A stretch of DNA of 64,000 bases from a virus. The position numbers and the translations under genes are program-made. The DNA lies in the IMG/VR virus record IMGVR_UViG_3300027804_003127. The stretch is one strand, 5' to 3'. The notes beneath the pieces are model-generated. The model was not told the origin of the DNA and did not search any database. It saw nothing but the letters and a program-made list of their open reading frames with translations. Below, in pieces: positions 1 to 64,000 of the stretch (positions within the stretch are counted from its first letter, which is position 1; every line of letters begins with the position of its first letter).

Positions 1-780
1 ATAAGCATCTAAAGTGCTATTTATTCCAGATATAGGAGCTACTGCTTCTTGCAATAATGCAAGACCTTTATAGAATTCATTTGGATTCCAGTGCTGTATG
101 GTGTTATCTTTTTCTGTTAATTTTGCTATACCTTCACCAGCTACGTATCCAGTAAGTCCTCCTGCCAGACCTGCACCTGCAACTCCTAGCCAATTTATTT
201 TTGGCTTTCTTGGTCTTCGTGGCTTTGGTGGTGTAGGGGGTGGTGTAGGGGAAGGTGTAGGGGAAGGTGTGGGTGAAGGTGTAGGTGAAGGTGTAGGTGA
301 AGGTGTAGGTGAAGGTGTAGGTGAAGGTGTAGGGGAAGGTCCAGTTCCTAATTTATTTAAAATTGCAGCATAATTTTGAATACTTAGATTATTCGTAGGA
401 TCAGCTATTTTTCCAGTTTTAACATTCTTTATTGCGAATAAACCGCTCCCTGGAGATGGAGTAACTGTTTTTTTACCAGTTGTTGGATCTTTGCCAACAG
501 CGATCTCCAAGACTTCATATCCTTGAGGGACAGCCCTACTCCTATAGGCAAGCAATGCAGCTACATATGATGGATCTTTAAGTTTGCCTTGATTCTCATC
601 AAACAACAATCTTGCCCCAACAGTAGTTGCACCAGCACCAGCACCAGCACCTAATGCTGTTTTGATTATCCCATTTTCTTTATAAAAAAGATTGTTTTTA
701 ATTCCTGAATTAAGCCACTCTTGGGAGCTTAACTTTACCATAGTTTTATTTTGATTTGCCAGTTTTATTAAACGTGCCAT
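1..780 (-). CDS. Partial (runs off window edge) putative internal head protein with Pro/Ser/Thr linker; not in the ORF track
   Basis: ATG at 780 (minus) with GAGGG upstream. Reads MARLIKLANQNKTMVKLSSQEWLNSGIKNNL...IIKTALG...(PSPT)n...GAGLAGGLTGY with no stop to position 1. Paralogous to 839..1624 (KxSxxxWxxxGIxN and GAGLAGG segments). Confidence 0.8.
   Translation of the reverse strand, partial: MARLIKLANQNKTMVKLSSQEWLNSGIKNNLFYKENGIIKTALGAGAGAGATTVGARLLFDENQGKLKDPSYVAALLAYRSRAVPQGYEVLEIAVGKDPTTGKKTVTPSPGSGLFAIKNVKTGKIADPTNNLSIQNYAAILNKLGTGPSPTPSPTPSPTPSPTPSPTPSPTPSPTPSPTPPPTPPKPRRPRKPKINWLGVAGAGLAGGLTGYVAGEGIAKLTEKDNTIQHWNPNEFYKGLALLQEAVAPISGINSTLDAY
230..340 (-). repeat. 12-nt coding tandem repeat (GGTGTAGG[T/G]GAA on +) encoding a PSPT linker
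   Basis: About 9 near-identical units visible in the sequence. Confidence 0.9.
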
Positions 781-838
781 TTTTGCCCTCTTTTATAAAC
801 CATTTTTTAAAAATAAATTTGATATAATCCTTTAATTT

Positions 839-1624
839 TTATAAATTCTTACTTATGTAATCAAGCTCTTTAGCTATTTCTTTTCCCATATAGTCAAGAA
901 CAGAACTTATTCCAGATATTCTTTTTATATTAGATATCATAGCTGCAGACCCAGCGTTAAATCCCGATTTACCATGAGAATAATTATCTAATGCTTTTTT
1001 CCTAACGGTCCTGTCTGCTTGCATACTTTCTTTAGCCTTATTTATTAAATAGCTACTGGCAAGCCACCCAGTTGCTCCACCTGCTAAACCAGCCCCAACT
1101 CTTCCAAGTATTGGGGCACCTTTTTGATTAATAAAGTCTTTTATTTTAGAACTTCTTTGATTTTTTAATAATTTTCTTAATTCAGAATCTGAATATAGAC
1201 CTATTTCGTCTGAAAGAAGATTTGGATTTTTTCTTAGAATCTGTTCTAATACTACATTTCTTTTATTTTCAGGCATTTTAGCTATTGTATCTAATGTTAT
1301 TGGAGAACCTTTATACAAAATTGTGGATAGAACTTTATTTTGCTCATTAGGACTTAATGCTTTTAATGCAGCCATTAATGTTGCAGCACCTATAGCTGAT
1401 TCTACATATTGACCTGACTTATCTTCTTTTTCTTTTTCTTTTTCTTCTTCTTCATTTGGTTTTGTGTTTTTGTTTTTATCTTTATTAAAAAAAGACAACA
1501 AAGAACCATTTCCTCCTGTGGTAGGAATCGGTATGTCAAAATCAACCTGAGCATATTTGTGGATGGGAATCCAACCATTACTTATGCCTGTTTCTATCCA
1601 TTGTTTTTTAGATATTTTAATCAA
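839..1624 (-). CDS. Putative internal head protein (paralog of 1..780)
   Basis: ORF 839..1663. Likely TTG start at 1624 overlapping the upstream TGA. LIKISKKQWIETGISNGW...HKYAQ motif. Confidence 0.65.
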   Translation of the reverse strand: MIKISKKQWIETGISNGWIPIHKYAQVDFDIPIPTTGGNGSLLSFFNKDKNKNTKPNEEEEKEKEKEDKSGQYVESAIGAATLMAALKALSPNEQNKVLSTILYKGSPITLDTIAKMPENKRNVVLEQILRKNPNLLSDEIGLYSDSELRKLLKNQRSSKIKDFINQKGAPILGRVGAGLAGGATGWLASSYLINKAKESMQADRTVRKKALDNYSHGKSGFNAGSAAMISNIKRISGISSVLDYMGKEIAKELDYISKNL

Positions 1625-1956
1625 GGTAAATTGGTTCCCCTGCGCCAAGCCTTGCAGCTCCAATATCTTGCAGAAGTCCTATCTTTTGCTGTATCGCATT
1701 TATGCCTAGCTAAAAAACTCTTCTGCCTTGATGGCTTGTTTCTTTTTATGCTTAAAGTCTTTTCTCCTTTAGCTTTGGCACTTGATCCGCCGTGTCCGAA
1801 ATTAACTTTTTTAACATTTCCACTTTTAGGATCTTTTACGTATACCTTAAATTTCTTAACATCACCCTTCATTATTTTGCCAAGCTGAACATCTTTACCC
1901 TTATGCTTTGCAGCTTCTTTTTTCATTTCATAATTTTCTGAATTGAATTCAAGCAT
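1621..1956 (-). CDS. Small basic conserved phage protein (KKVNFG...SFxARHKC...RYWSCKxW family), probable nucleic-acid-binding virion protein
   Basis: Motif pattern common in large phages; AAGGAG RBS upstream; N-terminal MKKEAA motif. Confidence 0.75.
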   Translation of the reverse strand: MLEFNSENYEMKKEAAKHKGKDVQLGKIMKGDVKKFKVYVKDPKSGNVKKVNFGHGGSSAKAKGEKTLSIKRNKPSRQKSFLARHKCDTAKDRTSARYWSCKAWRRGTNLP

Positions 1957-1967
1957 AAATATCTCCT

Positions 1968-2003
1968 TAAAAAGAACAGTACGGTTTTTTACGCCGTACT
2001 GTC
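1968..2003 (-). terminator. Rho-independent terminator
   Basis: 9-bp stem ACAGTACGG/CCGTACTGT (1976-2002) followed on the minus strand by TCTTTTT, downstream of ORF 2048..2713. Confidence 0.6.
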
Positions 2004-2047
2004 TATATCCCCTTTATTGTATTATATAGTATTTATTATTTTATGAA

Positions 2048-2713
2048 TTATGGGGACTTGCGGGGTGTGTAATCTGCCATTATGCTTACTGTTATATCGT
2101 AAAAATGCTTTCTCCACTCTGCAGAAGTAACATATTTATATTTTAAATTTCCATTTTCTTTCATTTTATGTATAAAATCATTGACATCTAAACCTTCTTC
2201 GTATGCTTTCATGATTTCAGAAGTTACTGGTGGAGCATTAATTCCTTTTGGAGTATCCTTTCGTACAACAAGAACTTTGTCATTTTCAGGCCTTTGTGTT
2301 ACATCAACATCAACTATTCTTATAGTTTGTAGCGGAAATGCTTCAATATCTTCAATATCAAACACTACTTTAAGACACGCTTTTCTAAATTTATCATTTA
2401 TTAATGATTCTATAGATTTACTTAAGTTTTGCCTCCAACTTTCAAAAGCTATTACTTCTTCATGAGTTGGATCATTGGTATTACCTAAATAATCTATTAT
2501 AGATTTACAATGATTTAATCCGTCTGCGTCAAAGCAAAATTGAGTATTCCATGGCTTTGAGCACACCATTTTGCCTTCTTTTAAATGAAAATCAACATTT
2601 ACTTGATTCCTAGGGAATTTAGTATCTGACATAGTGATGTATATTTCATTAGCAACTAATTTAGTTAAATCTTCCGACAAAAAAGTTTGAACATTATTAT
2701 TTAATACAGACAT
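2048..2713 (-). CDS. Hypothetical protein
   Basis: ORF 2048..2725; likely ATG at 2713 with GAGGT SD. Confidence 0.7.
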   Translation of the reverse strand: MSVLNNNVQTFLSEDLTKLVANEIYITMSDTKFPRNQVNVDFHLKEGKMVCSKPWNTQFCFDADGLNHCKSIIDYLGNTNDPTHEEVIAFESWRQNLSKSIESLINDKFRKACLKVVFDIEDIEAFPLQTIRIVDVDVTQRPENDKVLVVRKDTPKGINAPPVTSEIMKAYEEGLDVNDFIHKMKENGNLKYKYVTSAEWRKHFYDITVSIMADYTPRKSP

Positions 2714-3593
2714 GTTATACCTCAAAGAGATTAATTTCGAAAACTTCTGTGGCTATAAGGAAATAAATTTATCGTTTATGAACGAAAGAAATTTTATTCC
2801 CTTGTCTGTCTTTTTCGGTCCAAACGGCACTGGTAAAAGTACTATACTAAGTGGAATAAGAATAATATCTAATCCATATCAATTTTACGGAAGAGAAAAT
2901 GATTTATATTTTAGAAAAATGATATTTCATGAAGATTATGATCCAACTTATTCTGGTTTTATTGCTAGTAGTAGAAAATTAAGTTTAAAAGGTGTCTTTT
3001 TTGACAACACAGGGAAAGAGTATTTTTCTCATATTGATCAAAATGGTATTGTTGAAACAACACTTCCTAGATACAACTCAGATCAAGAAGGTTGGTCTAT
3101 TTTTACCGATGCAGATCATCCAATTAATTTAAATAAGTTTCAACTTAAATGGGAAGCAGCTGATAAATTCCTAGAAATTGCTTCGTATGTATATGGACTA
3201 CCTATAGAGTTAGGAAAAACTGTAGAGACACATGATCTTAATGATACCGCTAAATTTTATCAAGATCTAATTATACATAAAAAAGAAGTAAAAGTACATT
3301 TCAAAAGAATGAGTGATGGAGAAAAGAAAATAGCAACATTGCTAAGAACAATTTGTAATGAATCTGTTATGAACCCAAGTAAAATATGTCTTATAGATAA
3401 TGCTGAAATGCATATATATTTCAAGAGACATCCAGGGCTTGTTAAAAGACTTATTAATAATTTTCCTGACACACAATTTATTACGACTTCACATAGCTAT
3501 AATTTTATTCAAGCGGTCAAAGAAAGCTCAGGAGACAATTCTTTGTTTGACTTAGAGAAGTTTCATGGGTTTGATATAGTAAGGTATGAATAA
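2712..3593 (+). CDS. ABC/SMC-like (AAA_21/OLD-type) ATPase
   Basis: N-terminal LKEINFENF, Walker A GPNGTGKS, signature MSDGEKK, Walker B CLIDNAEMH, H-loop TTSHS. Confidence 0.85.
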   Translation: MLYLKEINFENFCGYKEINLSFMNERNFIPLSVFFGPNGTGKSTILSGIRIISNPYQFYGRENDLYFRKMIFHEDYDPTYSGFIASSRKLSLKGVFFDNTGKEYFSHIDQNGIVETTLPRYNSDQEGWSIFTDADHPINLNKFQLKWEAADKFLEIASYVYGLPIELGKTVETHDLNDTAKFYQDLIIHKKEVKVHFKRMSDGEKKIATLLRTICNESVMNPSKICLIDNAEMHIYFKRHPGLVKRLINNFPDTQFITTSHSYNFIQAVKESSGDNSLFDLEKFHGFDIVRYE

Positions 3594-4095
3594 CCACTGA
3601 ACCCGAAGGGTTCTGTGCCGAGACGCGAAGCGTCGAGGGGTAATTAAAGAGAATGTCGTCATCTTCGATGACTCCATGAGTCGATCTCATTCCTGCGTCA
3701 TGAGATCGAGGCTCTACAAAATCCGTTTCTGTTTAGTATCACTTGTAAGTGATACTATTGTCCCCAGTCAATCGCCACTCTATAATACATTCTAAGAATT
3801 TTTCATATAGAGGACACACTCCCATCTTTCTTAGAAAGCCGTTTCTGTTAATAAATTAAAATTATATAAAAGACCAATTATACAAACGTATGTATCAGAG
3901 GAATTATGCAGATTCCTTGGTTTCTGTCCAGTAGTCGAACCTATTTGGGTTTTAGCCTGACGATTCTTCCGCCGCGTCTGGAGACACGCTACCAGGATAG
4001 TTGGGACGTTATCCTCTGGCCGATTTTATCCTGTGCCACAATGTAATTCAAATATGTTATCTCAAACTGCAAACTCGAGATTAACGTTTCTCGGC
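3594..4095. ncRNA. Candidate structured non-coding element (ncRNA or ssDNA/origin hairpin array), family unknown
   Basis: About 500 nt with no credible ORF and higher GC than the flanks. Perfect hairpins at 3599-3613, 3622-3634, 3658-3672, 3681-3709 and 3734-3757, an imperfect stem at 3992-4019, and a possible pseudoknot at 3778-3836. Confidence 0.5.
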
Positions 4096-4139
4096 AAAAA
4101 AAGAAGTAAAATTTTGCATAAGATGGTAATAAAAATGTT

Positions 4140-4325
4140 ATGAGTTTATCTTTATATCCTAATGTGATTAATAAAAATATATTTGTTTCAGACACAGCGC
4201 CTTCTTACGCTGTTTCTGGAGATAATTGGTTTAATACATTAAATGGTGTCTTATTAGTGTTTATAAGAGATGATAATGGTAATGGCTACTGGATTGAAAC
4301 TGGATCTTCAGTTAAAACGGGATAA
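4140..4325 (+). CDS. Small tail-fibre-module protein
   Basis: Single SDTAP...GDNWFNT..G......DDNG..YW module, shared with the next two genes. Confidence 0.6.
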   Translation: MSLSLYPNVINKNIFVSDTAPSYAVSGDNWFNTLNGVLLVFIRDDNGNGYWIETGSSVKTG

Positions 4326-4327
4326 AA

Positions 4328-4615
4328 ATGTTTAATTTTCCAGATCCAAATTCTCAAAATACTTTTTCATTAGGTGAAAAAACATGGAAATGGAATGGTT
4401 CATATTGGGAGATCGTAAAACAAATCGTTGTTAGCGATGGTATAAAATATTATCAACAAGACGATGCTCCTTCTGGAGTGAACTTAGGAGATAGATGGCT
4501 TAATACTCAAAATCTTACAGAATATGTATATGTCCAACTTCAGTCAGATCCTGATGAGTTTGGATGGATGGATTTAACTGGCGATTATCCAGGAGAGGCT
4601 TTTTTAGGAGGATAA
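4328..4615 (+). CDS. Small tail-fibre-module protein
   Basis: FNFPDP...KTWKWNGSYW module plus a DAPS...GDRWLNT module. Confidence 0.7.
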   Translation: MFNFPDPNSQNTFSLGEKTWKWNGSYWEIVKQIVVSDGIKYYQQDDAPSGVNLGDRWLNTQNLTEYVYVQLQSDPDEFGWMDLTGDYPGEAFLGG

Positions 4616-6829
4616 ATGGCAACCGCATTAAAATCTACAGGTTTTCCGCGCAGTCCTTCCAATGGGGATGAGTACAGCGTTAATGGTAAAAAATGGAGAT
4701 ACAATGTAAATATTCCAGGCTGGGAAGCCCTACAAATAACAGATGTAAAGTCTATAAAAAAAGACACAACTAATAACCAAGTTTTATTTGGAAATGAAAA
4801 CTCATTAGGCAGCACTTCTTTCACTATTGGTGACAACATAGAACTTAATGCTATAACTAAGACCATATCTGTAGTTGATGGAATTAGCAGTGGATTAGAT
4901 GCTGATTTAGTTCAAGGCATAAATGGATCTTATTTAAATAACAATCTGAGATCAGGTGTTTTGTATGGCGGAGTATTGTCTGTTAATGTTTCAGATCCTT
5001 CTAAATTTGACATCAGTGCAGGTTCTGGTGTAATAATCAGTCAGACTGGTGGTGGAGCTTCTGGTATATCAGATCCTGTTACTGGGTCTTTGGTTGTTTC
5101 TTGGTCGTCTCAATCATCAATAAGTTTATCTAATATATCTTCTGCGGATACAACATGGATCTATGTTAATTCAAATGGAGTAATAGGTCAGCAGACTGGA
5201 GTTTTTAGCTCAGAAAACTACAAAGAATATATTGTTATAGGCGCTGTTGTTCATCCTAATAGGTCTACAATATCTTTTACTTCTAATTTATCAAATGTTG
5301 TTTTTGGGTCATTACATCAGTATGATGAATTTATAAGAAGCTTAGGTCCTGCTAAAATATCTGGACATAGAATTTCTGCTAATGGCTCAAATATGAAGTT
5401 GAATCGCAGCTCAGGTTATTCGTATTTAATAGGATCTAATTATGTTTTAGATTCTGGTCATCCAAATATAAAATTTGATTCTGGCTATTCAGATCCATCT
5501 ATACATAGATATTATTCTGATGGTTCTTCTGGATTCAATATAAATATATCTTCATCAGTTGATGGTTCTAAATATGACAATGGATCAGGTACTTTGCAAA
5601 ATGTATCTTCTTATGAATGGTCAATACAAAGAATGTTTTATTATCCAGGTCAAACTGGAATATTGATAATATATTACGGTAATTCAGTATATGCTTCATT
5701 GTCAGATGCCATTTCTTCACTGGTAGAAGAAAACTTTAATGAATCCACAAATACAAAATCAAATGCGATATTTTGTGGATGGATAATAGTAAAAGGTTCT
5801 GCAACTCAATTAAACAATTCTTCTGATGCAAAAATAATACAAGCAAGTATATTTAGAGAAGTAGTTTCTGGAGTCGGTTCAGGCGGTAGCTCAATATCGT
5901 TTATATCTGAATTGTCGGATGTGGAAACTTCGTCGCCATCAGTTGGTCAACTTTTAGTTTGGGACGGTTCAAACTGGACAAATCAAACACTTACAGGAAA
6001 GATATCCTACGTATCATCACCTTCGGCTCCTAATGTTGCTTTGTATAATGCTGGTGACAGATGGTACAATACATCAACAGGCATAGAATATACGCTTATA
6101 AATGATGGAGATGATCTATATTGGGTAAATATATACATAAGTCCAAATGAAGATTATATAATGAGTGAATTGACGACTTTTATGAAATACGTCAGTTCGC
6201 CTACAGCTCCAAGCGTTAGTCTATATAAAACTGGTGACAAATGGCTTAATACTTCTACAGGAACAGAATTTACTCTTATTGATGATGGTTCTGGTACTCA
6301 ATGGGTTAATCTAAATACTAATTTTATATCTCACATACATCCTATTTCTGAGATAACAGGTTTACAGGGCGAATTGGATTCTAAAATAGAGTTTTCTTAT
6401 GACCCATATTCTCCTGTTTCTCCAAATTTAGGTGACAGATGGATAGACTCAGATACTGGAGAAGAATATGTATATGTTTATGATGGAATATCGTATCATT
6501 GGATTCAGCCATCTTCAAGTACTTTTTATGGTGCAATAACTTTTAACACAACAATTGTAAATTCATCTTCTTATTATTCTACTAGTACTGATTATTACAT
6601 TGGAGTTAATTATTCTGGACTTGTTACAATTATTCTTCCTCAAAATCCATCTAATGGAAGAATAATAATAGTAAAAGACGAAAGTGGTGAAGCAGGTTTT
6701 TCAAGTAGAATGATTACAATACAACCTTATGATGTTTTAGATACTATTGACAACGATTCATCAGCAATAATAAATATCAATAATGGCGGTATTCAGTTCA
6801 TATACAGAAATGGTTGGAGAATAGTATGA
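4616..6829 (+). CDS. Tail fibre / virion appendage protein
   Basis: SGLDADLVQG, ELSDVETSSPSVGQLLVWDGSNW, three GD[RK]W repeats and a C-terminal LP.NPSNGR.I.VKDESG domain, all typical of phage fibre proteins. Confidence 0.75.
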   Translation: MATALKSTGFPRSPSNGDEYSVNGKKWRYNVNIPGWEALQITDVKSIKKDTTNNQVLFGNENSLGSTSFTIGDNIELNAITKTISVVDGISSGLDADLVQGINGSYLNNNLRSGVLYGGVLSVNVSDPSKFDISAGSGVIISQTGGGASGISDPVTGSLVVSWSSQSSISLSNISSADTTWIYVNSNGVIGQQTGVFSSENYKEYIVIGAVVHPNRSTISFTSNLSNVVFGSLHQYDEFIRSLGPAKISGHRISANGSNMKLNRSSGYSYLIGSNYVLDSGHPNIKFDSGYSDPSIHRYYSDGSSGFNINISSSVDGSKYDNGSGTLQNVSSYEWSIQRMFYYPGQTGILIIYYGNSVYASLSDAISSLVEENFNESTNTKSNAIFCGWIIVKGSATQLNNSSDAKIIQASIFREVVSGVGSGGSSISFISELSDVETSSPSVGQLLVWDGSNWTNQTLTGKISYVSSPSAPNVALYNAGDRWYNTSTGIEYTLINDGDDLYWVNIYISPNEDYIMSELTTFMKYVSSPTAPSVSLYKTGDKWLNTSTGTEFTLIDDGSGTQWVNLNTNFISHIHPISEITGLQGELDSKIEFSYDPYSPVSPNLGDRWIDSDTGEEYVYVYDGISYHWIQPSSSTFYGAITFNTTIVNSSSYYSTSTDYYIGVNYSGLVTIILPQNPSNGRIIIVKDESGEAGFSSRMITIQPYDVLDTIDNDSSAIININNGGIQFIYRNGWRIV

Positions 6830-8046
6830 GTTATTTGTTTAATGATCAAGTCGCTTTTAGAGGTGATGCCATAGATGCATTCGGTAGGCTTAAAGTAAGT
6901 CAGCCATTTACTCTTTTTGATTCTCAACACAGGTATCAAGAAAATGACAAATGGGATACTTCAACATCCTCAGGGGGTTCAACTTCATACGCAACAAATG
7001 AAAGTTGCATAAACGTATCTGTTACTACAGCTTCTGGATCTAAGGTAACTAGAGAAACAAAAAGGGTATTTCCATATCAGCCAGGCAAATCATTATTAAT
7101 TTTTAATACTTTTGTATTTGCTCCTAAGAAGACAAATTTAAGACAACGTATTGGATATTTTGGCACTCAAAATGGCATATATTTAGAGCAAAGTGATAAT
7201 ACGGTATACCTTGTTTTGCGCACATATACAGGTGGATCTGTTGATGACACTACGTATAGAGTTGCCCAGTCTTCTTGGAATGGAGATAGGTTTGATGGTA
7301 CGGGTTCTAGTGGAGTCACATTAGATTTTACGAAGGCTAATATTTTTTGGATAGATATTGAATGGCTTGGTGTTGGTGATGTCAGGGTTGGTTTTGCTGT
7401 TAATGGAAGACCTGTGGTTGCACATACGTTTTATAATGCAAATCTAAGAACTACCACATATATGACTACCGCATCTTTGCCACTAAGATTTGAGATAGAA
7501 AATACAGGTACAACGGATTCCGTTTCATCTGCAAAGCATATATGTAGTAGCGTAATGTCAGAAGCTGGCTACGAAGGGTTTAGTAGAAGATTTAATGTTA
7601 CAAAAAATGGATCAACTGCAACTACCTTAACTACAGGTGGGACTCAGTATCCAATGGTTTCTGTTAGACTTAATTCTAGTCGTCTTGATTCTATAATAAT
7701 ACCATCTAATATAAGTTGCGTTCTTGAAGAAACCACTAGTAATAAGCCTGATACTGTTTTATATAGAATATTACTTAATCCCACATTAACCAATGCAAGC
7801 TGGTCAACTCACTACAATGGAAACGTTGATTATGACATAAGTGCAACAGCTGTTTCTGGTGGTACTGACATAATAGGTGGATATATAAGCAGTAGCGGAA
7901 GTCTTTCAGTTTCTAATATAAATGACTTTAATTTCCAGATTGGTAGAACACAGGCTGGTGTAAGTGATGTTTTTACTCTTACTTTTACACCAGTGAATGC
8001 AGGAGCAAAAGTATTTTGTGATTTATCCTGGTTTGAAATAGTATAA
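6826..8046 (+). CDS. Conserved phage virion protein (DAFGRLxVS.P.TLFDS family), probable beta-sandwich/lectin-like fold
   Basis: ORF 6814..8046; likely start MSYLF at 6826 overlapping the previous stop. Confidence 0.65.
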   Translation: MSYLFNDQVAFRGDAIDAFGRLKVSQPFTLFDSQHRYQENDKWDTSTSSGGSTSYATNESCINVSVTTASGSKVTRETKRVFPYQPGKSLLIFNTFVFAPKKTNLRQRIGYFGTQNGIYLEQSDNTVYLVLRTYTGGSVDDTTYRVAQSSWNGDRFDGTGSSGVTLDFTKANIFWIDIEWLGVGDVRVGFAVNGRPVVAHTFYNANLRTTTYMTTASLPLRFEIENTGTTDSVSSAKHICSSVMSEAGYEGFSRRFNVTKNGSTATTLTTGGTQYPMVSVRLNSSRLDSIIIPSNISCVLEETTSNKPDTVLYRILLNPTLTNASWSTHYNGNVDYDISATAVSGGTDIIGGYISSSGSLSVSNINDFNFQIGRTQAGVSDVFTLTFTPVNAGAKVFCDLSWFEIV

Positions 8047-8082
8047 AATAGGAAATATATAAATATATAAATATAATATATT

Positions 8083-8580
8083 ATGCCATTAATTAATTTT
8101 CCATCATCTCCTTATACAGGTCAAACATACACTTTCAATGGTAGAACATGGGAGTGGAATGGGTACGCATGGGATGTAGGTGTTGCAATTTCTGGAGGAG
8201 GTGGCGGTGGCGGCGCGGATTATCTTTCCGATTTAAATGACGTAGAATTGCTAGACCCGTATGTCGGACAGGCTTTGGTGTATAACGGAGCATACTGGGA
8301 AAACGAATATGTTGTTAACACAGTAAACGGAATAAATGGTGATGTAGTAGCTCTTTCAGATATGCCTACAGTCATCTCAGGTGTAAATTTTGATGCTAAC
8401 TTAGGTACAATATCAAATTTAAATATAATTCAAGGTAATAATGGTTCTTCAAGTGTTTTAACTATCATTGGAGATTTAATTGTAACAGGAAATATTACTG
8501 CTACAACTCCAGGCACTACTATAGAGGGTGATACGATAGATACTAATCTAGAAGATATAGACGGAGGAACTTACGCTTGA
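8083..8580 (+). CDS. Tail-fibre-associated protein
   Basis: INFPSSPYTGQTYTFNGRTWEWNGYAW, LSDLNDV repeat, C-terminal IDGGTYA. Confidence 0.7.
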   Translation: MPLINFPSSPYTGQTYTFNGRTWEWNGYAWDVGVAISGGGGGGGADYLSDLNDVELLDPYVGQALVYNGAYWENEYVVNTVNGINGDVVALSDMPTVISGVNFDANLGTISNLNIIQGNNGSSSVLTIIGDLIVTGNITATTPGTTIEGDTIDTNLEDIDGGTYA

Positions 8581-8622
8581 TTCAGGTAGAAAGATAAGTT
8601 AAAAAAGCAAATAGGAGTAAAC

Positions 8623-11616
8623 ATGGCAACAAACCCAACAATTCAATTAAAAAGAAAAACAACAAGCGGTACACCTTCTTCTTTGTCTATAGGTGAACCA
8701 GCTGTAAACACTGCTGATAATCAGCTTTTTATAGGCGTAAATTCTTCTGGAATAAAATGGGTTGGCGCTGAAATAGAGAATAGCTCAACGAACGGTACCA
8801 CTTGGAGTAGTGATTTAAAGTTGGCCACTAAGAAAGCCATTGGAGATTATTTTGCTCCACTTTCAGGGGCAATTTTTACTGGAGACATTACTCTTTCAGG
8901 TGGATCTGATATAAGATTCAGAGAAACAGGTGGCGGAACTGACTATGTTGCTTTTCAGGCTCCTTCAGCTGTATCTACTGGAAACGTAACTTTAACTCTT
9001 CCTGGTTCTTATGCAGCATCAGACGGCTATGTATTGTCTTCTACTACTACAGGAACTTTAAGTTGGATAAGCGCTGGTTCTGCTTCTAGTGTTACGATAA
9101 CTGAGGCTTCTAGCAATGCTTCTTATAATTTAGTTTTTACTGATGCTACTTCTACAACATCTGCAAGTCTATTTATAGACAGTGATGATTTAATATCTTA
9201 TAATCCAAGCACAAATCTCTTGACATTAGGGGGAGATCTTGCAATAAATGGTGCTGACATAACTACTACAGCCACAGGCAATGCAACTTTATTCGATTCC
9301 AGTGCAACTGGCGTATATGTTGGAACTGGTGCTGCTACAGATGTTAGAATAGGAAAAACAGACAATACAGGTACAACAAGAATTTATGGTGATTTAGCGT
9401 CAGCAAAAGGAGCAATTACTACAAGTGCATCTACTGCTAGTATATTTAATACAGGGGCAACAACTCTCAATATCGGTGGTGCATCTACATCTACGACTAT
9501 AGGTAGCTCAGTTAGTGGTACATTAACTCTTGGTTCTCCTACAGTAGTTGGCCAGTCAACAAGCCAAGCTCTTTACAACACTGGTGCAACGACTATGAAC
9601 TTTGCTGGAGCAGCTACGGCTATAACTATGGGAGATGCTACAAGCGCAACAACCACTATAAGAGGTGGAACTCTTGTAGGTAACACTACAACTCAGAACC
9701 TATTTAACACAACTGCAACTACTCTTAATCTTGGAGGCGCAGCCACCACTGTTTCTATTGGTGCAGCTACGGGTACCACAACAATAAACAATGCAAACAC
9801 TGTTGTTACAGGAGACCTTGCGGTCAATGGTGCTGATATTACTACTACAGCTACAGGTACTGCAACACTTTTTAATACCAATGCAACAACGGTTAATATA
9901 GGCGGAGCTGCCACAAATATGACCATAGGAGCTTCAACTGCCACTATTAACCTTGGTGGCGGCACAACTGGCGCTACCGTTGTGATAAAAGGCAACCTTC
10001 AGGTAGATGGAGTAACTACAACAATAAATTCAACTACGCTATCCGTAGATGATAAAAATATTGTATTAGGTGCAGATAACACTTTAGATACTGCTGCTGA
10101 TGGAGGTGGCATAACTCTTAAGGGTGGATCTGACAAGACATTTAATTGGGTTGATGCTACTGACGCTTGGACCTCTTCTGAGCACATGAATTTATTAACA
10201 GGAAAAGCTTATTACATAAATGGAACTTCTGTTTTAAATTCAACAACTTTAGGTTCTACTATAACTTCATCTTCTCTAACAACAGTCGGAACTATAGCTT
10301 CTGGTACTTGGAATGGAACTGTAATAGGTCTTTCATATGGAGGAACAGGAAAGGCTTTAACTGCCGCTAATGGTGGAATAGTCTATTCAGATGCAGATAG
10401 TTTTGAAATATTAGGTGCTGGAACTTCAGGTCAGGTACTTACTTCTGGTGGCGCTGGTGCTCCAACTTGGACTACTCAGTCTTCTTTGACAGCAGGAACA
10501 ATAACAACTACTAGTGATAATACAAATGCAGTTAGGTATTTGGTATTTTCAACTTCAGCTGGAGCAGCAAAAACATTATATGTGGATGACACTACAGGGG
10601 TATTGAGCTATAATCCTAGTGTTGGAACTCTTACTTCAACTAATTTTGCTTGTAGCGCCACAACAGGTGTTGTTTCTACAAATATCATAAATTCATTCGG
10701 ATTAGACGGAAATGTTGTTATTACATCTCAGGGTAGCGATACTGGTGCTGTGTTGACCTTAACTGGCTCTGCAGCTCCTGGTGCAGAAAGCATTACTTTA
10801 GGTGCAGGTTCTGTGTCTATTCAAGGTAATGTAACAATGGGAGGTATTGCATCTTCAATAGAGTTGCCAACTACTTTTACTATTCAGGATTCCGCAACAG
10901 TTAGTAACACTTTAAATATAGCAACTGCTGCAACAGCTTCTGGAAACACTAAAACTCTTAATTTAGGAACAGGTGCTGCATCAGGTTCTACTACCACTAT
11001 AAATATAGGTTCTGCAAATGGTGGCACGACAACAATCAATAGCGCAAATACAGTTGTTTCAGGCGATCTTGCAGTAAATGGCGGAGATATAACTACAACG
11101 ACTACAGGAACAGCGACTTTATTTAATACTACTGCTACTACTATCACAATCGGTAGTGCGGCTGGTACTATAAACTTGGGTAATAGTACAACGGGTGCTA
11201 CTATCCGCGTAAGAGGTATTCTTCAAGTAGATGGAAACACTTCACTTGCGACAGTGACTGCTGGCACGTGGAATGGCACAGCAATAGGAGCTGCATACGG
11301 AGGAACTGGTCAAACTTCTTATACTGTAGGCGATCTTGTTTATGCTTCTGGATCAACTGCAATCAGTAAGCTTTCTGCTTCGTCTACTGCAGGAGCAGTT
11401 TTGGCAAGTACTGGATCTGCTTCAGCTCCAGAGTATAAGACGATATCATTTACAAATGGATCTGTAACTTCTGGATCAGGAACTTTAACTTTAGCGGTAC
11501 AGAATGCAGCGGCAGATAGTAGCACAAAAGGTATAGCTACATTTGACTCAACGCAATTTGATGATTCATCTGGACTAATAACTTTAGGCACAATAGACGG
11601 CGGCACTTACGCATAA
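8623..11616 (+). CDS. Long Thr/Ser/Gly-rich tail fibre
   Basis: N-terminal MATNPTIQLKR...GEPAVNT anchor domain, repeated GDLAVNGxDITTT / LFNTTATT units, VDDKNIVLG...GGGITLKG module, C-terminal IDGGTYA. Confidence 0.8.
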   Translation: MATNPTIQLKRKTTSGTPSSLSIGEPAVNTADNQLFIGVNSSGIKWVGAEIENSSTNGTTWSSDLKLATKKAIGDYFAPLSGAIFTGDITLSGGSDIRFRETGGGTDYVAFQAPSAVSTGNVTLTLPGSYAASDGYVLSSTTTGTLSWISAGSASSVTITEASSNASYNLVFTDATSTTSASLFIDSDDLISYNPSTNLLTLGGDLAINGADITTTATGNATLFDSSATGVYVGTGAATDVRIGKTDNTGTTRIYGDLASAKGAITTSASTASIFNTGATTLNIGGASTSTTIGSSVSGTLTLGSPTVVGQSTSQALYNTGATTMNFAGAATAITMGDATSATTTIRGGTLVGNTTTQNLFNTTATTLNLGGAATTVSIGAATGTTTINNANTVVTGDLAVNGADITTTATGTATLFNTNATTVNIGGAATNMTIGASTATINLGGGTTGATVVIKGNLQVDGVTTTINSTTLSVDDKNIVLGADNTLDTAADGGGITLKGGSDKTFNWVDATDAWTSSEHMNLLTGKAYYINGTSVLNSTTLGSTITSSSLTTVGTIASGTWNGTVIGLSYGGTGKALTAANGGIVYSDADSFEILGAGTSGQVLTSGGAGAPTWTTQSSLTAGTITTTSDNTNAVRYLVFSTSAGAAKTLYVDDTTGVLSYNPSVGTLTSTNFACSATTGVVSTNIINSFGLDGNVVITSQGSDTGAVLTLTGSAAPGAESITLGAGSVSIQGNVTMGGIASSIELPTTFTIQDSATVSNTLNIATAATASGNTKTLNLGTGAASGSTTTINIGSANGGTTTINSANTVVSGDLAVNGGDITTTTTGTATLFNTTATTITIGSAAGTINLGNSTTGATIRVRGILQVDGNTSLATVTAGTWNGTAIGAAYGGTGQTSYTVGDLVYASGSTAISKLSASSTAGAVLASTGSASAPEYKTISFTNGSVTSGSGTLTLAVQNAAADSSTKGIATFDSTQFDDSSGLITLGTIDGGTYA

Positions 11617-11703
11617 TAAAACAATTAAATACAATTAAAAATAAAATAGAAATCTCAAAAATTTCTATTTTATTTTTTGAGTCGATATAAGTATGGAGGT
11701 AAA

Positions 11704-11895
11704 ATGGAAGAAAAACTAGAATTTTATGAAAAATTTCTCGTACCAGTTTTAAAGAAAAAAATATATGACGTTCAGTCTATACTGTCTGATTTAGAAGCTC
11801 ATGTTCTTTTTTTAAAAGATAAGGTTTCTGCTTTGCAGTCTGAAAATGAAAGTATAAAATCTAAAATAAATTCACCTGGAGATTCTTATGAATAA
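11704..11895 (+). CDS. Small coiled-coil protein (possible fibre chaperone), paralog of the next gene
   Basis: GGAGG RBS before ATG 11704; FYEK.L.P.LK.K...SDLEAH.L. Confidence 0.65.
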   Translation: MEEKLEFYEKFLVPVLKKKIYDVQSILSDLEAHVLFLKDKVSALQSENESIKSKINSPGDSYE

Positions 11896-12163
11896 TGACA
11901 ATTCTTCAGAGTCGATTAGATTTTATGAAAGAGCTCTTATCCCGCTATTAAAATCTAAAAATGCAGAGATGTCTATAGCGATTAGTGAGCTTGAATCTCA
12001 TATATTACTTAAAAATAATAAAATTCAAGAACTGGAAAAAAGAGTAAAACAATTAGAAACAAAAAACAATTTTTATGAATCATCTATAAAATCAGAAAAG
12101 GTTAATGAGATAATAATTGAAGATATAAATACCTCATCTAAAAAAAGATCAAAAAAAGTGTGA
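11888..12163 (+). CDS. Small coiled-coil protein, paralog of the previous gene
   Basis: FYER.L.P.LK.K...SELESH.L. Confidence 0.65.
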   Translation: MNNDNSSESIRFYERALIPLLKSKNAEMSIAISELESHILLKNNKIQELEKRVKQLETKNNFYESSIKSEKVNEIIIEDINTSSKKRSKKV

Positions 12164-12172
12164 TATAATTGA

Positions 12173-14080
12173 ATGGCGACTAATCCAACAATAAAACCAA
12201 GGAGAGGTACTGCTGCTCCTGGAACTGGTTCTATAAGCCAAAATGAATTAGCTGTAGATACAACTAATAAGAGGATATATATTGGTGCAGCAGATGGCTC
12301 TGGAACCTTAATAGGCTCTGCTCCTGGTGGATCTGACACTCAGGTTCAATTTAACGACGGCGGTAATCTTGGTGGTGACTCTGGTCTTACATATAACAAG
12401 ACAACAGATACTTTGATAGCAGGCAGGGTAGAAACAACAGGATTTGAAGCAAAAACCGTTGGCGGTGATGAAGGTGGAGAAATATTATTAGGAAAGGCTG
12501 TAACAAATACTACTCTAACTGGAACTGGTGTTACCATTGATGTCTACCAGAATAGGCTAAGGTTCTTTGAGCAAGGTGGAACAGCCAGAGGCGCATATAT
12601 TGATATTAGTGCTGCAGGCGCAGGGGTTAGTACCAATTTAATAGCAAGCAGTGCCAGTCCTGGTGGTTCAGACACCTATGTGCAGTTCAACGATGGAAGC
12701 ACTTTTGGTGGCGATGCAGGTCTTGTTTATAACAAGACGACAGACGCGCTCACGATGCTTGGAGATCTCAACCTTAACGGCGGAGGAATAAAGACAAACC
12801 AAGGAACAATATCAATAATTCCAGCTACGGCAACTACCGTGAATTTTGCAGGTGCTGCCACCTCGCTTAATCTTGGAACTACCTCTGGCACTGCAACGAT
12901 AAGCAATCCAACACTTGTGGGTACCCAGTCAACCCAGTCCATTTACAACACAGTTGCCACAACTGTAAATTTTGCAGGTGCTGCAACAAGCATCACCATG
13001 GGAGCTACTACAGGTACTTCAAGTATAAGAAATCCGACTCTGCGTCTTGGTAACACTACTGGCACGATTTCAACAAACAGCGGAACTAGCAATTCCCTTA
13101 CTATCTCTCCCTATGGAAGTTTCATAGTATCTCCCACAACCTCTTCCCCTTCGGCGGGCGGATCGTATACAACATTAAATATAACAAATAGTGATGGAGG
13201 TCTTGGTCAAGTTCAGATAGCTGGAGGAGATCTGTACATAGGCTCAAAGACAGATGTATCAGAGGCGGGGCAGTCAGGTAATATAATTTTTGAAGGCGTC
13301 GATGATGCCAATGAACTTACTCTGACCGTCGCATCTCTTACTGCCGATAGGACAGTGACGCTGCCCGATGGAACAGGAACTCTCGCTCTTCTGGGAACTG
13401 GATCTACCACTGACGGAAGGATACCTTACTACGACACTACAACAAATACATTTTTGGGAGCTTCTGCGCTATCGTACAACGATGGAACTGCAACCCTTAC
13501 TTTGGATGCACATATAACAATTGGCGGAACTATAGGAACAACCAACAGTACTGTAAGCCTTCTTAATACTACTGCCACTACTATAAATTTCGGTGGTGCA
13601 GCTACAACATTCAACATAGGTGGAGCTTCATCTGCAACCATCAACTTAGGAAAGACAGATGGCACAACCATAGTGGACATGAACTCGTGCGTGCTGCGTG
13701 AAGTAGAGATGAGAAGTTACTTTGAGACAGAGGGTACAGCAACCTACACAGGGGGCATGACCCAAAACCTGTCTTTCGACCTGAGCACAGGAAATGTATT
13801 TGTGTATACAACCACAGGAGCAATAGCTACATTTACCGTAACCAACATACCTTCAAAGGCTAATACTGCAGTAGGCTTCACTGTTGTGCTTACATGTGGA
13901 AATTCTCTATATTCTGTTACATTTGATTCCTTTACTTCTGGTTCTGGTGTACCAGTATGGGCAGGTGGAACGCCTCCGACAGCCTCTAGTACCGTGGGAA
14001 GGACAGATATCGTTTCTTTTGTAACATATGATGCTGGCACCACATGGTACGGCATGGTCGGAGGTTTGAATTTCTTCTAA
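12173..14080 (+). CDS. Tail fibre protein
   Basis: [12 protein letters not shown]...NELAVDT anchor domain, two PGGSDTxVQFNDG repeats, C-terminal DLSTGNVF...WAGGTPPT...GTTWYG domain. Confidence 0.8.
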
Positions 14081-17000
14081 TGGTTGGCGGATTAACAGCT
14101 AAAATAGCTGCACTTGCATCTAAAGCTCCACCTATTGTAATAGTAAGAAAACTATTTGCTTGGGGAAACAATTTTAGTGGAGCTTTAGGTCTTGGTGATA
14201 CAATTAATAGATCATCTCCAGTTCAAGTTGGAGCTAACACTGACTGGTCAGTATTAGCTTCTGGCAATCGTTTTAGTTTAGCCATTACAACAACAGGCAC
14301 TCTTTGGTCTTGGGGTAGAAATAATTATGGTCAATTAGGTTCAGGAAATACTACATATAGATCTTCTCCTGTACAAGTAGGCGCTGGCACTGACTGGTCA
14401 AATGTATCTACTTTTTATAATCATTCGCTAGCAATCAAGACAACAGGGACTCTTTGGGCTTGGGGGGCAAATGGTAGTGGACAGTTAGGTTTAGGCAATA
14501 CTACAAGTAGATCTTCGCCTGTACAAGTAGGTACTGACACTAACTGGTCAAATTTCTCTGCTGATTATTCTCACACTTTGGCAATCAAGTCAACAGGCAC
14601 TCTTTGGTCTTGGGGTAGAAATCATTATGGTCAATTAGGTTCAGGAAATACTACAGATAGATCTTCACCTGTACAGGTAGGTACTGACACAAATTGGAGT
14701 TTAGTTTCTTGTGGCCAGCATGCTTCATTTGCAGTTAAAACTGATGGTACTCTTTGGGCTTGGGGTAGAAACAGTTATGGTCAATTAGGTTTAGGTAATA
14801 GTACAAATAGGTCTTCTCCTGTACAAGTAGGCGCTGGCACTAACTGGTCAAAAATTTCTTCTGCGACTCGTCATGCTCTTGCAGTTAAAACTGATGGTAC
14901 TCTTTGGGCTTGGGGTAGAAATAATTATGGACAGTTAGGTTTAGGCAATGCTGCAAATAGATCTTCTCCTGTACAAGTAGGCACTGACACTAACTGGTCA
15001 AAAATTTTCGGATTACAAGATACTTCTTTTGTCATTAAAACAACAGGTAGTCTTTGGGCTTGGGGGAGAAATAATTATGGTCAAATTGGAAACGGTTTTA
15101 GTATTGTTACTGCAGTCAGCTCTCCAGTTCAGATAGGGTCTGATACTAATTGGTCTTTTGCTGATGTTAGTTCTAGTGTTTTAGCAATAAAAAACACAGG
15201 TACTCTTTGGTCTTGGGGGCAAAATACTAGTGGACAGTTAGGTTTAGGCAATGCTGCAAATAGTTCTTCACCTGTACAGGTAGGTACTGACACTAACTGG
15301 TCAAAAGTTGATATAAGTAGATATCATACTCTTTCCATAAAAACTAATGGCACATTATGGTCTTGGGGGCAAAATACATATGGTCAGTTAGGTTTAGGTA
15401 ATACTACAAATAGATCTTCTCCAGTCCAAATAGGTACTGACACTAACTGGTCAAATGTATCTGCTGGTAGGCGTTTTTCTTTAGCAATAAAAACTACAGG
15501 ATCTTTGTGGGCATGGGGCTTTAATGATAATGGCTATCTTGGTGTTAATGACATTACACGTAGATCTTCGCCTGTACAAGTAGGCACTGACACTAACTGG
15601 TCTGTTGTATCTTCAGGATATAGACATTCATTAGCAGTTAAAACTAATGGAACTCTTTGGGCTTGGGGTAGAAATACTTACGGAAAATTGGGTATAGGAT
15701 CTAGTGAACTTGTTTCAGTTTCATCTCCTATTCAAGTCGGATCCAGTACGGATTGGAGTAAAGTGTTTGCAGGAGGTGTAACGGGGACTAGTTTTGGAAT
15801 CAAGACTACAGGTACATTATGGGCATGGGGCTCTGGATCAAATGGAAAGCTTGGTCTTGGAAATACTTTAGATAGAGAAAGTCCTGTCCAAATTGGTTCT
15901 AGTTCCGATTGGGCTGATATAAGTGCTGGTTATTCAACAATGGCGAGGAAGACTGGAGGTTCCATATGGGCTTGGGGAAGTAACAGCTTTGGAACTTTAG
16001 GAGTTGGAGACACTACATATAGGTCTTCCCCAGTGCAAATAGGGGCATTAACAGATTGGGCTATGGTTGTTGGAGGTAGGTTACATTCAGCCGCTATAAA
16101 AACAACAGGTACTCTTTGGACTTGGGGTGGTGCATATGATGGAGCTTTAGGCAACGGTTCTGCCACAGGTCAAAGGAATAGTCCTGTCCAGATAGGTGCG
16201 CTAAATAATTGGTCAAAAGTAGCTTGTGGATGGCAGCATTGTTTGGCAGTTAAAACTGATGGTACTCTTTGGGCTTGGGGTAGAAACAGTTATGGTCAAT
16301 TAGGTTTAGGTAATACTACAAATAGATCTTCGCCTGTACAAGTAGGCACTGACACTAACTGGTCAAATGTTTTTTGTGCACGTGTAGGCTTTAGTTGTAT
16401 GGCAATAAAAACTAATGGCACATTGTGGTCTTGGGGGAATAATAGTAGAGGACAGTTAGGCTTAGGTAATACTGTAAATAGATCTTCGCCTGTACAAGTA
16501 GGCACTGACACTAACTGGTCAAAAGTTGCTATGGGCGGAAGAGACCCGATAACGGCTGGATATCATACCGTTGCTTTAAAAACTAATGGAACTCTTTGGG
16601 CTTGGGGTAGAGGCACTTATGGTCAATTAGGTTTAGGTAATACTGCATATAGATCTTCTCCTGTACAAGTAGGTACTAGTACAAACTGGAGCGATGTCGC
16701 AGCTGGATGTCATAGTTTATTTTTAAATACAAGTGGTAATCTATTTTCTACAGGAAGTAATTCTAATGGTCAGTTAGGGGTTAGTAAAAATAATGCAATT
16801 TCGCCTGTTCAGATAGGCTCTGATACAGACTGGTCAAAAGTTGCTGCGGGATTCAATCATTCATTAGCAATCAAGACAACAGGAACTCTTTGGGCTTGGG
16901 GTAGAAATAATAGTGGTCAGTTAGGTTCAGGTAATACTACATATAGATCTTCTCCAGTACAAGTAGGTACTGACACTAATTGGCAAAAAATAAATGCTAG

Positions 17001-17352
17001 TTATAATGTTAATACTTCGCTTGCAATCAAGACAACAGGATCTTTATTTTCTTGGGGAGTAAATACTAGTGGACAGTTAGGTTTAGGCAATACTACAAGT
17101 AGATCTTCGCCTGTACAAGTAGGCGCTGACACTAACTGGAATTATGCATTTGCTGGCACTAATAATCAAATTGCTTTAAAAACTTCTGGATCTATGTGGG
17201 GATGTGGGTCTAATTTATATGGAGTTGCATTAGGTTTTTTAAATAACAATTTGTCTTCACCAGTACAGATAGGATCTGATACTAATTGGAGTTCAATTGC
17301 TACTCAAGGTATATCTAGCTTTACTCTTGGAATAACCGAAAACATATCATAG
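14080..17352 (+). CDS. RCC1/BLIP-II repeat beta-propeller protein (21 repeats), probable receptor-binding adhesin
   Basis: 21 copies of [32 protein letters not shown]; start ATG overlaps the upstream TAA (TAATG). Confidence 0.9.
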
Positions 17353-17388
17353 GCAAATTTTCTTAGCCTATATCAAGGGAATAAATCT

Positions 17389-19173
17389 ATGATATACTTT
17401 TTAAGTGGATTACCGCGTAGTGGCTCTACTGTTTTATCAGCAATACTTAATCAAAATCCAAAAATATATTCAACAGCAACTAGTGGTTTAATCGAGTTAT
17501 TAGGAGCCGTATGTTTGACGTGGGAAAATTCTCCAACAACAAAGGCTAGCGGCGAAGATGAAGCAGAAGCATATCGAATGCTTAAATCTGTGATAGCAAG
17601 TAAATATGAAAATATAAAAAAACCAATTATAATAGATAAAAATAGAGGTTGGGTTAATCCTCAAATTATAGAAACTATGACGAATGTTCTTGGATTTAGT
17701 CCAAAAATTATAGCCACTGTAAGATCAACATCTGACTGCGCAGCTTCTTTTATTCGAGTCGCTAAGCCAGAAAATGTTTCAGATTTTCTTAGAAATTCAT
17801 CTTTAATTCAACACCTTAAATCTTCATATGCTGAATTAAAACAAGGCTATCATTCGTGTCCAGAAAATATACTATTTATAGATTATGACGATTTACTTAA
17901 AAATCCGCAAGAACAACTAGATAAAATTCATAATTTTCTGGGCATAGAGCCATTTATTTATGACTTTAATAATATAGACACTGAGATTGTTTCAGAACAA
18001 GATGAATTAGCTTGGGGGGTTTCTGGTCTTCACAAAATTTCACCTCAATTAAAAAAACAGCATAATGAAAATTCAAAAGATATACTTGCGCAGCATTTTG
18101 ATAGCTATGATCAGCCAAAATTTTGGAAAGGAGAAGAAAGAGTAGATAAGAAGAAAAAAATTGATATATCAGTTGAACTTTCTATGAGGGGCAATTTTGA
18201 AGAATCTTACAAGGTTTTATGTGAAGCTCAAAATGAAAATCCACTATGTAATAAAATAGCATTTAATATGGGTTGGTATGCATTAAGACATAATAAGTTG
18301 CAAGAAGGAATGGAAAATCTTGCAAAGGGTAGATTTGAGAATTGTTTTGGAAATAAAAAACCAAATGTGCCTACTCCCATATGGGATGGTAAAAAAATAG
18401 GCACAGTGTTATATTATCTTGAGGGAGGTCTTGGTGATCAAATACATGCCTTAAAATATATTAAAGATATTAATAAAAGAGGATGTGATGTAATAGTGGC
18501 GTGTTCAGCAGAATTATTTCCCATAGTAAGGTGTTGTGTAGGAGTAAAAATGATTATTGAACACGCAGCCGCAGGTGGTGTGTATCATGACTTTTGGTGT
18601 CCAGCAATGTCAGTATTAATACCTCTTGGATATGAGTATAAAGACATAGATGGAACTCCGTATATTTCAAAAACAAATAGTCCAAAAAATAAAATTCCAG
18701 TTATTGGGGTGCGTTGGCAGGGTAATCCTAAATTTGAGCATGAACAAAATAGAAAGTTTCCATTAGATCCTTTTTTTGATTCTCTTAAAAACGTAGAAGC
18801 AAATTTTGTATGTCTTCAAAGAGATGAAGGCGAGGAGCACTGTCCAGAATTTATTAAAAAGGTACCATTAAATACATGGGGACAAACTAGAGATGTTATG
18901 TCTAGTTGTGATCTCGTTATTTCTTCATGTACAAGTGTTGCGCATCTTTCTGGGGCAATGGGGGTAGAAACGTGGATAATAGTCCCAGTATTAAATTACT
19001 ATATATGGTCTTTTCCAGGAGATAAAAGTCCATATTACGATTCCGTAAGATTATTTAGGCAAAAAACTTTTGGATGTTGGGACAATCCGATCATGGAATT
19101 AAAAAAGTCATTAGAAACAAAATTTGGTATTAAAAATAAAGGGAATAAGCTATGCAAAAATATGTTAGAATAG
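17389..19173 (+). CDS. Sulfotransferase - TPR - GT9-like glycosyltransferase fusion
   Basis: PAPS motif GLPRSGST, IIDKNRGW; helical TPR-like linker; EGGLGDQI and CDLVISSCTSVAHLSGAMG (GT-B/GT9-like). Confidence 0.8.
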   Translation: MIYFLSGLPRSGSTVLSAILNQNPKIYSTATSGLIELLGAVCLTWENSPTTKASGEDEAEAYRMLKSVIASKYENIKKPIIIDKNRGWVNPQIIETMTNVLGFSPKIIATVRSTSDCAASFIRVAKPENVSDFLRNSSLIQHLKSSYAELKQGYHSCPENILFIDYDDLLKNPQEQLDKIHNFLGIEPFIYDFNNIDTEIVSEQDELAWGVSGLHKISPQLKKQHNENSKDILAQHFDSYDQPKFWKGEERVDKKKKIDISVELSMRGNFEESYKVLCEAQNENPLCNKIAFNMGWYALRHNKLQEGMENLAKGRFENCFGNKKPNVPTPIWDGKKIGTVLYYLEGGLGDQIHALKYIKDINKRGCDVIVACSAELFPIVRCCVGVKMIIEHAAAGGVYHDFWCPAMSVLIPLGYEYKDIDGTPYISKTNSPKNKIPVIGVRWQGNPKFEHEQNRKFPLDPFFDSLKNVEANFVCLQRDEGEEHCPEFIKKVPLNTWGQTRDVMSSCDLVISSCTSVAHLSGAMGVETWIIVPVLNYYIWSFPGDKSPYYDSVRLFRQKTFGCWDNPIMELKKSLETKFGIKNKGNKLCKNMLE

Positions 19174-19559
19174 AAAATAATGAGGTAAAAGAATGTGTAG
19201 ATAGTCTTCCAGAAAATGCAGTTGGTGATTGGAGAATTGCTATAGAGATAGATGCAGAAATAATTCAAAATAGACAAATTAGAAGTGGACACTACTTTGA
19301 TATTAATAAAAGTCCAGTTGAGATAGTCTGGACTGCCATTGATCTAACAATAGAAGATAGAAAAGAATATATTCTTCAACAGTTAAATCAAAAGTTTTAT
19401 AAAATTGTTAGCGAAGAATTATTAAAAGAATTTAGTGGTCAAGATTCTAATTTTTTACTTGTTCAATCATCAATACAGACGTATAGGGAAAAACGTATAG
19501 AAATAAATTCACTAACTACACATGAAGAAATAGATGTATTTATGTCAGAAAACGTTTAA
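19152..19559 (+). CDS. Hypothetical protein, possibly tail fibre assembly
   Basis: Operon position; MQKYVRIEN...LPEN...W pattern. Confidence 0.55.
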   Translation: MQKYVRIENNEVKECVDSLPENAVGDWRIAIEIDAEIIQNRQIRSGHYFDINKSPVEIVWTAIDLTIEDRKEYILQQLNQKFYKIVSEELLKEFSGQDSNFLLVQSSIQTYREKRIEINSLTTHEEIDVFMSENV

Positions 19560-19560
19560 T

Positions 19561-20940
19561 ATGAGAATAGTATTTTCAATTATACATAATGGCTTGCACC
19601 ATTTATTACATAATAATCAATATGCAGCAATCATTTCTAACTGTGATTTTTGGATAGTGGTTGAAGGAGCTTCTCTTTCAAATAATAGCACAAAATGGTG
19701 TAAAGAATTTCCTTTAGAATTTCATAGTAACGGAAAAAGCATAGATGGGACTACCTGCTTTTTTGAAAATTTATGCTTAAGTAGTAATAAGATTATCTAT
19801 ATTCCATCTAATGGTTTTTGGCATTCAAAAGATCACCAAGTCAATAGAGCTATAGAAGAAGTAAAGAAGATAACTAACAAATGTTTTCTATGGGAAATAG
19901 ACATAGATGAGCAGTGGACTTCTGACCAGATGGACAAGGCTGAAGAAGAGTTAGTTGCTTCTAAAGCCAAGTCTGCATGCTTCAGGGCTGAATGCTTTAT
20001 TGGAAAGAATCTCAGGGCAATTGGTGACTGGGGTGAGGCATTCACTAGTGGCTACACCAGGCTTTGGAATTGGGAGGGCGAGTATTTTTTATGCCATGAA
20101 CCTCCAGTTCTGGAGGGAGAGTTAGGAAAAGATCCAGTGATGCTTTCTCCCGTGTTTAAACATTATAACTATTATTTTGACAAAGATGTAATGTTTAAGG
20201 ACAAGTGGTATGGTGGACATGATCAAATATATGAAAGATGGAAGCTTATTAATTCACTTGATAAGAGATTTTTTCCAATGCATATATCCAATTTGATAAC
20301 TGGTCCTTGGGGAAATTCAAATAGTTCAATAATATATGTTGAGCCTAATGGAAAGAAGAAGTTGATTCAGATTGGCGCAAATCGTGGTTACGACCATGTA
20401 TTTGAAATAACAAAACATAATAAACATAAATGCATATTGGTTGAACCTAATAAATACTTAATTGATAATTTAAAAGATTGCTATAAAAACTGTGATAATA
20501 CTACTATAGAAAATTGCGCAATATCTACATTTGATGGAAGTATTGATATGTATTTTAATGATATGGAGGATGGATATTCTTCTCATAGTTCTCTTTCTTT
20601 AAGTCATGTGTTAGATCATAATAATAAAAAAGAGAATATAATAAAGAGTAATGTTCCATGTATGAAATTAGAAAGCCTTATACAAAAGCATGGTTGGACT
20701 AATGACGAAATAGAATGGTTGTTTGTAGATGCAGAAGGTCATGACTGCGATATCATCCTATCAACAGATTTCAGTAAACTTGATATTAAAAATGTTTTTT
20801 TTGAAACAGTTCATTCGGATGGTCCATTTAAACAAGGTGAAAAACTACAGAAAACAATAGATTGGCTTATGTCTTTTGGATATTTGATAAATGCAAAAAA
20901 GACAACAGATGAATCCAATTTAGCACTATCAAAGATATGA
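19561..20940 (+). CDS. Glycosyltransferase-like domain fused to FkbM-family methyltransferase
   Basis: N-terminal GT-A-like DIDE; C-terminal IQIGANRG, LVEPN, VDAEGHD. Confidence 0.75.
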   Translation: MRIVFSIIHNGLHHLLHNNQYAAIISNCDFWIVVEGASLSNNSTKWCKEFPLEFHSNGKSIDGTTCFFENLCLSSNKIIYIPSNGFWHSKDHQVNRAIEEVKKITNKCFLWEIDIDEQWTSDQMDKAEEELVASKAKSACFRAECFIGKNLRAIGDWGEAFTSGYTRLWNWEGEYFLCHEPPVLEGELGKDPVMLSPVFKHYNYYFDKDVMFKDKWYGGHDQIYERWKLINSLDKRFFPMHISNLITGPWGNSNSSIIYVEPNGKKKLIQIGANRGYDHVFEITKHNKHKCILVEPNKYLIDNLKDCYKNCDNTTIENCAISTFDGSIDMYFNDMEDGYSSHSSLSLSHVLDHNNKKENIIKSNVPCMKLESLIQKHGWTNDEIEWLFVDAEGHDCDIILSTDFSKLDIKNVFFETVHSDGPFKQGEKLQKTIDWLMSFGYLINAKKTTDESNLALSKI

Positions 20941-21674
20941 AAGATATACTTGTAATTGGAGATTCTTGTCTCGATATATTTGTTTATTGCGACGCAAACA
21001 GGCTTTGCCCTGATGTCCCAGTACCTGTTTTGAATTATTGCTATCAGACTGAAAACCCAGGCATGGCAAAAAATGTTCAAAGAAACATTGAATCTTTAGG
21101 TATATCGTGTGATATAATTACTAATTCAAATTGGCATGAAATGAAGAAGGTAAGATATGTCCATAAGGACAGTAATCATTATTTTTTTAGACTGGATTCT
21201 GAGCCTTCGATAGAAAAAATTCATATTAACAATATTAACTTAGATTATAAGATGATAGTTATATCTGATTACAATAAGGGCTTTATTTCTGAGGAAGACA
21301 TTGAGAGTATATGTTTAAATCATAGTTGTGTTTTCATAGACACTAAAAAAGTCATAGGTAGTTGGATAGACGGTGCAAAAATTATAAAGATAAACAACAA
21401 AGAATACAATGCATCTAAAAATTATATTGATAAAAAATTACGTGATAAAGTTGTTAGAACTATGGGTTCATTAGGTGCAGAGTATAAAAGTACAATTTAT
21501 CCAGTTACAAAGTCTGAGGTAAGAGATGTTTCTGGAGCAGGTGATTCATTTATGGCTGGACTATGCTTTAAATTTTTAAAAACAGAAGACATAATTGATT
21601 CTATAAAATTTGCCAATCAATGTGCTTCTGAGGTTGTTAAGTTTAGGGGAGTGACGACAATAAAAGAACTATGA
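20937..21674 (+). CDS. rfaE1: D-glycero-beta-D-manno-heptose-7-phosphate kinase (HldE kinase domain, PfkB family)
   Basis: LVIGDSCLD..Y...RLCPDVPVPV, ISDYNKG, RDVSGAGDSF. Confidence 0.85.
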   Translation: MKDILVIGDSCLDIFVYCDANRLCPDVPVPVLNYCYQTENPGMAKNVQRNIESLGISCDIITNSNWHEMKKVRYVHKDSNHYFFRLDSEPSIEKIHINNINLDYKMIVISDYNKGFISEEDIESICLNHSCVFIDTKKVIGSWIDGAKIIKINNKEYNASKNYIDKKLRDKVVRTMGSLGAEYKSTIYPVTKSEVRDVSGAGDSFMAGLCFKFLKTEDIIDSIKFANQCASEVVKFRGVTTIKEL

Positions 21675-22075
21675 CTAAGGTAGTTTTTACTAACGGTGTT
21701 TTTGATATCATTCATAGAGGTCATATAGAGTTATTAAAATATGCAAAATCATTAGGCGATTATCTTTATGTTGGGATTGATTCTGATAAAAGAGTAAAAT
21801 CTAATAAGGGAGAATCTAGGCCTATCATTAATCAGGAAGATAGAGTTGAAATAGTATCTTCTATTAAGTATGTTGATGGTGTGTATATATTCAATAATCT
21901 AGATGAGCTTGCTGAATTGCACGCTAAAATATCTCCAGATATTTTGGTTAAGGGTTCAGATTGGTACGAAAAACAGATAAGAATAAGTGATGGAGTTTTG
22001 CCTAAAACAAAAATAGTAATATTTAATAGATTGGGTAATTATTCAACAACAAATATAATAAAAAAAATAAAATGA
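21671..22075 (+). CDS. rfaE2: Heptose-1-phosphate adenylyltransferase (HldE nucleotidyltransferase domain)
   Basis: TNGVFDIIHRGH (HxGH), KGESRPI, PDILVKGSDW, YSTTNII. Confidence 0.85.
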   Translation: MTKVVFTNGVFDIIHRGHIELLKYAKSLGDYLYVGIDSDKRVKSNKGESRPIINQEDRVEIVSSIKYVDGVYIFNNLDELAELHAKISPDILVKGSDWYEKQIRISDGVLPKTKIVIFNRLGNYSTTNIIKKIK

Positions 22076-22974
22076 TAGCAGTAACTGGAGCAAGTGGTTT
22101 TATTGGAAGTGTATTATTGAAAACCCTAAATGAAAAAGGGATAGAAGATATCGCTTTAATAGATGATTTTGAAATAAACAAAAAACTTGGTTATGCTTCA
22201 AGGGCAAACTATACTTATTTACAGAACAAAAAATTCAAAGAAATAATACCGATTAATTTTGATTATTCAATCTTATTTGAAAATAATAAAATTGATTTTA
22301 TATTTCATTTGGGAGCTATTTCTAATACTTTAGAAAAATGTTCAGATAGAATTTATAAATATAACACATTTTATACAGAATTGGTTGCAAGATACGCTAG
22401 GGAGAATAATGTTCCAGTTATTTTTGCTTCTTCTGCTTCGGTATATGGCAATGGAGACGGTCCATTAAACGACTATGCAAGATCCAAGCTAGAGTGCGAA
22501 AGGTCGCTGGAAGGCTTGGCGTGTTGTTTTAGGATATTTAATGCTTATGGTCCAAACGAATATCATAAGGAAGAAATGTCTTCTGTTATACTAAAGTGGT
22601 TTAGGCAAAATCTTAAAGAGGGTTCAATAAAGCTTTTTGAAAGATCTGATCTATATATTAGAGATTTTATTTATGTGCAAGATATTTGCGATGCAATGTA
22701 TAATTGTTTTAAAAATTATAAAACTGGAATTTTTGATTTAGGTTCTGGGTGTTCTGTAAGTTTTGATTATTTGGCCGATTGTTTTTTAAATAAAATATCA
22801 TCAAAAAAAGAAATTATAAAAATGTCTAATCAATTATCAAAACAATATCAACCATACACAAAGTCTGATATAAGTGGGGTAACTAAAAACGGATGGATAA
22901 TCAATTCAATAAGTATTGAAAATGGGATTGATTTGTATCTAAAATATTTAATAAACAATGAGCAGGTAATTTGA
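22072..22974 (+). CDS. hldD: ADP-L-glycero-D-manno-heptose 6-epimerase-like extended SDR
   Basis: VTGASGFIG, FHLGAIS, ASSASVYG, YARSK (YxxxK), FNAYGPNEYHKxxMSS, RDFIYV. Confidence 0.85.
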   Translation: MIAVTGASGFIGSVLLKTLNEKGIEDIALIDDFEINKKLGYASRANYTYLQNKKFKEIIPINFDYSILFENNKIDFIFHLGAISNTLEKCSDRIYKYNTFYTELVARYARENNVPVIFASSASVYGNGDGPLNDYARSKLECERSLEGLACCFRIFNAYGPNEYHKEEMSSVILKWFRQNLKEGSIKLFERSDLYIRDFIYVQDICDAMYNCFKNYKTGIFDLGSGCSVSFDYLADCFLNKISSKKEIIKMSNQLSKQYQPYTKSDISGVTKNGWIINSISIENGIDLYLKYLINNEQVI

Positions 22975-23342
22975 TGAATATTGATAATTTGCAAAGCGAA
23001 GAGGTAGAAAAGAAATGGGGCAAGGAGATAATAATAGTAAACAATGATAAATATTGTGGTAAAATATTATGTCTTAAAAAAGACAAAAAGTTTAGTATGC
23101 ATTATCATATGATAAAAGATGAAACTTGGTATGTAATTTCTGGTGAACTAATTTTAAAATGGATAGATACTAGCAGTGCAATTCAAAACGAGAAAAAAAT
23201 AAAAAAAGGCGATATCATAAGAATAATGCCAGGATTACCTCATCAGTTAATGGCCTGTGTTGACTCTGAAATTTTTGAAATTTCTACTACTCATTACGAT
23301 AATGATAGTTACAGGGTATTCAAAGGAGACAGTCAATTATGA
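22971..23342 (+). CDS. Cupin (mannose-6-phosphate isomerase type II-like)
   Basis: KKWGKE, FSMHYHxxKDETW, PGLPHQL. Confidence 0.8.
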   Translation: MMNIDNLQSEEVEKKWGKEIIIVNNDKYCGKILCLKKDKKFSMHYHMIKDETWYVISGELILKWIDTSSAIQNEKKIKKGDIIRIMPGLPHQLMACVDSEIFEISTTHYDNDSYRVFKGDSQL

Positions 23343-24259
23343 AATATGTTTTCGATATAGATAATACAATATTATCTACAAAAGGAAACGACTATCAAAA
23401 TAGTGTTCCAATACAGCACAGAATAAACTACGTCAATAAGTTATATAATGAGGATAATTATATAGTTTTATACACTGGAAGAGGTACAAGAAGTGGAGTA
23501 AACTACGAAGATCTTACCAGGATGCAGATGGAAAAATACGGTGTAAAATATCATGAATTAATTATGGGTAAAATGGATTATGATTATTTTGTTGACGATA
23601 AGGCTGTATCTTTAAAAGAGTTAGATAGTATAATAAGTTTAAATAAGAGCTCTTCAAATTATAAGTCAAGTTTTGATTCAGGATACAACTTTGATGATTA
23701 TAAAAGATTTCAATCACTAAAATCAATTAAATATAAGTCAGTGCTTGACATTGGTTCTGGTCCGTGCATGCTTTTAAGATGGTTAAAGAATAATCAAATA
23801 AAAGCCTCATATGAGGCTATGGATATTAGAGAAGATGCTTTATCTGAATGTGATTGCCAAACACATAATAACATTGATATGACTAAAAAATACGATTTAG
23901 TATGTTTGTTCGGTGTTTCTGATTATTTTAAAACTAATGAAGATGAAAAAAAGGAAGAGTTTTTAAATTTGCTTACTAATGCAGTTAAAAAATCTAAAAA
24001 GTATGTGATATACAGTCTAATGAGAAAAGACAATATTCTTAATAAACTTGTTAAATATAGTCTAGATGAAGCTAAGAGTGTTGCTGCAAAAGCTGGACTA
24101 GAAATAACTGAGATAGATTTAGACTCCGAACCAACTGAATATATTATCACATGTACAATCAATAAGGAAAAAAATGTCAAAAAAACAAAAAAAACAGATA
24201 GTAAACCAAGGTCTTCAAAAGGCAAAAAAAAGAGTAATGATAGCCACTCCGTCATATGA
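23339..24259 (+). CDS. HAD-family phosphatase fused to class I SAM methyltransferase
   Basis: FDIDNT (DxD), YTGRG, GKMDYD.FVDDK; second half SVLDIGSGP. Confidence 0.75.
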   Translation: MKYVFDIDNTILSTKGNDYQNSVPIQHRINYVNKLYNEDNYIVLYTGRGTRSGVNYEDLTRMQMEKYGVKYHELIMGKMDYDYFVDDKAVSLKELDSIISLNKSSSNYKSSFDSGYNFDDYKRFQSLKSIKYKSVLDIGSGPCMLLRWLKNNQIKASYEAMDIREDALSECDCQTHNNIDMTKKYDLVCLFGVSDYFKTNEDEKKEEFLNLLTNAVKKSKKYVIYSLMRKDNILNKLVKYSLDEAKSVAAKAGLEITEIDLDSEPTEYIITCTINKEKNVKKTKKTDSKPRSSKGKKKSNDSHSVI

Positions 24260-24887
24260 CGGAAGGGTTGATGCTTGGTATTCAAATAGTGTGTTGATGG
24301 CTGATAGAGCTTGTAGGGACCTAGGAATAGAATTAGACCCCATATATGTATGTTATGATGCAATAGTTTCAAAAGCTAGGAATGACTTGTTTGCCTATGC
24401 TTTTAGGCATGACTTTGACGAATTAGTTTATGTAGATGCAGACATTGCTTGGGGTCCTGATCAGTTGCTTAAACTATTAAGTCATCCTGTTGATGTTGTT
24501 GGAGGCATATATCCTAAAAAAACTCCACAAGAGGATTACCCTGTAAATTTTATTTCTGACAAAATAAAGCTTCAAGATGGGTTGTTAGAGGTAGCTAGTT
24601 TACCAACTGGTTTTTTAAGAATATCCAAACAAGCTATAAAAATATTTTGGGAAAAATCTTCTAGTTATACGGTGAACAAAGAAAACGAAGAATATAAAAT
24701 GGTTTTTGAGCCTGGCATCGTTGGTGGCAGATTTATTAGCGAAGACATAATATTCTGTTTAAAATGGAGAGAATGGGGATATAAGGTCTATTTAGACCCA
24801 TATATTAAATTAAATCACATAGGGCCAAATGTATATAGTGGTAACATAGTTAATTTTATGAAAAATAATTTTAGTATAGATTTATAA
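24174..24887 (+). CDS. GT-A fold glycosyltransferase (phage type)
   Basis: VMIATPSYDG, KARN, YVDADI (DxD), GGIYPKK, PTGFLRI, SEDIIFC..W. Confidence 0.8.
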   Translation: MSKKQKKQIVNQGLQKAKKRVMIATPSYDGRVDAWYSNSVLMADRACRDLGIELDPIYVCYDAIVSKARNDLFAYAFRHDFDELVYVDADIAWGPDQLLKLLSHPVDVVGGIYPKKTPQEDYPVNFISDKIKLQDGLLEVASLPTGFLRISKQAIKIFWEKSSSYTVNKENEEYKMVFEPGIVGGRFISEDIIFCLKWREWGYKVYLDPYIKLNHIGPNVYSGNIVNFMKNNFSIDL

Positions 24888-24925
24888 ATTTAGGGAAAAA
24901 TGCAATAGTTATATAAATAAAATAT

Positions 24926-25309
24926 GTGGAATATTTATATCATATTTTAATACCTAAAAATTTTGCAGAAAAAGTGAATGATTGCTTTAAAAACATTAGC
25001 AATTGTATAGATTCTCCATTTAAGTATAAAATATCAACTAGAATAAATGGAGATCACAGTTATACTGGTGCGTATGGTCTTTCTGAGGATGACATAAAAA
25101 TATTTAGAGTTATGTTTGAGCTTAATGAAGATGGGATTTATTGGTGGAAAGTAGATAAAAATACGGGCATATTAGATGAGTGTAATGACGCTGACTGTTT
25201 ATGCTATGTAGGTGACAAGTATTCTATGAAGTTTTTATTAAGAAGGTCTGGTTTCTATTTAATCGGAGAAAATGATGGCGAAAGCTGGTCGTCCAAAAAA
25301 ACCGAATGA
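24926..25309 (+). CDS. Hypothetical protein
   Basis: ORF in operon context. Confidence 0.55.
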   Translation: MEYLYHILIPKNFAEKVNDCFKNISNCIDSPFKYKISTRINGDHSYTGAYGLSEDDIKIFRVMFELNEDGIYWWKVDKNTGILDECNDADCLCYVGDKYSMKFLLRRSGFYLIGENDGESWSSKKTE

Positions 25310-28300
25310 TTTACATTTTGATTTAGAAAATTTAAAACAAGCTGTTAAAAATGTCACGCTTACCGCTAGTGACGCTGGTCATGTTCCAAGTATAATTGAA
25401 TTTGTTGAATCAGAAAAATATTTGGGTCTTCCTCATCAAAAGCCCACTTCTATAGATCTTTATCCATTTCAGCGTATTATGTTGAAATGCTTTTACTCTG
25501 GAAGTGTGGGAAATGAACATATGACACTAACAGATGAAGAAAGGCAACTGTGCAAAAAATACAACCTTTTAGATGAAGACATTAGCGATATATTTTCTAA
25601 AATAGATAATGGAGTTATAAAAAGTGAGATGGTTCTTGTATGGGGTCGTCGTTGCTTGTCAGAAGATAATAATATAGTAGACATTAATACAAATAGAATT
25701 TATACATTTGGTTCAATGTGGGATTCTGGAAAGAGAACAATAGACTCATGGACTTATAATGAAAAAAGTAAGAGAATGGAATGTGTGTCTAATTGCGATA
25801 TTGTATATCAGGGAATAAGAGATGTATATAAAGTGCAAACTTATAGTGGTCATTTTATAGAGGCTACATCAAATCATCCTGTACTGACATCAAATGGGTG
25901 GAAGCAGATTAAAGATCTGGACACTGATAATGATATGATATCAATTAGCGAGTCTTTTCCATTTGGTTTAGAAGTAAAAACCGAAATGACGGAAGAACAA
26001 GCAAGACTTATAGGATATATGATAGGTGATGGAAACTGTTCAAAAGCTGCAACATTTTTGACTTGTTCAAATAAGTCCGTATTGAAGGATTTCAAAGTAT
26101 GTTTGAGCTCACTGGGCGATAACATAAAAATTTTCAAAGATCCATGGACTGGAGCAAAAAGCAAAAAATATCAATATAAAATAACTTCTAAGTATTATGA
26201 AAACGAGTCTTTAGGAGTAAAAGATTATAGAAACAGAACTTTAACTCGTAGAAAAAAGAATTTACTCATGCAGCTTTTGGTGCAGTATGGTATAAGCGGT
26301 AAAACATGTCATCATAAAAGAACTCCAAAAGAAATACTCGAAGCACCTAAAAATGTCGTCTCTAATTATTTGAAGGCTTTATTTAGCTGTGATGGGTCTA
26401 TTTATATTAAAAAGAGAAAAAAATATGTCAATCATTGTCAAATAGAATTTTGCACCGTAAATAAACAACAGGCTTATGATGTTCAGTATTTACTAAGTAA
26501 ATTTGGGATATTATCAAACCTAAGGTCAAAATCTGGAAAAACTTCCATAGTGGATGAAAAGCATAATAAAAGAACTTATCGCTCAAATTCTTATGTTGTG
26601 TCTTTTGTTCGTAAGAAGTATATAAGTATATTTTTACAAGAAATAGGGTTTATTGGTAAAGATAAAATAGTTAAATTATGTGAGTCTACGTTAAGTAAGA
26701 TAATTGATAAAGATTCAAACCATGATAGCTCATTACCGTACTCATGTTTTAATATAAAATCTATAGAGCATATTGGTAAAAAAAGAACATTTGATTTGCA
26801 AGTGAGTGATCAAAAGCATTTGCAAAATTTTGTAAGTCAGGGATTCATATGTCACAATAGCGGCAAAGATTTCATTGTTTCAATATTAGCATGCTACGAA
26901 GCTGCGAAGCTTCTTGAATCTCCAAATGGAGATCCCTACAAGTTATATAACTTAGGATCTGGAGCCCCATTTACTATATTGACAGTGGCGAATAGCTCTG
27001 CTCAGGCTCAAGTTTTATTTAATGAAATAAAAGATAAAATAATAAAAAGTACATATTTTGCTGACAAGATAGTCGCAGATGGCATACTTGCAGATCAAAT
27101 ACATCTTTTAACTCCTGCTGATAAAATAAAGAATGCAGAATTAGCTTCTAGGGGTCTTCCTACCAGTCCTGGGTCTGTTATAATAAGATGTGGACACAGC
27201 AACTCGGACTCTCTTGCAGGTATATCTTGTTATTGCCTTTTATTAGACGAAATTGGATTGTACAAACAAACTGCTGGCAGCAGTGGAGGAGAAAGTATAT
27301 ACAGAACTCTTGCTCCAGCGACTTCCACTTATGTAAGAAAAGAAAAATACATAGATCCTTATGGAGAAGAAAAAAATAAAGATGTATATGATGGTAAGAT
27401 AATCTGCATTAGTTCTCCTCGTGGCAAAGAAGGTGTGTTTTATGAATTGTATAGAAAGGCATCTTCTGTTTCTCATAGGGTTATGTGTAAGTTGCCAACA
27501 TGGGTCGTTAACCCTAATCAGACACAAGAATTGTTGCGCCAAAAGTTCAGTAACATGACTGAAGAAGAATTTATGATGGAGTTTGGTGCAGAATTTAGTG
27601 GAACTGCTGGTCAAACTTTCTTTACTAGAGACATGGTAGAAAAGTCATTTGTTAATAATTGCAGATTCAAGGAGCATGGTGAGCCAGGATTTAGCTATTT
27701 TTGTCATTTGGATCCAGCAACTTCTTCGCACAACTACGCTTTATGTGTTCTTCATAAAGAATCATATCTTAATAAAGATACTAACAAAATGGATTTTAAA
27801 ATTATAGTAGATCATGTGAAGTATTGGCAGCCACTAGAGGGTAGGCCTATACTAAACGAAGAAGTTGACAATTATATAATCATGTTAAGCAGAAGATTTA
27901 ACTTTGAGCTAGTTACATTTGATCAATGGAATTCTCAACATAGTATAGATCATTTGCAAAAGCATAGTATACCTGCAAAAATGACTAGATTTACAAAAAG
28001 ATACAAAATAATTATATATGATAATCTTTACGATTTAGTATCGGCCAATAGAATGCAAATTCCAGCTCACGCTTTATTGCATGATGAAATGTTGTATCTA
28101 CAAAGAAGATATACAGCAACAGGATATAAGGTTTTTGCTAAAAAAGACGGATTAGTTAAAACTGATGACGTTGTAGATGCTCTTGCTGGAGCATCCTATG
28201 CGTGTTTAAATGAAGGTAGTACTAGGCTTCCACAAGGAAGATTAGCTAGAATGTCGGTAACTCCATTTGGAGATGGAGTTGTTTTTAGAGGCATGCAGGG

Positions 28301-28352
28301 ACAGCCTTTAAATGATTTTATGGATAGATCAAAATGGACAAAGAGGTTCTAA
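25272..28352 (+). CDS. terL: Terminase large subunit (intein-containing)
   Basis: YPFQ Q-motif, Walker A GRR|SGK split by the intein, Walker B LLLDE, ISSPRG, RNase H-like HLDPA, FDQWNS, TDDVVDALAG. Confidence 0.9.
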   Translation: MMAKAGRPKKPNDLHFDLENLKQAVKNVTLTASDAGHVPSIIEFVESEKYLGLPHQKPTSIDLYPFQRIMLKCFYSGSVGNEHMTLTDEERQLCKKYNLLDEDISDIFSKIDNGVIKSEMVLVWGRRCLSEDNNIVDINTNRIYTFGSMWDSGKRTIDSWTYNEKSKRMECVSNCDIVYQGIRDVYKVQTYSGHFIEATSNHPVLTSNGWKQIKDLDTDNDMISISESFPFGLEVKTEMTEEQARLIGYMIGDGNCSKAATFLTCSNKSVLKDFKVCLSSLGDNIKIFKDPWTGAKSKKYQYKITSKYYENESLGVKDYRNRTLTRRKKNLLMQLLVQYGISGKTCHHKRTPKEILEAPKNVVSNYLKALFSCDGSIYIKKRKKYVNHCQIEFCTVNKQQAYDVQYLLSKFGILSNLRSKSGKTSIVDEKHNKRTYRSNSYVVSFVRKKYISIFLQEIGFIGKDKIVKLCESTLSKIIDKDSNHDSSLPYSCFNIKSIEHIGKKRTFDLQVSDQKHLQNFVSQGFICHNSGKDFIVSILACYEAAKLLESPNGDPYKLYNLGSGAPFTILTVANSSAQAQVLFNEIKDKIIKSTYFADKIVADGILADQIHLLTPADKIKNAELASRGLPTSPGSVIIRCGHSNSDSLAGISCYCLLLDEIGLYKQTAGSSGGESIYRTLAPATSTYVRKEKYIDPYGEEKNKDVYDGKIICISSPRGKEGVFYELYRKASSVSHRVMCKLPTWVVNPNQTQELLRQKFSNMTEEEFMMEFGAEFSGTAGQTFFTRDMVEKSFVNNCRFKEHGEPGFSYFCHLDPATSSHNYALCVLHKESYLNKDTNKMDFKIIVDHVKYWQPLEGRPILNEEVDNYIIMLSRRFNFELVTFDQWNSQHSIDHLQKHSIPAKMTRFTKRYKIIIYDNLYDLVSANRMQIPAHALLHDEMLYLQRRYTATGYKVFAKKDGLVKTDDVVDALAGASYACLNEGSTRLPQGRLARMSVTPFGDGVVFRGMQGQPLNDFMDRSKWTKRF
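25653..26858 (+). mobile_element. Intein (402 aa) with LAGLIDADG homing endonuclease
   Basis: N-junction R|CLSED, block B ATSNHPV, LIGYMIGDG and LKALFSCDG, C-junction FICHN|S. Confidence 0.93.
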
Positions 28353-28353
28353 A

Positions 28354-29070
28354 ATGTTTAATCTAAATAAAATAATTAAATCTTGGTTTAATGGTGATGG
28401 TAAGAAAGTGGCTTCAAGAGAGCAGCTTCTGGAAGAAGAAAGAAAGTCTCAAGGTTTATCCGCATCTGAAACTCCAGAAGTATTTGAGGCAGTAGTAAAC
28501 TCTAAGTCTAAAGATGAATACGAGCCTACTGTAGAAGGTAAGTTAGGAAAAAGAGATGATGAAGTGGCTTCTATATCTGAAGCTAGAATGGATAAAGAAC
28601 TTACTTATTCTAAAAGAGTAAATGATGATGTAAGAGATGAGGTTCCAAGGGTAAATGTGGCTTCAGAAAAATGGGACAATGAGTATAGAGAAGCTTTCGC
28701 TAAAGCACAAAAATCTCTAGATAAACAAGAAGACATATTTGAAAAATATATGGGTAAAAAGGGAGGAAAGAAAGTCCCTAACAATGTCCCAGAATCAGCT
28801 TCTGGCTTACCCAATAGGCCAGAAAGATTTAAGAATTTTGATGGCGTTCCAGGTATAGATGTTAAGGAAAACATCAAAAATATAGGTTCTCATTCTGATG
28901 TTTCTTCTATGCATACGATAGGTAGTCTTGATTCTATAAAGAAGTTAGATGCAGCAGCTTTTTACTTGGCATATAAGGTTGCATCTGAGCAAAGAGATTT
29001 TAGTAAAGAAGAAAGTTCAATTATTGAAAAAATAATTGACAAAAAAAGAGAGTTGTTGAGTTCATTATGA
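28354..29070 (+). CDS. Putative internal head protein
   Basis: Likely start MFNLNK at 28354; KKVAS and YKVAS motifs; charged. Confidence 0.65.
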   Translation: MFNLNKIIKSWFNGDGKKVASREQLLEEERKSQGLSASETPEVFEAVVNSKSKDEYEPTVEGKLGKRDDEVASISEARMDKELTYSKRVNDDVRDEVPRVNVASEKWDNEYREAFAKAQKSLDKQEDIFEKYMGKKGGKKVPNNVPESASGLPNRPERFKNFDGVPGIDVKENIKNIGSHSDVSSMHTIGSLDSIKKLDAAAFYLAYKVASEQRDFSKEESSIIEKIIDKKRELLSSL

Positions 29071-29507
29071 AAAAGCAAGCTCGTAGAGGAACAGGTTGGC
29101 CTGCCGCTTTTGAGCATCCGTTAGATAAGAAAAATCCATATAAAAGATATTTTGCTCCTAATAGTGGAGAGTCTCCGAAGCTAACATTATTAGGAAATCA
29201 AGGCTTGCCAGGTGAACCTCCAGACCTTTCAGGATCTATAGGCGGTAGTAGTAATCGAGATATTACTGCTCCAGATCATCATCCATGGACTGATTTTGAT
29301 CCAGATAGCCCTTTTGATTCTGATCCAGAATTTACTGGAGAAAGAAAAGGTAAATCTGATGAAATAAATTCTTCGAAATCTGATTCATCAGATATGCCTA
29401 TAAGTATTAATAAGAGAATTTTTAATCTCATATCCGAAAACAGAGATAGAAAACCTAATCAAATAGGTGGGAATATTTCCCAAAAAAGGAGTCTTTATGA
29501 GATTTAA
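29067..29507 (+). CDS. Putative internal head protein
   Basis: Starts MKKQAR; low complexity. Confidence 0.6.
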   Translation: MKKQARRGTGWPAAFEHPLDKKNPYKRYFAPNSGESPKLTLLGNQGLPGEPPDLSGSIGGSSNRDITAPDHHPWTDFDPDSPFDSDPEFTGERKGKSDEINSSKSDSSDMPISINKRIFNLISENRDRKPNQIGGNISQKRSLYEI

Positions 29508-30111
29508 AACAACAGGTAAAGTTACAAATGAGATAGTGTTAAGTGGATTAAATTTAATACTCAAGAAAGATATGTTTTTTGATGTCTCAAGAGACAAGAT
29601 AGGTCATCATGAGCTTGTTTGGTCTATTCATTCTGGCTATGTGTCTCCAGTGGATGACGAAGCTCAAGATGCTTCTATAGCTAAAAAAAATATATATGTT
29701 AATCAGTCAAAGAAAACTATAGTTTGTTCTCATTTAAGAAGTCCATTAGGTCCAGGAGAAAAGGCGATACTCTTGTCAGATGATCCAGTTTGTAGAGAAT
29801 TGGATAAGTTAGTTTCTATTGGTATAATAAATAAGATAGATGAAATAGCGCAAGATGCTAAAAATGATGTAGTTCAGGATGTTAAGGTAGAAATTAAGTC
29901 AGAAGTTCAAAAAGATATTCCTGTAAGGAAAAGTTTTAAGAAATCATCTAGTTCTAAAAAGCCTAGCAACGCTAAAGACAAAGATTCTGAAAAAAAGGAT
30001 AATAAAACAAAAGTAGTCAAATTAAATTCAGACAATAACGTAATTGTTTCTAATCCAGATAAAGGAACTATATTTGTTGGCGAAAATAACGGGGAACTAG
30101 ATCTTGACTAA
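29497..30111 (+). CDS. Hypothetical protein with two copies of a small ~45-aa module and a basic tail
   Basis: AGGAG RBS before ATG 29497. Confidence 0.6.
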   Translation: MRFKTTGKVTNEIVLSGLNLILKKDMFFDVSRDKIGHHELVWSIHSGYVSPVDDEAQDASIAKKNIYVNQSKKTIVCSHLRSPLGPGEKAILLSDDPVCRELDKLVSIGIINKIDEIAQDAKNDVVQDVKVEIKSEVQKDIPVRKSFKKSSSSKKPSNAKDKDSEKKDNKTKVVKLNSDNNVIVSNPDKGTIFVGENNGELDLD

Positions 30112-30250
30112 AATAAGTTCTGAAAATGCTAATAAAAAATATAAAAAGCTAAAAAGACAGAATAAGAATAAGCTTTGTAGATATTTTACGTTAATTTATC
30201 CCCAAGATTACGCTTCGTCTTTAGTGGGGAAGCCATGTCATGACAAATGA
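30104..30250 (+). CDS. Unannotated 48-aa protein resembling the C-terminal motif of 33123..33953
   Basis: TTG start with GGGGA RBS; fills the 30111-30240 gap; MTKISSENANKKYKKLKRQNKNKLCRYFTLIYPQDYASSLVGKPCHDK. Confidence 0.6.
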   Translation: MTKISSENANKKYKKLKRQNKNKLCRYFTLIYPQDYASSLVGKPCHDK

Positions 30251-31013
30251 AGCTAAACTATTTTTAATAGCAAAAGAGCTTTTGTATTATGGATTTAAAA
30301 ATGAAAATGGTTTTATAATCAACATCCATGATAATTTTGGCGAACCATCAGAATTGTTTATTAAAAGATTAGATGATTTGAAAAAAGATCAAATCAATCT
30401 TCTTAAAGAAGAGTGGGAAAAAATTAAGTCTAATATAAAACCTATAGCTGGAGGGGTCAATATAGGCTATTTGAGAGTTTTACAAAAAAGCATAAACAGG
30501 TTATACAAAAAAAGCAAGCATAGTGTTCTTCAGACAAAGCACATAGATGCTCATATGGATTCTGTTTCTCAATTATGCGCTGATAGAATGAGCGCTTCTA
30601 CAGCAGAGCAAGCTGTAGTTATACTATCTAAAATAGAAATATATGAACATAATATAAAAAGATTGGGTTATATAAAATATTTAGTAAATACTTTAAATAG
30701 TCAAAAAGTTTTATCTAAGGTAGCTTTTACAGGCATAGATATGAATTCCTCTATACAAGGACCGTATTCTAATTTAGATTTGCCTATGCAAGAAAGAGTA
30801 TTTAGCTGGAGCGATATAGACGAAGAAACCTATGCTAGGCAAGATATGAAGCAAAAACAAAGTAGATACACTGCTGGACTAGAGGGGAATAGTCCGTCAG
30901 AATCTAAGGTTGGATACTATTTGAGAGAACTTAGAAATGAGCCTTATGCTTTTCCTTATGGAGAAGATGAGGCAAACTATCCGTACAGAAAAGTATTATG
31001 GGGTAATCCATGA
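30240..31013 (+). CDS. Putative head-associated protein
   Basis: LSKVAF motif followed by a QGPYSNLDLPM.ERVF.W segment. Confidence 0.6.
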   Translation: MTNEAKLFLIAKELLYYGFKNENGFIINIHDNFGEPSELFIKRLDDLKKDQINLLKEEWEKIKSNIKPIAGGVNIGYLRVLQKSINRLYKKSKHSVLQTKHIDAHMDSVSQLCADRMSASTAEQAVVILSKIEIYEHNIKRLGYIKYLVNTLNSQKVLSKVAFTGIDMNSSIQGPYSNLDLPMQERVFSWSDIDEETYARQDMKQKQSRYTAGLEGNSPSESKVGYYLRELRNEPYAFPYGEDEANYPYRKVLWGNP

Positions 31014-31417
31014 AAAAAGAAAATCAATCTTCTCTTGTTGACCTATTGATGAACAATATGCAGTTTGGTCAAAAAATGCTTATTCCTTTAAGCACAAACT
31101 CTAAGCAGGCAAAGAATTTATACTCTATTTTTATAAATGCCACGCAATCGGATAACGTTATAAAGATGGGCAAGCCATTAGAGATGCCTATGGCGGACTT
31201 CGTTGAACTTAGGATGTCTGGCTTAATATCTGGATCTAATGAAGAAGTGTTCTTTACTAAGCAGGGTCAAAGGATGCTTGAAAAGATGATATTAGCAGAC
31301 GACGATTGCACATTTGCTTTAAAAACAAATGTAGATAAGGGTCTTTTAAGTAAGAAGAGTCAAGAAAACAATATTGATGGATTGTTGCCAAAAAGTCCTG
31401 GTATATTCAGATTATGA
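31010..31417 (+). CDS. Hypothetical protein (possible winged helix)
   Basis: L..SGLI.....FFTKQG..ML pattern. Confidence 0.55.
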   Translation: MKKENQSSLVDLLMNNMQFGQKMLIPLSTNSKQAKNLYSIFINATQSDNVIKMGKPLEMPMADFVELRMSGLISGSNEEVFFTKQGQRMLEKMILADDDCTFALKTNVDKGLLSKKSQENNIDGLLPKSPGIFRL

Positions 31418-31620
31418 TAGAAATTTCTATAAAATATAAAGATGAAAAAGATAGGATAAAGAAAATAAGTTTTATAAAAAAAGAAAGCTATAACTATGAT
31501 ATTGATATTGTGAGTGATAGAAGTGTCACAAATAGAATATTGCTAGAGATAGATCCAGATATATCTGATTCTTTTATATCATATAGTAAGTATAAGGGCT
31601 TCAAATTCTATGAATCATAA
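31414..31620 (+). CDS. Hypothetical protein
   Basis: Overlapping start/stop in the operon. Confidence 0.5.
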   Translation: MIEISIKYKDEKDRIKKISFIKKESYNYDIDIVSDRSVTNRILLEIDPDISDSFISYSKYKGFKFYES

Positions 31621-32464
31621 AAAAATAAAAAAAGTTTTTGTAGAAATAGCCAAGACCCCCAGTCAGCTTAATAAGGGTTTAATGTTTAGAGATAGACTGG
31701 AAGACGATTCAGGAATGATGTTTGTTTTTGATAAGCCTAAAATTCTTAGTTTTTGGGGAATGAATACTTTTATTCCTTTGGACATAGCGTTTATAGATGA
31801 TTCAGGTATCATAAAAGATATAAAAAGAATAAAAAAACATGATTTAAATGCAGTGAAATCTTCGTGTCCATGCAAATATGCGTTAGAGATAGATGACGGA
31901 TGGTTTTCTAAAAATGGATTTAATGAAGGTGACTATGTCGATTTCTCATTTATGGACAACTCAAGTTATATAGCTATATTAAAAAACGTAAAATTAGCAC
32001 AAAAGGAAGAAGGCTCATTATTCAGTGAGAATAATATAGATGAAGATGAAAAAACATCTTTAAAAGAAAAAGATAAAGAACCTAAAGAAGTTGTGCCTAA
32101 AGAAGAAGTGAAAAAACCCGAAGATGCTAAAAATGTTCCTGTAGTATCTAGTCCTATTCTTTTGCCGCCCATTCAAAAAGAGATATCTGTACCAAAATTT
32201 AATAATGTATATCAGGCAATTCCTTGGGCTTTTAGTAATAATCAGGTTATTAGAATAACTTATAAGACAGAGCATGGGCATACTGTCACAAGAGATGTAG
32301 AACCTCATAGAGTTTATTTTTCTAGAAAAAGTAAAGGTCAGGTGCTAAAGGCTTTTGATGAAACTTCGGCACATCCTAGTCAGTATATAGTAAGGAATAT
32401 TGTATCTTTTGGATTCCCTGGAAGGAAGTTTACTCCAAAATCAATATTTAATAAACGGAGATAA
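31610..32464 (+). CDS. DUF192-domain protein with C-terminal WYL-like domain
   Basis: VEIAKTP...KGLMFR..L..DSGM.FVF...FWGMNT.IPLDIAFID; C-terminal IRITY......TRDVEPH. Confidence 0.8.
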   Translation: MNHKKIKKVFVEIAKTPSQLNKGLMFRDRLEDDSGMMFVFDKPKILSFWGMNTFIPLDIAFIDDSGIIKDIKRIKKHDLNAVKSSCPCKYALEIDDGWFSKNGFNEGDYVDFSFMDNSSYIAILKNVKLAQKEEGSLFSENNIDEDEKTSLKEKDKEPKEVVPKEEVKKPEDAKNVPVVSSPILLPPIQKEISVPKFNNVYQAIPWAFSNNQVIRITYKTEHGHTVTRDVEPHRVYFSRKSKGQVLKAFDETSAHPSQYIVRNIVSFGFPGRKFTPKSIFNKRR

Positions 32465-33064
32465 ATGATGACGGAATTGATAAAAAATATTCTTTTTACA
32501 GCACAGAGTTTAGAGGTAAAGGGTCTTAGTAAGTATGCTTCTCAGTTAGACTCAATAGCTGAAAGCTTTATCTTGATCAAGCAGGCCCAATATGACGGCG
32601 TTCAAGGATATTGGATAAGAAACGGAAGATGTTTTGATAATTGTTATAGGCAAAAAAGATCTAGTAATCCTAAGAAAAGCGCTCAAGAAATATGGTCTGA
32701 ATGTCATTCTGAATGGCAAGATTCTATAATGAATAAGTCATCAGAATGGGACAAATATGCTGATGCTAGTGAAAATATGTTAAAGATTGCCTCTACTGAG
32801 AGTGTTAAAAATTCTGATTATGTGATGAACGATGAAATATCTTCTAAGATAGAGTCTGGCATGAGTGTTGCTGACGCAGTTCCTATGACCATAGCTGAAA
32901 GAATTTTTAGTCTTCCTTGGAAGTTGGCTCAGATAAGTAATCAGATTTCAGACATTTCAATAGATTTAAGTGAAAAAGATCCAGCTATATCTGAAAGACT
33001 ATATGAACTTGCTGAGAATATAAGGCAAGAAAGCTTAGATAATTATAAGGACTGTTTGATTTAA
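32465..33064 (+). CDS. Putative internal head protein
   Basis: Five K-x-A motifs (SKYASQ, IKQAQ, DKYAD, LKIAS, WKLAQ). Confidence 0.65.
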   Translation: MMTELIKNILFTAQSLEVKGLSKYASQLDSIAESFILIKQAQYDGVQGYWIRNGRCFDNCYRQKRSSNPKKSAQEIWSECHSEWQDSIMNKSSEWDKYADASENMLKIASTESVKNSDYVMNDEISSKIESGMSVADAVPMTIAERIFSLPWKLAQISNQISDISIDLSEKDPAISERLYELAENIRQESLDNYKDCLI

Positions 33065-33065
33065 T

Positions 33066-33094
33066 AAAGGATTTTATTATAAATTAGTGAATTA
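33066..33094 (+). promoter_or_regulatory. Candidate phage late promoter (AAGG-N18-GAATTA)
   Basis: Similar bipartite motif in intergenic gaps at 24892, 38663, 48656 and 56965. Confidence 0.35.
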
Positions 33095-33122
33095 AAACAA
33101 TCACATTGGAGGATAGATAAAA

Positions 33123-33953
33123 ATGCAATTCTTTTCTAATAAAATTTATGTAAATGGTGGTCAGAAATCTTTTCAAGATATCATTAATGATGTAAAGGGC
33201 GGTATGACAAAAACAGCTGCCAAGAAAGATGATGTTAAAAAAGAAGAAGAAGAAAAGTCTGCTACTATGCAGAAAACCACTAAGGGCGGTAAGATGCCTA
33301 AGGAAGTTTTAGAAAACTTCAAGAACAAGGGCAAGAGTAAGAGTAAGGGCGACGATGGTAAGTCAGGCGCTTCAGGAGATAACTCTTCTGGCTTAACTCC
33401 AGCTCAGAAAAAGCTACCTCCAGCATTGCGCGCAGCAATAGCCAAGAAGAAGGGCAAGAAGAGTAAGAAGAAGGCAAATGATTCAAGTTCTTATATGAAG
33501 ATAGCTTCTATTGATAAAGTAAGTGATGACGAAGTTATTCTCACTTTAGCACAGATGCATGATGAAGCTGCAATGCATGATGAGGCCGAGATGCATGATG
33601 AAGCTGCAATGCATGATGAGGCCGAGATGCATGATGAAGCTGCAATACATGATGAAGCTATGATGTCTGAATCTGGCTGGAGCGAGTCTGCTTCTGATGA
33701 AGATGAAGAGGAAGTTGTTATTGACGATTCCGATGAGGACAAAGTTGAATCAGCTGATTGCGGAAGTATGAAATCAGAAGGATGCGGCAAAATGCCTATG
33801 GCATCTTCTGATGATTCTAAGCTTGCGTCTTCTGATAAGAAATTTGTAAAGATAGCTAACTTGACTGATAAGCAAAAGTCTAACTTCCGCAAGTACTGGG
33901 AAGGTGTTTGGCCAAAAGAGTTTATTGATGCAGTTCTTTCAACTGAGAATTGA
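33123..33953 (+). CDS. Putative internal head / scaffold-like protein with basic and acidic tracts
   Basis: GGAGG RBS; MTKTAA, LTPAQKKLPPAL, MKIAS, MHDEA repeats, FVKIAN. Confidence 0.7.
   Translation: MQFFSNKIYVNGGQKSFQDIINDVKGGMTKTAAKKDDVKKEEEEKSATMQKTTKGGKMPKEVLENFKNKGKSKSKGDDGKSGASGDNSSGLTPAQKKLPPALRAAIAKKKGKKSKKKANDSSSYMKIASIDKVSDDEVILTLAQMHDEAAMHDEAEMHDEAAMHDEAEMHDEAAIHDEAMMSESGWSESASDEDEEEVVIDDSDEDKVESADCGSMKSEGCGKMPMASSDDSKLASSDKKFVKIANLTDKQKSNFRKYWEGVWPKEFIDAVLSTEN
33555..33659 (+). repeat. 18-nt coding tandem repeat (MHDEAA/MHDEAE x6, with 36-nt higher-order period)
   Basis: ATGCATGATGAAGCTGCA and ATGCATGATGAGGCCGAG alternate. Confidence 0.9.
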
Positions 33954-33959
33954 GGATAA

Positions 33960-34553
33960 ATGGCTATACAGCCTGTAGGTATAAGAAAAGAAATGAAGAC
34001 ACAGATGTTCAGGGAGGCGCAATTAGCACCCCCTGAACAGTCTTCTTTTTACATGCAAAATGGATCATCTGCTCCTGTGCAAAATAAGCAACAAGTAGAT
34101 GAAATATGTGATTCTATTCAAGACGTTAGGGACTTTGTTGTACATACATTGGTCAATGACGTTGGAGTTCCTCAGAGAATAGTGGATAAAAAACTAGATA
34201 ATTTAGTTAGTTATTCAATAAATTCTGGAGGGGAAATGAGCGGATTCTTTATTTTACCATCTCATACTGTTGAAAAAAAGATATCATTAGAAGACACTAG
34301 AAATATAGTTTCAAAATTCGAGAAAAAATTTAATTGTGAATGTGATATAGAGCATGGAAAGAATTTTAAAATAAAATTTAAAAGTGTAGTTAAGTCAGAA
34401 CCAGAATCTTCAGATGACGAAGAAGGTAGCTTAAAGTTTGTTCCAGATGAAAAAAACAATCATAAAAAAATAGCTAGTTCTTATTTTGCTGAGCAATTAG
34501 AAGAAAGAAAAAATGTATTGTACGAAACACTAAGAAGAATAGGTTACAGTTAA
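33960..34553 (+). CDS. Putative internal head protein
   Basis: FREAQ and KKIASS motifs. Confidence 0.6.
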   Translation: MAIQPVGIRKEMKTQMFREAQLAPPEQSSFYMQNGSSAPVQNKQQVDEICDSIQDVRDFVVHTLVNDVGVPQRIVDKKLDNLVSYSINSGGEMSGFFILPSHTVEKKISLEDTRNIVSKFEKKFNCECDIEHGKNFKIKFKSVVKSEPESSDDEEGSLKFVPDEKNNHKKIASSYFAEQLEERKNVLYETLRRIGYS

Positions 34554-34555
34554 TA

Positions 34556-35209
34556 ATGTATAAAAATAAAAACTCTGATAAATCTAATATATTTGGAGAT
34601 AAATTAGAAGCCAATGAGCGTAAGCCTATAGAGGAATCTTTTTTAGAAGGCTTTGCTCGTAAGCAGTCAATAAGAGAAGATGTTAATAAAAAGTCAAATA
34701 TAATAAATAACAAAGTAATAAGAAGTTCTACTTTATTTGATAATGATAGTAATTCTGGAGAGATTTTTTTAGGTAAAAATTCTTCTAGATCTATATTTAA
34801 TCCAGATAGTATTTCTGCAGAGGCTCTTCCAGAATCTAGGTCTATTAAGAGTAGAGGTTTTTTACCTAACGAAAAGAAAGAAGTGAGTTCAGAGATAGCA
34901 GAAGATTTAGGTAGATTTAAAGGAAATTTTAATAATGCTTCAACTAAAGTTGGATCTCATGGAACTGTCAGAAATGATAGAATTAGTATTTTTGATGAGG
35001 TAGAATTTAGTAGAATAGATGAGCCTAAAGTTCATAAGGCAAAAACAATAGAACCAGAAGTAATAGAAGGGGTGTCTAAATTTTTATCTTCTAAAGATTT
35101 AACTAGTTCTTTGTTTGATAAATTGAATAAGCCTGAAGTTGTTCATAAAGTAACTTCTAGAGAATCGGCAATAGATAAATTATTCGGAGACAAAAATGGC
35201 AGCGTTTAA
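34556..35209 (+). CDS. Hypothetical head-region protein
   Basis: ORF in the head operon. Confidence 0.6.
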   Translation: MYKNKNSDKSNIFGDKLEANERKPIEESFLEGFARKQSIREDVNKKSNIINNKVIRSSTLFDNDSNSGEIFLGKNSSRSIFNPDSISAEALPESRSIKSRGFLPNEKKEVSSEIAEDLGRFKGNFNNASTKVGSHGTVRNDRISIFDEVEFSRIDEPKVHKAKTIEPEVIEGVSKFLSSKDLTSSLFDKLNKPEVVHKVTSRESAIDKLFGDKNGSV

Positions 35210-36200
35210 TATTAAAAAATATTCTCAAAATTATAATGCTCCAGCAGACATGGTTCCAGCGTCTGATTATGCAGATAATCAAATGTTAAACACTAGTGAA
35301 GAGCCCGAGCTTTTAATGCAGCCTTCTAGTGCAGGTAGTGATGTTGATTCTGAAATAGAAACAAGGTCTATATATGTATTTAACAACCACGATCAGATGT
35401 ATAGGAAATTGAAAGATTTTTTTTCTGAAAATGATCCAAATAGTTCATTTAAATCAGCATGGGAATATTTTGCTCCTTCTGTAAAAGACTCAGATATATC
35501 TGATAATTTCAAAAAAAACCTTATCGAATTTTATAGAATGTATGCAGAAAGTCCAGAGGGTGATGGTCCAGTAGATATGGCAGACAAATTATTTGATGAC
35601 TACAGCAAGGTTAGTCCTCCAGAAGAGCCGCAAGATGACTTAGACGAAGAGGGGCTGGATGTAGCAAAAGCTAGCACCCTAGATATTATAAAAATAGCAA
35701 AAGAAATTGCATTTAAAAATAAAAATCAAATCTTTAATTTACAAAAAGTAGCTCAACATAAGACCTTGACAGACTCTGTTATTATGAATAATTCTAATCA
35801 AGTATCTTTAAGTCCATTTACTAGAGATGTACAAAGTGGAATGCATTTAGTTGAGCAAAATAAGGGTTTTGGCTTGAAGATAGATGATATTCTTGATATT
35901 GATTTTGAAGCCATCTGGAGAGGTAATGTAATGGATAAGTATAATAGTCCATACAGAGACGATGCAGGCAATTATGTAGGTGGCTATATTAATAGACGAT
36001 TTGAGGTTAATCAAAATATTCCTGTAGGCAACAATTTACAATTGCTGCCAAATACAAGGAGAAGGCCTTGGATGCCAGAGTATAGTACGATAGAATCTAG
36101 AATGGAAGTATCCAGGGGCAATAAGGACAAGTTAAGTGACCCAGCTTCTTTTTCAAAGATTTCTATAGGTCCTTTTAACTTAAAAAAAAAGAACAAATAA
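35196..36200 (+). CDS. Putative internal head protein; ends in a slippery A-run
   Basis: FNIKKYSQ, FNLQKVAQ and FNLKKK motifs; DFEAIWRGNVMDKY segment. Confidence 0.75.
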   Translation: MAAFNIKKYSQNYNAPADMVPASDYADNQMLNTSEEPELLMQPSSAGSDVDSEIETRSIYVFNNHDQMYRKLKDFFSENDPNSSFKSAWEYFAPSVKDSDISDNFKKNLIEFYRMYAESPEGDGPVDMADKLFDDYSKVSPPEEPQDDLDEEGLDVAKASTLDIIKIAKEIAFKNKNQIFNLQKVAQHKTLTDSVIMNNSNQVSLSPFTRDVQSGMHLVEQNKGFGLKIDDILDIDFEAIWRGNVMDKYNSPYRDDAGNYVGGYINRRFEVNQNIPVGNNLQLLPNTRRRPWMPEYSTIESRMEVSRGNKDKLSDPASFSKISIGPFNLKKKNK

Positions 36201-36406
36201 TTAACAAGCAAGCGCAGTCTGCTTACGATAAGTCTTTAAATAAGGCTTTATCTTCTTTACAGCCCGATAAAGAAGATACATATTCTCATCAAATTAGGAT
36301 ATGTCCAGTATGTGGTGCCACTAACTCTGCTGATCCTTCCAAGAACAGGAATAAATGTGTGGCATGTAATGGAAATTTATACAAAGTTAAATCGACGAGG
36401 GTGTAA
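36185..36406 (+). CDS. -1 frameshift extension of 35196..36200 (71 aa, CxxC-CxxC zinc ribbon)
   Basis: A_AAA_AAG at 36185-36191. The -1 frame reads EQIINKQAQSAYDK...ICPVCGATN...KCVACNGNLYKVKSTRV* and stops at 36404-36406, 3 nt before the portal ATG. Confidence 0.7.
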   Translation, partial: KKEQIINKQAQSAYDKSLNKALSSLQPDKEDTYSHQIRICPVCGATNSADPSKNRNKCVACNGNLYKVKSTRV

Positions 36407-36409
36407 TAA

Positions 36410-38644
36410 ATGGCAAAAAAAAGTGAATCGTCATCAGCGGGCGTAGAAAAGCAAGTTGTGTCTGACTCTAGTGTATATGACAAGAAATACGCTTCTTCGT
36501 CAGCGGTTAATTTGCCCTTGACAAAAGCAGCTCAGTACGTAGGTGGTAGTGCTTCTACGATATTCACTCAGCCAATGTTTTTCTCTCCTTTGCATACGCC
36601 GCAAAACTGGCAGATCGCTAGTAAAAGAAAAGAAGTTTATCAATGGGCTAGGTTTTATTATGAAAACGAGCCCAAGGCGGCAGCTGGTATAGATTTTTAT
36701 GCTGGCTTTCCAATGAATGGATTTTCATTAGAATGCAAAGATAGAAAGATATTGACATTTTATGAACATCTAGTAGAAAAGCTGAATCTTGATTATTGGT
36801 TAAGAAAAATAAGTCATGAATATTTTCTTCTAGGAGATGTTTTTGTATTTTCAGAAATATCATGTCCTGTGTGCAACGGTATTGGCAATTTGCCAAATGG
36901 TGACATATGCAACCATCCAGACGGAACAATAAAAAGATTACTCGTATTAAATCCAGACTTTATAGAAGTTCAAAGCACTCAGCTTGCAGATGAACCTACT
37001 GTTGCCTTAATACCTGATGACGATTTAAAAAGAATAATATCTCAAAAGAAGCCACTAAATGTTTATGAAAGAATACCAAATAGTATTAAGGAATTGGTAT
37101 CTTCTGGTAGGCCAATTCCTCTTAGCCCAAGATGCGTAAGTCATTTAAGACACAAAGGCTCTCCGTATGGCACTTATGGAGAAAGCTTATTGCGTAGGTT
37201 GTTTACGATTATATCATATAAAACAAAACTCATGACGGCAAACTGGATAATGGCTGAAAGGCACATATTGCCAGTAAGAATAGCAAAAGTTGGAAGTGCT
37301 GAACGTCCTGCCTCTGAATTTGACATAGCAGATGTTCAGGGGCAATTAGCTGCGGTTGCTAACGATCCTAATTTAACTATAGTCACACACCATGCTTTTG
37401 AAATGGACTTTGTAGGAGCTACAGGAAAGATACATGACATATCTAATCAAATGGAGATGATTGGAAAAGAGATGTTAGATGGAATGATGCTTAATCAAAC
37501 TTTACTAAACGGCGAAATGCAAGGATATAGTGGAGCTGCTGTTGGTGTAGAAACTTTGATAAGAAGACTTGAGACGTGGAGGTTAGAACTTGCTGACTGG
37601 GTAGAAAAGAATGTTTTTTTACCAGTAGCTCAAATGCAAGGTTTTGTAGATGTCGCTAAAAGCAAGTTGATAAACGAAACTATTTATTTATATCCTAAAA
37701 TAAAATGGAATGATTTAAGACTTAGAGATAACAGTCAGAATTTAAATATGCTAATTCAGCTTCATGATAAAGGTTTGATATCAACTCAAAAATTATTATC
37801 AGAATTTAACATAGATTATGATCAGGAAATAAACAGACTAAGAGAAGAGCAGATTACTGCAGGCAAGGGTGGCCAAGTGTCAGGTCCTGCATCAATGGGT
37901 GAAGGAATGGGCGGAGGTATGGATTTGGGAATGGGAGGCGGCGGTATGCCTCCAGGGCTTTCTGGACCTCCAATGGACGCTGGCATGGGAGCTGCAGCTA
38001 TGCCTGCAACTCCAGAGGCTGGCGCTAGCGTTGCGCCTCCGTCAATGCCTCCAGCGCCAGCAGGCCCAGTCGCATCTTCGAATGATTTTGTTAAAACAGC
38101 GCAATTTGGATATGGTGGTCAAATTCAGCAAGCGCCAGATAAAGTATATAAAAAAGGCAAGGAGCCAAAGAAGAAAGATGACACAGGAGATGTACAGACT
38201 AAGCAAATTTTTTTAACAAAACCTGAGCAAAAATTATACAAGATTATACAAAATCTTAATTTACCATTAAGGCTCTTTGCTCAGTATGAGCAAAAAGTTC
38301 CAGGTGTGCAAAATGCATATTTGCTAGATTTTGCTTTACCAGAAATTTTATTAGATTTAGAAGCTGATGGAGATTTTTGGCATTCTGACGCAGAGTCTGT
38401 TCAGAGAGATAAAGAGAGGGATATGAAGTTGGCTTCTCTGGGTTGGACAATAGTAAGGCTAAGAGAGAGTGCTTTAAACAGTCAGGCTGATTCCGTAACT
38501 GAAATAATAAAGAACAGCATTAGAGAAGCTATTGCTAGAAGAAAGGCCATGATGACTAAAAAGGCAAATAGTCAAGAAGACACTTACGAGATAGAAGAGA
38601 TTGAAGACGATTACTCTATAATAATAAAACCTTCTAATATTTAA
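36410..38644 (+). CDS. Portal protein with Gly/Met/Pro linker and C-terminal DUF559/Vsr-like PD-(D/E)xK domain
   Basis: Lies between terminase and protease. ARFYY.NEP...GIDFY..FP, EYFLLGDVF, PYGTYG.S.L.R; C-terminal YLLDFAL...LEADGDFWH.......RDKERD..L..LGWTIVRL.E. Confidence 0.82.
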   Translation: MAKKSESSSAGVEKQVVSDSSVYDKKYASSSAVNLPLTKAAQYVGGSASTIFTQPMFFSPLHTPQNWQIASKRKEVYQWARFYYENEPKAAAGIDFYAGFPMNGFSLECKDRKILTFYEHLVEKLNLDYWLRKISHEYFLLGDVFVFSEISCPVCNGIGNLPNGDICNHPDGTIKRLLVLNPDFIEVQSTQLADEPTVALIPDDDLKRIISQKKPLNVYERIPNSIKELVSSGRPIPLSPRCVSHLRHKGSPYGTYGESLLRRLFTIISYKTKLMTANWIMAERHILPVRIAKVGSAERPASEFDIADVQGQLAAVANDPNLTIVTHHAFEMDFVGATGKIHDISNQMEMIGKEMLDGMMLNQTLLNGEMQGYSGAAVGVETLIRRLETWRLELADWVEKNVFLPVAQMQGFVDVAKSKLINETIYLYPKIKWNDLRLRDNSQNLNMLIQLHDKGLISTQKLLSEFNIDYDQEINRLREEQITAGKGGQVSGPASMGEGMGGGMDLGMGGGGMPPGLSGPPMDAGMGAAAMPATPEAGASVAPPSMPPAPAGPVASSNDFVKTAQFGYGGQIQQAPDKVYKKGKEPKKKDDTGDVQTKQIFLTKPEQKLYKIIQNLNLPLRLFAQYEQKVPGVQNAYLLDFALPEILLDLEADGDFWHSDAESVQRDKERDMKLASLGWTIVRLRESALNSQADSVTEIIKNSIREAIARRKAMMTKKANSQEDTYEIEEIEDDYSIIIKPSNI

Positions 38645-38705
38645 TAATATATTAATATAAAGAGGATTTAGTGCAATAATGTTTAATTTAAATAATTAAA
38701 CACAT

Positions 38706-39119
38706 ATGATTAAATTAGCCGCTAAAAGAATAAAAGATAGAAATATACTATGGAGAGAAAAATACACAGAGCGTACTGCTCCTCTTCATAAAAGGTATTT
38801 GTCTCAATTGGGTCCAGGATCCTACTATAGGTGGGAAGGGCACGACTATACTACCAATTCAGATTATTATATTGTATGCTCTCCTGCTCAAACTAAGTAT
38901 GGAGATAAAACTTTTTTTGCTGGTATAAAAAAGATGCCACCGATTGAAAAAAGAGATACTGCTAAAACATATAGCCCGTATGGTAAATATTTTAATAACA
39001 TAGTTTCTGCTTTAACTTTTTTGAAGACTAAATATGGAATCCCTTTTCCTAAAAATCAAAAAAACTATGGCTTAATTGAATTACAAAAAATAAATATCCC
39101 AAGATTCGTAAAGGCCTAA
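38706..39119 (+). CDS. Conserved head-region protein
   Basis: Starts MIKLAAK; basic. Confidence 0.65.
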   Translation: MIKLAAKRIKDRNILWREKYTERTAPLHKRYLSQLGPGSYYRWEGHDYTTNSDYYIVCSPAQTKYGDKTFFAGIKKMPPIEKRDTAKTYSPYGKYFNNIVSALTFLKTKYGIPFPKNQKNYGLIELQKINIPRFVKA

Positions 39120-39120
39120 T

Positions 39121-42100
39121 ATGAATAAAGTAACAATAACAAATCAAAGATCAGTAGAGCCATTAAATATCCCTTCTAACTGGGATGAAATTAACATTAA
39201 GTCTATTTCTAAATTTGCATCAACAGGTAAATCTTTTGAGGAAAGAGTTTCTGGGATGGATCTTGGCGGATTCGATATCTTACAAGCTGTTAAGGACAAT
39301 CCAGATCATTTATTTGTGAAAGTTTTTGCTATAAAAAAGGATGAAGTTAATGATAATGGTGACTATTTTTCAGAAGATGAACTTAAAAAGGCAGCAAAGA
39401 CATTTATAGGCGTACCTGTATTTGTCAATCACCAAAATGATGATATAGAAAAAGCTAGGGGGAAAGTAGTCCATGCTTGGTGGGATAGTGATCGTGGTGG
39501 CATATATACTATAAACATGGTTGATAAAGTTGCTTATCCCAGATTGGCTAGAGGCATAGAAGCTGGTTATGTTACTGGTAGTAGTATGGGGTGTAGTGTT
39601 AAATTTAGCTGTTGCAGTATTTGTCACAATAGAGCGGCTAATGCCAAGGAATACTGTTCACATATTAAAGAAAGAAAAAAGAAAAATTATAATGGGGAGC
39701 AAGAATGTCAGTACCATAAAAGTTCAGGATCAGGAAAAGAGCCATGTCCTGTGTGCGGATGTGAAAAAGGTGATAAGAAAATGCACAAGCATGCTGGTAC
39801 TATGGTATTTGAACATAACTTTGGAGTTAAATTTATAGAGGATTCATTTGTAGTAAATCCAGCATGTCACGATTGTTTGGTAAGCGATGTTATTAATCCA
39901 AGTGGTTTGCTGAAGAAAGTTGCTAATTTGCGTGAAACAATAAATAAGATAAGCGCAAATGTAGAAAATGAGCAAGCTTTTGGTTTTGAATGTTCTACTG
40001 GATCTTGCAGTCTTCATAAGGCAGCAGGAAAACAGGAAATAGGCGAGTTAAATTACGCCATGAATCAGTTAGAAAGAGTTGCTCGTTCTATGATGGCGCA
40101 AAAAAATAAAGTAAGCTTAGAGTATGTTTCTGATATAATAAAAGTTACTGCAGATATTCAAAAAATATCAGATGAATTAGTGGAAATGGGATATGCTGGG
40201 CTTCCTAGTCCAACTGAGAGTCAAATAGCATTTGGCACTAATGTTGCAGCCAGTCCAACTTCTCCTGCGACTCCAGCCACTCAGGTTCCTGTGACTGCTA
40301 TGCCTCAGCCTTCTTACGCCCCACAGGCTAGCACTCAGCCTAGTTTTTCTAGAAACGTGTCTCCCATGTTAAAAAATATCCCATCAGGAAATATTAATCC
40401 AGTCATATCGGATTTAGGAGATGATATTGGCAGAGTAACAAAACCTAGTTTTGTGCCAGTATCTGCAAATTCTATAAAGGATTTTGTTAAAATATCTAAT
40501 AGTATACAAAATAGGCTCTCATCCCTTATGAGTGCTATGTATCTTAATGGAGAATCAATGAAAGAAAAATCAGCATATAAATACTCAGAAGGCGATGATT
40601 CTATCGTTATACAGTCTGATAGTGATGGTGAAATTCATGTTGCCTATTTGGTTGGAGACAGGCTTCTAAAATGGGCTAGCGCAGACACATTTAGTGAAGA
40701 AATAAACACATTAATTCATAACGATCCAGAATCAGCAGCCAGTATGATTCTGTCTTCTTTTAAAAACGTAAACAATTCTGATCACATAAATATAGAGGAG
40801 TCAAAATTAGCTATGGAAAATAATAAAATTAATAAAGTTGCGCAGGCTCGTGCAAATGCTGAGACAGATGTTGTGACCGAGGCTCAGCTTAATTCCGTAA
40901 AAGGCATACATTCTCGCAAGGGTGATTCTTATTCTGCTACAACGGAAAGCTCTGAACAGCTTGGTGCTAAAAAGTCTTACAGCGACGTGGGTGGCACCTC
41001 TGCAACTCCTCGTCAAGATTCTCCATATGAAACTATAATAGAAGAAACTCTTAATTCTAAAAAGGGCGGATATATGGCCCGTTGGGGATCTTTTCCTGAA
41101 GTTGTAACTGAAGCTCAATGGACTGATGCTTCTAGAGAAGTATTTGCCAATATCCCAGGAGACTGGACATCTGTCTCTCAGGGAGCTCAATTAGATATGT
41201 TAAGAAAAACATTTAGCTGGAATGAGCCTAATGTTACTACAGAAGCTCAGCTTGGTGGAGTAAAGAGTAAAACCGCATCTGCACAGGAACTTATTAAGCA
41301 GGCGCAGTCAGCTCTTGCTGATGCAATGGCTTTTTACGGAATAGGCGTAGACGACATAAAAAACTCTATTAAATTTATAAATTCTGATTTTTCACGTCAG
41401 AATAAGGCAAAATGCTTGGCAGCTATAAATGCAGCTCCTTGGGCTGTTTCTGCTAGACAAGTAAATAATAATAGACTTGCTTCTTTTTCTAAAGTTGCAT
41501 CTGAGGTATATGGCATTGAGCCAATAGATGCACTTTTGGCAGCAATTGGTGATAATATGGGCAAGTCTTCTGCTGGAGATTTAATTGATGCAGTATCTTT
41601 TGTGGCTAATAATAAAGTAGCTATGCAGCAAGTAGAGGAAATAGCTGTAGAAAAAGTAGAAAACGCCTCTTTTGAAGATTCTTCTAATGAAGAAATTTTC
41701 CGTAAAGCATTCAGCGAGATGTCTTTGCCAGAAGATGGCATGATTAAGGTTTGTATGTCTGCTGAAGACGATTTAGGGATGGAAGTATCTTCTGATAAGT
41801 CATTTGTTGATGCAGTTCATAAATATGCTCAATCTGTTGTAAACGATAATTTTGGCAAAGAAGTAGATATAGTTCCAGTGGCTGTTGATGTTGATGAAGA
41901 AAATGGTCTTGTAGAAGCAACTTGCAAATTAGCTTCACATTTAACAAAAGAAGAAAAAAGCGCTTTTGAAAAATGGGCTTCATCAGAAGAATTAAATATA
42001 GAAGAAGACTCTTATGAAATTGCTGACTATAATGGTGCTGAAAATAATGCTTCAGAAAAGAGGGCATCTCTTTTACGTGAGTTAGATTCTTTAGAAAAGA

Positions 42101-44871
42101 AGGCTCAACTTGCTGGTGGACAGATGCCAGCTGGTCTTAATCCAGCTGGCATGGGTATGGGCGCTCAGCTTCCAGGTGGTGCACCTCCAGCTGGAGCTCC
42201 TGGAGTTGAAGCTTTAACAACAGGTGGAGCAGCTGATCCTGCAATGGCTGGAATGGACCCAGCTGCCGCTGGTGCCGATCCTCTTGCTGGTGGAGATGTA
42301 GGTATGGAAGAAGAAACTAAAGCCAAGCCACCAGCTGCAGTATGTGTTGTGTGTGGCAATAATGACGTTGACGTTCAGGGTGGAAAGAGTAAGTGCAATG
42401 GTCCAGGCTGTGGTTTAGGTTACACTATTAAGATAGTGCCTGATGCAACTTTATTGGATAAAATTAGTGACGGAGATATAGATCAAGAAGATGCCACTGA
42501 AGAGCCTGGTGCTGAATCTCCAGAAAAAGGCTTAGGTGGAATGTCGTCTGCTCCTGCTGAAGGAGCTGTACCAGGAGCAATGCCTGGCGGTATGGCTGTA
42601 GCAGCTTCTACTCGTATAACTCCAGATATTATGAGAAAGTTCGCATCTAATGGAAGTTTGGGAAGTATTAGTCCAATAACAGGAACAAGGAATACAATTC
42701 AGATAGATAATGAAAATTGGCAATGCCTTGATAGTGGTCAGGTTTATAAAGTAAGATTAGCGGCTTCGACTAAGAGCCCAAAAGAGGTTTGGGCTCAGTG
42801 GGAGTGGGAACCAGTGATGAAGTCTGCTAATTGTTCTCCATGTAGAAGGCGCAAGAATGCTATAATTCGTGCGCTAAGCAGTATAGGAGTAAGTGAAGAC
42901 CAGTTTGACGGCATGAGTATGCTTGATAAGGCGGCAGCTCTTAGTAAAATAAATGCATCTGGATTATTAAGAAATATAAAAGAAGCATCATCTCAGAACG
43001 TTTCGGTAAGAGATTCAATTAAGCAAGCCTTCTCTGTAAGAGGCGAGTTCCCAATGAATACATGCTTGGAAAAACTTGCACGCCGTTACGGGGAAAACGC
43101 TTTGGCTTTAAGCGGTCCATGTGAGGGTCAAAATCTTGCAAACTGCGTGTGTGGCTCTTTGGCCGAAGAGGGTGTCTATACTACGAATCTTGCAACTAAA
43201 GTTGCTTCTGCATGGGCGTCTAGAGATCCTATGATGGAGTGTGTAGAAGACTACATACGTGAAGGACTGAGTTTAAGTAAATCAGCTCAGGCATGTGAGG
43301 ATTTGAAGTCTAAATACATCACTTCCGAAGAAGTTTTCGCAGATGAAATAACAGAATCTTACGTAAAGTCTGCACAAGAAGAAGAGGTTTTTGAAGGCGA
43401 AGAAAATCCATTTGATTCTGAGGATAGTGAAGACTCAGATGGAGGAGAAGAAGTGGACCTTACATTTAATTTTGATGAAAATGATTTAACAGACGCTGAT
43501 GATGAATCAATGTTTGATGGCGCAGAAGAAGATTCTGATGATGAAGGTTTTGATTTAGAAATAAGCGACGACGACATGGGCGACGACGACATGGGCGACG
43601 ACGACATGGGCGACGACGACATGGGCGACGACGACATGGGTGACGACGACATGGGTGACGACGACATGGGCGGCGACGACATGGGTGACGACGACATAGG
43701 TGACGACGACATGGGTGACGACGACATGGGTGACGACGACATGGGTGACGACATGGGTAATTTAAACAAGGAGGAAGTCACGATGGAGAAAGAGAACGAA
43801 ATGGTAAAGCAATCTCCAGAGTCTAAGCTCGCTCAAATATATTCTGAAGCAGAGTCTCTAAAGAGAGGTAGAATAGTTGGCGTCAATAAACTTAATATTG
43901 ATATCAATTCAATAAAGCGCGCTTTGCATAAAGAAGCTAGCGATAAAAAGTTAAGCCCAATAAGTGCTCAGGATACAGTTAAGGGAGTTGCTAATGGCAA
44001 ACCTCATGCGGATAGTACTCAAGAAGGTTTTGATGCAGAAACCCCAGAAGTTCCTACATCTGGAGAGGGAATGAAGGACTTAGATCTTCCCTCCATCCCA
44101 GCAGGCGGAGGAAAATTTAAGGGCGAGGAGAATTATGACGCAGAAATGCAGGAAAATATAACAGGAGGACAGAGCGGTCAGGGGGCTGAGCACACAGGAA
44201 AGTATCGTAAGAGTGCTTTTGAAAAAGCGCTTTCAAAGCTTGCGACAAAATTAAATAGGGTTAATGTTCAAGATGACAAAGACATAGGTCCTATAGGTAA
44301 GGAAGATCCAGGTGACGCTTTTGAGGTTCCAACAAATGGAGGTAAGCCTCTTTCTTCAGAGACTAATGAAGGATTTGACGTAGATGGTCCTGATGTTCCT
44401 ACTGGAAGTGCTGAGATGGGGCAAGAAAAAGAATTAGGTTATACTGCAGAAAAACAAACAGAAATGACTGGTGGAAACGCTGGTGCAGGTTCTGTAGAGT
44501 CTGTAGGAAAATATAAAGGTAAGAAGGCCAATGAAAATGGTAATGAAGTTGCTATAAAGTTAGCTGGCAGAATGCTTGAGGCTGGTTTAATTAAGTCTGA
44601 GCAGCTGTCCGCCAAGTTAGCAGAGTTAAAGAGATATGAAGTATCTCAGCTCCGTGATTTAGAGAAAGCAATGTTCACAAAGTCCAATTTCAACAAAGGT
44701 CTTAAGGTTGCGTCGAGTGGAGTTGAGCAGCCACTCGTAATCAGTGAAGTAAGTAGTCAGAAAAATGCTTCTACTGATCTGAAAAGTAAAATAGCATCTC
44801 TGTTCCGACTTCAACAGCAGGTCGAGTTGGCGCAGGAGAGCGAGGCTACTAAGTTAAGAGCTTTTAAGTGA
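39121..44871 (+). CDS. Prohead (capsid maturation) protease - scaffold polyprotein
   Basis: HK97-type protease signature NDNGDYF...FIGVPVFVNH...ARGKV...TGSSMG followed by CxxC zinc sites; long acidic/low-complexity C-terminal part; directly upstream of the decoration and capsid genes. Confidence 0.8.
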   Translation: MNKVTITNQRSVEPLNIPSNWDEINIKSISKFASTGKSFEERVSGMDLGGFDILQAVKDNPDHLFVKVFAIKKDEVNDNGDYFSEDELKKAAKTFIGVPVFVNHQNDDIEKARGKVVHAWWDSDRGGIYTINMVDKVAYPRLARGIEAGYVTGSSMGCSVKFSCCSICHNRAANAKEYCSHIKERKKKNYNGEQECQYHKSSGSGKEPCPVCGCEKGDKKMHKHAGTMVFEHNFGVKFIEDSFVVNPACHDCLVSDVINPSGLLKKVANLRETINKISANVENEQAFGFECSTGSCSLHKAAGKQEIGELNYAMNQLERVARSMMAQKNKVSLEYVSDIIKVTADIQKISDELVEMGYAGLPSPTESQIAFGTNVAASPTSPATPATQVPVTAMPQPSYAPQASTQPSFSRNVSPMLKNIPSGNINPVISDLGDDIGRVTKPSFVPVSANSIKDFVKISNSIQNRLSSLMSAMYLNGESMKEKSAYKYSEGDDSIVIQSDSDGEIHVAYLVGDRLLKWASADTFSEEINTLIHNDPESAASMILSSFKNVNNSDHINIEESKLAMENNKINKVAQARANAETDVVTEAQLNSVKGIHSRKGDSYSATTESSEQLGAKKSYSDVGGTSATPRQDSPYETIIEETLNSKKGGYMARWGSFPEVVTEAQWTDASREVFANIPGDWTSVSQGAQLDMLRKTFSWNEPNVTTEAQLGGVKSKTASAQELIKQAQSALADAMAFYGIGVDDIKNSIKFINSDFSRQNKAKCLAAINAAPWAVSARQVNNNRLASFSKVASEVYGIEPIDALLAAIGDNMGKSSAGDLIDAVSFVANNKVAMQQVEEIAVEKVENASFEDSSNEEIFRKAFSEMSLPEDGMIKVCMSAEDDLGMEVSSDKSFVDAVHKYAQSVVNDNFGKEVDIVPVAVDVDEENGLVEATCKLASHLTKEEKSAFEKWASSEELNIEEDSYEIADYNGAENNASEKRASLLRELDSLEKKAQLAGGQMPAGLNPAGMGMGAQLPGGAPPAGAPGVEALTTGGAADPAMAGMDPAAAGADPLAGGDVGMEEETKAKPPAAVCVVCGNNDVDVQGGKSKCNGPGCGLGYTIKIVPDATLLDKISDGDIDQEDATEEPGAESPEKGLGGMSSAPAEGAVPGAMPGGMAVAASTRITPDIMRKFASNGSLGSISPITGTRNTIQIDNENWQCLDSGQVYKVRLAASTKSPKEVWAQWEWEPVMKSANCSPCRRRKNAIIRALSSIGVSEDQFDGMSMLDKAAALSKINASGLLRNIKEASSQNVSVRDSIKQAFSVRGEFPMNTCLEKLARRYGENALALSGPCEGQNLANCVCGSLAEEGVYTTNLATKVASAWASRDPMMECVEDYIREGLSLSKSAQACEDLKSKYITSEEVFADEITESYVKSAQEEEVFEGEENPFDSEDSEDSDGGEEVDLTFNFDENDLTDADDESMFDGAEEDSDDEGFDLEISDDDMGDDDMGDDDMGDDDMGDDDMGDDDMGDDDMGGDDMGDDDIGDDDMGDDDMGDDDMGDDMGNLNKEEVTMEKENEMVKQSPESKLAQIYSEAESLKRGRIVGVNKLNIDINSIKRALHKEASDKKLSPISAQDTVKGVANGKPHADSTQEGFDAETPEVPTSGEGMKDLDLPSIPAGGGKFKGEENYDAEMQENITGGQSGQGAEHTGKYRKSAFEKALSKLATKLNRVNVQDDKDIGPIGKEDPGDAFEVPTNGGKPLSSETNEGFDVDGPDVPTGSAEMGQEKELGYTAEKQTEMTGGNAGAGSVESVGKYKGKKANENGNEVAIKLAGRMLEAGLIKSEQLSAKLAELKRYEVSQLRDLEKAMFTKSNFNKGLKVASSGVEQPLVISEVSSQKNASTDLKSKIASLFRLQQQVELAQESEATKLRAFK
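43567..43758 (+). repeat. 15-nt coding tandem repeat (DDDMG x13)
   Basis: GACGACGACATGGG[C/T] units. Confidence 0.95.
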
Positions 44872-44901
44872 TCTGCATAAAATAAAAATAAGGAGAATAA
44901 A

Positions 44902-45477
44902 ATGGCTTTAATTGAAGTATTTCATACAATAGCAACCCAGCTCCCCACAAGTGCAACTGACATAGTTGAGGGTATGGGTGTTAAGCTTTCTGGTGGCGGA
45001 ACATCAGAAGCAACTGTTGCAAGAGTAAACGGAGCTTCCAATGTCGTATTTGGTATCGCCGCAGATAGTGCAAGGACAACTGGTCCAAATAAGCCCTACG
45101 GAGCTTCTTTGGTTGTCAATGGTCTCGGCACAACTCGTGCAACTCAGAACCGTGTAACTGATTTCTTTAACGAGACAACAGGTTCTGGTAAAATGACTGT
45201 TTATACTGGTATAGGAGAATTCTTCACTGATCAGTATGAATCAGCTGGATCTTATACAGTCGGAACAGCTTTATTCGTAAGCGCCAACGGTAAGCTTACT
45301 AATACAGATGGTAGCGGAAACTGCGTAGGTATGGTAATTGACGGTCCACGTGCTTATCCAAGCGGTGTTCCTGGTGTTGACGACGGTGGAGTTACTGGAG
45401 TTACTGCAGCTGTTAATGGTAGCTTATCTCTTGGTACATTCTTACGCTTCTACATGAACATTCAGCCACAAGCTTGA
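44902..45477 (+). CDS. Capsid decoration / cement protein
   Basis: AAGGAG RBS; lies between scaffold and capsid genes; GSGKMTVY..G.F.TDQY.....Y..G..L.V...GKLT beta-tulip-like pattern. Confidence 0.7.
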   Translation: MALIEVFHTIATQLPTSATDIVEGMGVKLSGGGTSEATVARVNGASNVVFGIAADSARTTGPNKPYGASLVVNGLGTTRATQNRVTDFFNETTGSGKMTVYTGIGEFFTDQYESAGSYTVGTALFVSANGKLTNTDGSGNCVGMVIDGPRAYPSGVPGVDDGGVTGVTAAVNGSLSLGTFLRFYMNIQPQA

Positions 45478-45538
45478 TAGTTAGTATTGGTATTCTTGTT
45501 GAGATCAATATAAAAATTAATTGAAAGGAAATTCAAAT

Positions 45539-46411
45539 ATGTCTATAAATAAAGATGGTTTGACTTATGACGAGAAAGAGGCAGTTATTGCCCAGGCTCT
45601 CGCAACAGAGGAGGGACGTACAGCCCTCGCTCAGGCAATGGTTGAGCCCATTCGCCGTTCTTTAGAGTATCAGGCTGTAGGCCGCAAGCTTCTCATGGTC
45701 GATGAGCTTCCTCAGGGCGCTCTTCCTCGCTATGAGCGTGACGTTGCTTCTACAGCAACCGTAATAGCCCGTCAGGGTGCTGTTCCTGATCAGATTCAGG
45801 AAGGCGAAGAAGTCCTTGTCCCAACATTCGAAATTGCTGCTCACCCAACAATTCGTTTGTCTGAGATCAAGGCTCGTCGCTTCTACATTGTAGATCGCGC
45901 TCAGATCAAGGCAAAAGAGGCTATTCAGAAGGAAGAGGATCGCAACATATTCTCAGCTCTTATAGCAGCTGCAGATAATCGTGCAGATCAGGTTGTTGGT
46001 AATACTGGCGATCTCACCACCGATTCTCTTAACGTAGCATATCGTTTGATTGAGACTCACGATCTTGTCGCAAGCAAGGTTGTTGCTCACCCACTCCAGT
46101 ATGCTCGTTTCCGCGTTTTCGGTAAGACTTTCTATGATGAGGCTACTACTCGTGAGATCCTCACAACTGGTCTTTACGGTCACTTGTGGACTGCAGACAT
46201 CCATGTCAGCTCTCAGCTTGATGCTCAGACTGTATTGGTTTGCTCTTCTCCCGACACTGTCGGTGCATTCCCAATCCGTCAGGACATCACAGTTCTTCCC
46301 GCTGACGATCCAAAGAAGCTTCGTCTCGGTTGGGTAATTTATGAAGAGGTAGGTATTGTTGTTATGAACGACTATGCTATCTCTAAGATTGAAGTTTACC
46401 GCGCATCCTAA
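45539..46411 (+). CDS. Major capsid protein (HK97 fold)
   Basis: LAQAMVEPIRRSLEYQAVGRKLLMVDELPQGA, VPTFEIA.HP.I, AIQKEED, LGWVIYEEVG; strong highly-expressed codon bias; followed by a terminator. Confidence 0.88.
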   Translation: MSINKDGLTYDEKEAVIAQALATEEGRTALAQAMVEPIRRSLEYQAVGRKLLMVDELPQGALPRYERDVASTATVIARQGAVPDQIQEGEEVLVPTFEIAAHPTIRLSEIKARRFYIVDRAQIKAKEAIQKEEDRNIFSALIAAADNRADQVVGNTGDLTTDSLNVAYRLIETHDLVASKVVAHPLQYARFRVFGKTFYDEATTREILTTGLYGHLWTADIHVSSQLDAQTVLVCSSPDTVGAFPIRQDITVLPADDPKKLRLGWVIYEEVGIVVMNDYAISKIEVYRAS

Positions 46412-46440
46412 TTGTTAATTAGAGGGTAGATTTCCATAGC

Positions 46441-46475
46441 GGACCCGCTCCTAGAAATGGGAGCGGGTTCTTTTA
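46441..46475. terminator. Rho-independent terminator after the capsid gene (between convergent genes)
   Basis: GACCCGCTCC-tagaaatg-GGAGCGGGTT followed by CTTTT. Confidence 0.85.
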
Positions 46476-47360
46476 TTTGTCTAGTATGTTAACAATCTCA
46501 ATAAAATGCTTTTTCATATCAATAGCATTTGTGACAGAAGTTGTAGATTCTTCACTAAGCCAAGCCGAGGCATACCTTTGCATTCGTTCTATCTGACCAA
46601 TGGTGAAAGTCTTATTTCCCAAGGTTGAATACGACATTATGTTAAATCTATTTTTATCTTTTTCAGTACCATACTCAATTGGAGAAATTGCATCAGACGG
46701 GGTATCTTCTACATAGTCATCTTTTTCATTAAACGTGTGTAGTAGTCCGAAGTGATGTCCCATTTCATGGGATAAAACTTGTTTTGCATTAGTTGGTCCA
46801 TGTATCCATATGCATCCATCTGTAGAGTGGTGAATTTCTGCAAGACCATCTATTCCTAATCCTATATTAAATCTATAATAGATTTCAATTGAATCTTTTT
46901 TAGAGTTTTCTTTTTGAGGATGACCTATTATCTGAGTTATTATTCCATCTCTCGTTGCAATATTTAAAGCTTCATGTGCAATTGTATTATTTTTTTCGTA
47001 AGGTATTTCATTTAGTGAAATTGTTACATATTTTATATAAAATTGAATATGTGCAGGTTTGAAGTCTTTATTTAAAACAATCAGATCATTTTCTATATTT
47101 TCTATTGTTCTAGAGAAAAATCGTTCGTATTTTCCTTCAGGGTTTTTTCTTTGAACGCATGATAAATGTATATTAAGTGCAAAATAAATCGTGTTATTTT
47201 CAGACCATTTGTCAAGCATTTCTTTTGATTTTTTCATCCAAAGCAACGGAGAATTTGTTTTTATATCCTGCTTAGTTTCAAATGTATTTGCTAATGATTT
47301 ATATGCTAATAAGTTTACGATTGCCAATAAAATAGCAAAACGCGATTTATTCATATACAT
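46473..47360 (-). CDS. Secreted metzincin zinc metalloprotease (M43/pappalysin-like)
   Basis: Signal-peptide-like N-terminus; HEMGHHFGLLHTF; D.VEDTP; Met-turn NIMSY; FT.GQ.ERM. Confidence 0.8.
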   Translation of the reverse strand: MYMNKSRFAILLAIVNLLAYKSLANTFETKQDIKTNSPLLWMKKSKEMLDKWSENNTIYFALNIHLSCVQRKNPEGKYERFFSRTIENIENDLIVLNKDFKPAHIQFYIKYVTISLNEIPYEKNNTIAHEALNIATRDGIITQIIGHPQKENSKKDSIEIYYRFNIGLGIDGLAEIHHSTDGCIWIHGPTNAKQVLSHEMGHHFGLLHTFNEKDDYVEDTPSDAISPIEYGTEKDKNRFNIMSYSTLGNKTFTIGQIERMQRYASAWLSEESTTSVTNAIDMKKHFIEIVNILDK

Positions 47361-47403
47361 TATATACTACGAAATTTGATTATATCATACAATAAAATAT
47401 AAA

Positions 47404-48636
47404 TTAAATATAATTTGATGAGTATGCATTATAATTTTGTAAAATTTCTGCAGAAGTCAATGCCCTATCATAAATTTTTATAGAACCTATATAGGCATCA
47501 AGAAAATAGTTTGAATTTGTTGCCACATCATCCCATCGTCTGCAAATTCTTAATTTGCCTCCAGATTGAGGACTTGCAGTTATACTTCCAGTTGCAAACG
47601 ATGATGTATTTACATAAAGAGTTATTGTAGATCCATTATATGTTCCAACAAGATGTGTCCAGCTTGTAGTGTTTGGAGTGTATCCAGACGATGTGTTTCT
47701 CCATGCTCCATCAAAAAAACCAGCATATATGTTAGCATTTGTTGGCTGCAGGTTTGTGCCTAAAGAAAAGTTTAATTTGCTTAATCCGTCATATTCTCCT
47801 GTGATAACAGTTGTTACATTACTAGCATTTGGTATTGTTTTAAATTTAACCCATACTTCTGCAGTCCATCTATTTAAGTCTGGAAGATTGGAGTCGCTCA
47901 ATCCATACTGTAGACTCGATTTTGTAAAGTTCAAAATACCTCCATTGGTTGAACTAAATGAAGGAGAATTGTATAAAGTTACAGTTCTATTATTGCCACT
48001 TAAATCATATAATTTATTTCCACTTCCTGGATATGAAGCAGTGTCACCAGGATCTAGGTTTACTACAAGCCCAGATGTGACTATGTTATATTCTTTGTCT
48101 ATAAGTGCTATTGGAGAAAATCCGTCATCATATTCTCCGCACAAAAGCATTTTATTTCCAAACATAAACTTCTTAAAAGCTTTTGGCTGTTGTGTGGTTA
48201 TTGTAATTGCCAAGGAGTCGTCTTCATCAAGTATCCATTGCATGCCAGAATAGTCTGTAAAATTATTTACTGGAGTAGATGAAATGTCAGTTAATCTTTG
48301 TATGTGCATTATATAATCATTTTCGCCATTAGTTACTACTTGTATTGAGCACCCATTAAGGCAAGTAGTTGACACAATATTTTCAAATGTCCCATTAAGT
48401 CCAGAAATTGCATTAATATCTATTATTCTGAGAGCAGATCTTCCATTGTTCATTTTATCAACATACATTGGTATTCCGCCAATATAGTATCTACCAGTTG
48501 AATAAGGATTGTCTGAAGTTACGCTGCACGTAAGTTTTTTGAAATTATCACTGATACTGTCAAGTGTTCTTATTTTAGAAGAACCTAGCATCATGTGTCC
48601 TTTTGTAAATAAGGAGTTGTCGTATGTATATGGCAT
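47404..48636 (-). CDS. LamG / concanavalin A-like lectin domain virion protein
   Basis: IVTSGLVVNLD.G..SYPGSG...YDLSGN, WTHLVGTY.G...LYVN, IYDRALT..EILQNY; likely start MPYTY at 48636. Confidence 0.8.
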   Translation of the reverse strand: MPYTYDNSLFTKGHMMLGSSKIRTLDSISDNFKKLTCSVTSDNPYSTGRYYIGGIPMYVDKMNNGRSALRIIDINAISGLNGTFENIVSTTCLNGCSIQVVTNGENDYIMHIQRLTDISSTPVNNFTDYSGMQWILDEDDSLAITITTQQPKAFKKFMFGNKMLLCGEYDDGFSPIALIDKEYNIVTSGLVVNLDPGDTASYPGSGNKLYDLSGNNRTVTLYNSPSFSSTNGGILNFTKSSLQYGLSDSNLPDLNRWTAEVWVKFKTIPNASNVTTVITGEYDGLSKLNFSLGTNLQPTNANIYAGFFDGAWRNTSSGYTPNTTSWTHLVGTYNGSTITLYVNTSSFATGSITASPQSGGKLRICRRWDDVATNSNYFLDAYIGSIKIYDRALTSAEILQNYNAYSSNYI

Positions 48637-48702
48637 ATATAATATATTTAAAATAAGGTTTTTATATCCTTTATTTCGAAACATACAAAAAAGAGCAATA
48701 AC

Positions 48703-50283
48703 ATGAATTGGTACAAGATAGCTAAAAACGAAAACATTCAAATAAAATTAACTCCAAACGAGACTTCTATCTTTAATTTAATTAAAGAAGCAAGGAACGA
48801 ACTTGCTCCAGGCGTGCAATTAAGAATAGCAGGGGGATGGGTTAGAGATAGATTGCTTAACAAGATATCTGATGACATAGATATTGCAGTCACTGGTGGA
48901 GATGGTACAGCTATCGCAAATGCTGTAAGACAATATGATCTTAAAAAAAATAAAGGATCTAGGACTGAGGATCCTTATTCTGTTAGTTTAGAAAAAGGAA
49001 TTGAAGGTCAAGGTGGTAAGAGTGAGGGGCTAAAGGTAGGTGCTGTTTCTATTGATGGTATAAAAGTAGAATTTGTGCCTATGAGAAAAGAAAGTTATAC
49101 AAGAGATAGCCGAGTACCGTCTATAGTTGCAACAGATGATCCTAAAGATGATGTTTTGCGTAGAGATTTGACGATTAATGCCATATACTACAATGTAGAC
49201 ACAAATGAAATTGAAGATTATGTTGGGGGGATCAGCGATCTTAATAATGGTGTTATTAAAACTCCTAATAATCCTATTGTTACTTTAACCGAAGATCCGT
49301 TAAGAGCAATGAGAGCTCTTAGATTCCTTTCTCAAATGAAAGGATTTAGGATGGATCCTAGTCTCATGGAGGCAATGGGATCAAATGAAGTTCATGATGC
49401 ATATAGGGCAAAGGTTGCTCCAGAGAGGGTGAGAAAAGAACTAGAAAAGCTTGTATTAGGTACAAATCCAGCAGATGCAGTTAGAATACTATTCGCTTCA
49501 GGTCTTTATCTGCCAGTTTTTAATTCTCAAAGGATGAGTGGTTTTAACCACATATCAATGGATCAAGGAAATCCGCATCATGCATACAACCTTTTAGAGC
49601 ATACTGTTAATGTTGTTAAAAACCTAAACGACATGCTTATTACATCGAATGCTTCTGATAGAGAGAGAATGATTGCTGTTCTTGCTGCTATCTTTCACGA
49701 TTTTGGCAAGATGGACCCATCTATAGTTAGACCTAGTAAGACTAATCCAGGAGCCTTGTCGTACCCAGGACACGAAGATGTTTCTGCAGATATAGTAGAA
49801 GACGCTTTAAAGAGAATCGGATTCGGAAACGAAAGATTTTTAGTGCAAAAAATAGTTAAAGAGCACATGCGTCCTCATGGAGAAATGCAAACACCAAAAA
49901 GTATAGGTAAGTTTTTAAGAGAATTTGAATCCATGAAGATATCTGATGATTTGAAAGAACGATTATGGAAGCTCACATATATGCATGCGATAGCTGATTC
50001 TATGAGCAAGGGAGCAGTCGATTATCATGATGACGTTAAACATAAGGAAGAATCAATTAAGACAATAGAGGATTTTATCTCTCAGCAAGCTGCTACTGGT
50101 AAAAAGCCATTATTGGATGGTAGAGAGATAATGTCGTTATTTCCAGATATAAATCCTAAAACGGGTTTTATAAGCAAAATGCAAGAAGCTTTATTACAAG
50201 CACAAGATGAAGGAAAAGTCATAGATAAAAATTCAGCGCAAAAATTCCTTACAGATAATAAAAGTAGTTTGTTGACGATATAA
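48703..50283 (+). CDS. cca: CCA tRNA nucleotidyltransferase with HD domain
   Basis: GGWVRD..DDIDI, RKESY..DSRVP loop, RRDLTINA, EDPLR..RALRF, H...H...FHDFGK HD domain; N-terminal MNWYKIA leader. Confidence 0.88.
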   Translation: MNWYKIAKNENIQIKLTPNETSIFNLIKEARNELAPGVQLRIAGGWVRDRLLNKISDDIDIAVTGGDGTAIANAVRQYDLKKNKGSRTEDPYSVSLEKGIEGQGGKSEGLKVGAVSIDGIKVEFVPMRKESYTRDSRVPSIVATDDPKDDVLRRDLTINAIYYNVDTNEIEDYVGGISDLNNGVIKTPNNPIVTLTEDPLRAMRALRFLSQMKGFRMDPSLMEAMGSNEVHDAYRAKVAPERVRKELEKLVLGTNPADAVRILFASGLYLPVFNSQRMSGFNHISMDQGNPHHAYNLLEHTVNVVKNLNDMLITSNASDRERMIAVLAAIFHDFGKMDPSIVRPSKTNPGALSYPGHEDVSADIVEDALKRIGFGNERFLVQKIVKEHMRPHGEMQTPKSIGKFLREFESMKISDDLKERLWKLTYMHAIADSMSKGAVDYHDDVKHKEESIKTIEDFISQQAATGKKPLLDGREIMSLFPDINPKTGFISKMQEALLQAQDEGKVIDKNSAQKFLTDNKSSLLTI

Positions 50284-50291
50284 AAAAATAT

Positions 50292-51659
50292 ATGATAATT
50301 TGCAACAGATTGGGATCGTCTGTCTATGTATCTGATTTGGACAAAAGCTTTTCTCCATCTAATGAAAATGTGCAGCATAGTGTTACTAAGCAAGATTTGC
50401 TTAAAAGTATTTCTTTAAGAAATTTAATTAGATCAGGAGTTTTTGAACCAATGTCTTATGATTCTGAGGATAAATTAGAAAAAGATTTATATGAAAAATT
50501 TCATTTAGCTATTAAAAATAAAGCTCCTGATGCTCCAGATTTCAAAAAAGGAATTATAATAAGAGGCCAATTTTTAGACTATAGTGGATATGCTAAAGTT
50601 AATAGAAATCTGGCAGAATCTTTATTGACAAATAGAATTGGCGTTATGATAAACGCTTTAGACTCTCAAAAACCTAGATTAATAGGTAAAGATTTAGAAA
50701 AATCTTCTATTTATAAGTATGTTAATTCATCATATGGTGATATGGTTATAGACAGCGTAGTTCCTAACTCTGACATACCTAAAGGTAAAAAAGCTACAGT
50801 TTTATATACTACGGTTGAAGCTTATACCATACCAGATTCGTTTTTAAATATATTCTCATCTTATGATGAGATATGGGTTACGTCAAATTTCTGCAAATCC
50901 GTCATAGAAAATAGGACAAGTAAAAAAGTATATGTTATGCCAGGAGTAGTAGACAGTAGGATGTATACTGACGTAGGAAATAAGCTGAGTATTGATAATA
51001 AAGCTAAAAGTTTTAGATTTGTAAGTGTATTTAATTGGAACTACAGAAAAGGTCCTGATGCACTGATTAAGGCATATTGTAAGGCATTTAGTAGTAATGA
51101 TGATGTAAGTTTGATATTGTTATGTAGACATAAAAGAATATCTGGACCAGCAAAAGATGTAAAAAATGAAGTGGAAAATGAACTTAAGTTAATAAATAAA
51201 AAAGATTTGCCTCATATAGTTAGGGTTACAAGGGAGTTAGACGAATCAGGAATAGCATCTTTATATAGGTCTTGCAACGCTTTTGTTTTACCTTCAAGGG
51301 GAGAAGGTTATGGGTTGCCGTATCTAGAGGCAAGTCTCTGTGGAATCCCAGTATTAGGGACAAATGTATCCTCTATAAAAGATATATTAAACTACAATAA
51401 TAGTTGCTTAATAGATATAGATAAATTATCTCCCGTCCCCAAAGGTAGTACTGGATGTTATTTTTGGGATGAGCATATTATGGCAGATCTTAAAGAAGAA
51501 TCTTTCATAGATAGATTAGCTGAAGGCATGATTGATATGTATAAAAATTATAATAAATATTTAGAAAAAAATAAATTACTTCAACAAGAGACTTTGGCGA
51601 AAGCAAACTATTTAAATTGCGCTAAGTCTGTTGTAGAAAGGCTCAGGTGTTATGTATGA
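50292..51659 (+). CDS. GT4 family glycosyltransferase with N-terminal extra module
   Basis: SGYAKVNR, DEIWVTS.F, WNYRKG.D.L..AY, LPSRGEGYGLP.LEA. Confidence 0.85.
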   Translation: MIICNRLGSSVYVSDLDKSFSPSNENVQHSVTKQDLLKSISLRNLIRSGVFEPMSYDSEDKLEKDLYEKFHLAIKNKAPDAPDFKKGIIIRGQFLDYSGYAKVNRNLAESLLTNRIGVMINALDSQKPRLIGKDLEKSSIYKYVNSSYGDMVIDSVVPNSDIPKGKKATVLYTTVEAYTIPDSFLNIFSSYDEIWVTSNFCKSVIENRTSKKVYVMPGVVDSRMYTDVGNKLSIDNKAKSFRFVSVFNWNYRKGPDALIKAYCKAFSSNDDVSLILLCRHKRISGPAKDVKNEVENELKLINKKDLPHIVRVTRELDESGIASLYRSCNAFVLPSRGEGYGLPYLEASLCGIPVLGTNVSSIKDILNYNNSCLIDIDKLSPVPKGSTGCYFWDEHIMADLKEESFIDRLAEGMIDMYKNYNKYLEKNKLLQQETLAKANYLNCAKSVVERLRCYV

Positions 51660-52207
51660 TAGCAATAATTGATACTTCAGAAGACAAGGTTGTATTAATA
51701 GGTGAAAAAATATATAGAATATCAAGGAAAGAATTCAATGAAATAAGAGTTAAGTTAGAGGTAAGGGGCCTGCTAGTAATGAATGAAGAAAAGATACGTT
51801 TAGATACTAGTGAAAAGAAAAATGATAAAAAGCATACAGATAGTAGTAAAAAATACATAGCATCTAGTAAGGGTAAATCTGTTATAGTAAATGGATTAGA
51901 GCCAAAGTTGCAATTTATGGGTGTTGATGATATTAAAAACATAAACGAAATTATATCTATATATAAGTCAATTCCAGAACAGGTAGACAAATTGATAAAA
52001 TCAAATGTTTTAGTTTTGTTAAATGAAGAAGAAAAGTCTCAAAGACTAGATGTTGTTAAGAATAAAAAAGTCATAAAAGGGTCTAGGGTGAAACAGTCTA
52101 GCAACATGGAAGAAAGAATGTCTGAATCTTATAGTAGCAACGATGACGATGGCGATGTTGATTCTGAAGATAGATTGATGCGGAACGCGGTAAAGATTGA
52201 CTTATGA
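51656..52207 (+). CDS. Hypothetical protein
   Basis: ORF in operon. Confidence 0.55.
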   Translation: MIAIIDTSEDKVVLIGEKIYRISRKEFNEIRVKLEVRGLLVMNEEKIRLDTSEKKNDKKHTDSSKKYIASSKGKSVIVNGLEPKLQFMGVDDIKNINEIISIYKSIPEQVDKLIKSNVLVLLNEEEKSQRLDVVKNKKVIKGSRVKQSSNMEERMSESYSSNDDDGDVDSEDRLMRNAVKIDL

Positions 52208-52911
52208 TAAACATATTAATTTCATTACCTCAATTAGAATGGTCTTGTTTTTTATTATCTCATATAAAGCAATGTATTCTAAAAAAATATAGTAACATAA
52301 ATAAGATAGATGTTATTTCAAAAAATATTATGGATGAGGATATGTTTCCTCATGTAATAAATGAAAGTTGTATAATAGGCATGTTAGACTTAAAAGATGC
52401 TTATGATTATGTATATAATTTTGATTCAGATATTTTGATAGATAAAATTCTTTCTAAGAAATATGGAAAAGTCATTAATTTACAAAATTGCATATACGGA
52501 GATGAAAATATATGGAACAATATATCTAATTTCTTTTCTGTAAATATTGATGAGCCAAAGTTTAAATTTAATATTGTTAATAGGACAAGATTAAACAAAG
52601 CAGAATCTGGAGTAGCGATTAAAAACAATCATTTAAGGTCTTATGTTAAAAAATCATTTTTTGTAGATAATTCTAGATTGTGGCATGTTCCAGTGAGAAA
52701 AAATTTATACAAAAGATTTGACGAATGTAATACAGTTTCTAACCTGGTAACAGATGATATATTTTGTGCATTATCTGGGTATGCTCAAAATAAAAAAGTA
52801 GTGTTTTTAAATTTATATGAAGAGTATTATAATATAAGTTGTGGAGAAAATCTATACATACAGGGTGTAGGGGATTATTTTAAATGGAAGCAAAGTTGCA
52901 TAGAAAGTTAA
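52204..52911 (+). CDS. Hypothetical protein, possibly a degenerate GT9-like fold
   Basis: C..LVTDD....LS....KKVVFL tail. Confidence 0.45.
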   Translation: MINILISLPQLEWSCFLLSHIKQCILKKYSNINKIDVISKNIMDEDMFPHVINESCIIGMLDLKDAYDYVYNFDSDILIDKILSKKYGKVINLQNCIYGDENIWNNISNFFSVNIDEPKFKFNIVNRTRLNKAESGVAIKNNHLRSYVKKSFFVDNSRLWHVPVRKNLYKRFDECNTVSNLVTDDIFCALSGYAQNKKVVFLNLYEEYYNISCGENLYIQGVGDYFKWKQSCIES

Positions 52912-53714
52912 ATAAATCTAAATCGGTTAAAAATTTAAAAGAACCTGTTAGATATATTCCCGATATGTTTGGATTTGATATTCCAAACTATAACCCATCT
53001 GATATTACCATAGCTATTCTAGACACTGGTATTCCTTCTCATTTTGATATTAATTATAAAGAAGAAGACAATAAAAATTCTTGCATTGATTTGTTATTAA
53101 ATAAATGTGAAATTAAGGACATAAATGGACACGCAACTATAATATCAGGAATATTATGCGGATCTAATCCTAGTGGTGTCATGGGCATGTGTCCGTCTGC
53201 AAAATATATGTTTTGCAAGATAATGAACGATGATGGTCTTGGTGATACTAGCAATATAACTGCTGGTCTTTTATGGGCTATGTGTCAAAAGTTTGATATA
53301 TTATTGCTATCAAGTGGTTCTCCGATTGATGATAGATATATGAAAAAAGTAATTGACAAATGTTATGCAATGAACAAAATAATTATAGTAGCCAGCGGAA
53401 AAGAGATAACTAAAAATTCTAAGAGTCTTTTTCCTGCAGGATATGATGGAGTAATAAGTTGTAGTTCTGCTAGAAAAAACTCTGCTAAATATTTACCTCA
53501 AAATAAAAGAATGGAAATAGATTTATCATTCAATAGCATATGGTCAACATTTACTGATGATACATATATAAAATCTGGGGGTAGTAGCGTTGCTGCCGCA
53601 ATAGTTTGCGGTGCTGCAGCTAATTTTTTGCATTATTTGAAAAGTAAAGATCACAATTGGGAAACAGCTTCAGATTTTATGAAGTTGTTTTCAGAAAAAA
53701 TAAGAAATCAATAA
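52884..53714 (+). CDS. Subtilisin-like (S8) serine protease
   Basis: IAILDTG, NGHAT.ISG, SGGSSVAAA.V.G. Confidence 0.8.
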   Translation: MEAKLHRKLNKSKSVKNLKEPVRYIPDMFGFDIPNYNPSDITIAILDTGIPSHFDINYKEEDNKNSCIDLLLNKCEIKDINGHATIISGILCGSNPSGVMGMCPSAKYMFCKIMNDDGLGDTSNITAGLLWAMCQKFDILLLSSGSPIDDRYMKKVIDKCYAMNKIIIVASGKEITKNSKSLFPAGYDGVISCSSARKNSAKYLPQNKRMEIDLSFNSIWSTFTDDTYIKSGGSSVAAAIVCGAAANFLHYLKSKDHNWETASDFMKLFSEKIRNQ

Positions 53715-53715
53715 T

Positions 53716-54528
53716 ATGGCAAATTTAAAAATAGATTTTACTTCACAATACCCAGCTACTTATTATGCTCTTGTTCATGATCAGGTTAATAAATTTATTA
53801 ACGTATCAAGTGGAAATTTGGAAATACCATTGGGTTCAATTGATGTATTTGTTAAAAATCTTGTAAAAAAAGAATTAAATACTTATATAGCTGAATATCC
53901 CGCTGATAGTTTGCCATCTGGAGTGTATACTTTCAGAGTATATAGAAGAAACGGTCAATTAGTAAATATAGAAAAAGACGATTTAATATCAATAGGTCAA
54001 GCTGGTTGGAATTCATTTACTCAAACTCAAACAAATCCTTCGGATATTATAGGAGCATTAGAGTCTTATGATAAAAGATATGAATCTATACATAGAATAG
54101 ATATGTATCTTGATTCTATTCAGTTAGGTTTGTCTAATAATGAATCAGGCTTTGCAAGGCTTGACTACGACGAAAATACTAAGGGGTTAAAAATTAAGGT
54201 TAATTGGAGAGTAAATCAGGGAATTACTATAAATAGAATTGCGATAAGGGGGCCAGCTGCTTTGGGCCAAAAAACTGATATAGCTTTTTCGGTTCCTGTG
54301 AGTACTCAGAACAATTTTATATATGTAGGCAATATTGGAGACACTATATCTAATATTATAAAATCTAAAAATTTTTATGTTACTTTAGATACGTCTTCTC
54401 AGACTCAAGGCAGAATTGGAGGCTATCCCATATATACTCCAAGTTCTCTTAGCGGAACAGGAGGATCAGTATCTTTAAGAATAGGAACTTCTCCAGCATC
54501 TACAGGAGTTTCTTTTAGAACAAGATAA
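53716..54528 (+). CDS. Virion-associated protein with CHRD-like C-terminal domain
   Basis: SGFA.L.YD....L...V........IAIRGPA..G....YVTLDT.....GRIGG matches the CHRD layout, with the His residues replaced. Confidence 0.5.
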   Translation: MANLKIDFTSQYPATYYALVHDQVNKFINVSSGNLEIPLGSIDVFVKNLVKKELNTYIAEYPADSLPSGVYTFRVYRRNGQLVNIEKDDLISIGQAGWNSFTQTQTNPSDIIGALESYDKRYESIHRIDMYLDSIQLGLSNNESGFARLDYDENTKGLKIKVNWRVNQGITINRIAIRGPAALGQKTDIAFSVPVSTQNNFIYVGNIGDTISNIIKSKNFYVTLDTSSQTQGRIGGYPIYTPSSLSGTGGSVSLRIGTSPASTGVSFRTR

Positions 54529-54537
54529 CATATTAAC

Positions 54538-55548
54538 ATGAGTGACTATAATCAAATAGCAGAAAATATCGGAAACTTCAGCAGAGGAACAGTTAATAAC
54601 TTATTTTTAAAAATAACTGACATTGACGGTTCAGCTAAGTCTGCAGAAAATGTTCGCATAACTATTAACAGTACCGAGCCTTACGGTGAAGATGCTGTGT
54701 ATAATCAAGTAGCTTCTACCGTGCAGGCTGGGTATTATTTCTATGAATGGGAAATTTCAGCTGATGCACAATTAGGTTCTTATATGGTTACATGGACTTA
54801 CTTATTAGATGACGTTGAAAATTCTGTTGTTCAATATTTGATTGTAAATGACAGGCCAGAATCTGAAAATGCATATTGGGGATTTTTAAATGATTTAAGA
54901 ATATCTCTTGAATTTCATATTAGGCCAGCTATGAATATTCCAGTTTATTTTGAGCAATCTAAGCCTAGTCGTGATAAGATGAAGTATAGATTTAGTTTTC
55001 CAAGATGGAATCAAACTGCTGGAATAAAAGTATACCGTAACCAGGAAATAGTTGATGGAGGGATATCTGTTAATTATTTCAAGGGAGAGATAGAATTTGA
55101 CGAGCCTCAGTCAACTTATGATATAATTAACTGTGATTATAATTTCAGATGGTTTGATGATCCTGCTCTATATAGATTTCTGCAAAATGGATTAGACAGA
55201 TTTAATTATTATCCACCCGTTAGTTATTACTCTTTGTCTCAGTTGCCAGATAGAGCAATAACTCCAGTTCTATATGGAGCTACTGTGGATGCTTTAAGAG
55301 AATTGATGATGTCTTTGCAGTTTCAAGAGCCTCAAATAGTGTTCGGAGGTTCCGAAAAATCACAAAATGTTTTTTCTAATTTCGATACTTTGAAAAAGAA
55401 TTACGAAGAAAGCTTAAAAAATATGTTGGATGCAAAAAAGAATGGTCCATATACTGGTTTGACGAAAATGATAGTAGTTCCTGAATATACTTTGCCTGGC
55501 GGCAGGAGTAGGTGGTTTAGATATTTATTTAGTGGATCAAATATTTAA
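54538..55548 (+). CDS. Virion structural protein (probable neck/head-completion) with N-terminal Ig-like domain
   Basis: GYYFYEW.I...A.LG.Y.V.W Ig-like motif; YNFRWFDD..L..FL..G...FN..PP adaptor-like segment. Confidence 0.55.
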   Translation: MSDYNQIAENIGNFSRGTVNNLFLKITDIDGSAKSAENVRITINSTEPYGEDAVYNQVASTVQAGYYFYEWEISADAQLGSYMVTWTYLLDDVENSVVQYLIVNDRPESENAYWGFLNDLRISLEFHIRPAMNIPVYFEQSKPSRDKMKYRFSFPRWNQTAGIKVYRNQEIVDGGISVNYFKGEIEFDEPQSTYDIINCDYNFRWFDDPALYRFLQNGLDRFNYYPPVSYYSLSQLPDRAITPVLYGATVDALRELMMSLQFQEPQIVFGGSEKSQNVFSNFDTLKKNYEESLKNMLDAKKNGPYTGLTKMIVVPEYTLPGGRSRWFRYLFSGSNI

Positions 55549-55549
55549 A

Positions 55550-55831
55550 ATGTTAAATAAAAATCAATTAAGAAATGCAGTATTAGATAATCGGTGTGTT
55601 TTTTTTGTATTGCCGACTAAAGAGCTTAAAGATAGAATAATAAATTTATCAGATGAAAAAATAAATTCTTTATCTTCAGAACTAAAGGCTTTCTTTCTAG
55701 AAGATAAGGGTTTTTATGTAGAAAACGAAATGATAGCAAAGTATATAGATGGTTCTTTAGATGATAATAATTTTCATCTATTATCAATGTGCGATATTAG
55801 GGTTATGCAGGATACCATAAAGATAAATTAG
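55550..55831 (+). CDS. Hypothetical protein
   Basis: ORF in operon. Confidence 0.5.
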   Translation: MLNKNQLRNAVLDNRCVFFVLPTKELKDRIINLSDEKINSLSSELKAFFLEDKGFYVENEMIAKYIDGSLDDNNFHLLSMCDIRVMQDTIKIN

Positions 55832-55839
55832 TAATTAAT

Positions 55840-56259
55840 ATGGTGAGTGAAAATAGTAATAATATTTTACTGTTTAATAATTATGGAGAATATCTTCATC
55901 TTACTCGTCCTTTAAGTGCATATCAAAAAACTAAACTATTTGATAGTCTTCCAGTAAACATAAAGAAAGAATTGATGTATAGTTATGAAAAAGATAACTG
56001 GAGAGATCTCATTGATGCAAATAATTTAGATCAAAAAATAGACTTCATAAAAAAGCATTTTAATAAAGACATTATTGATATAAGAATAAAAATAAATTCA
56101 GGCGAAAAGGTCAGGGTTAAAAAGGTTTTCTGGACTTTTGTTGAACAGGAATTGTCTTCAATATCTCAGTCTCGTAAAAGCTATTTAATCGGTGGTGTAT
56201 CTCATAAGGTTGATCCATTTGATTCAAAATGGATCATTCTCGAAAAAAAGGAGTCATAA
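55840..56259 (+). CDS. Hypothetical protein
   Basis: ORF in operon. Confidence 0.55.
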   Translation: MVSENSNNILLFNNYGEYLHLTRPLSAYQKTKLFDSLPVNIKKELMYSYEKDNWRDLIDANNLDQKIDFIKKHFNKDIIDIRIKINSGEKVRVKKVFWTFVEQELSSISQSRKSYLIGGVSHKVDPFDSKWIILEKKES

Positions 56260-56963
56260 TGAGTAAAAAAGCCAGATCAAAAAAAGTAGCAGTGCAGGAA
56301 TTTAAGACTGGTCAATATACGTATAGTGCTTTTAAGCCTAGAGATGAATTTCAAAAAAAATCAGTTGATATAATATTGAATAATCCTATATCTTTTATAT
56401 ATGGAGTCGCAGGAACTGGAAAGACAACAGTCGCAGTAGGAGTTGGTCTTAGGATGTTAATGGCTGGAGAGATAGAAAAAATAGTTATTACCAGACCCTA
56501 TGTGACTGCTGGAGAAAAGCTTGGATATTTGCCTGGCAATATAGAGGAGAAATTTGATCCTTTTGTTATGCCAGTAAAAATGATACTAGAGAAACTGGTG
56601 GGAAAATCTACTGCTGGAAGATATTTTGCAAGTAATGCTATTATGATATTGCCTCTAGCGTATATGAGAGGAATGACTTTTGAAAAGTCTTTTGTAATTA
56701 TGGACGAGGCTCAAAACAGCAGCACGGAGCAAATGCATCTTATCTTAACAAGAATAGGAAAAGATAGCAAGATATGTATCGCAGGAGATGAATTTCAGAC
56801 AGACTTGGACAGGGGTCAAAAAAGTGGCTTAACTGACGCTGTTAATAAGTTAAAGGGGATAGATGGCATAGGTATGTTTGAATTTCCTCCTGAGAGCTGT
56901 CAGAGACATCCTCTTGTTTCTATTATAGATGCTAAATATAAGGCTAGTTCTAAAAAGTCTTAG
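56259..56963 (+). CDS. phoH: PhoH-family ATPase
   Basis: GVAGTGKT, ITRP....GEKLGYLPG..EEK, PLAYMRG.TF, MDEAQN, LTRIG, GD..Q.D, RHPLV. Confidence 0.93.
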   Translation: MSKKARSKKVAVQEFKTGQYTYSAFKPRDEFQKKSVDIILNNPISFIYGVAGTGKTTVAVGVGLRMLMAGEIEKIVITRPYVTAGEKLGYLPGNIEEKFDPFVMPVKMILEKLVGKSTAGRYFASNAIMILPLAYMRGMTFEKSFVIMDEAQNSSTEQMHLILTRIGKDSKICIAGDEFQTDLDRGQKSGLTDAVNKLKGIDGIGMFEFPPESCQRHPLVSIIDAKYKASSKKS

Positions 56964-57016
56964 CAGGTCTTAAGCCAGAAAATATGAAATAAACATATCT
57001 TAAATTTGAGGTTAAA

Positions 57017-59713
57017 ATGTTTAATTTGACTAAATTGGCTCAATCATTGAAGGAGATGACACCTGATCAACTTATAGCAAGAGCAAATGCTATAAAAGAT
57101 TTTAATACCCCAGAGGGTAAGGCGCTCATTGATGAAATATCGTTAAGGTCTTCTAAAGATAGAAAACTGTCTAATTTTTTATTTAATACATTAGCTGATA
57201 GGCTTGCTGCTCCTGCAACTGAAACTGAAGAGCAAGAGTATCGAGATAGAATGTCTTCTGATGCATCTGGTGCGCGCAATCAGATTATGCAATTAATGAA
57301 TGAAATAAATTTAGTTTCGTATAATTTATTAAATAAAGTAGTTGGTCAATTTCAGACTCTTCCACCACAGATTAGGGCGTGCCGCTCTAGATTTATAAAC
57401 AGGTTTACATCTAAATATAATTTCGATGAAAATGCTTTTGGTGGTAAAAAGACTTATGGTCAATGGTTTTCTGACAGACTAGCGGATACTCGTTTAAGGG
57501 AAAATTTATTTAACAAATATGATTTTATTAGTCCTAGTTCACAAATTCTGAGATACTATGCTGAATTAGATTTTTACAGTAAAGGTGAGTATTTAAAAGG
57601 TAATCTTGGAGAAGATGTGTCAAAAGTTGTTTCAGAATATTATTTGCCACATATTTCTGGTCTAGACCCTGATAATTCTGATCCTCAACTTTTTAGAAAT
57701 CGTATAAATGCACGCAAATACGAACATTCTGCCTTGCAATACAGGCATATGCCTTTGCATGCTCACGAAATTGATGGTGAATTTCTTATAATAAAGGTAA
57801 TGAAACATTTTTTAGAAAGCTTAAAAGCAGAAAAGCAAGAGGCTGTTTGTTTTGCTTTAGATAAGTTTGCTTATAATATTAATTATGATGTTAAGGTTCG
57901 TGAATATCAGGAAAAGCATTTTCAAAATTCAGAAAGTGATACTGGATTTGGCGCTACAAAAGCTAATTTAAACTATTTAAAAAGCAATTCATTCAGATAT
58001 GTATTAGCTCCTAATTCTATTGGAATAGCTATGGCGGAGCTCGATAGGTTAGAGGCAGAAGAATACAAGAGCATAGATAAACTTAATTCTAAATTACCAG
58101 ACGGAGATTCTCCAGCTAAAAAATACATTGAAAAAATTAAAACTGAGTTAAGTGAATGTATAATGGAAGCGCGTCATTGGTTTCAGAATATACAGAAATG
58201 GCATGAGCTTCAAAGTAGCTCCTATATTGAATCAAATAACTCTATCAATTTTTTAGAAATAGCACTTAATCATAGAGCTACTTCTACTGGCGTTCATGGT
58301 CAAGGAGGAGTTGATGGTTCTGTTCAAAAAGGCACTTGGTCGCCAATTAAATTTAGCAAAGACAGCATAGAGGTAAGGGTTTACTTTCAAGCTACAGGAC
58401 AAATTGTAAATAAATTTTACGAATATATGTCAGATGATGATTACAATCATCCTATGGAATATAAGTTAGAAGATAAAGTTGAAATATATCCTGTTTCGAT
58501 CAAAGCAAAAGTTCCCCAATCATTATCTATTACATGCATAGAATGTGACCCATCTTTTAATCCAGAAGCAAGAAAAGAAAGTCTAATGGTTAGTCAAGCT
58601 GACTCTGTACTAAGTCAAATTGAATCTACTGATAAATATTCTAAATTGAGAGACTTGGGACAAATTTTGAAAGCAGGTAAAATACCGTATTTTGGATTGA
58701 AATCTATTCCATCTTTATCTGATGAAGAAGCCGCAAATCTAAAAGATCAAATAATAGAATTATTTAGTAAAAATCCTGATTATATTTTTGATATAATTAA
58801 ATCTTTTAAAGAACAAAAGGTTAAGATGCCTCAAATCCCTTCATCTTATTCTTTTGAAGATAGATCTTGGTCTGGTCAGGAAACAGAGGGAGCATTTAGG
58901 GAGTTAGCTATAGTTAGGTCAATACTTCATGATATTGAGATTAGATATAAATATGCAGTTAGGCATATTAGTAAAGATATAGGTTTAACTGAGGAAGCTT
59001 TTGAGTGCTACGACACAATAGGCTCTATTGCTATAAGCTCTAAAATATCTGAGCTAGATAAGTCTATAAATTATTTGAATAAATCCGATCCTAATAATGA
59101 TAAGATATCTGAAGTTAAAAAGATGAAAGAAAAATTTGTAGAGCTTAAAAAATTTATGGATTCCATATTCTCTAATTATCAAAAGACTGGTTGGATGTCT
59201 GCTGGAATGTCTTCTCCAGATGATATTTATGTTGATCCTACTTGGCTTGTTTTAGCCATTCAAAAAGATAAAGCCTCCAAAGTTTTTGTTGATCCTGCAG
59301 AAATAGAAAATATCATAGAAGGTCACTTAAGAAATTTAAACAATAATGAAATTTTTGATTTAGGAGCACTTCTAAAAATTATTAATCTTGCTTCTCTCCA
59401 GAAAGGCAAGGTACAATTAAATGAAGCAGGAAAGATGATAGGAGATGCGGTCAAAAATGCTAAAACACTAGGGGTTTTGTCAAATGAAGAGGCGTCTTAT
59501 ATAAGCAATATTTTTCCCTCGTTTAAAGCAGGTTCTGATGGAGATTCATATATGATTGCATCTGGTATGGACAAAACATCTTATATAAATTCTGCACAAG
59601 GCATAAATAAATACTCATATAATTTAAGTGATTTTTCACAAGAGCCATCTATGAATTATTCAATAAACGATTGGATCAAGTTTGTTGCAAGAAGGGCATA
59701 CATTGGAAAGTAA
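57017..59713 (+). CDS. Large hypothetical protein with MFNLTKLAQ leader (putative internal virion protein)
   Basis: GAGGT RBS; 898-aa ORF; leader shared with head-region proteins. Confidence 0.7.
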   Translation: MFNLTKLAQSLKEMTPDQLIARANAIKDFNTPEGKALIDEISLRSSKDRKLSNFLFNTLADRLAAPATETEEQEYRDRMSSDASGARNQIMQLMNEINLVSYNLLNKVVGQFQTLPPQIRACRSRFINRFTSKYNFDENAFGGKKTYGQWFSDRLADTRLRENLFNKYDFISPSSQILRYYAELDFYSKGEYLKGNLGEDVSKVVSEYYLPHISGLDPDNSDPQLFRNRINARKYEHSALQYRHMPLHAHEIDGEFLIIKVMKHFLESLKAEKQEAVCFALDKFAYNINYDVKVREYQEKHFQNSESDTGFGATKANLNYLKSNSFRYVLAPNSIGIAMAELDRLEAEEYKSIDKLNSKLPDGDSPAKKYIEKIKTELSECIMEARHWFQNIQKWHELQSSSYIESNNSINFLEIALNHRATSTGVHGQGGVDGSVQKGTWSPIKFSKDSIEVRVYFQATGQIVNKFYEYMSDDDYNHPMEYKLEDKVEIYPVSIKAKVPQSLSITCIECDPSFNPEARKESLMVSQADSVLSQIESTDKYSKLRDLGQILKAGKIPYFGLKSIPSLSDEEAANLKDQIIELFSKNPDYIFDIIKSFKEQKVKMPQIPSSYSFEDRSWSGQETEGAFRELAIVRSILHDIEIRYKYAVRHISKDIGLTEEAFECYDTIGSIAISSKISELDKSINYLNKSDPNNDKISEVKKMKEKFVELKKFMDSIFSNYQKTGWMSAGMSSPDDIYVDPTWLVLAIQKDKASKVFVDPAEIENIIEGHLRNLNNNEIFDLGALLKIINLASLQKGKVQLNEAGKMIGDAVKNAKTLGVLSNEEASYISNIFPSFKAGSDGDSYMIASGMDKTSYINSAQGINKYSYNLSDFSQEPSMNYSINDWIKFVARRAYIGK

Positions 59714-59897
59714 TAGTAGAAATGTTCTATGTGTTTGTGAGCATTGTGGAAAATCTTCATCTGATGATTCTAGAATAGAAATAAATTTCTTAGAAAAGAG
59801 TATTTATTGGTATTGCAAAGAGTGTAAAAAAATGAATAAACTAATAATAGATAATAATAAAAATACACCACCACTACCTAAAATGAGATTGATGTAA
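59682..59897 (+). CDS. Small zinc-ribbon protein
   Basis: CEHC...CKEC; start uncertain. Confidence 0.6.
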   Translation: MLQEGHTLESNSRNVLCVCEHCGKSSSDDSRIEINFLEKSIYWYCKECKKMNKLIIDNNKNTPPLPKMRLM

Positions 59898-60478
59898 TGT
59901 ATACTATAGTTAATACTTCAGGAAGACATTTAAGTTTAAAAGACTTAAGGATAATGCTTTCGCCAAGAGAAAGGTTAGATTTAGACTCTGTATGCGAAAG
60001 AAGAGATATAGAAAGTAGCGTATATCTAAAAGAAGCCCTTAAAAAGGGTTATATAAAAGTTGTAGTCAAAGATAATAATGCTTTTTCATATACAAATTCT
60101 GGCATGATAGATACAGTTACTAAAGATGATTTGGAAAAAATAAAATTAGATCTAGCTGAAGTTATAAAATCTTCTCTTAAAGATGTTAAAAAAAGCAATT
60201 CTGAAAACGTTAAAGTAGATTTAACTGACATTAAAACAGAGATAGTAGAGGTAATAAGAGAAGTAATAAATAATTCTAATTTATCAAGGTCAAATGATTC
60301 AGAAAAGCAAGCTTTTGATTTTGAGGACTTGCTATCAGATCAAGTTCTAAGCGAAATACATAAAAAAGCCGTTAATAGAATGATGGAAACAGCTGAAGGT
60401 AAAGTTAAGCATGATGATCAAAAAAGTGTTAAGATGGATTTGTCTAAGAAGGTTGATGAATTAGAAGGTCTTTTATAA
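59897..60478 (+). CDS. Hypothetical protein (small N-terminal module plus coiled coil)
   Basis: ORF directly upstream of the actin-like gene. Confidence 0.6.
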   Translation: MYTIVNTSGRHLSLKDLRIMLSPRERLDLDSVCERRDIESSVYLKEALKKGYIKVVVKDNNAFSYTNSGMIDTVTKDDLEKIKLDLAEVIKSSLKDVKKSNSENVKVDLTDIKTEIVEVIREVINNSNLSRSNDSEKQAFDFEDLLSDQVLSEIHKKAVNRMMETAEGKVKHDDQKSVKMDLSKKVDELEGLL

Positions 60479-60488
60479 AGGAGAAAAT

Positions 60489-61544
60489 ATGGGTATAGCA
60501 GCAGGATACGATGTTGGAACTATGTTTTGTCAAATGGCCAAACAAAATGAAGACGGCACTACTGCTATGTCTAATGTTAGAAATGCTTTTGTAGAGGTTC
60601 CAGAATCAGAAGATGTTGAGGAAATTCTTTCCAGAAATGGCTGGCAGTGGGTTCGTGATGGCAAAAGTGTATTTGTAGTTGGTGAAGACAGCATGCAGGT
60701 TGCAAAATTATTTCCAGGAAAAGTTGAAATAAGAAGACCTCTTCAAGATGGTGTTCTAAATAAAAATGAGGAAAAAAAGAATGTAGTTTTGGCAAGTATA
60801 ATAGAAAGTCAACTTGGCAAAGCTCCCTCAGATAATTCTGTTGTTTCTATATGTATATCATCGCCATGTGTAGATGGAAGTTCTGATAGTACATTTCATG
60901 CGGCGAGACTTAAAGGCATGTTTATTAGGCTAGGATGGAATGTTAAGGTCATAGAAGAGGCATTGGCTGTTGTCTTAAGTGAGCGTCCCTGTGTGACCGA
61001 CGATGATGGATCTGAAGTGCCTTATTCTGGAATAGGTATTAGTTTTGGTGCTGGTAGAGCAAATTGCATGCTAGCATTTAAGGGCATGCCCATTTTGGGA
61101 ATGAGCGTGAGCAGATCTGGAGATTGGATTGACAAAATGGTCAGTGAGCAGACTGGTGCCCCATTGGCTCAAATCGTAGATGTAAAAGAGAAAAAACTAG
61201 ACTTCAATAAGGTTGATGTTGATAATGATATAATATTTGCCTTAGATGCTTATTATGATGCTATGCTAAAATATGTTTTTACTTTATTTGGTAAAAAATT
61301 TAAAGAAGTAAAAAGTGAGTTTAATAAGCCTCTTGATATAGTTTTAGCTGGTGGGACTAGCATGCCTTTAGGTTTTGAAAAGAAAGTTGAAAAAATAGTG
61401 AGTGAATTAGAATTGCCATTCAAAATTAATAAAGTTATTAAAAGTAAAGATCCAAGGCACGCAGTTGTAAAAGGGTTATTAACTCAAGCAGAAATAGTAA
61501 AAAGAAAGCTAGATAAAGGTCAAATTACTAAGGAGAGTATTTAA
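60489..61544 (+). CDS. Actin-like ATPase (ParM/MreB/FtsA superfamily)
   Basis: Phosphate-1 GYDVGT, RRPLQDGVL, connect IEEALAVV, phosphate-2 GISFGAG, SGDWID, adenosine VLAGGTS..GF, DP.HAV.KG. Confidence 0.85.
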   Translation: MGIAAGYDVGTMFCQMAKQNEDGTTAMSNVRNAFVEVPESEDVEEILSRNGWQWVRDGKSVFVVGEDSMQVAKLFPGKVEIRRPLQDGVLNKNEEKKNVVLASIIESQLGKAPSDNSVVSICISSPCVDGSSDSTFHAARLKGMFIRLGWNVKVIEEALAVVLSERPCVTDDDGSEVPYSGIGISFGAGRANCMLAFKGMPILGMSVSRSGDWIDKMVSEQTGAPLAQIVDVKEKKLDFNKVDVDNDIIFALDAYYDAMLKYVFTLFGKKFKEVKSEFNKPLDIVLAGGTSMPLGFEKKVEKIVSELELPFKINKVIKSKDPRHAVVKGLLTQAEIVKRKLDKGQITKESI

Positions 61545-62269
61545 TGGGTTATGCATCTCCGTCACTAGTAGAGAGAGTTTTCACTCAGTCGTTGACCTCT
61601 GCCACTCAGCCTAGTCTTTCTGGAAAAGGTAATTTAATAAATTTCGGAAACACATTAGATAAAAATTTGATAACAGATGAAATAATGAATCAGCATATAA
61701 ATATGGCTGATACATTTATAAATAGTACTTTGAGTGTTCTTTATAAAACGCCTTTAAAAGAGGTTGCAGACCTTGAATGTAAAATGACTGTAGATGTAGA
61801 TGCTTATAATGGAGAGCTTTATCTGGTATCTCCTCAAGCAAATGTTTTTGTTGCAGGCGATGTGGTCGTAATTATTGATGGAGTATTTGAAGAAAAGCAT
61901 GTAGTTGAATCTGTTGCAAACGACAATATGCTTATGCTTGAAGAAAATTTAAGTGGATATTATAGTGCCCAGACTTCCAGAATATTAAGAGTGAGATTTC
62001 CAGACCCTATTCCTAATACTAGTGCTAGACTTGCTGCTGCTAGTATATACGAAAGATATTTTGCATCACAAAGTTCAGTTCAAACTTCTGAATTTGCAAA
62101 AACTCTTAGAAATCAGGCAAAAATAGATATTAACAATATACTTAATGGAAGAACGGTTCTTCATGGGCAGCATAGAATAGGTGATCGCTTTGTTAATTCT
62201 AATTTGAAAGACAGATATGGATTGCGTAATGTTGAAGGAGATTCTTCGAGAGATATAGGTGATTTATAA
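61544..62269 (+). CDS. Head-tail adaptor (Mu gp36/DUF1320-like) with inserted beta domain
   Basis: MGYAS..., I..AD..INS.L...Y..PL, PDPI...SARLAA..IY. Confidence 0.65.
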   Translation: MGYASPSLVERVFTQSLTSATQPSLSGKGNLINFGNTLDKNLITDEIMNQHINMADTFINSTLSVLYKTPLKEVADLECKMTVDVDAYNGELYLVSPQANVFVAGDVVVIIDGVFEEKHVVESVANDNMLMLEENLSGYYSAQTSRILRVRFPDPIPNTSARLAAASIYERYFASQSSVQTSEFAKTLRNQAKIDINNILNGRTVLHGQHRIGDRFVNSNLKDRYGLRNVEGDSSRDIGDL

Positions 62270-62555
62270 TATGGATGATGATAAGTTAAATGAAGCTATA
62301 AGAGCTATGTTTAAAAACGTAAGTGAATCAACTGGCAATAAGAGTATGATGAGTATGTCTTCTAATTTATTCTCATCTAGAGAAGATGCTGTCAAAATGT
62401 CTCCTTTTTCTAAAGAATACGTGGCAGGAGAGGGAGTCTTAGAGTCAACTAAAGAAAAAATTCTTTTAGATCATCCAGACGCACTTAGAAATTTAGAAGA
62501 TTTAATAGTAAGTAATATTGATAGAAAAATAAATAAAATTATAGAGAATTTATAA
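62259..62555 (+). CDS. Hypothetical protein (neck region)
   Basis: ORF in operon. Confidence 0.5.
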   Translation: MIYNMDDDKLNEAIRAMFKNVSESTGNKSMMSMSSNLFSSREDAVKMSPFSKEYVAGEGVLESTKEKILLDHPDALRNLEDLIVSNIDRKINKIIENL

Positions 62556-63454
62556 TGGAAGAAGTATTAGACAGTTTAAGAAAAATAATTAATAGATGGG
62601 TTAACACCGAAGCTTTATTAACGGAAGATGTAGAGATAGGTGATTCTATTATAAAAGTGAAGAACGCTCTTAGGTTTAGAGAGGGCGATGAAGTCATGTT
62701 AACTAATGGAAGTCAGTATGAGCATCCTTTATATGTTAATCATATTACAGATGAAACAACTATTGAACTGGTTTCTCCAGCTCAGTATGCATGGAGCGTA
62801 CATGGCGGTGGCAAGTTAAAGAAGTCTATTGCTGGCAAATTGGTTCAAGGAGTCTATTTAGGAGATCCGAACACTATACCTAGATTTCCAGCGGTAACTG
62901 TGGTAGGAGATTCTAAAAATTCTCAATGGAACACCTTGGAAAGCACAAATGAGACATATGAAGTTAGTATATCTTGTTATGTAGAAGATAGTACTTTAGA
63001 AGATGGATATCGCGCTTTGATGAAATTGACTAATATAATAGAGATAGGTTTAAAAAGAAACATGTTTCCTTTAGTAGGAGAAAAGTCTCACGCAGATTTG
63101 ATCCAGCCTATTTCTAGTGGAGATATATTTTTAAAAGTTAACAGCACCGAAAAGATAAAAGCAGGTCAAATGCTTGTTCTTGAGGATCAGTTTTCAGCTG
63201 AAAATGTTGTGGTAAAAAGCATACTAGATGAGACTACGTTAGAGTTACGTCAAGCTGCATATTATAATTACGCTTTAGCAAATGATCCTAGAGCTATAGT
63301 TGTTTCTAGATACTTATATAAATGTTGGCCTAAAAGTATAAGTTATGGTTTTGTTCATAAAGATACTCTTCTTAAAGCAAGTAAAATAAGTTGGACTGGA
63401 GAAGAAATACAAATGCATGGCCCAATTGGATGGTGGGATACGCCGAGAAATTAA
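62555..63454 (+). CDS. Probable tail terminator / completion protein with two inserted beta domains
   Basis: VYLGDP..IP.FPAVTV.......W......Y.V.I..YV core. Confidence 0.55.
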   Translation: MEEVLDSLRKIINRWVNTEALLTEDVEIGDSIIKVKNALRFREGDEVMLTNGSQYEHPLYVNHITDETTIELVSPAQYAWSVHGGGKLKKSIAGKLVQGVYLGDPNTIPRFPAVTVVGDSKNSQWNTLESTNETYEVSISCYVEDSTLEDGYRALMKLTNIIEIGLKRNMFPLVGEKSHADLIQPISSGDIFLKVNSTEKIKAGQMLVLEDQFSAENVVVKSILDETTLELRQAAYYNYALANDPRAIVVSRYLYKCWPKSISYGFVHKDTLLKASKISWTGEEIQMHGPIGWWDTPRN

Positions 63455-63456
63455 TT

Positions 63457-64000
63457 ATGAAAATACTAATTATCGGTCCATCTCCTTATATGCAGCACGA
63501 CCCAGGTTTAACTGTAAAAGAATTCATTGAAAATTATCATGATCAATACGATATGTCTGGTTGTTTTTATCATCACGATTTTGATAAAATACCTATTAAA
63601 TATGATGAAGACTTCTCAATTGCATCTAGTAAGTCTATAAGAGCCAATTGGGTTAATCCATTGGAAAAAGATGGAGCTGTTATTCTTTTATATGAACTAT
63701 TGTTGGCTAATCAATATGATTTAATACTGAGTTTTGGTTCTTTTAGTGAGATGGATTTCATAAGGGCTTCTATAGGAACCAGTTCTTCGATATGCCCTTG
63801 GATCCATGTATTAACAGTATCTAATGGTATACATGATTTAAAAATGATTGATTCAATGAATGGTCCAGATTTTATATTCAGTTATTCTCAATACCAAATT
63901 GATACAATCAACAAAGTTGCAGGAGTTTCGCTAGGTAAGATGGGGATTTTAGATAGGTCATTTACTTATAGTAAGGTTGATAAATATAAAAAAGAAGGAA
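63457..64000 (+). CDS. Partial glycosyltransferase-like protein (runs off window)
   Basis: ATG 63457, MKILIIGPSPY (GT-B-type N-terminus); open to the window end. Confidence 0.5.
   Translation, partial: MKILIIGPSPYMQHDPGLTVKEFIENYHDQYDMSGCFYHHDFDKIPIKYDEDFSIASSKSIRANWVNPLEKDGAVILLYELLLANQYDLILSFGSFSEMDFIRASIGTSSSICPWIHVLTVSNGIHDLKMIDSMNGPDFIFSYSQYQIDTINKVAGVSLGKMGILDRSFTYSKVDKYKKEG

Follow-up and report, generated by a model that had tools for sequence, protein, structure and literature searches.

A candidate sugar supply and glycan transfer cassette next to an RCC1 adhesin gene in a huge uncultured phage

Bacteria make ADP-L-glycero-beta-D-manno-heptose with GmhA, HldE (or HldA and HldC), GmhB and HldD, and cyanomyophages such as S-SM2, P-TIM68, P-SSM2 and S-CAM1, among others, carry a compact, same-strand module of kinase, nucleotidyltransferase, epimerase, cupin and HAD genes in a hypervariable or fibre region (T4-GC 304–308, annotated as heptose LPS genes). 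That heptose genes adjoin fibre genes in marine phages is already known (PMC7378029, PMC7029224). Other systems attach the sugar to proteins: the genes for the GT9-related enzymes TibC and AAH adjoin those for the repeat-rich surface adhesins that they modify, TibA and AIDA-I. FlmG, the flagellin O-glycosyltransferase of Caulobacter crescentus, combines a long, substrate-binding TPR domain with a C-terminal GT-B domain and transfers pseudaminic acid (PMC7591256), and mycobacteriophages encode transferases whose presumed targets are structural proteins of the same phage (PMC11256854). Here we describe a phage locus that can be compared with each of these.

Layout of the locus

The stretch analysed (the window; IMGVR_UViG_3300027804_003127) is 64 kb long, whereas the whole phage measures about 250 kb. 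The source is a huge uncultured water phage, non-T4 and phage-G-like. Between positions 17389 and 24887, nine overlapping genes (p1–p9) form a single run on the + strand, with neighbours sharing 4–26 nt at their start and stop codons, flanked by an RCC1 propeller gene (5′) and a terminase/DNA-packaging gene (3′). The original prediction holds: each gene that it named was found where it had been placed, on this strand and with these overlaps. It had omitted the 135-residue p2. The features are as follows:

14044..17352, +: RCC1-repeat propeller protein, 1102 aa, candidate substrate or partner (PHROG RCC1 families, E 1e-158)
17389-19173, +: p1, sulfotransferase/short TPR/GT9-like GT-B fusion (Sulfotransfer_3, E 2e-14; model pLDDT 88.5)
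17389..18135, +: p1 N-domain, aa 1-249, PAPS-type sulfotransferase (PF13469; fold match to TPST)
18157..18339, +: p1 linker, aa 257-317, TPR-like (four helices in the model)
18400..19173, +: p1 C-domain, aa 338-580, GT-B of GT9 (heptosyltransferase) type (fold; hhalign)
19152..19559, +: p2, 135 aa, tail-fibre assembly chaperone-like, DUF4376/Tfa-like fold (model; BFVD matches)
19534..20940, +: p3, 468 aa, GT-A-like N-domain and FkbM methyltransferase (PF05050; Atlas lead)
20937..21674, +: p4, 245 aa, short PfkB kinase, HldE domain I/HldA type (TIGR02198; PDB 4e84)
21671..22075, +: p5, 134 aa, nucleotidyltransferase, HldE domain II/HldC type (TIGR02199; HxGH)
22072..22974, +: p6, 300 aa, SDR epimerase, HldD (ADP-glyceromanno-heptose 6-epimerase) type (TIGR02197; PDB 1eq2)
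22971..23342, +: p7, 123 aa, metal-binding monocupin resembling type II phosphomannose isomerases (Cupin_2; MannoseP_isomer)
23339..24259, +: p8, 306 aa, small HAD phosphatase and class I SAM methyltransferase (PDB 9iqw; TIGR01689; phrog_1238)
24174..24887, +: p9, 237 aa, GT-A/Anp1-like putative glycosyltransferase (phrog_1574; Atlas leads)

The best reading of this arrangement is decoration of the RCC1 adhesin, optionally supplied with phage-made NDP-heptose, and we give about an even chance to a late-operon glycan cassette that would combine sugar supply, transfer and tailoring, and targeting to that adhesin. The original interpretation is partly supported: as far as sequence can tell, the phage probably makes a nucleotide-heptose whose sugar would be transferred, methylated and sulfated, the likeliest acceptor being the attachment protein of the phage, with remodelling of host LPS as a possible alternative. 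The Ser/Thr-rich fibres to which the prediction had pointed are indeed so (23–32% against 11–14% elsewhere), a content that is normal for fibres and does not count as evidence of glycosylation.

The p1 fusion and its link to the RCC1 adhesin

The N-terminal domain of p1 scores 54.6 bits against PF13469 (cut-off 27) and finds its best structural match in the tyrosylprotein sulfotransferases TPST1/2 (Z 18.6–19.3, compared to about 14 for heparan sulfotransferases). Its 5′-PSB motif PRSGST and its 3′-PB Arg and Ser align with those of TPST, leaving the PAPS-binding motifs intact and common to both, and the domain appears to be a PAPS-type sulfotransferase closest to the TPST family. In contrast to TPST, the p1 family has Ser or Thr at the aligned position of the catalytic Glu, and the sulfation acceptor could be a sugar instead of tyrosine. 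Sulfation is also favoured by an APS-kinase-like gene that 48 of 80 related loci carry along with the fusion.

The remainder of p1 agrees with the predicted sulfotransferase-TPR-GT9 fusion in fold, though the TPR part amounts to just four helices in the secondary structure of the model (TPR_16 is matched by 7 of 29 p1 homologues, best E 1e-4) and a Pfam search of this phage's protein gave no match for the GT9 domain. The putative GT9 assignment comes from fold (VIA Z of 16.6 for WaaC, 16.0 for WaaF, 15.6 for 3tov and 15.1 for TibC) and from a profile–profile match to eight bacterial GT9 proteins (hhalign probability 94.3%, E 9.5e-8) only. With TibC, p1 shares the GT9-related GT-B fold, with the LPS enzymes WaaC and WaaF slightly nearer in structure, and it differs from TibC and AAH in its added sulfotransferase and TPR parts. 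In modular design p1 can be likened to FlmG, which has no sulfotransferase (PMC7591256).

Within the C-terminal domain D350 (the catalytic Asp) and H519 are conserved, and an invariant C514 stands where WaaC has Asp261, a heptose ligand (preprint 10.1101/2021.06.16.448588). Across 29 homologues with identities down to 46%, there is no variation at the catalytic Asp, the His or the PAPS-binding motifs, nor at many further residues in both domains. Such conservation is what would be expected of active enzymes and speaks against p1 serving RCC1 fibre assembly without catalysis or through some other action, as a pseudo-glycosyltransferase scaffold next to an unrelated module of sugar genes. Loss of the one canonical sugar-binding Asp would suit such a scaffold, as would a chaperone-like gene as constant partner and the separability of fusion and heptose module, but two loci of the clade to which the window belongs (L094 and L095) keep the whole cassette together in a different gene order, and we consider this explanation very unlikely.

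Among IMG/VR loci, the p1 homologue starts 9–125 bp downstream of an RCC1 gene in 71 of the 73 that are informative. At the level of clusters (90% identity), 38 of 39 have the RCC1 neighbour and 36 of 39 a p2-like gene. The p2 model is confident (pLDDT 94.6) and has no match in the PDB; the proteins that it matches in BFVD (E 1e-4 to 1e-2) bear the names tail assembly chaperone or DUF4376. In a close relative (L003) it is the heptose genes that lie directly upstream of the fibre genes. RCC1 adjacency is linkage, not modification; nevertheless, together with the constant p2-like gene, it gives strong synteny support to the predicted option of adhesin decoration, and suggests the phage's own RCC1 adhesin as the most likely acceptor. 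As with TibC and AAH, the enzyme gene adjoins that of a repeat-rich surface protein, here a beta-propeller where TibA and AIDA-I are beta-helices.

The same linkage bears on a different use of the cassette, namely that it is an auxiliary metabolic cluster which, in the infected host, alters the LPS core, O-antigen, capsule or S-layer, possibly to block superinfection or to prevent virions, once released, from binding to the cell again. The literature gives homologous cyanophage and pelagimyophage "LPS genes" such a role (PMC7378029, PMC7029224), solved GT9 structures are mostly LPS heptosyltransferases, and the heptose module is also found, amid miscellaneous metabolic genes, in cyanomyophages and other phages that lack the sulfotransferase-GT9 fusion. 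However, no obvious membrane anchor was seen on reading the cassette translations, p1 is nearly always joined to the RCC1 adhesin and fibre-chaperone-like genes, and the cassette is embedded in a co-oriented block of structural and packaging genes, where no terminator signal was found between fibre genes, cassette and terminase. We regard host remodelling as possible but rather unlikely.

Adhesin decoration does not commit p1 to heptose. A heptose kinase lies near the p1 homologue in only 8 of 27 clusters, most having none within 10 kb, and none was found in a 96%-complete 61-kb phage that has a p1-type fusion. As the fusion occurs without the kinase, its donor need not be heptose, and together with the invariant Cys at the position of Asp261 this leaves the original step from GT9 to ADP-heptose insecure.

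Candidate genes for a nucleotide-heptose pathway

For p4, p5 and p6 the best family and PDB matches are HldE/HldA, HldC and HldD, as predicted, and the catalytic motifs are retained, though all three score under the NCBIfam curated cut-offs. The best match of p4 is TIGR02198 (rfaE_dom_I; E 2e-33, 116 bits, cut-off 345), followed in the PDB by the D-beta-D-heptose 7-phosphate kinase HldA (PDB ID: 4e84; E 5e-11); it keeps the N-terminal P-x-P-V-P-V motif and GAGD, is about 70 residues short of HldE domain I, and is separate from the nucleotidyltransferase. The latter, p5, has the HxGH motif and matches TIGR02199 (rfaE_dom_II) with E 6e-39 and 133 bits (cut-off 181.5), compared to 66 bits for the TagD type. 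A similar picture emerges for p6, which matches TIGR02197 (heptose_epim; E 8e-64, 216 bits, cut-off 275), can be aligned from end to end with E. coli HldD (PDB ID: 1eq2), keeping the YxxxK motif and second Lys, and has HldD for all of its best four PDB matches.

The bacterial pathway also uses a SIS-type GmhA and a canonical GmhB, neither of which is found in the window; a PMI-like cupin (p7) and a small EcbF/BcbF-type HAD (p8) would take their places. Residues invariant in p7 are, among others, WG, E, YCGK, S-H-x-H, KDE, H-Q and R; it keeps the HxH..E..H metal site and the WG, K and R of PMI and not residues of RmlC type. The p4 kinase is matched in 33 phage records and the cupin in 35, nearly the same ones, and the cupin follows the kinase in almost all of them. 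In Patescibacteria it adjoins a nucleotidyltransferase and a kinase 51–55% identical to p4 (at one locus, L029, with a transketolase-like gene about 3.4 kb off), and in Binataceae a GDP-mannose 4,6-dehydratase, another manno-sugar context. No protein matching GmhA (TIGR00441) was found in S-SM2, in P-TIM68 or in a phage of 320 kb that is 92% complete, nor in four of the five Patescibacteria genomes having cupin and kinase; this model is narrow, E. coli alone among the controls passing its cut-off, so a divergent GmhA might escape detection. Because of the pairing with the kinase, the likeness to type II PMI and the lack of a GmhA match in complete phages, p7 is likely a sedoheptulose-7-P isomerase, and the original suggestion that cupin and HAD replace GmhA and GmhB is strengthened.

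The HAD domain of p8 (aa 1-114; PDB ID: 9iqw, E 5e-10) is followed by a methyltransferase (aa 123-236) with weak matches and by a Lys/Ser-rich tail. The small HAD family of p8 occurs in 392 phage records. Many of these belong to T4-like phages of enterobacteria and Acinetobacter, in which it adjoins a nucleotidyltransferase, a pairing that possibly serves DNA sugar modification. One could accordingly suppose that sugar is put on modified phage bases, as in the glucosyl- or arabinosyl-hydroxymethylcytosine of T-even-like phages. This we hold to be extremely improbable: the scanned genes of the window showed no homologue of a hydroxymethylase or of a DNA-glycosyltransferase, the strongest linkage is to the adhesin and fibre chaperone, and a sulfotransferase and O-methyltransferases are a better fit to glycan tailoring.

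The five-gene set recurs in cyanomyophages and IMG/VR phages, the cyanomyophage proteins being of the same five families at 32–60% identity; the present locus differs in the fusion of HAD to methyltransferase and in being joined to the sulfotransferase-TPR-GT9 fusion, the GT-A/FkbM fusion and the RCC1 adhesin. In S-SM2 and P-TIM68 the module is surrounded by sugar-related genes, those for a transketolase-like protein and a Zn alcohol dehydrogenase among them, with a class II aldolase additionally near it in S-SM2, which suggests more elaborate sugars. The product might then be a nucleotide sugar other than ADP-L,D-heptose, such as a heptose linked to CDP or GDP or a derivative of a hexose or octose, with the cupin a metal-dependent epimerase or ketoisomerase on a nucleotide sugar, a role that its Binataceae neighbour also makes possible; sub-cut-off scores for p4–p6 and cytidylyltransferases among the PDB matches of p5 point the same way. 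Nonetheless HldA, HldC and HldD are best by wide margins, the cupin residues are PMI-like, and five genes fit five pathway steps, all of which make another sugar improbable. The best reading of p4–p8, from their sequences, is the predicted phage-borne nucleotide-heptose pathway.

Proposed route and further candidate transferases

In the route we propose, for which we infer all substrates, the cupin and HAD roles, the nucleotide and the acceptor from the genes present, their folds and synteny and the catalytic motifs that they keep, p7 would convert sedoheptulose-7-P to D-glycero-D-manno-heptose-7-P, p4 would phosphorylate this to the 1,7-bisphosphate, the HAD domain of p8 would take off the 7-phosphate, p5 would add the nucleotide (probably ADP), and p6 would epimerise C6 to give NDP-L-glycero-D-manno-heptose. 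Sugars would be transferred by the GT9-like part of p1 and by p3 and p9 as GT-A enzymes, methyl groups by p3 (through its FkbM domain) and p8 (through its methyltransferase domain), and sulfate, from PAPS, by the TPST-like part of p1. Through its short TPR, p1 may, along with the chaperone-like p2, link this chemistry to the RCC1 propeller encoded directly upstream, which makes the virion attachment protein the most likely acceptor. The proposal resembles mycobacteriophage virion glycosylation, which has another fold, sugar and target and is described without a sugar-supply pathway, sulfation or methylation (PMC11256854).

Of the two further transferases, p3 has an FkbM methyltransferase domain (PF05050, E 6e-15, aa 279-451), and the Atlas structure neighbours of its GT-A-like N-domain carry GT2 and GT17 families, a lead only. 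For p9, which matches phrog_1574 (E 5e-23) and carries a D-A-D motif, the Atlas neighbours belong at a low share to Anp1/GT2 families, and a GT-A/Anp1-like identity is likewise a lead. The Atlas record begins at residue 22 of p9, so the true start is likely M22, at nt 24237.

Gene neighbourhood of the sulfotransferase–GT9-like enzyme

The cassette comprises nine plus-strand reading frames at window positions 17389-24887, linked by stop/start overlaps of 4-26 nt, with an RCC1-repeat gene immediately before it. The start of the last frame, p9, is probably at nt 24237, since its Atlas record begins at residue 22, and this start gives an overlap with p8 of 23 nt rather than 86 nt (24174-24259). 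An antisense frame inside p8/p9 (23923-24372) was taken as spurious.

The RCC1-repeat gene and the cassette in the window
14044-17352: RCC1-repeat gene, upstream of the cassette along with the fibre genes (PHROG RCC1 families, E 1e-158)
17389-19173, plus strand: p1, TPST-like sulfotransferase, short TPR and GT9-like GT-B fusion
19152-19559, plus strand: p2, 135-residue tail-fibre-chaperone-like protein
19534-20940, plus strand: p3, GT-A-like domain with an FkbM methyltransferase
20937-21674, plus strand: p4, kinase of the HldE domain I/HldA type
21671-22075, plus strand: p5, HldC-type nucleotidyltransferase
22072-22974, plus strand: p6, HldD-type epimerase
22971-23342, plus strand: p7, metal cupin
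23339-24259, plus strand: p8, small HAD with a methyltransferase
24174-24887, plus strand: p9, GT-A/Anp1-like protein

We compared 80 IMG/VR loci that carry a p1 homologue (46-77% identity), on contigs of 4.6 to 177 kb that include 96%-complete phages of 61 kb. Of the 73 loci whose sequence reaches far enough upstream, 71 have an RCC1 gene that stops 9-125 bp before the p1 homologue, an association that is one of gene linkage and not of chemistry. When the loci are clustered at 90% identity the RCC1 neighbour is present in 38 of 39 clusters, and 36 of the 39 have a p2 homologue next to an RCC1 gene. A heptose kinase occurs in only 8 of the 27 clusters that have 8 kb of downstream sequence; one 96%-complete phage carries the sulfotransferase-GT9 fusion with no kinase, and in another phage the kinase lies 45 kb away. 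The order of the genes also varies, with the heptose genes of a close relative (L003) lying directly upstream of the fibre genes instead, and with two further loci (L094 and L095) retaining the whole cassette in another order that reaches the terminase.

The model of p2 (pLDDT 94.6) is a beta-sheet with three helices. In BFVD it resembles predicted viral models that are labelled either DUF4376 or tail assembly chaperone (E 1e-4 to 1e-2, TM 0.36-0.67); it had no match in Pfam, and Foldseek against the PDB gave none below E 1.

In this reading the unit that stays together is the sulfotransferase-TPR-GT9 enzyme with its RCC1 adhesin and the fibre-chaperone-like p2, to which the heptose supply, p3, p8 and p9 would be accessories of this clade. 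The original prediction joined a heptose pathway to a GT9-like transferase, and of this the GT9 likeness of p1 stands, in both fold and profile, while the synteny with heptose genes proves facultative; the Ser/Thr richness of the fibres, which it had mentioned, we do not accept as evidence, such richness being typical of fibres. Modification of the host surface by the cassette is a live rival. Heptose or rfaE LPS genes are found in cyanophages and pelagimyophages, often in a fibre-associated hypervariable region, and modification of the host O-chain has been proposed for them (PMC7378029, PMC7029224). The stable unit of adhesin, enzyme and chaperone, with the heptose genes as accessories, favours decoration of the adhesin over remodelling of LPS. 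Adhesin decoration would have parallels in TibC and AAH, enzymes paired with an adjacent autotransporter as p1 may be with the adjacent RCC1 adhesin, a likeness based here on fold (Z 15.1 to TibC) and gene adjacency; the arrangement can also be likened to FlmG acting on flagellins (PMC7591256). A literature search gave nothing relevant on a phage sulfotransferase with RCC1, and this linkage of adhesin, enzyme and chaperone was absent from the papers searched.

A further neighbour of the sulfotransferase-GT9 gene, at 48 of the 80 loci, encodes a protein of 261 residues (e.g. L161:14499-15284) in which a P-loop half resembling APS kinase (PF01583, E 3e-9) is fused to an HxGH nucleotidyltransferase half. 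The protein could be a small PAPS-synthase-like supplier of donor, and is absent from the window.

Predicted activities of p1 and the sugar-nucleotide enzymes

The first 249 residues of p1 (model pLDDT 88.5) are structurally closest to tyrosylprotein sulfotransferases (Z 19.3, where heparan sulfotransferases reach about 14), and the Sulfotransfer_3 family is matched at 54.6 bits against a Pfam cut-off of 27. Both PAPS motifs, the 5'-PSB PRSGST and the Arg/Ser of the 3'-PB, align to those of TPST. The Glu in the TPST stretch CGEET is catalytic, and in the profile of the p1 family the Glu-Glu of that stretch is matched by Ser/Thr, which does not fit a TPST proper. Four helices follow the sulfotransferase domain, and TPR matches are seen in this middle part in 7 of 29 homologues.

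For the C-terminal domain (residues 338-580) structure comparison gave WaaC (Z 16.6), WaaF (16.0), 3tov (15.6) and TibC (15.1), and these GT9-type chains are the sole glycosyltransferases within the top 50 matches. A profile of this domain aligned by hhalign to eight bacterial GT9 proteins with 94.3% probability (E 9.5e-8, 195 columns). The GT9 family PF01075 itself had no match in p1 at E up to 10, and matched 5 of 29 homologues with a best E of 0.094; phmmer of the domain against the PDB gave no match, and a profile of the whole of p1 matched sulfotransferases alone. In WaaC, Asp13 is catalytic and Lys192, Asp261 and His266 are heptose ligands (10.1101/2021.06.16.448588). The first and last of these correspond to invariant residues in p1, D350 and H519, while R455 replaces Lys192 and an invariant C514 replaces Asp261, and the sugar donor of the domain is uncertain. 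The other two candidate glycosyltransferases, the N-terminal domain of p3 and p9, are GT-A-like from Atlas and PHROG leads only.

The three putative sugar-nucleotide enzymes resemble those of the ADP-heptose pathway. By far the top family for p4 (245 residues) is HldE domain I (TIGR02198, E 2e-33), at 116 bits against a cut-off of 345, p4 being about 70 residues shorter than the model. It aligns to the solved heptose-7-phosphate kinase HldA (4e84) and retains both the N-terminal heptose-lid motif and the catalytic GAGD motif. The nucleotidyltransferase p5, which carries the HxGH motif, is nearest to HldE domain II (TIGR02199, 133 bits against a cut-off of 181.5), with the TagD type as runner-up at 66 bits. 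The epimerase p6 scores 215.7 bits against a cut-off of 274.6 for TIGR02197; its alignment to E. coli HldD (E 6e-36) runs from one end to the other and conserves YxxxK and the lysine of GP-x-E-x-HK, and its top four PDB matches are all HldD. As all three proteins lie below the NCBIfam curated cut-offs, their formal membership of the HldE and HldD families is unproven.

A candidate isomerase and phosphatase for the heptose pathway

The original prediction had seen no GmhA in the window, and we likewise find no SIS match among the cassette proteins. With TIGR00441, GmhA is also unmatched in two complete cyanophage genomes and a 92%-complete phage of 320 kb, all of which carry the module, and in five Patescibacteria genomes the sole match is a weak one in a protein of 596 residues; as this model of GmhA is narrow, the lack of matches is supportive, not decisive. 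The claim that GmhA is also missing from those Binataceae and Terriglobia genomes that have the cupin, HldE and GT9 was dropped as weak, since the model is narrow and these genomes contain short SIS proteins with faint matches, one of which adjoins a PfkB kinase.

A candidate for the isomerase is p7, a monocupin whose HxH..E..H site is intact and which matches phosphomannose isomerases weakly. Twenty-one phage and metagenome cupins share invariant WG, E, YCGK, S-H-x-H, KDE, H-Q and R residues, in an arrangement that we take to be that of type II phosphomannose isomerases, and JGI labels many of them mannose-6-phosphate isomerase-like. Converting fructose-6-P to mannose-6-P is chemically the same reaction as converting sedoheptulose-7-P to D-glycero-D-manno-heptose-7-P. 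In many Patescibacteria (L018, L021, L022, L029, L031 and others) the cupin adjoins a nucleotidyltransferase and a short HldE-like kinase that shares 51-55% identity with p4, and one of these loci (L029) has a transketolase-like gene at a distance of about 3.4 kb. Such a kinase identity is unusually high for a phage against a cell; the similarity may point to an exchange of genes, or to descent of the heptose module from a Patescibacteria-like source. The same cupin family is found in about 40 Binataceae loci (43-46% identity), between a GT4 glycosyltransferase and a GDP-mannose 4,6-dehydratase (e.g. L053:7971-8333), where it may serve a GDP-sugar cluster as phosphomannose isomerase. No link of a cupin to the sedoheptulose-7-P isomerase step of ADP-heptose synthesis was found in the literature search.

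The cassette has no canonical GmhB either, as the original prediction had noted: p8 fuses a class I methyltransferase to a small HAD domain that resembles the capsule phosphatase EcbF/BcbF (TIGR01689) and PDB 9iqw (E 5e-10), not GmhB, and has the DxD motif. This small HAD family is phrog_1238, found in 392 phage records and often adjoining a nucleotidyltransferase gene (e.g. in RB69-like, Acinetobacter and Klebsiella T4-like phages); its widespread annotation as phosphoheptose isomerase looks like a misnomer.

By tblastn the p4 kinase is found in 33 phage records and the p7 cupin in 35, in almost identical sets made up of Synechococcus and Prochlorococcus myophages and marine single-cell viral contigs. 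In S-SM2 and P-TIM68 the five families of the module (kinase, nucleotidyltransferase, epimerase, cupin and HAD) lie together as T4-like gene clusters 304-308, where the annotation wrongly calls the cupin a cysteine dioxygenase and the HAD a phosphoheptose isomerase. The heptose module is already known in outline, at the level of annotation; the linkage of adhesin, enzyme and chaperone and the idea of the cupin as isomerase were absent from the literature searched. In S-SM2 and P-TIM68 the module is flanked by a transketolase-like protein, a Zn alcohol dehydrogenase and other sugar-related genes, which suggests a sugar more elaborate than plain heptose; S-SM2 has a class II aldolase beside it as well.

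The fullest reading, which we offer tentatively as possible rather than probable, is that several kinds of aquatic phages O-heptosylate, sulfate and methylate RCC1 receptor-binding propellers by means of a TPST-like/TPR/GT9-like enzyme docked on the adhesin with the fibre chaperone, and that some, including the present phage, make the donor by a pathway in which a phosphomannose-isomerase-like cupin stands in for GmhA and a small HAD for GmhB. If true, it would describe a new post-translational modification of virions and, at the start of heptose synthesis, a new isomerase that Patescibacteria use as well. Host recognition in a large group of aquatic phages would then hinge on a glycan made by the virus, which neither predictions of host range from sequence nor predicted structures of receptor-binding proteins can reveal. 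For phages and Patescibacteria with HldE-like genes and no GmhA, a sedoheptulose-7-P isomerase of the cupin type would complete heptose biosynthesis, and it would correct the widespread misannotation of both cupin and HAD. The cassette is a compact system, testable in E. coli K-12 mutants.

Surroundings of the cassette

Among 50,697 phage records megablast found none that closely matches the DNA of the region. Scans for promoters and terminators found signals at shuffle level only, and as these separate the cassette from neither the fibre nor the terminase genes, they define no operon boundary. G+C is 37-43% in the fibre and RCC1 genes (8000-18000) against 28-32% in the cassette (18000-26000), the latter close to the remainder of the window. 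On the 3' side come a frame of 127 residues and then the large terminase (25272-28352), which is 1026 residues long with terminase homology confined to about residues 480-982. Its translation from about residue 128 to 520, beginning with Cys and ending in His-Asn-Ser, resembles an intein with a homing-endonuclease insert.

Other genes in the window
50292-51659: GT4 glycosyltransferase
52884-53714: subtilase
56229-56963: PhoH
60489-61544: actin-like protein

The last of these belongs to the Volactin family (PF25216, E 3e-56).

What the first reader, a model, noticed from the sequence alone, without database searches (positions are those of the whole stretch)
36170..36406. Apparent programmed -1 frameshift (A_AAA_AAG) adds a zinc-ribbon tail just upstream of the portal
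Seen: ORF 35196..36200 ends TTA AAA AAA AAG AAC AAA TAA (A9 run, 36182-36190). The -1 frame opens only at 36179, after a TAA at 36176, and has no ATG. It encodes 71 aa containing the KQAQ motif and CPVC...CVAC, and stops at 36406, filling the gap to the portal ATG (36410). A weak SD-like AGGT lies about 14 nt upstream and a weak AAGCA/TGCTT stem lies downstream. Established: A_AAA_AAG is the dnaX-type, highly shifty bacterial heptamer, and A9 runs also allow transcriptional slippage. Phage frameshifts are best known in tail chaperones and capsid/tail proteins, so one in a pre-portal head protein is unusual.
Basis: partly seen in the sequence, partly recalled or inferred. Interest (0 to 1): 0.75.

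Follow-up and report, generated by a model that had tools for sequence, protein, structure and literature searches.

The report
Conserved poly-A slip site, head gene
A run of nine A's at the end of the gene just before the portal gene of a huge uncultured phage is a deliberate, widely conserved frame-switch signal that makes a short protein and a longer one carrying a zinc-ribbon tail; this is a known kind of trick in an undescribed gene family.

Summary
ORF 35196..36200 ends TTA AAA AAA AAG AAC AAA TAA. The A9 run is the only one in 64 kb (10 expected). The -1 frame, closed by a TAA just before the run and lacking a usable start, encodes 71 aa with CPVC..CVAC and ends 3 nt before the portal ATG.

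It is not an assembly error. An independent 98.9%-identical assembly and 79 of 80 related phage loci keep an A9-A11 run at this spot. Of these, 68 have the same split layout, always needing a -1 shift (+1 nt). The tail is under purifying selection (dN/dS 0.05-0.24). In 11 loci and 26 database proteins the same zinc-ribbon extension is fused in frame. The 11 fused loci still keep the run, with stops in both other frames, as in dnaX tau/gamma.

The mechanism is unresolved. I favour RNA-polymerase slippage (about 0.5) over ribosomal -1 frameshifting or sliding (about 0.33):
- the run is never shorter than 9;
- the dnaX-type heptamer is in phase in only about 23 loci;
- 11 other in-phase A_AAA_AAG sites sit in ordinary genes of the window;
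- no conserved stem or SD-like element exists.

The protein's function is unknown. This scan has noted similar poly-A slip sites in other phage gene families.

The parts
35196..36200 (+). Zero-frame ORF = short isoform (334 aa, P0001), a head-module protein of unknown function. It has a confident helical bundle at about residues 60-140 and a conserved C-terminal domain (WRGN.MDKY...GGYI.+RFEV).
   Evidence: The family has 358 clusters at 50% identity. No Pfam, PHROG, PDB or BFVD match.
36182..36190 (+). A9 run: the slip site
   Evidence: It is the only A9/T9 in the window, with 10.3 expected. A9-A11 is kept at the same place in 79 of 80 related loci, never shorter. Those 79 runs are 79 of the 86 runs of A9 or longer in 513 kb of related DNA.
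36185..36191 (+). In-phase A_AAA_AAG heptamer (candidate ribosomal -1 site) inside the run
   Evidence: It is in phase in the window's clade and about 23 of 79 relatives; the others have A_AAA_AAA.
36176..36178 (+). TAA in the -1 frame directly before CTT-A9. It confines the frame change to the run.
   Evidence: Many relatives have a -1-frame TAA formed by T plus the first two A's of the run.
36198..36200 (+). Zero-frame stop, two codons after the run
   Evidence: In 68 split relatives the zero-frame stop lies 1-30 nt after the run.
36191..36406 (+). -1-frame extension: 71 codons plus a stop at 36404-36406. The long isoform is residues 1-332 plus 71, giving 403 aa (...NLKKK-EQIINK...).
   Evidence: dN/dS is 0.05-0.24 against relatives with saturated synonymous sites. 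No conserved start codon, and none at all in L015 and L018.
36206..36217 (+). K-Q-A-Q motif six residues after the junction (K-x-A-[SQNA]), a candidate head-protease site (inferred only)
   Evidence: A K-x-A motif lies within 12 aa before the junction in 37 of 72 unique relatives and within 25 aa after it in 21. The cleavage idea comes from earlier unverified notes.
36302..36367 (+). Zinc-ribbon-like motif CPVC-x14-CVAC
   Evidence: Pfam hits are weak and below cut-off (ADK_lid 2.8e-4, Zn_ribbon_RanBP). CxxC..CxxC is present in 63 of 72 unique extensions, including in-frame fused ones. The equivalent region of fused homolog P0154 is modelled at pLDDT about 90.
36410..38644 (+). Portal gene (with a C-terminal DUF559/Vsr-like nuclease domain), starting 3 nt after the extension's stop
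   Evidence: A portal gene lies downstream on the same strand in 80 of 80 related loci.

Best explanation
The gene before the portal is a recoded gene that makes two proteins. Standard decoding gives a 334-aa short form ending ...NLKKKNK. A frame change inside the A9 run (36182-36190) gives a 403-aa long form, ...NLKKK-EQIINKQAQ..., carrying a 71-aa linker and zinc-ribbon tail. I put the reality of programmed recoding at about 0.9. The mechanism I favour, and to which the confidence of 0.5 refers, is reiterative slippage of the RNA polymerase on the T9 template tract. A fraction of late mRNAs then carry A10, which puts the tail in frame. Transcripts of the other lengths that stay out of frame with the tail end at the nearby stops and give short forms. 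The gene is thus a dnaX tau/gamma-like device that sets a fixed ratio of a head protein with and without its C-terminal module. Shown here: the site, its conservation, selection on the tail, and fused homologs. Inferred: which machine slips, the ratio of the two forms, and any later cutting by the head protease at the K-x-A motifs flanking the junction.
For: - Recoding is real. Of 80 IMG/VR loci, 68 have the split layout with an A9-A11 run, a zero-frame stop 1-30 nt later, and a 62-250-aa -1 ORF.
- An independent assembly with 98.9% identity also has A9, and all true relatives in the metagenome scan have A9.
- dN/dS of the tail is 0.05-0.24, and no conserved start codon exists.
- The same zinc-ribbon extension is in frame in 11 loci and 26 representative proteins.
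- 114 of 116 short-form database proteins end within 9 aa of a KKK.
- For polymerase slippage: the run is never shorter than 9 in 79 loci, although Lys codons are only 57-67% AAA.
- The run sits in different codon phases, and the optimal heptamer A_AAA_AAG is in phase in only about 23 of 79 loci.
- A9 runs are purged elsewhere (1 against 10.3 expected; 7 off-site in 513 kb).
- A_AAA_AAG heptamers are not purged: 75 against 42.7 expected, with 11 other in-phase sites in long ORFs.
- No conserved downstream structure: mean z -0.45 over 72 loci, RNAalifold -1.2 kcal/mol.
- Fused relatives keep the run and have stops within 0-12 codons in both other frames, the Thermus dnaX design (review PMC5009743). 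That review also states that bacterial slippage on runs of 9 A or T adds up to 6 nt.
Against: - No RNA data exist for this phage, so no heterogeneous transcripts have been seen.
- The window's own clade has a perfect in-phase A_AAA_AAG, the most shift-prone -1 heptamer in E. coli.
- Every run of 9 or more A's contains an in-phase A_AAA_AAA, so ribosomal slippage is possible everywhere in the family.
- Ribosomes also slide on long poly(A) (PMC4363877), which could explain a run-length requirement as well.
- All 68 split loci need the same direction (-1 frame), which both mechanisms predict.
- Both mechanisms give the identical protein (LKKKE).
- Host and polymerase are unknown.
Confidence: 0.5

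Rival explanations
1. Ribosomal recoding: the long form arises from -1 programmed frameshifting on A_AAA_AAG / A_AAA_AAA (tandem tRNA-Lys slippage), or from ribosome sliding on the poly(A) stretch, using uniform A9 mRNA.
For: An in-phase A_AAA_AAG is present in the window and its clade. The -1 frame is closed by TAA immediately before the run, and the zero frame stops two codons after it, which is the classic overlap geometry. All 68 split relatives need the -1 direction. A_AAA_AAG is highly shift-prone in bacteria with a single tRNA-Lys (PMC5009743). Ribosomes slide on iterated AAA codons (PMC4363877).
Against: No conserved downstream stem-loop or upstream SD-like element was found; AGGT changes to CGGT or TGGC in relatives. 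Most of the family has only the much less shifty A_AAA_AAA in phase. The window tolerates 11 other in-phase A_AAA_AAG in ordinary genes. The As outside the heptamer are conserved in every locus although they are synonymous-free.
Confidence: 0.33
2. DNA-level phase variation: replication slippage changes the run length in the genome, so that sub-populations of phage encode either the short (A9) or the fused (A10) gene, without recoding at RNA or protein level.
For: Close relatives differ by exactly one A with identical flanks: L035 has A10 and is split, L036 has A11 and is fused. L083 has A10 and is fused, while L073-L084 have A9 and are split.
Against: The consensus is split in 68 of 79 loci and in 36 of 36 protein clusters of the window's clade. 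Two independent assemblies of the window's phage both have A9. No split locus needs the opposite (+1 frame) correction, as random length drift would produce. Strong purifying selection on a tail that most genomes could not express is hard to explain. Raw reads were not available, so minority A10 genomes cannot be excluded. This process may coexist with recoding.
Confidence: 0.07
3. No recoding: the tail is a separate small gene with an unusual start, a decaying remnant of a once-fused gene, or the split is a homopolymer sequencing error.
For: Gene callers annotate only the short ORF. Homopolymers are error-prone on some platforms.
Against: There is no conserved ATG, GTG or TTG in the -1 ORF, and none at all in L015 and L018. 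dN/dS is 0.05-0.24. The same layout appears in 68 loci from many samples and in an independent assembly. Run and frame geometry are conserved while synonymous sites are saturated.
Confidence: 0.04

Closest known systems
Thermus thermophilus dnaX (tau/gamma) transcriptional slippage on an A9 run (described in PMC5009743)
   Same: There is an A9 run inside a coding region, and two products share an N-terminus. Stops lie close by in the non-productive frames. Fused relatives here (long form in the zero frame, short forms by slippage) have exactly this layout.
   Different: In the window and in 68 of 79 related loci the layout is inverted: the zero frame gives the short form and the slip gives the long form. 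The gene is a phage head-module protein, not a clamp-loader subunit. No RNA evidence exists here.
E. coli dnaX -1 programmed ribosomal frameshift at A_AAA_AAG
   Same: The heptamer is identical and in phase in the window. Two isoforms differ at the C-terminus.
   Different: dnaX uses an upstream SD-like element and a downstream hairpin. Neither is conserved here. In dnaX the shift makes the short form, whereas here it makes the long form. Most of this family lacks the in-phase AAG.
Transcriptional slippage that joins two ORFs: IS-element OrfA/OrfB transposases, Shigella spa13, Citrobacter/Yersinia tssM (PMC5009743; PMC4256274)
   Same: An A-run at the end of an upstream ORF lets slippage add a C-terminal extension encoded in another frame. 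A short and a long product are made in a set ratio.
   Different: The gene family and biological setting differ (phage head assembly next to the portal). Here natural fused and split versions coexist in one family, and the 11 fused loci examined at DNA level keep the run.
Phage structural-gene frameshifts: lambda gpG/gpGT tail chaperone, T7 gene 10A/10B capsid
   Same: A late structural gene yields a minor C-terminally extended form by a -1 change of frame.
   Different: Those sites are short heptamers (G_GGA_AAG, G_GUU_UUC type) with ribosomal slippage shown experimentally. This one is a homopolymer of at least 9 in a pre-portal gene with no detectable homology to them.

Membership tests
Programmed transcriptional slippage site (bacterial type) | Homopolymeric A or T run of about 9 or more (the length of the RNA-DNA hybrid) within a coding region | tested here: met
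   A9 in the window; A9 (32 loci), A10 (40) and A11 (7) in 79 of 80 relatives, never shorter. The threshold comes from PMC5009743.
Programmed transcriptional slippage site (bacterial type) | The run is conserved at nucleotide level, independent of codon phase and beyond what the protein needs | tested here: met
   Phases 0, 1 and 2 all occur. Lys codons are only 57-67% AAA, yet the run is never interrupted. Some fused homologs have lost the KKK, so poly-Lys is not needed by the protein.
Programmed transcriptional slippage site (bacterial type) | [quoted passage not shown] | not testable with these tools
   No transcript data are available for this uncultured phage.
Programmed transcriptional slippage site (bacterial type) | An alternative-frame ORF gives a functional product, and the non-productive frames are closed nearby | tested here: met
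   dN/dS of the -1 ORF is 0.05-0.24. The zero frame stops 1-30 nt after the run and the +1 ORFs are short. In fused loci both other frames stop within 0-12 codons.
dnaX-type -1 programmed ribosomal frameshift | Slippery heptamer X_XXY_YYZ in phase with the zero frame | tested here: met
   A_AAA_AAG at 36185-36191. Family-wide the in-phase heptamer is A_AAA_AAG in about 23 loci and A_AAA_AAA in the rest.
dnaX-type -1 programmed ribosomal frameshift | A downstream stimulatory stem-loop or pseudoknot a few nt after the heptamer | tested here: not met
   The window's stem starts 15 nt after the run and has z -1.55. It is not conserved: RNAalifold gives -1.2 kcal/mol for 6 clade members, and the mean z is -0.45 over 72 loci.
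dnaX-type -1 programmed ribosomal frameshift | An upstream internal Shine-Dalgarno-like stimulator | tested here: not met
   AGGT in the window becomes CGGT or TGGC in close relatives, as synonymous or conservative changes in the I-G-P codons.
Zinc ribbon | Two CxxC knuckles separated by a short beta hairpin | tested here: met
   The window has CPVC-x14-CVAC. The motif occurs in 63 of 72 unique extensions. The equivalent region of P0154 is modelled with strands at pLDDT about 90. Pfam matches are below gathering cut-offs, and metal binding was not tested.
Phase-variable (contingency) homopolymer locus | Run-length polymorphism among otherwise near-identical genomes or reads | tested here: inconclusive
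   The 98.9%-identical assembly L119 has the same A9. L035 and L036 differ by one A. Raw reads are not available.

The most novel reading that the evidence does not exclude
The slip site and the head protease form one combined design. Polymerase slippage on the A-run sets the fraction of a portal-adjacent head protein that carries a zinc-ribbon (and, in most relatives, a long C-terminal ..LAIDG) module. K-x-A-[SQ] protease sites flanking the junction then excise the poly-Lys linker, whose length varies with slippage, so that mature parts are uniform. A9-A11 runs, otherwise purged from these genomes, would then be a general and searchable recoding signal in head modules of phage-G-like huge phages. 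Phage G gp17-A9-gp18 is a second, cultivable example.
Probability: 0.2. Interest if true: 0.72.

Novelty: new member of a known kind. Interest (0 to 1): 0.55.

Why it matters
Gene callers report only the short protein for roughly four fifths of this large family. The family has 358 clusters at 50% identity and always sits next to the portal of phage-G-like, often huge, uncultured phages. The zinc-ribbon extension and the apparent 'gap' before the portal are therefore systematically mis-annotated.

The family offers a natural experiment. Split genes, fused genes with the run, and fused genes without the run coexist, which could show how recoding sites arise and are lost. It could also show why a head protein is needed in two forms.

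The contrast between purged A9 runs and tolerated A_AAA_AAG heptamers gives a simple genomic rule for finding such sites. The similar site in cultivable phage G (gp17/gp18) makes the mechanism question testable at the bench.

Tried and rejected
- Function of the protein. Pfam and PHROGs found nothing significant for P0001. tblastn against 50,697 phage records gave no match, and blastn of the locus gave none. A profile search of PDB sequences gave nothing credible. The AlphaFold model of P0001 had mean pLDDT 63, and Foldseek against PDB had its best hit at E 0.8. The model of fused homolog P0154 had mean pLDDT 66, and Foldseek against BFVD gave no hit at E <= 0.001. The fold stays unassigned.
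- Stimulatory RNA elements. Single-sequence folds and shuffles were run upstream and downstream of the run in 72 loci, plus RNAalifold on the clade. Nothing is conserved.
- Whole-genome search for other A9 runs. No genome is held for this window.
- tRNA-Lys content. There are no tRNA genes in the window.
- Stop-codon readthrough by a suppressor tRNA (phage G encodes one, PMC12484599). This is rejected because the tail is in the -1 frame, and the zero frame meets another TAA 13 codons after the first stop.
- Comparative support for the phage G gp17/gp18 site. tblastn found only phage G itself.
- Literature. No paper describing this site or family was found.
- Complex prediction was not used, because fused homologs already show that the parts belong to one chain.

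Full report
**Observation**

- ORF 35196..36200 (334 aa, P0001) ends TTA AAA AAA AAG AAC AAA TAA.
- The A9 run occupies 36182-36190.
- The -1 frame carries TAA at 36176-36178 and is then open to 36406.
- After a shift it reads EQIINKQAQ...CPVCGATNSADPSKNRNKCVAC...STRV (71 aa). It stops 3 nt before the portal ATG at 36410.
- The portal is confirmed by phrog_16240 (2e-44) and Pfam Portal_Mu.
- The -1 ORF has no ATG, GTG or TTG before codon 60 of 75.

The A9 run is the only A9 or T9 in 64 kb, where dinucleotide shuffles give 10.3 +/- 4.8. The heptamer AAAAAAG is common: 75 observed against 42.7 expected. Twelve copies are in phase (A_AAA_AAG) in long ORFs, so 11 sit in ordinary genes, including the 1916-aa protease polyprotein. 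What marks this site is therefore the run, not the heptamer.

**Not an artefact**

A pattern scan of metagenome contigs recovered several relevant contigs.
- The window's own contig is JACCDW010715211.1 (200,733 bp; 100% identical).
- An independent assembly, JACCDQ010936951.1, is 98.9% identical over 5,983 nt and also has A9.
- Three further relatives also have A9.
- No true relative had A8 or A10.

**Conservation**

A protein search gave 72 homologs, and nearly all end a few residues after KKK. A profile scan of IMG/VR returned 80 loci from contigs of 4.6-548 kb. All 80 have the portal gene downstream on the same strand.
- 79 of the 80 have an A9 (32 loci), A10 (40) or A11 (7) run at the end of the conserved domain. 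These account for 79 of the 86 runs of A9 or longer in 513 kb.
- 68 loci are 'split' like the window. The zero-frame stop lies 1-30 nt after the run, the -1 frame usually opens at the run itself, and a 62-250-aa -1 ORF follows.
- No split locus needs the +1 frame.

Lys codon usage is only 57-67% AAA, so an uninterrupted run in every lineage is far from neutral expectation. A full HMMER scan of 1.84 billion representatives found 358 clusters (321 at E <= 1e-10). Of the 210 proteins held, 116 end within 12 aa of the domain, and 114 of those have KKK in their last 9 residues.

**The tail is a real protein part**

Between the window and relatives, the -1 ORF has dN/dS of 0.05-0.24 while synonymous sites are near saturation (pS 0.4-0.8). 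No start codon is conserved, and L015 and L018 have none at all.

A CxxC..CxxC zinc-ribbon motif occurs in 63 of 72 unique extensions. Most distant relatives have a longer extension: linker, zinc ribbon, a disordered stretch, and a conserved C-terminal ..SC.DLAIDG or ..SADHLGL helix. The window's clade keeps only the linker and the ribbon.

Eleven loci and 26 representative proteins encode the same extension in frame with the N-terminal part. The two parts therefore form one polypeptide. In the AlphaFold model of fused P0154, the ribbon and the C-terminal helix reach pLDDT of about 90, with flexible linkers between them.

**A dnaX-like, two-way design**

The 11 fused loci still carry A10 or A11 at the junction. 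Both alternative frames stop within 0-12 codons, mostly 0-4, for example A10-GTGATCTAA.

Near relatives toggle by one A with identical flanks. L035 (A10) is split and L036 (A11) is fused. L083 (A10) is fused while L073-L084 (A9) are split. Other fused genes have the same run length as split ones but a different downstream frame, or have lost the KKK altogether.

Short and long forms therefore seem to be wanted in either layout. The poly-Lys itself is dispensable for the protein.

**Mechanism**

Several points favour RNA-polymerase slippage (one extra A in the mRNA):
- The minimum run length of 9 matches the hybrid-length threshold for bacterial slippage. PMC5009743 states that runs of 9 A or T give up to 6 extra nt.
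- The run is independent of codon phase, and A_AAA_AAG is in phase in only about 23 of 79 loci.
- The genome avoids A9 runs but not heptamers.
- No conserved downstream structure or upstream SD-like element exists.
- Stops lie in both non-productive frames.

Other points favour a ribosomal event:
- The window's clade has the perfect E. coli-type heptamer.
- Every such run contains an in-phase A_AAA_AAA.
- Ribosomes slide on long poly(A) (PMC4363877).
- All splits need the -1 direction, which both models predict.

Both routes give the same protein (LKKKE), so only RNA data or run-interrupting constructs can decide. My odds are:
- polymerase slippage, about 0.5;
- ribosomal, about 0.33;
- purely DNA-level phase variation, about 0.07;
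- no recoding, about 0.04.

**What the protein is**

Its function is unknown. No family or fold match was found.

K-x-A-[SQNA] motifs flank the junction: within 12 aa upstream in 37 of 72 unique sequences, and within 25 aa downstream in 21. In the window the motif is KQAQ at 36206-36217. Earlier unverified notes propose these are head-protease sites. If so, the variable poly-Lys linker would be removed on maturation. This is inference only.

**Comparison and novelty**

The site works like Thermus dnaX or IS-element and T3SS/T6SS slippage sites. In its heptamer it resembles E. coli dnaX, but it lacks that gene's stimulators.

I found no paper describing this family or site. The 2025 phage G multi-omics paper mentions only the tail-chaperone frameshift.

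Earlier notes of this scan report similar conserved A9-A11 or T10 slip sites in other phage gene families. One unchecked first-reader note describes an A10 plus zinc-ribbon tail in a distant member of this same family.

This is therefore a well-supported new member of a known kind of recoding. It is of moderate interest for its family-wide split/fused coexistence and its place beside the portal.

Noticed in passing
L087 9809-10183 (Bacillus phage G NC_023719, record 16327-16701): The only A9 run in 13.3 kb around the phage G portal (7.4 expected) is the last codons of gp17 (GGT TTA AAA AAA AAC TAA). The -1 frame is open from before the run through annotated gp18, just upstream of the prohead protease gp19. 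gp17 and gp18 share a repeated motif. This is a possible unannotated slip site in a cultivable phage. No relatives were found for comparison.
   Followed up: partly
window 36410-38644: The portal protein carries a C-terminal DUF559 / MTES_1575 (Vsr-like PD-(D/E)xK) nuclease domain after a Gly/Met/Pro-rich linker (Pfam 7.7e-08 and 5.7e-08). The portal core also has a CPVC..C.H insertion.
   Followed up: no
window 36174-36192 and L007-L014 equivalents: In the window's clade the 8 nt before the run (TTTAACTT, codons F-N-L) and the GA after it are invariant at synonymous positions, while codons three or more upstream vary (ATA/ATC/ATT, GGT/GGC, CCT/CCA). This suggests the selected signal is wider than the run. 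Only 5 unique sequences were compared.
   Followed up: partly
L020, L035, L036, L038, L042, L046, L048, L053, L059, L064, L066: In these relatives the best portal match (one HSP per locus) starts only at about residue 60-86 of the window's portal and lies roughly 1-2 kb beyond the end of the extension. This suggests an extra gene, or an insertion (intein or intron-like) in or before the portal N-terminus.
   Followed up: no
L032, L038, L059 extensions: A second A9 run lies inside the Lys-rich part of the long -1 extension in a few distant relatives. These are among the 7 off-site runs of A9 or longer.
   Followed up: no
L085 3001-3565: This is the one relative without an A-run. Its ORF stops at TGA inside the conserved domain (..FSTFEAR*), and open frames follow (153 codons in -1, 85 in +1). 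It may be a broken gene, a different recoding, or an assembly problem.
   Followed up: no
window 33123-33953: This acidic protein has a tandem AAMHDEAEMHDEA repeat and Lys-rich N-terminal stretches. It is one of several low-complexity ORFs upstream of the recoded gene, before the portal.
   Followed up: no

Follow-up and report, generated by a model that had tools for sequence, protein, structure and literature searches.

The stretch of DNA analysed here, referred to as the window, comprises 64,000 nucleotides of phage DNA with a GC content of 34.8%, and belongs to a phage genome of about 245–250 kb that has no close relatives among deposited phages. Between the head module (portal, protease-scaffold and major capsid protein) and the tail genes lies a gene for a CCA-adding tRNA nucleotidyltransferase, P0001, whose N-terminal leader is the subject of this analysis. 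The relevant features of the window are the following.

25272–28352: terminase gene
32465–33064, plus strand: 199-aa head-module protein, a candidate internal or scaffold protein, with five K-x-A-[S/Q] motifs
36410–38644, plus strand: portal protein, with four K-x-A-[S/Q] motifs, two of them at residues 26 and 39
39121–44871, plus strand: prohead protease-scaffold polyprotein P0121, 1916 aa
39121–39990, plus strand: assemblin-fold protease domain of P0121 (residues 1–290)
45539–46411, plus strand: major capsid protein of the HK97 fold family, 52% identical to Bacillus phage G gp27
46441–46470, unstranded: strong terminator-like hairpin after the capsid gene (13-bp stem, 8 GC pairs)
48637–48702, unstranded: AT-rich divergent intergenic region of 66 bp, from the LamG gene (likely start 48636, minus strand) to the CCA gene
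48703–50283, plus strand: P0001, class II CCA-adding tRNA nucleotidyltransferase with an HD domain, 526 aa
52884–53714, plus strand: subtilase (Peptidase_S8), a second phage protease
57017–59713, plus strand: orphan protein of 898 aa starting MFNLTKLAQS (K-L-A-Q at residues 6–9), possibly a second type of leader

Two minus-strand genes, for a signal-peptide metallopeptidase and the LamG protein, separate the capsid gene from the CCA gene. Downstream of the CCA gene are genes for a glycosyltransferase, the S8 subtilase, PhoH, the 898-aa orphan and an actin-like protein, and past the end of the window there are a tail tube gene and a gene for a protein of 3558 aa. In the two closest metagenomic relatives, the capsid proteins of which are 95–98% identical to the one here, the CCA gene comes immediately after the capsid gene, in the same orientation; in the window, the hairpin at 46441–46470 and the two opposite-strand genes part the capsid gene from the CCA transcription unit. 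The first-pass annotation had placed the CCA gene in the structural region behind a candidate late promoter. The location stands, with head module and tail genes on either side; the promoter is not confirmed: sigma-70-like sites in the window occur at chance level (21 versus 20.4) and there are none in the 66-bp spacer upstream of the CCA gene.

The protease domain of P0121 is 33% identical to gp19 of Bacillus phage G which, together with the identity between the capsid proteins, makes phage G the nearest cultivated relative. A “second leader” of the type FNLxK (28354, 35196 and 57017) can be taken as a lead only, because the N-terminal pattern K.[AS][QSK] is present in 3 of the window's 62 genes where 1.2–2.4 are expected, which is not significant.

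The CCA enzyme

The reading frame of P0001 starts with ATG, and none of the 18 codons that separate this ATG from the preceding in-frame stop is a start codon. The protein can be divided as follows.

48703–48726, plus strand: N-terminal tag MNWYKIAK, with K5-I6-A7
48820–49257, plus strand: nucleotidyltransferase head domain, with GGWVRD...DIDIA and RRD motifs
49342–49521, plus strand: PolyA_pol RNA-binding (neck/body) region (residues 214–273; Pfam, 1.5e-7, above cut-off)
49594–49887, plus strand: HD phosphohydrolase domain (residues 298–395; D432 lies beyond the domain)

Pfam recognizes the PolyA_pol head (PF01743, residues 40–185, 1.1e-24, above cut-off) and the HD domain (PF01966, 1.8e-8, 35.1 against a cut-off of 22 bits), and the PHROGs match is to phrog_2244, tRNA nucleotidyltransferase (4e-49). 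In an alignment of 38 homologues, the residues G44, G45, R48, D49, D58 and D60 of the GGWxRD...DxD motif (G44–D60) are invariant, as are RRD (R153-R154-D155), DPLR (D198-P199-L200-R201) and the HD residues H300, H332-D333 and D432. The head thus has motifs A, B and D (EDxxR), by which class II is defined, and the HD domain has the H...HD...D metal-binding residues of the E. coli Cca-like phosphohydrolase. The AlphaFold (AF2) model of P0001 has a pLDDT of 89.9 and a pTM of 0.85. This model matches CCA-adding enzymes over their full length, the best Foldseek match being an Arabidopsis CCA enzyme (9kma; TM 0.70, E 2.5e-20), and the top 46 rows are class II enzymes throughout, as befits the head/neck/body/tail fold. 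By sequence, the head is nearest to eukaryote-type enzymes (S. pombe Cca2, 4.5e-44).

Pfam, PHROGs, invariant motifs and fold therefore agree with the earlier description of a complete class II CCA nucleotidyltransferase with an HD domain, and P0001 is almost certainly a correctly assigned CCA-adding or repair enzyme. Its architecture of head, neck/body and HD domain is that of the E. coli Cca type (NF008137, TIGR02692) and of the CCA enzymes of jumbo phages (PMC7824862). All of the catalytic and metal-binding residues of the E. coli type are present, but P0001 reaches none of the NCBIfam equivalog cut-offs (the best being TIGR02692, 159.1 versus 438.8 bits), and a viral tag has been added. 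Since P0001 belongs to a divergent viral clade that scores under the equivalog cut-offs, the exact product name is not secured: judged by its sequence, the family (class II CCA enzyme) is secure, and the exact nucleotide specificity (CCA, CC or A) is not.

The leader peptide in this and other viruses

The leader was first described as a separate appendage ending in K-x-A, and this is confirmed. P0001 starts MNWYKIAKNEN; residues 1–10, with pLDDT below 50, are the sole low-confidence N-terminal stretch of the model, and the first helix comprises residues 18–34, such that MNWYKIAK lies outside the confident AlphaFold fold. Presence of the leader in cellular CCA homologues would speak against a viral tag. 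A search of one genome per species for 185,579 prokaryote species gave more than 574 CCA loci, the best of which has an identity of at most 41% to P0001; among the best 80 loci, which were inspected, none has the tag. MNWYKIAK is not a chance sequence, and it does not belong to the fold of the enzyme.

The 120 best homologue clusters include 51 short forms, 28 of which begin with x-W-[YF], and the distance from there to GGW is fixed at 37–45 residues (mostly 37–42). There are also 69 longer CCA-HD homologues, which have an extra N-terminal domain of 130–320 aa without a Pfam match or a useful Atlas match; one of these comes from a viral contig of 350 kb, in which there are tagged genes and 31 tRNAs as well. 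In 45 of the 69, the extra domain is joined to the enzyme by a [K/R]-x-[A/S]-Q motif situated 36–40 residues ahead of GGW, the mode being 39, whereas 0.024 such motifs are expected per search window. P0001 has the spacing of this junction motif, with K5 placed 39 residues ahead of G44, and in other short forms leaders of a different sequence nevertheless finish with R-[FY]-A-Q at this position. These alignments suggest that the K-x-A element is a conserved connection between the enzyme and an N-terminal part that varies, and K-x-A thus looks like a processing site. Neither S nor Q follows the Ala in P0001 and its nearest relatives, where the next residue is K, N, A, D or G; with K at this position, cleavage of P0001 is less certain than that of proteins starting MNWYKxAQ.

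The tag is by no means confined to P0001. By walking along the same contig, 45 kb upstream of the window were obtained, and 118 kb of this genome were examined for tags. In these 118 kb, seven ORFs of 166–729 aa, including P0001, start with (M/x)[NT]WYK-x-[AS]: the others are MNWYKWAQ (729 aa), MNWYKCAQ (288 aa), MNWYKIAQ (166 aa), MTWYKKAQ (232 aa), MHKNWYKLSQ (a LysM protein of 329 aa) and MIINWYKQAQ (176 aa). The reversed motif, used as a control, has two matches over the six frames of the same 118 kb, neither of them at the start of an ORF. In five related IMG/VR viral records, the DNA pattern ATGAAYTGGTWYAAR, which specifies MNW[YF]K, was found 15 times, on unrelated ORFs, versus none for the reversed control, and in five near-complete huge-phage genomes (296–548 kb) it was found 26 times, again versus none. 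Scanning IMG/VR for MNWYKxAQ gave 42 distinct ORFs, in 41 of which the match is the true N-terminus. These ORFs are invariant in the tag only, and their bodies include Tad6, an AAA_33 kinase, cREC_REC, GNAT, a methyltransferase, SLT and a second PolyA_pol. The survey of MNWYK-x-A leaders that the first-pass annotation had proposed thus finds them on unrelated proteins, both in the phage's own genome and in related ones.

The synonymous codons of the MNW[YF]K tag differ between genes, which implies that selection acts on the tag peptide, and no shared motif was found upstream of the 42 tagged genes. In the T4 CTS system, unrelated proteins of a single phage begin with the same short peptide, and this is also the case here; none of the papers searched makes relevant mention of MNWYK. 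The tag is a lineage-wide, virus-only, flexible N-terminal appendage, and the MNWYK-x-A sequence is very probably a functional shared peptide.

The K-x-A motif and the protease-scaffold polyprotein

The K-x-A of the tag matches a motif, K-x-A-[S/Q], that is enriched in P0121 and the portal protein, with the difference that P0001 has K after the Ala. P0121 contains 21 such motifs, where 1.84 are expected and where none of 300 shuffles reached this number; the portal protein contains 4 (0.43 expected) and the 199-aa head-module protein encoded at 32465 contains 5 (0.24 expected). There is no enrichment in the tail, glycosyltransferase, enzyme or other genes. In an unbiased scan, the top non-repeat gapped motifs of P0121 were K.AQ and K.AS. 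The enrichment extends to 105 giant homologues of P0121, which together contain 911 motifs versus 168 expected (5.4-fold), and exceeds threefold in 86 of the 105.

The N-terminal 290 residues of P0121 were modelled with a pLDDT of 84.5. The structure matches the protease of VZV (1vzv; Z 10.8, 114 aa, 2.4 Å) and gp21, the protease of phage T4, which has the same fold (5jbl; Z 10.2, 128 aa), and the top 37 rows comprise only herpesvirus assemblins and the T4 gp21 family. All 42 sequences compared have H104 and S155, which are probably catalytic. A conserved K31-x-A33-S is situated ahead of the protease domain, and KKVA at about residue 265 is behind it. This arrangement is similar to that of the herpesvirus precursor pUL26, in which assemblin is fused to the scaffold and releases itself by cuts after Ala at the R- and M-sites (YLQA-T and VQA-S; PMC4498786). 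In both, an N-terminal protease of the assemblin fold is fused to a scaffold, but the herpesvirus precursor has two sites, compared with about 20 in P0121, and there is no known cargo-tag system; the likeness is thus in fold and motif only.

Each of the five near-complete tag-bearing genomes encodes one giant protease-scaffold; a single-sequence search found no P0121-like protease in three fragmentary tag-bearing contigs (G003–G005). The S8 subtilase, which is conserved in four of the five tag-bearing huge phages, is an alternative candidate for processing of the tag. If tagged cargos have to survive the protease, depletion of internal sites would be expected; internal K.A[QS] motifs are not depleted in the tagged cargos (3 observed versus 3.3 expected). 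Prediction of a complex between residues 36–285 of the protease domain and the first 40 residues of P0001 gave a score of 0.00, which carries no weight either way. On this evidence, we consider it somewhat probable that K-x-A is a protease site. Even if cleavage were the only part of the interpretation to be true, K-x-A-[S/Q] would be the cleavage specificity of the assemblin-scaffold polyproteins, which form a large family.

Possible functions of the tag

The cutting motif of T4 ends in Glu, and the tag described here differs from the T4 CTS in sequence, in cutting motif (K-x-A-[S/Q] here) and in lineage (phage G-like here). The likeness is in the arrangement proposed for the tag. The CTS, which is present on IPI–III, Alt and gp24 (Mullaney and Black 1996, cited from PMC5694885), is a 10–20-residue N-terminal peptide on unrelated head-content proteins that ends in a prohead protease motif, and its cargo includes enzymes that are delivered to the next host. 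The putative cargo set here is far larger than that of T4 and consists mainly of accessory enzymes. The second precedent is provided by the phiKZ-like phages, where propeptides of ejection or inner-head proteins, namely SPN3US gp53/gp54 and gp47 and the vRNAP beta subunit of 201phi2-1, are removed by the prohead protease gp245/gp175 (PMC5694885, PMC10052503). These propeptides can be short (13–20 aa) or long (more than 100 and up to 275 aa) on homologous cargos, with multiple cutting sites, which parallels the 8-aa tag versus the 200–300-aa N-terminal domain of the CCA-HD homologues. Unlike K-x-A, the phiKZ-like motif is A/S/G-x-E, and these phages have neither a single, strictly conserved tag over dozens of families nor a protease fused to a giant scaffold. 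Thus, the likeness to the T4 CTS and to the phiKZ and SPN3US propeptides is one of logic and protease fold, not of sequence or motif. By analogy, the comparison suggests that the tag system may be a variant of a T4-CTS-like propeptide system.

The interpretation that we prefer is that the tag is a head-loading label. P0001 would consist of the enzyme proper, the class II head of which would add or restore CCA and the HD domain of which could clear 2′,3′-cyclic or 3′ phosphates, and of a tag of seven to eight residues, MNWY followed by K-x-A, outside the enzyme. On the model of the T4 CTS and of the phiKZ and SPN3US propeptides, the tag would most likely bring P0001 into the prohead. The assemblin-type prohead protease of this phage, fused to the giant scaffold with its approximately 20 sites, would most likely cut K-x-A after the Ala. 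P0001 would be trimmed inside the prohead, stay in the head and enter the next cell along with the DNA; there it could complete the CCA-less tRNAs of the phage and repair tRNA 3′ ends as soon as infection begins. The cleavage, packaging, injection and biological target that we infer may each apply to P0001; for packaging and delivery as a whole, we put the chance slightly below even. A broader proposal, which we regard as doubtful, is that MNWY-K-x-A is a portable load-and-trim label by which tRNA repair and counter-defence enzymes would be shipped, pre-empting tRNA-directed defences and finishing phage tRNAs before phage gene expression, and that other lineages would attach the enzyme to a 200–300-aa carrier domain via K-x-A-Q.

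A plain role is also available for the enzyme. The relatives have 7–31 tRNA genes each, and 46 of the 47 examined do not encode CCA; maturation of CCA-less tRNAs needs an enzyme in the cytoplasm, and packaging is not required for that role. The tag could then be a processing or propeptide site only, with K-x-A cut in the cytoplasm, by either the assemblin domain or the S8 subtilase, to release or activate an enzyme that serves these tRNAs, with the long homologues being polyproteins that are split in two, and with no loading into the head. The junction motif, found at the same position in the long forms, is indeed polyprotein-like, and a gene for an S8 subtilase is 2.6 kb downstream here and about 4 kb from the gene for a long form in a 498-kb contig; moreover, CCA enzymes are common among the RNA-repair genes of jumbo phages, where they are not packaged (PMC7824862). 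If cleavage alone mattered, however, the strict MNWY prefix on dozens of unrelated proteins would be unexplained, it is improbable that so many different enzymes would become active once a flexible end is shortened by seven residues, and the motif is concentrated in scaffold and portal, i.e., inside the prohead. We consider processing alone to be unlikely.

Rather more improbable is that the tag is some other address or control signal: a degron, a peptide by which the protein docks to a phage chaperone or partner, or a signal that directs it to some compartment that is not the capsid (this phage encodes an actin-like protein). Being short, flexible and N-terminal, the tag has the appearance of such a signal, and its cargos are mostly accessory or counter-defence enzymes, the dose or lifetime of which might need control. 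N-W-Y-K-hydrophobic also appears to resemble the N-terminal recognition motifs of ClpX, and ClpXP-like proteases are encoded by phage G (PMC12484599). Against this, residues five to eight of the tag match the motif of the scaffold and portal rather than the hydrophobic ClpX position, complete tag-bearing genomes always have the protease-scaffold, and a terminal degron would not explain an internal K-x-A-Q at a domain junction. Finally, that the leader is an ordinary N-terminus, either functionless or intrinsic to the enzyme, or a nucleotide-level signal in the context of the translation start, is extremely improbable: the AT-rich context of the start codon could favour initiation, and the N-terminal K.[AS][QSK] pattern is not above chance in the window's genes, but this explanation is largely refuted by the presence of the same peptide, with varying codons, on unrelated proteins, and it is at odds with the absence of the tag from cellular homologues and its position outside the predicted fold.

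If the tag is a head-loading label, these huge phages would have a programmable cargo, in which a short peptide chooses the enzymes that travel with the DNA. Among the tagged cargo seen so far are tRNA/RNA repair enzymes, a Thoeris inhibitor, kinases, acetyltransferases and a lysozyme-like protein. The idea of the T4 CTS would then reach a different and very large phage clade, tRNA repair would join the pre-packaged counter-defences, and there would be a simple handle for packaging foreign proteins. The interest of the tag is mainly that it is simple, widespread and testable.

Phage G itself has no MNWYK that we could find. It has a CCA enzyme, but one that belongs to a different type and lacks the tag, and K.A[QS] motifs show only a mild concentration in this phage. 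Particles of phage G contain many enzymes, and the text of the study that reports them makes no mention of leaders or N-termini (PMC12484599). Phage G does have a shared leader of its own, MKRLIKK[AS] (MKRLIKKAS-like), on about ten proteins, gp13, gp17, gp38 and the products of the ORFs at 73330, 178671 and 446697 among them, which makes the idea of the tag testable at the bench.

Leader peptides in phage G and at other positions

The MNWYK tag, i.e., the N-terminal MNWY plus K-x-A peptide carried by unrelated proteins of huge phages, was not found in the genome of Bacillus phage G, the nearest cultivated relative. About ten proteins of this phage (loci L107-L133) begin with a sequence resembling (M/L/V)KRLIKK[AS], two of them also containing an HGT motif, and the most frequent N-terminal 4-mer in the genome is KRLI (n=6), every other 4-mer occurring at most three times.

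NC_023719.1: 11937, 16055, 28218, 73330, 147651, 178671(-), 254625, 388147, 446697, starts of KRLIKK[AS]-like open reading frames

The KRLIKK[AS] leader looks like a lineage-specific counterpart, in a cultivated phage, of the MNWYK tag.

Tags of the MNWYK type also occur away from N-termini, both in IMG/VR and upstream of the window on its own contig. In the upstream region, an AAA_33 kinase carries MNWYKSAK 46 residues from its end, and a 1305-aa helicase carries GWYKLAQ 17 residues from its end. A tagged IMG/VR protein of 1235 aa (L147) has an internal SWYKQAQ at residue 638.

ena:ERZ27247881:k141_2133017, about 16578 (+) and 19388 (-), non-N-terminal tag sites (L184, L185)

FNLxK is possibly a second leader type, as read from the following starts; their number among the proteins of the window (n=3) is no excess over chance.

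28354 (+), MFNLNKIIK
35196 (+), MAAFNIKKYSQ
57017 (+), MFNLTKLAQ

Long homologues of the CCA-adding enzyme

Metagenomic homologues of the CCA-adding enzyme with HD domain (P0036-P0119) include long forms of about 630-915 aa, which have an additional N-terminal domain of 130-320 aa that matched no Pfam family. This domain and the enzyme are linked at a [KR]-x-[AS]-Q motif that is conserved and often has FNLKK ahead of it. Such proteins may possibly be polyproteins, or have long propeptides.

L005, about 8000-11314, 852-aa long form (IMGVR_UViG_3300024259_002152)
L168, 8001-10703, long form on a 498-kb contig

Proteases, tRNA genes and neighbouring proteins

The window encodes a subtilase about 8 kb downstream of the protease-scaffold gene (1916 aa, with an N-terminal protease domain). 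A subtilase is kept in four of the five tag-bearing huge phages; in two of these, G006 and G007, the subtilase and protease-scaffold genes are within about 12-20 kb of each other. Another is close to the long-form CCA gene of L168.

52884-53714 (+), subtilase (Peptidase_S8)
G006:300105, G007:93921, G009:527166, G010:277047, subtilases of tag-bearing phages

Between the capsid and CCA genes are two inserted genes, on the strand opposite to both; the metallopeptidase is absent from this position in the two closest relatives (L001, L002).

46473-47360 (-), M43/reprolysin-like metallopeptidase with signal peptide
47404-48636 (-), LamG-domain protein

The window has no tRNA genes. Relatives have large arrays of 31, 16 and 7 (L170, at G005:327500-338300; L171; L172 (G004)), and 46 of 47 examined tRNA genes of relatives lack an encoded 3′ CCA.

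The block separating head from tail genes includes an actin-like protein gene. The endonuclease-like domain of the portal could be a nuclease, fused or inserted. The highly acidic DDDMG repeat sits in the scaffold part of the protease-scaffold protein, and the large terminase is unusually long, with about 470 additional N-terminal residues.

60489-61544 (+), actin-like protein (Pfam Volactin, 3.3e-56)
38216-38611 (+), DUF559/MTES_1575-type endonuclease-like domain, C-terminal in the portal open reading frame (residues 603-734)
about 43480-43730 (+), tandem DDDMG repeat, about 13 copies
25272-28352 (+), large terminase, 1026 aa
14044-17352 (+), tail-region protein of RCC1-like repeats, 1102 aa
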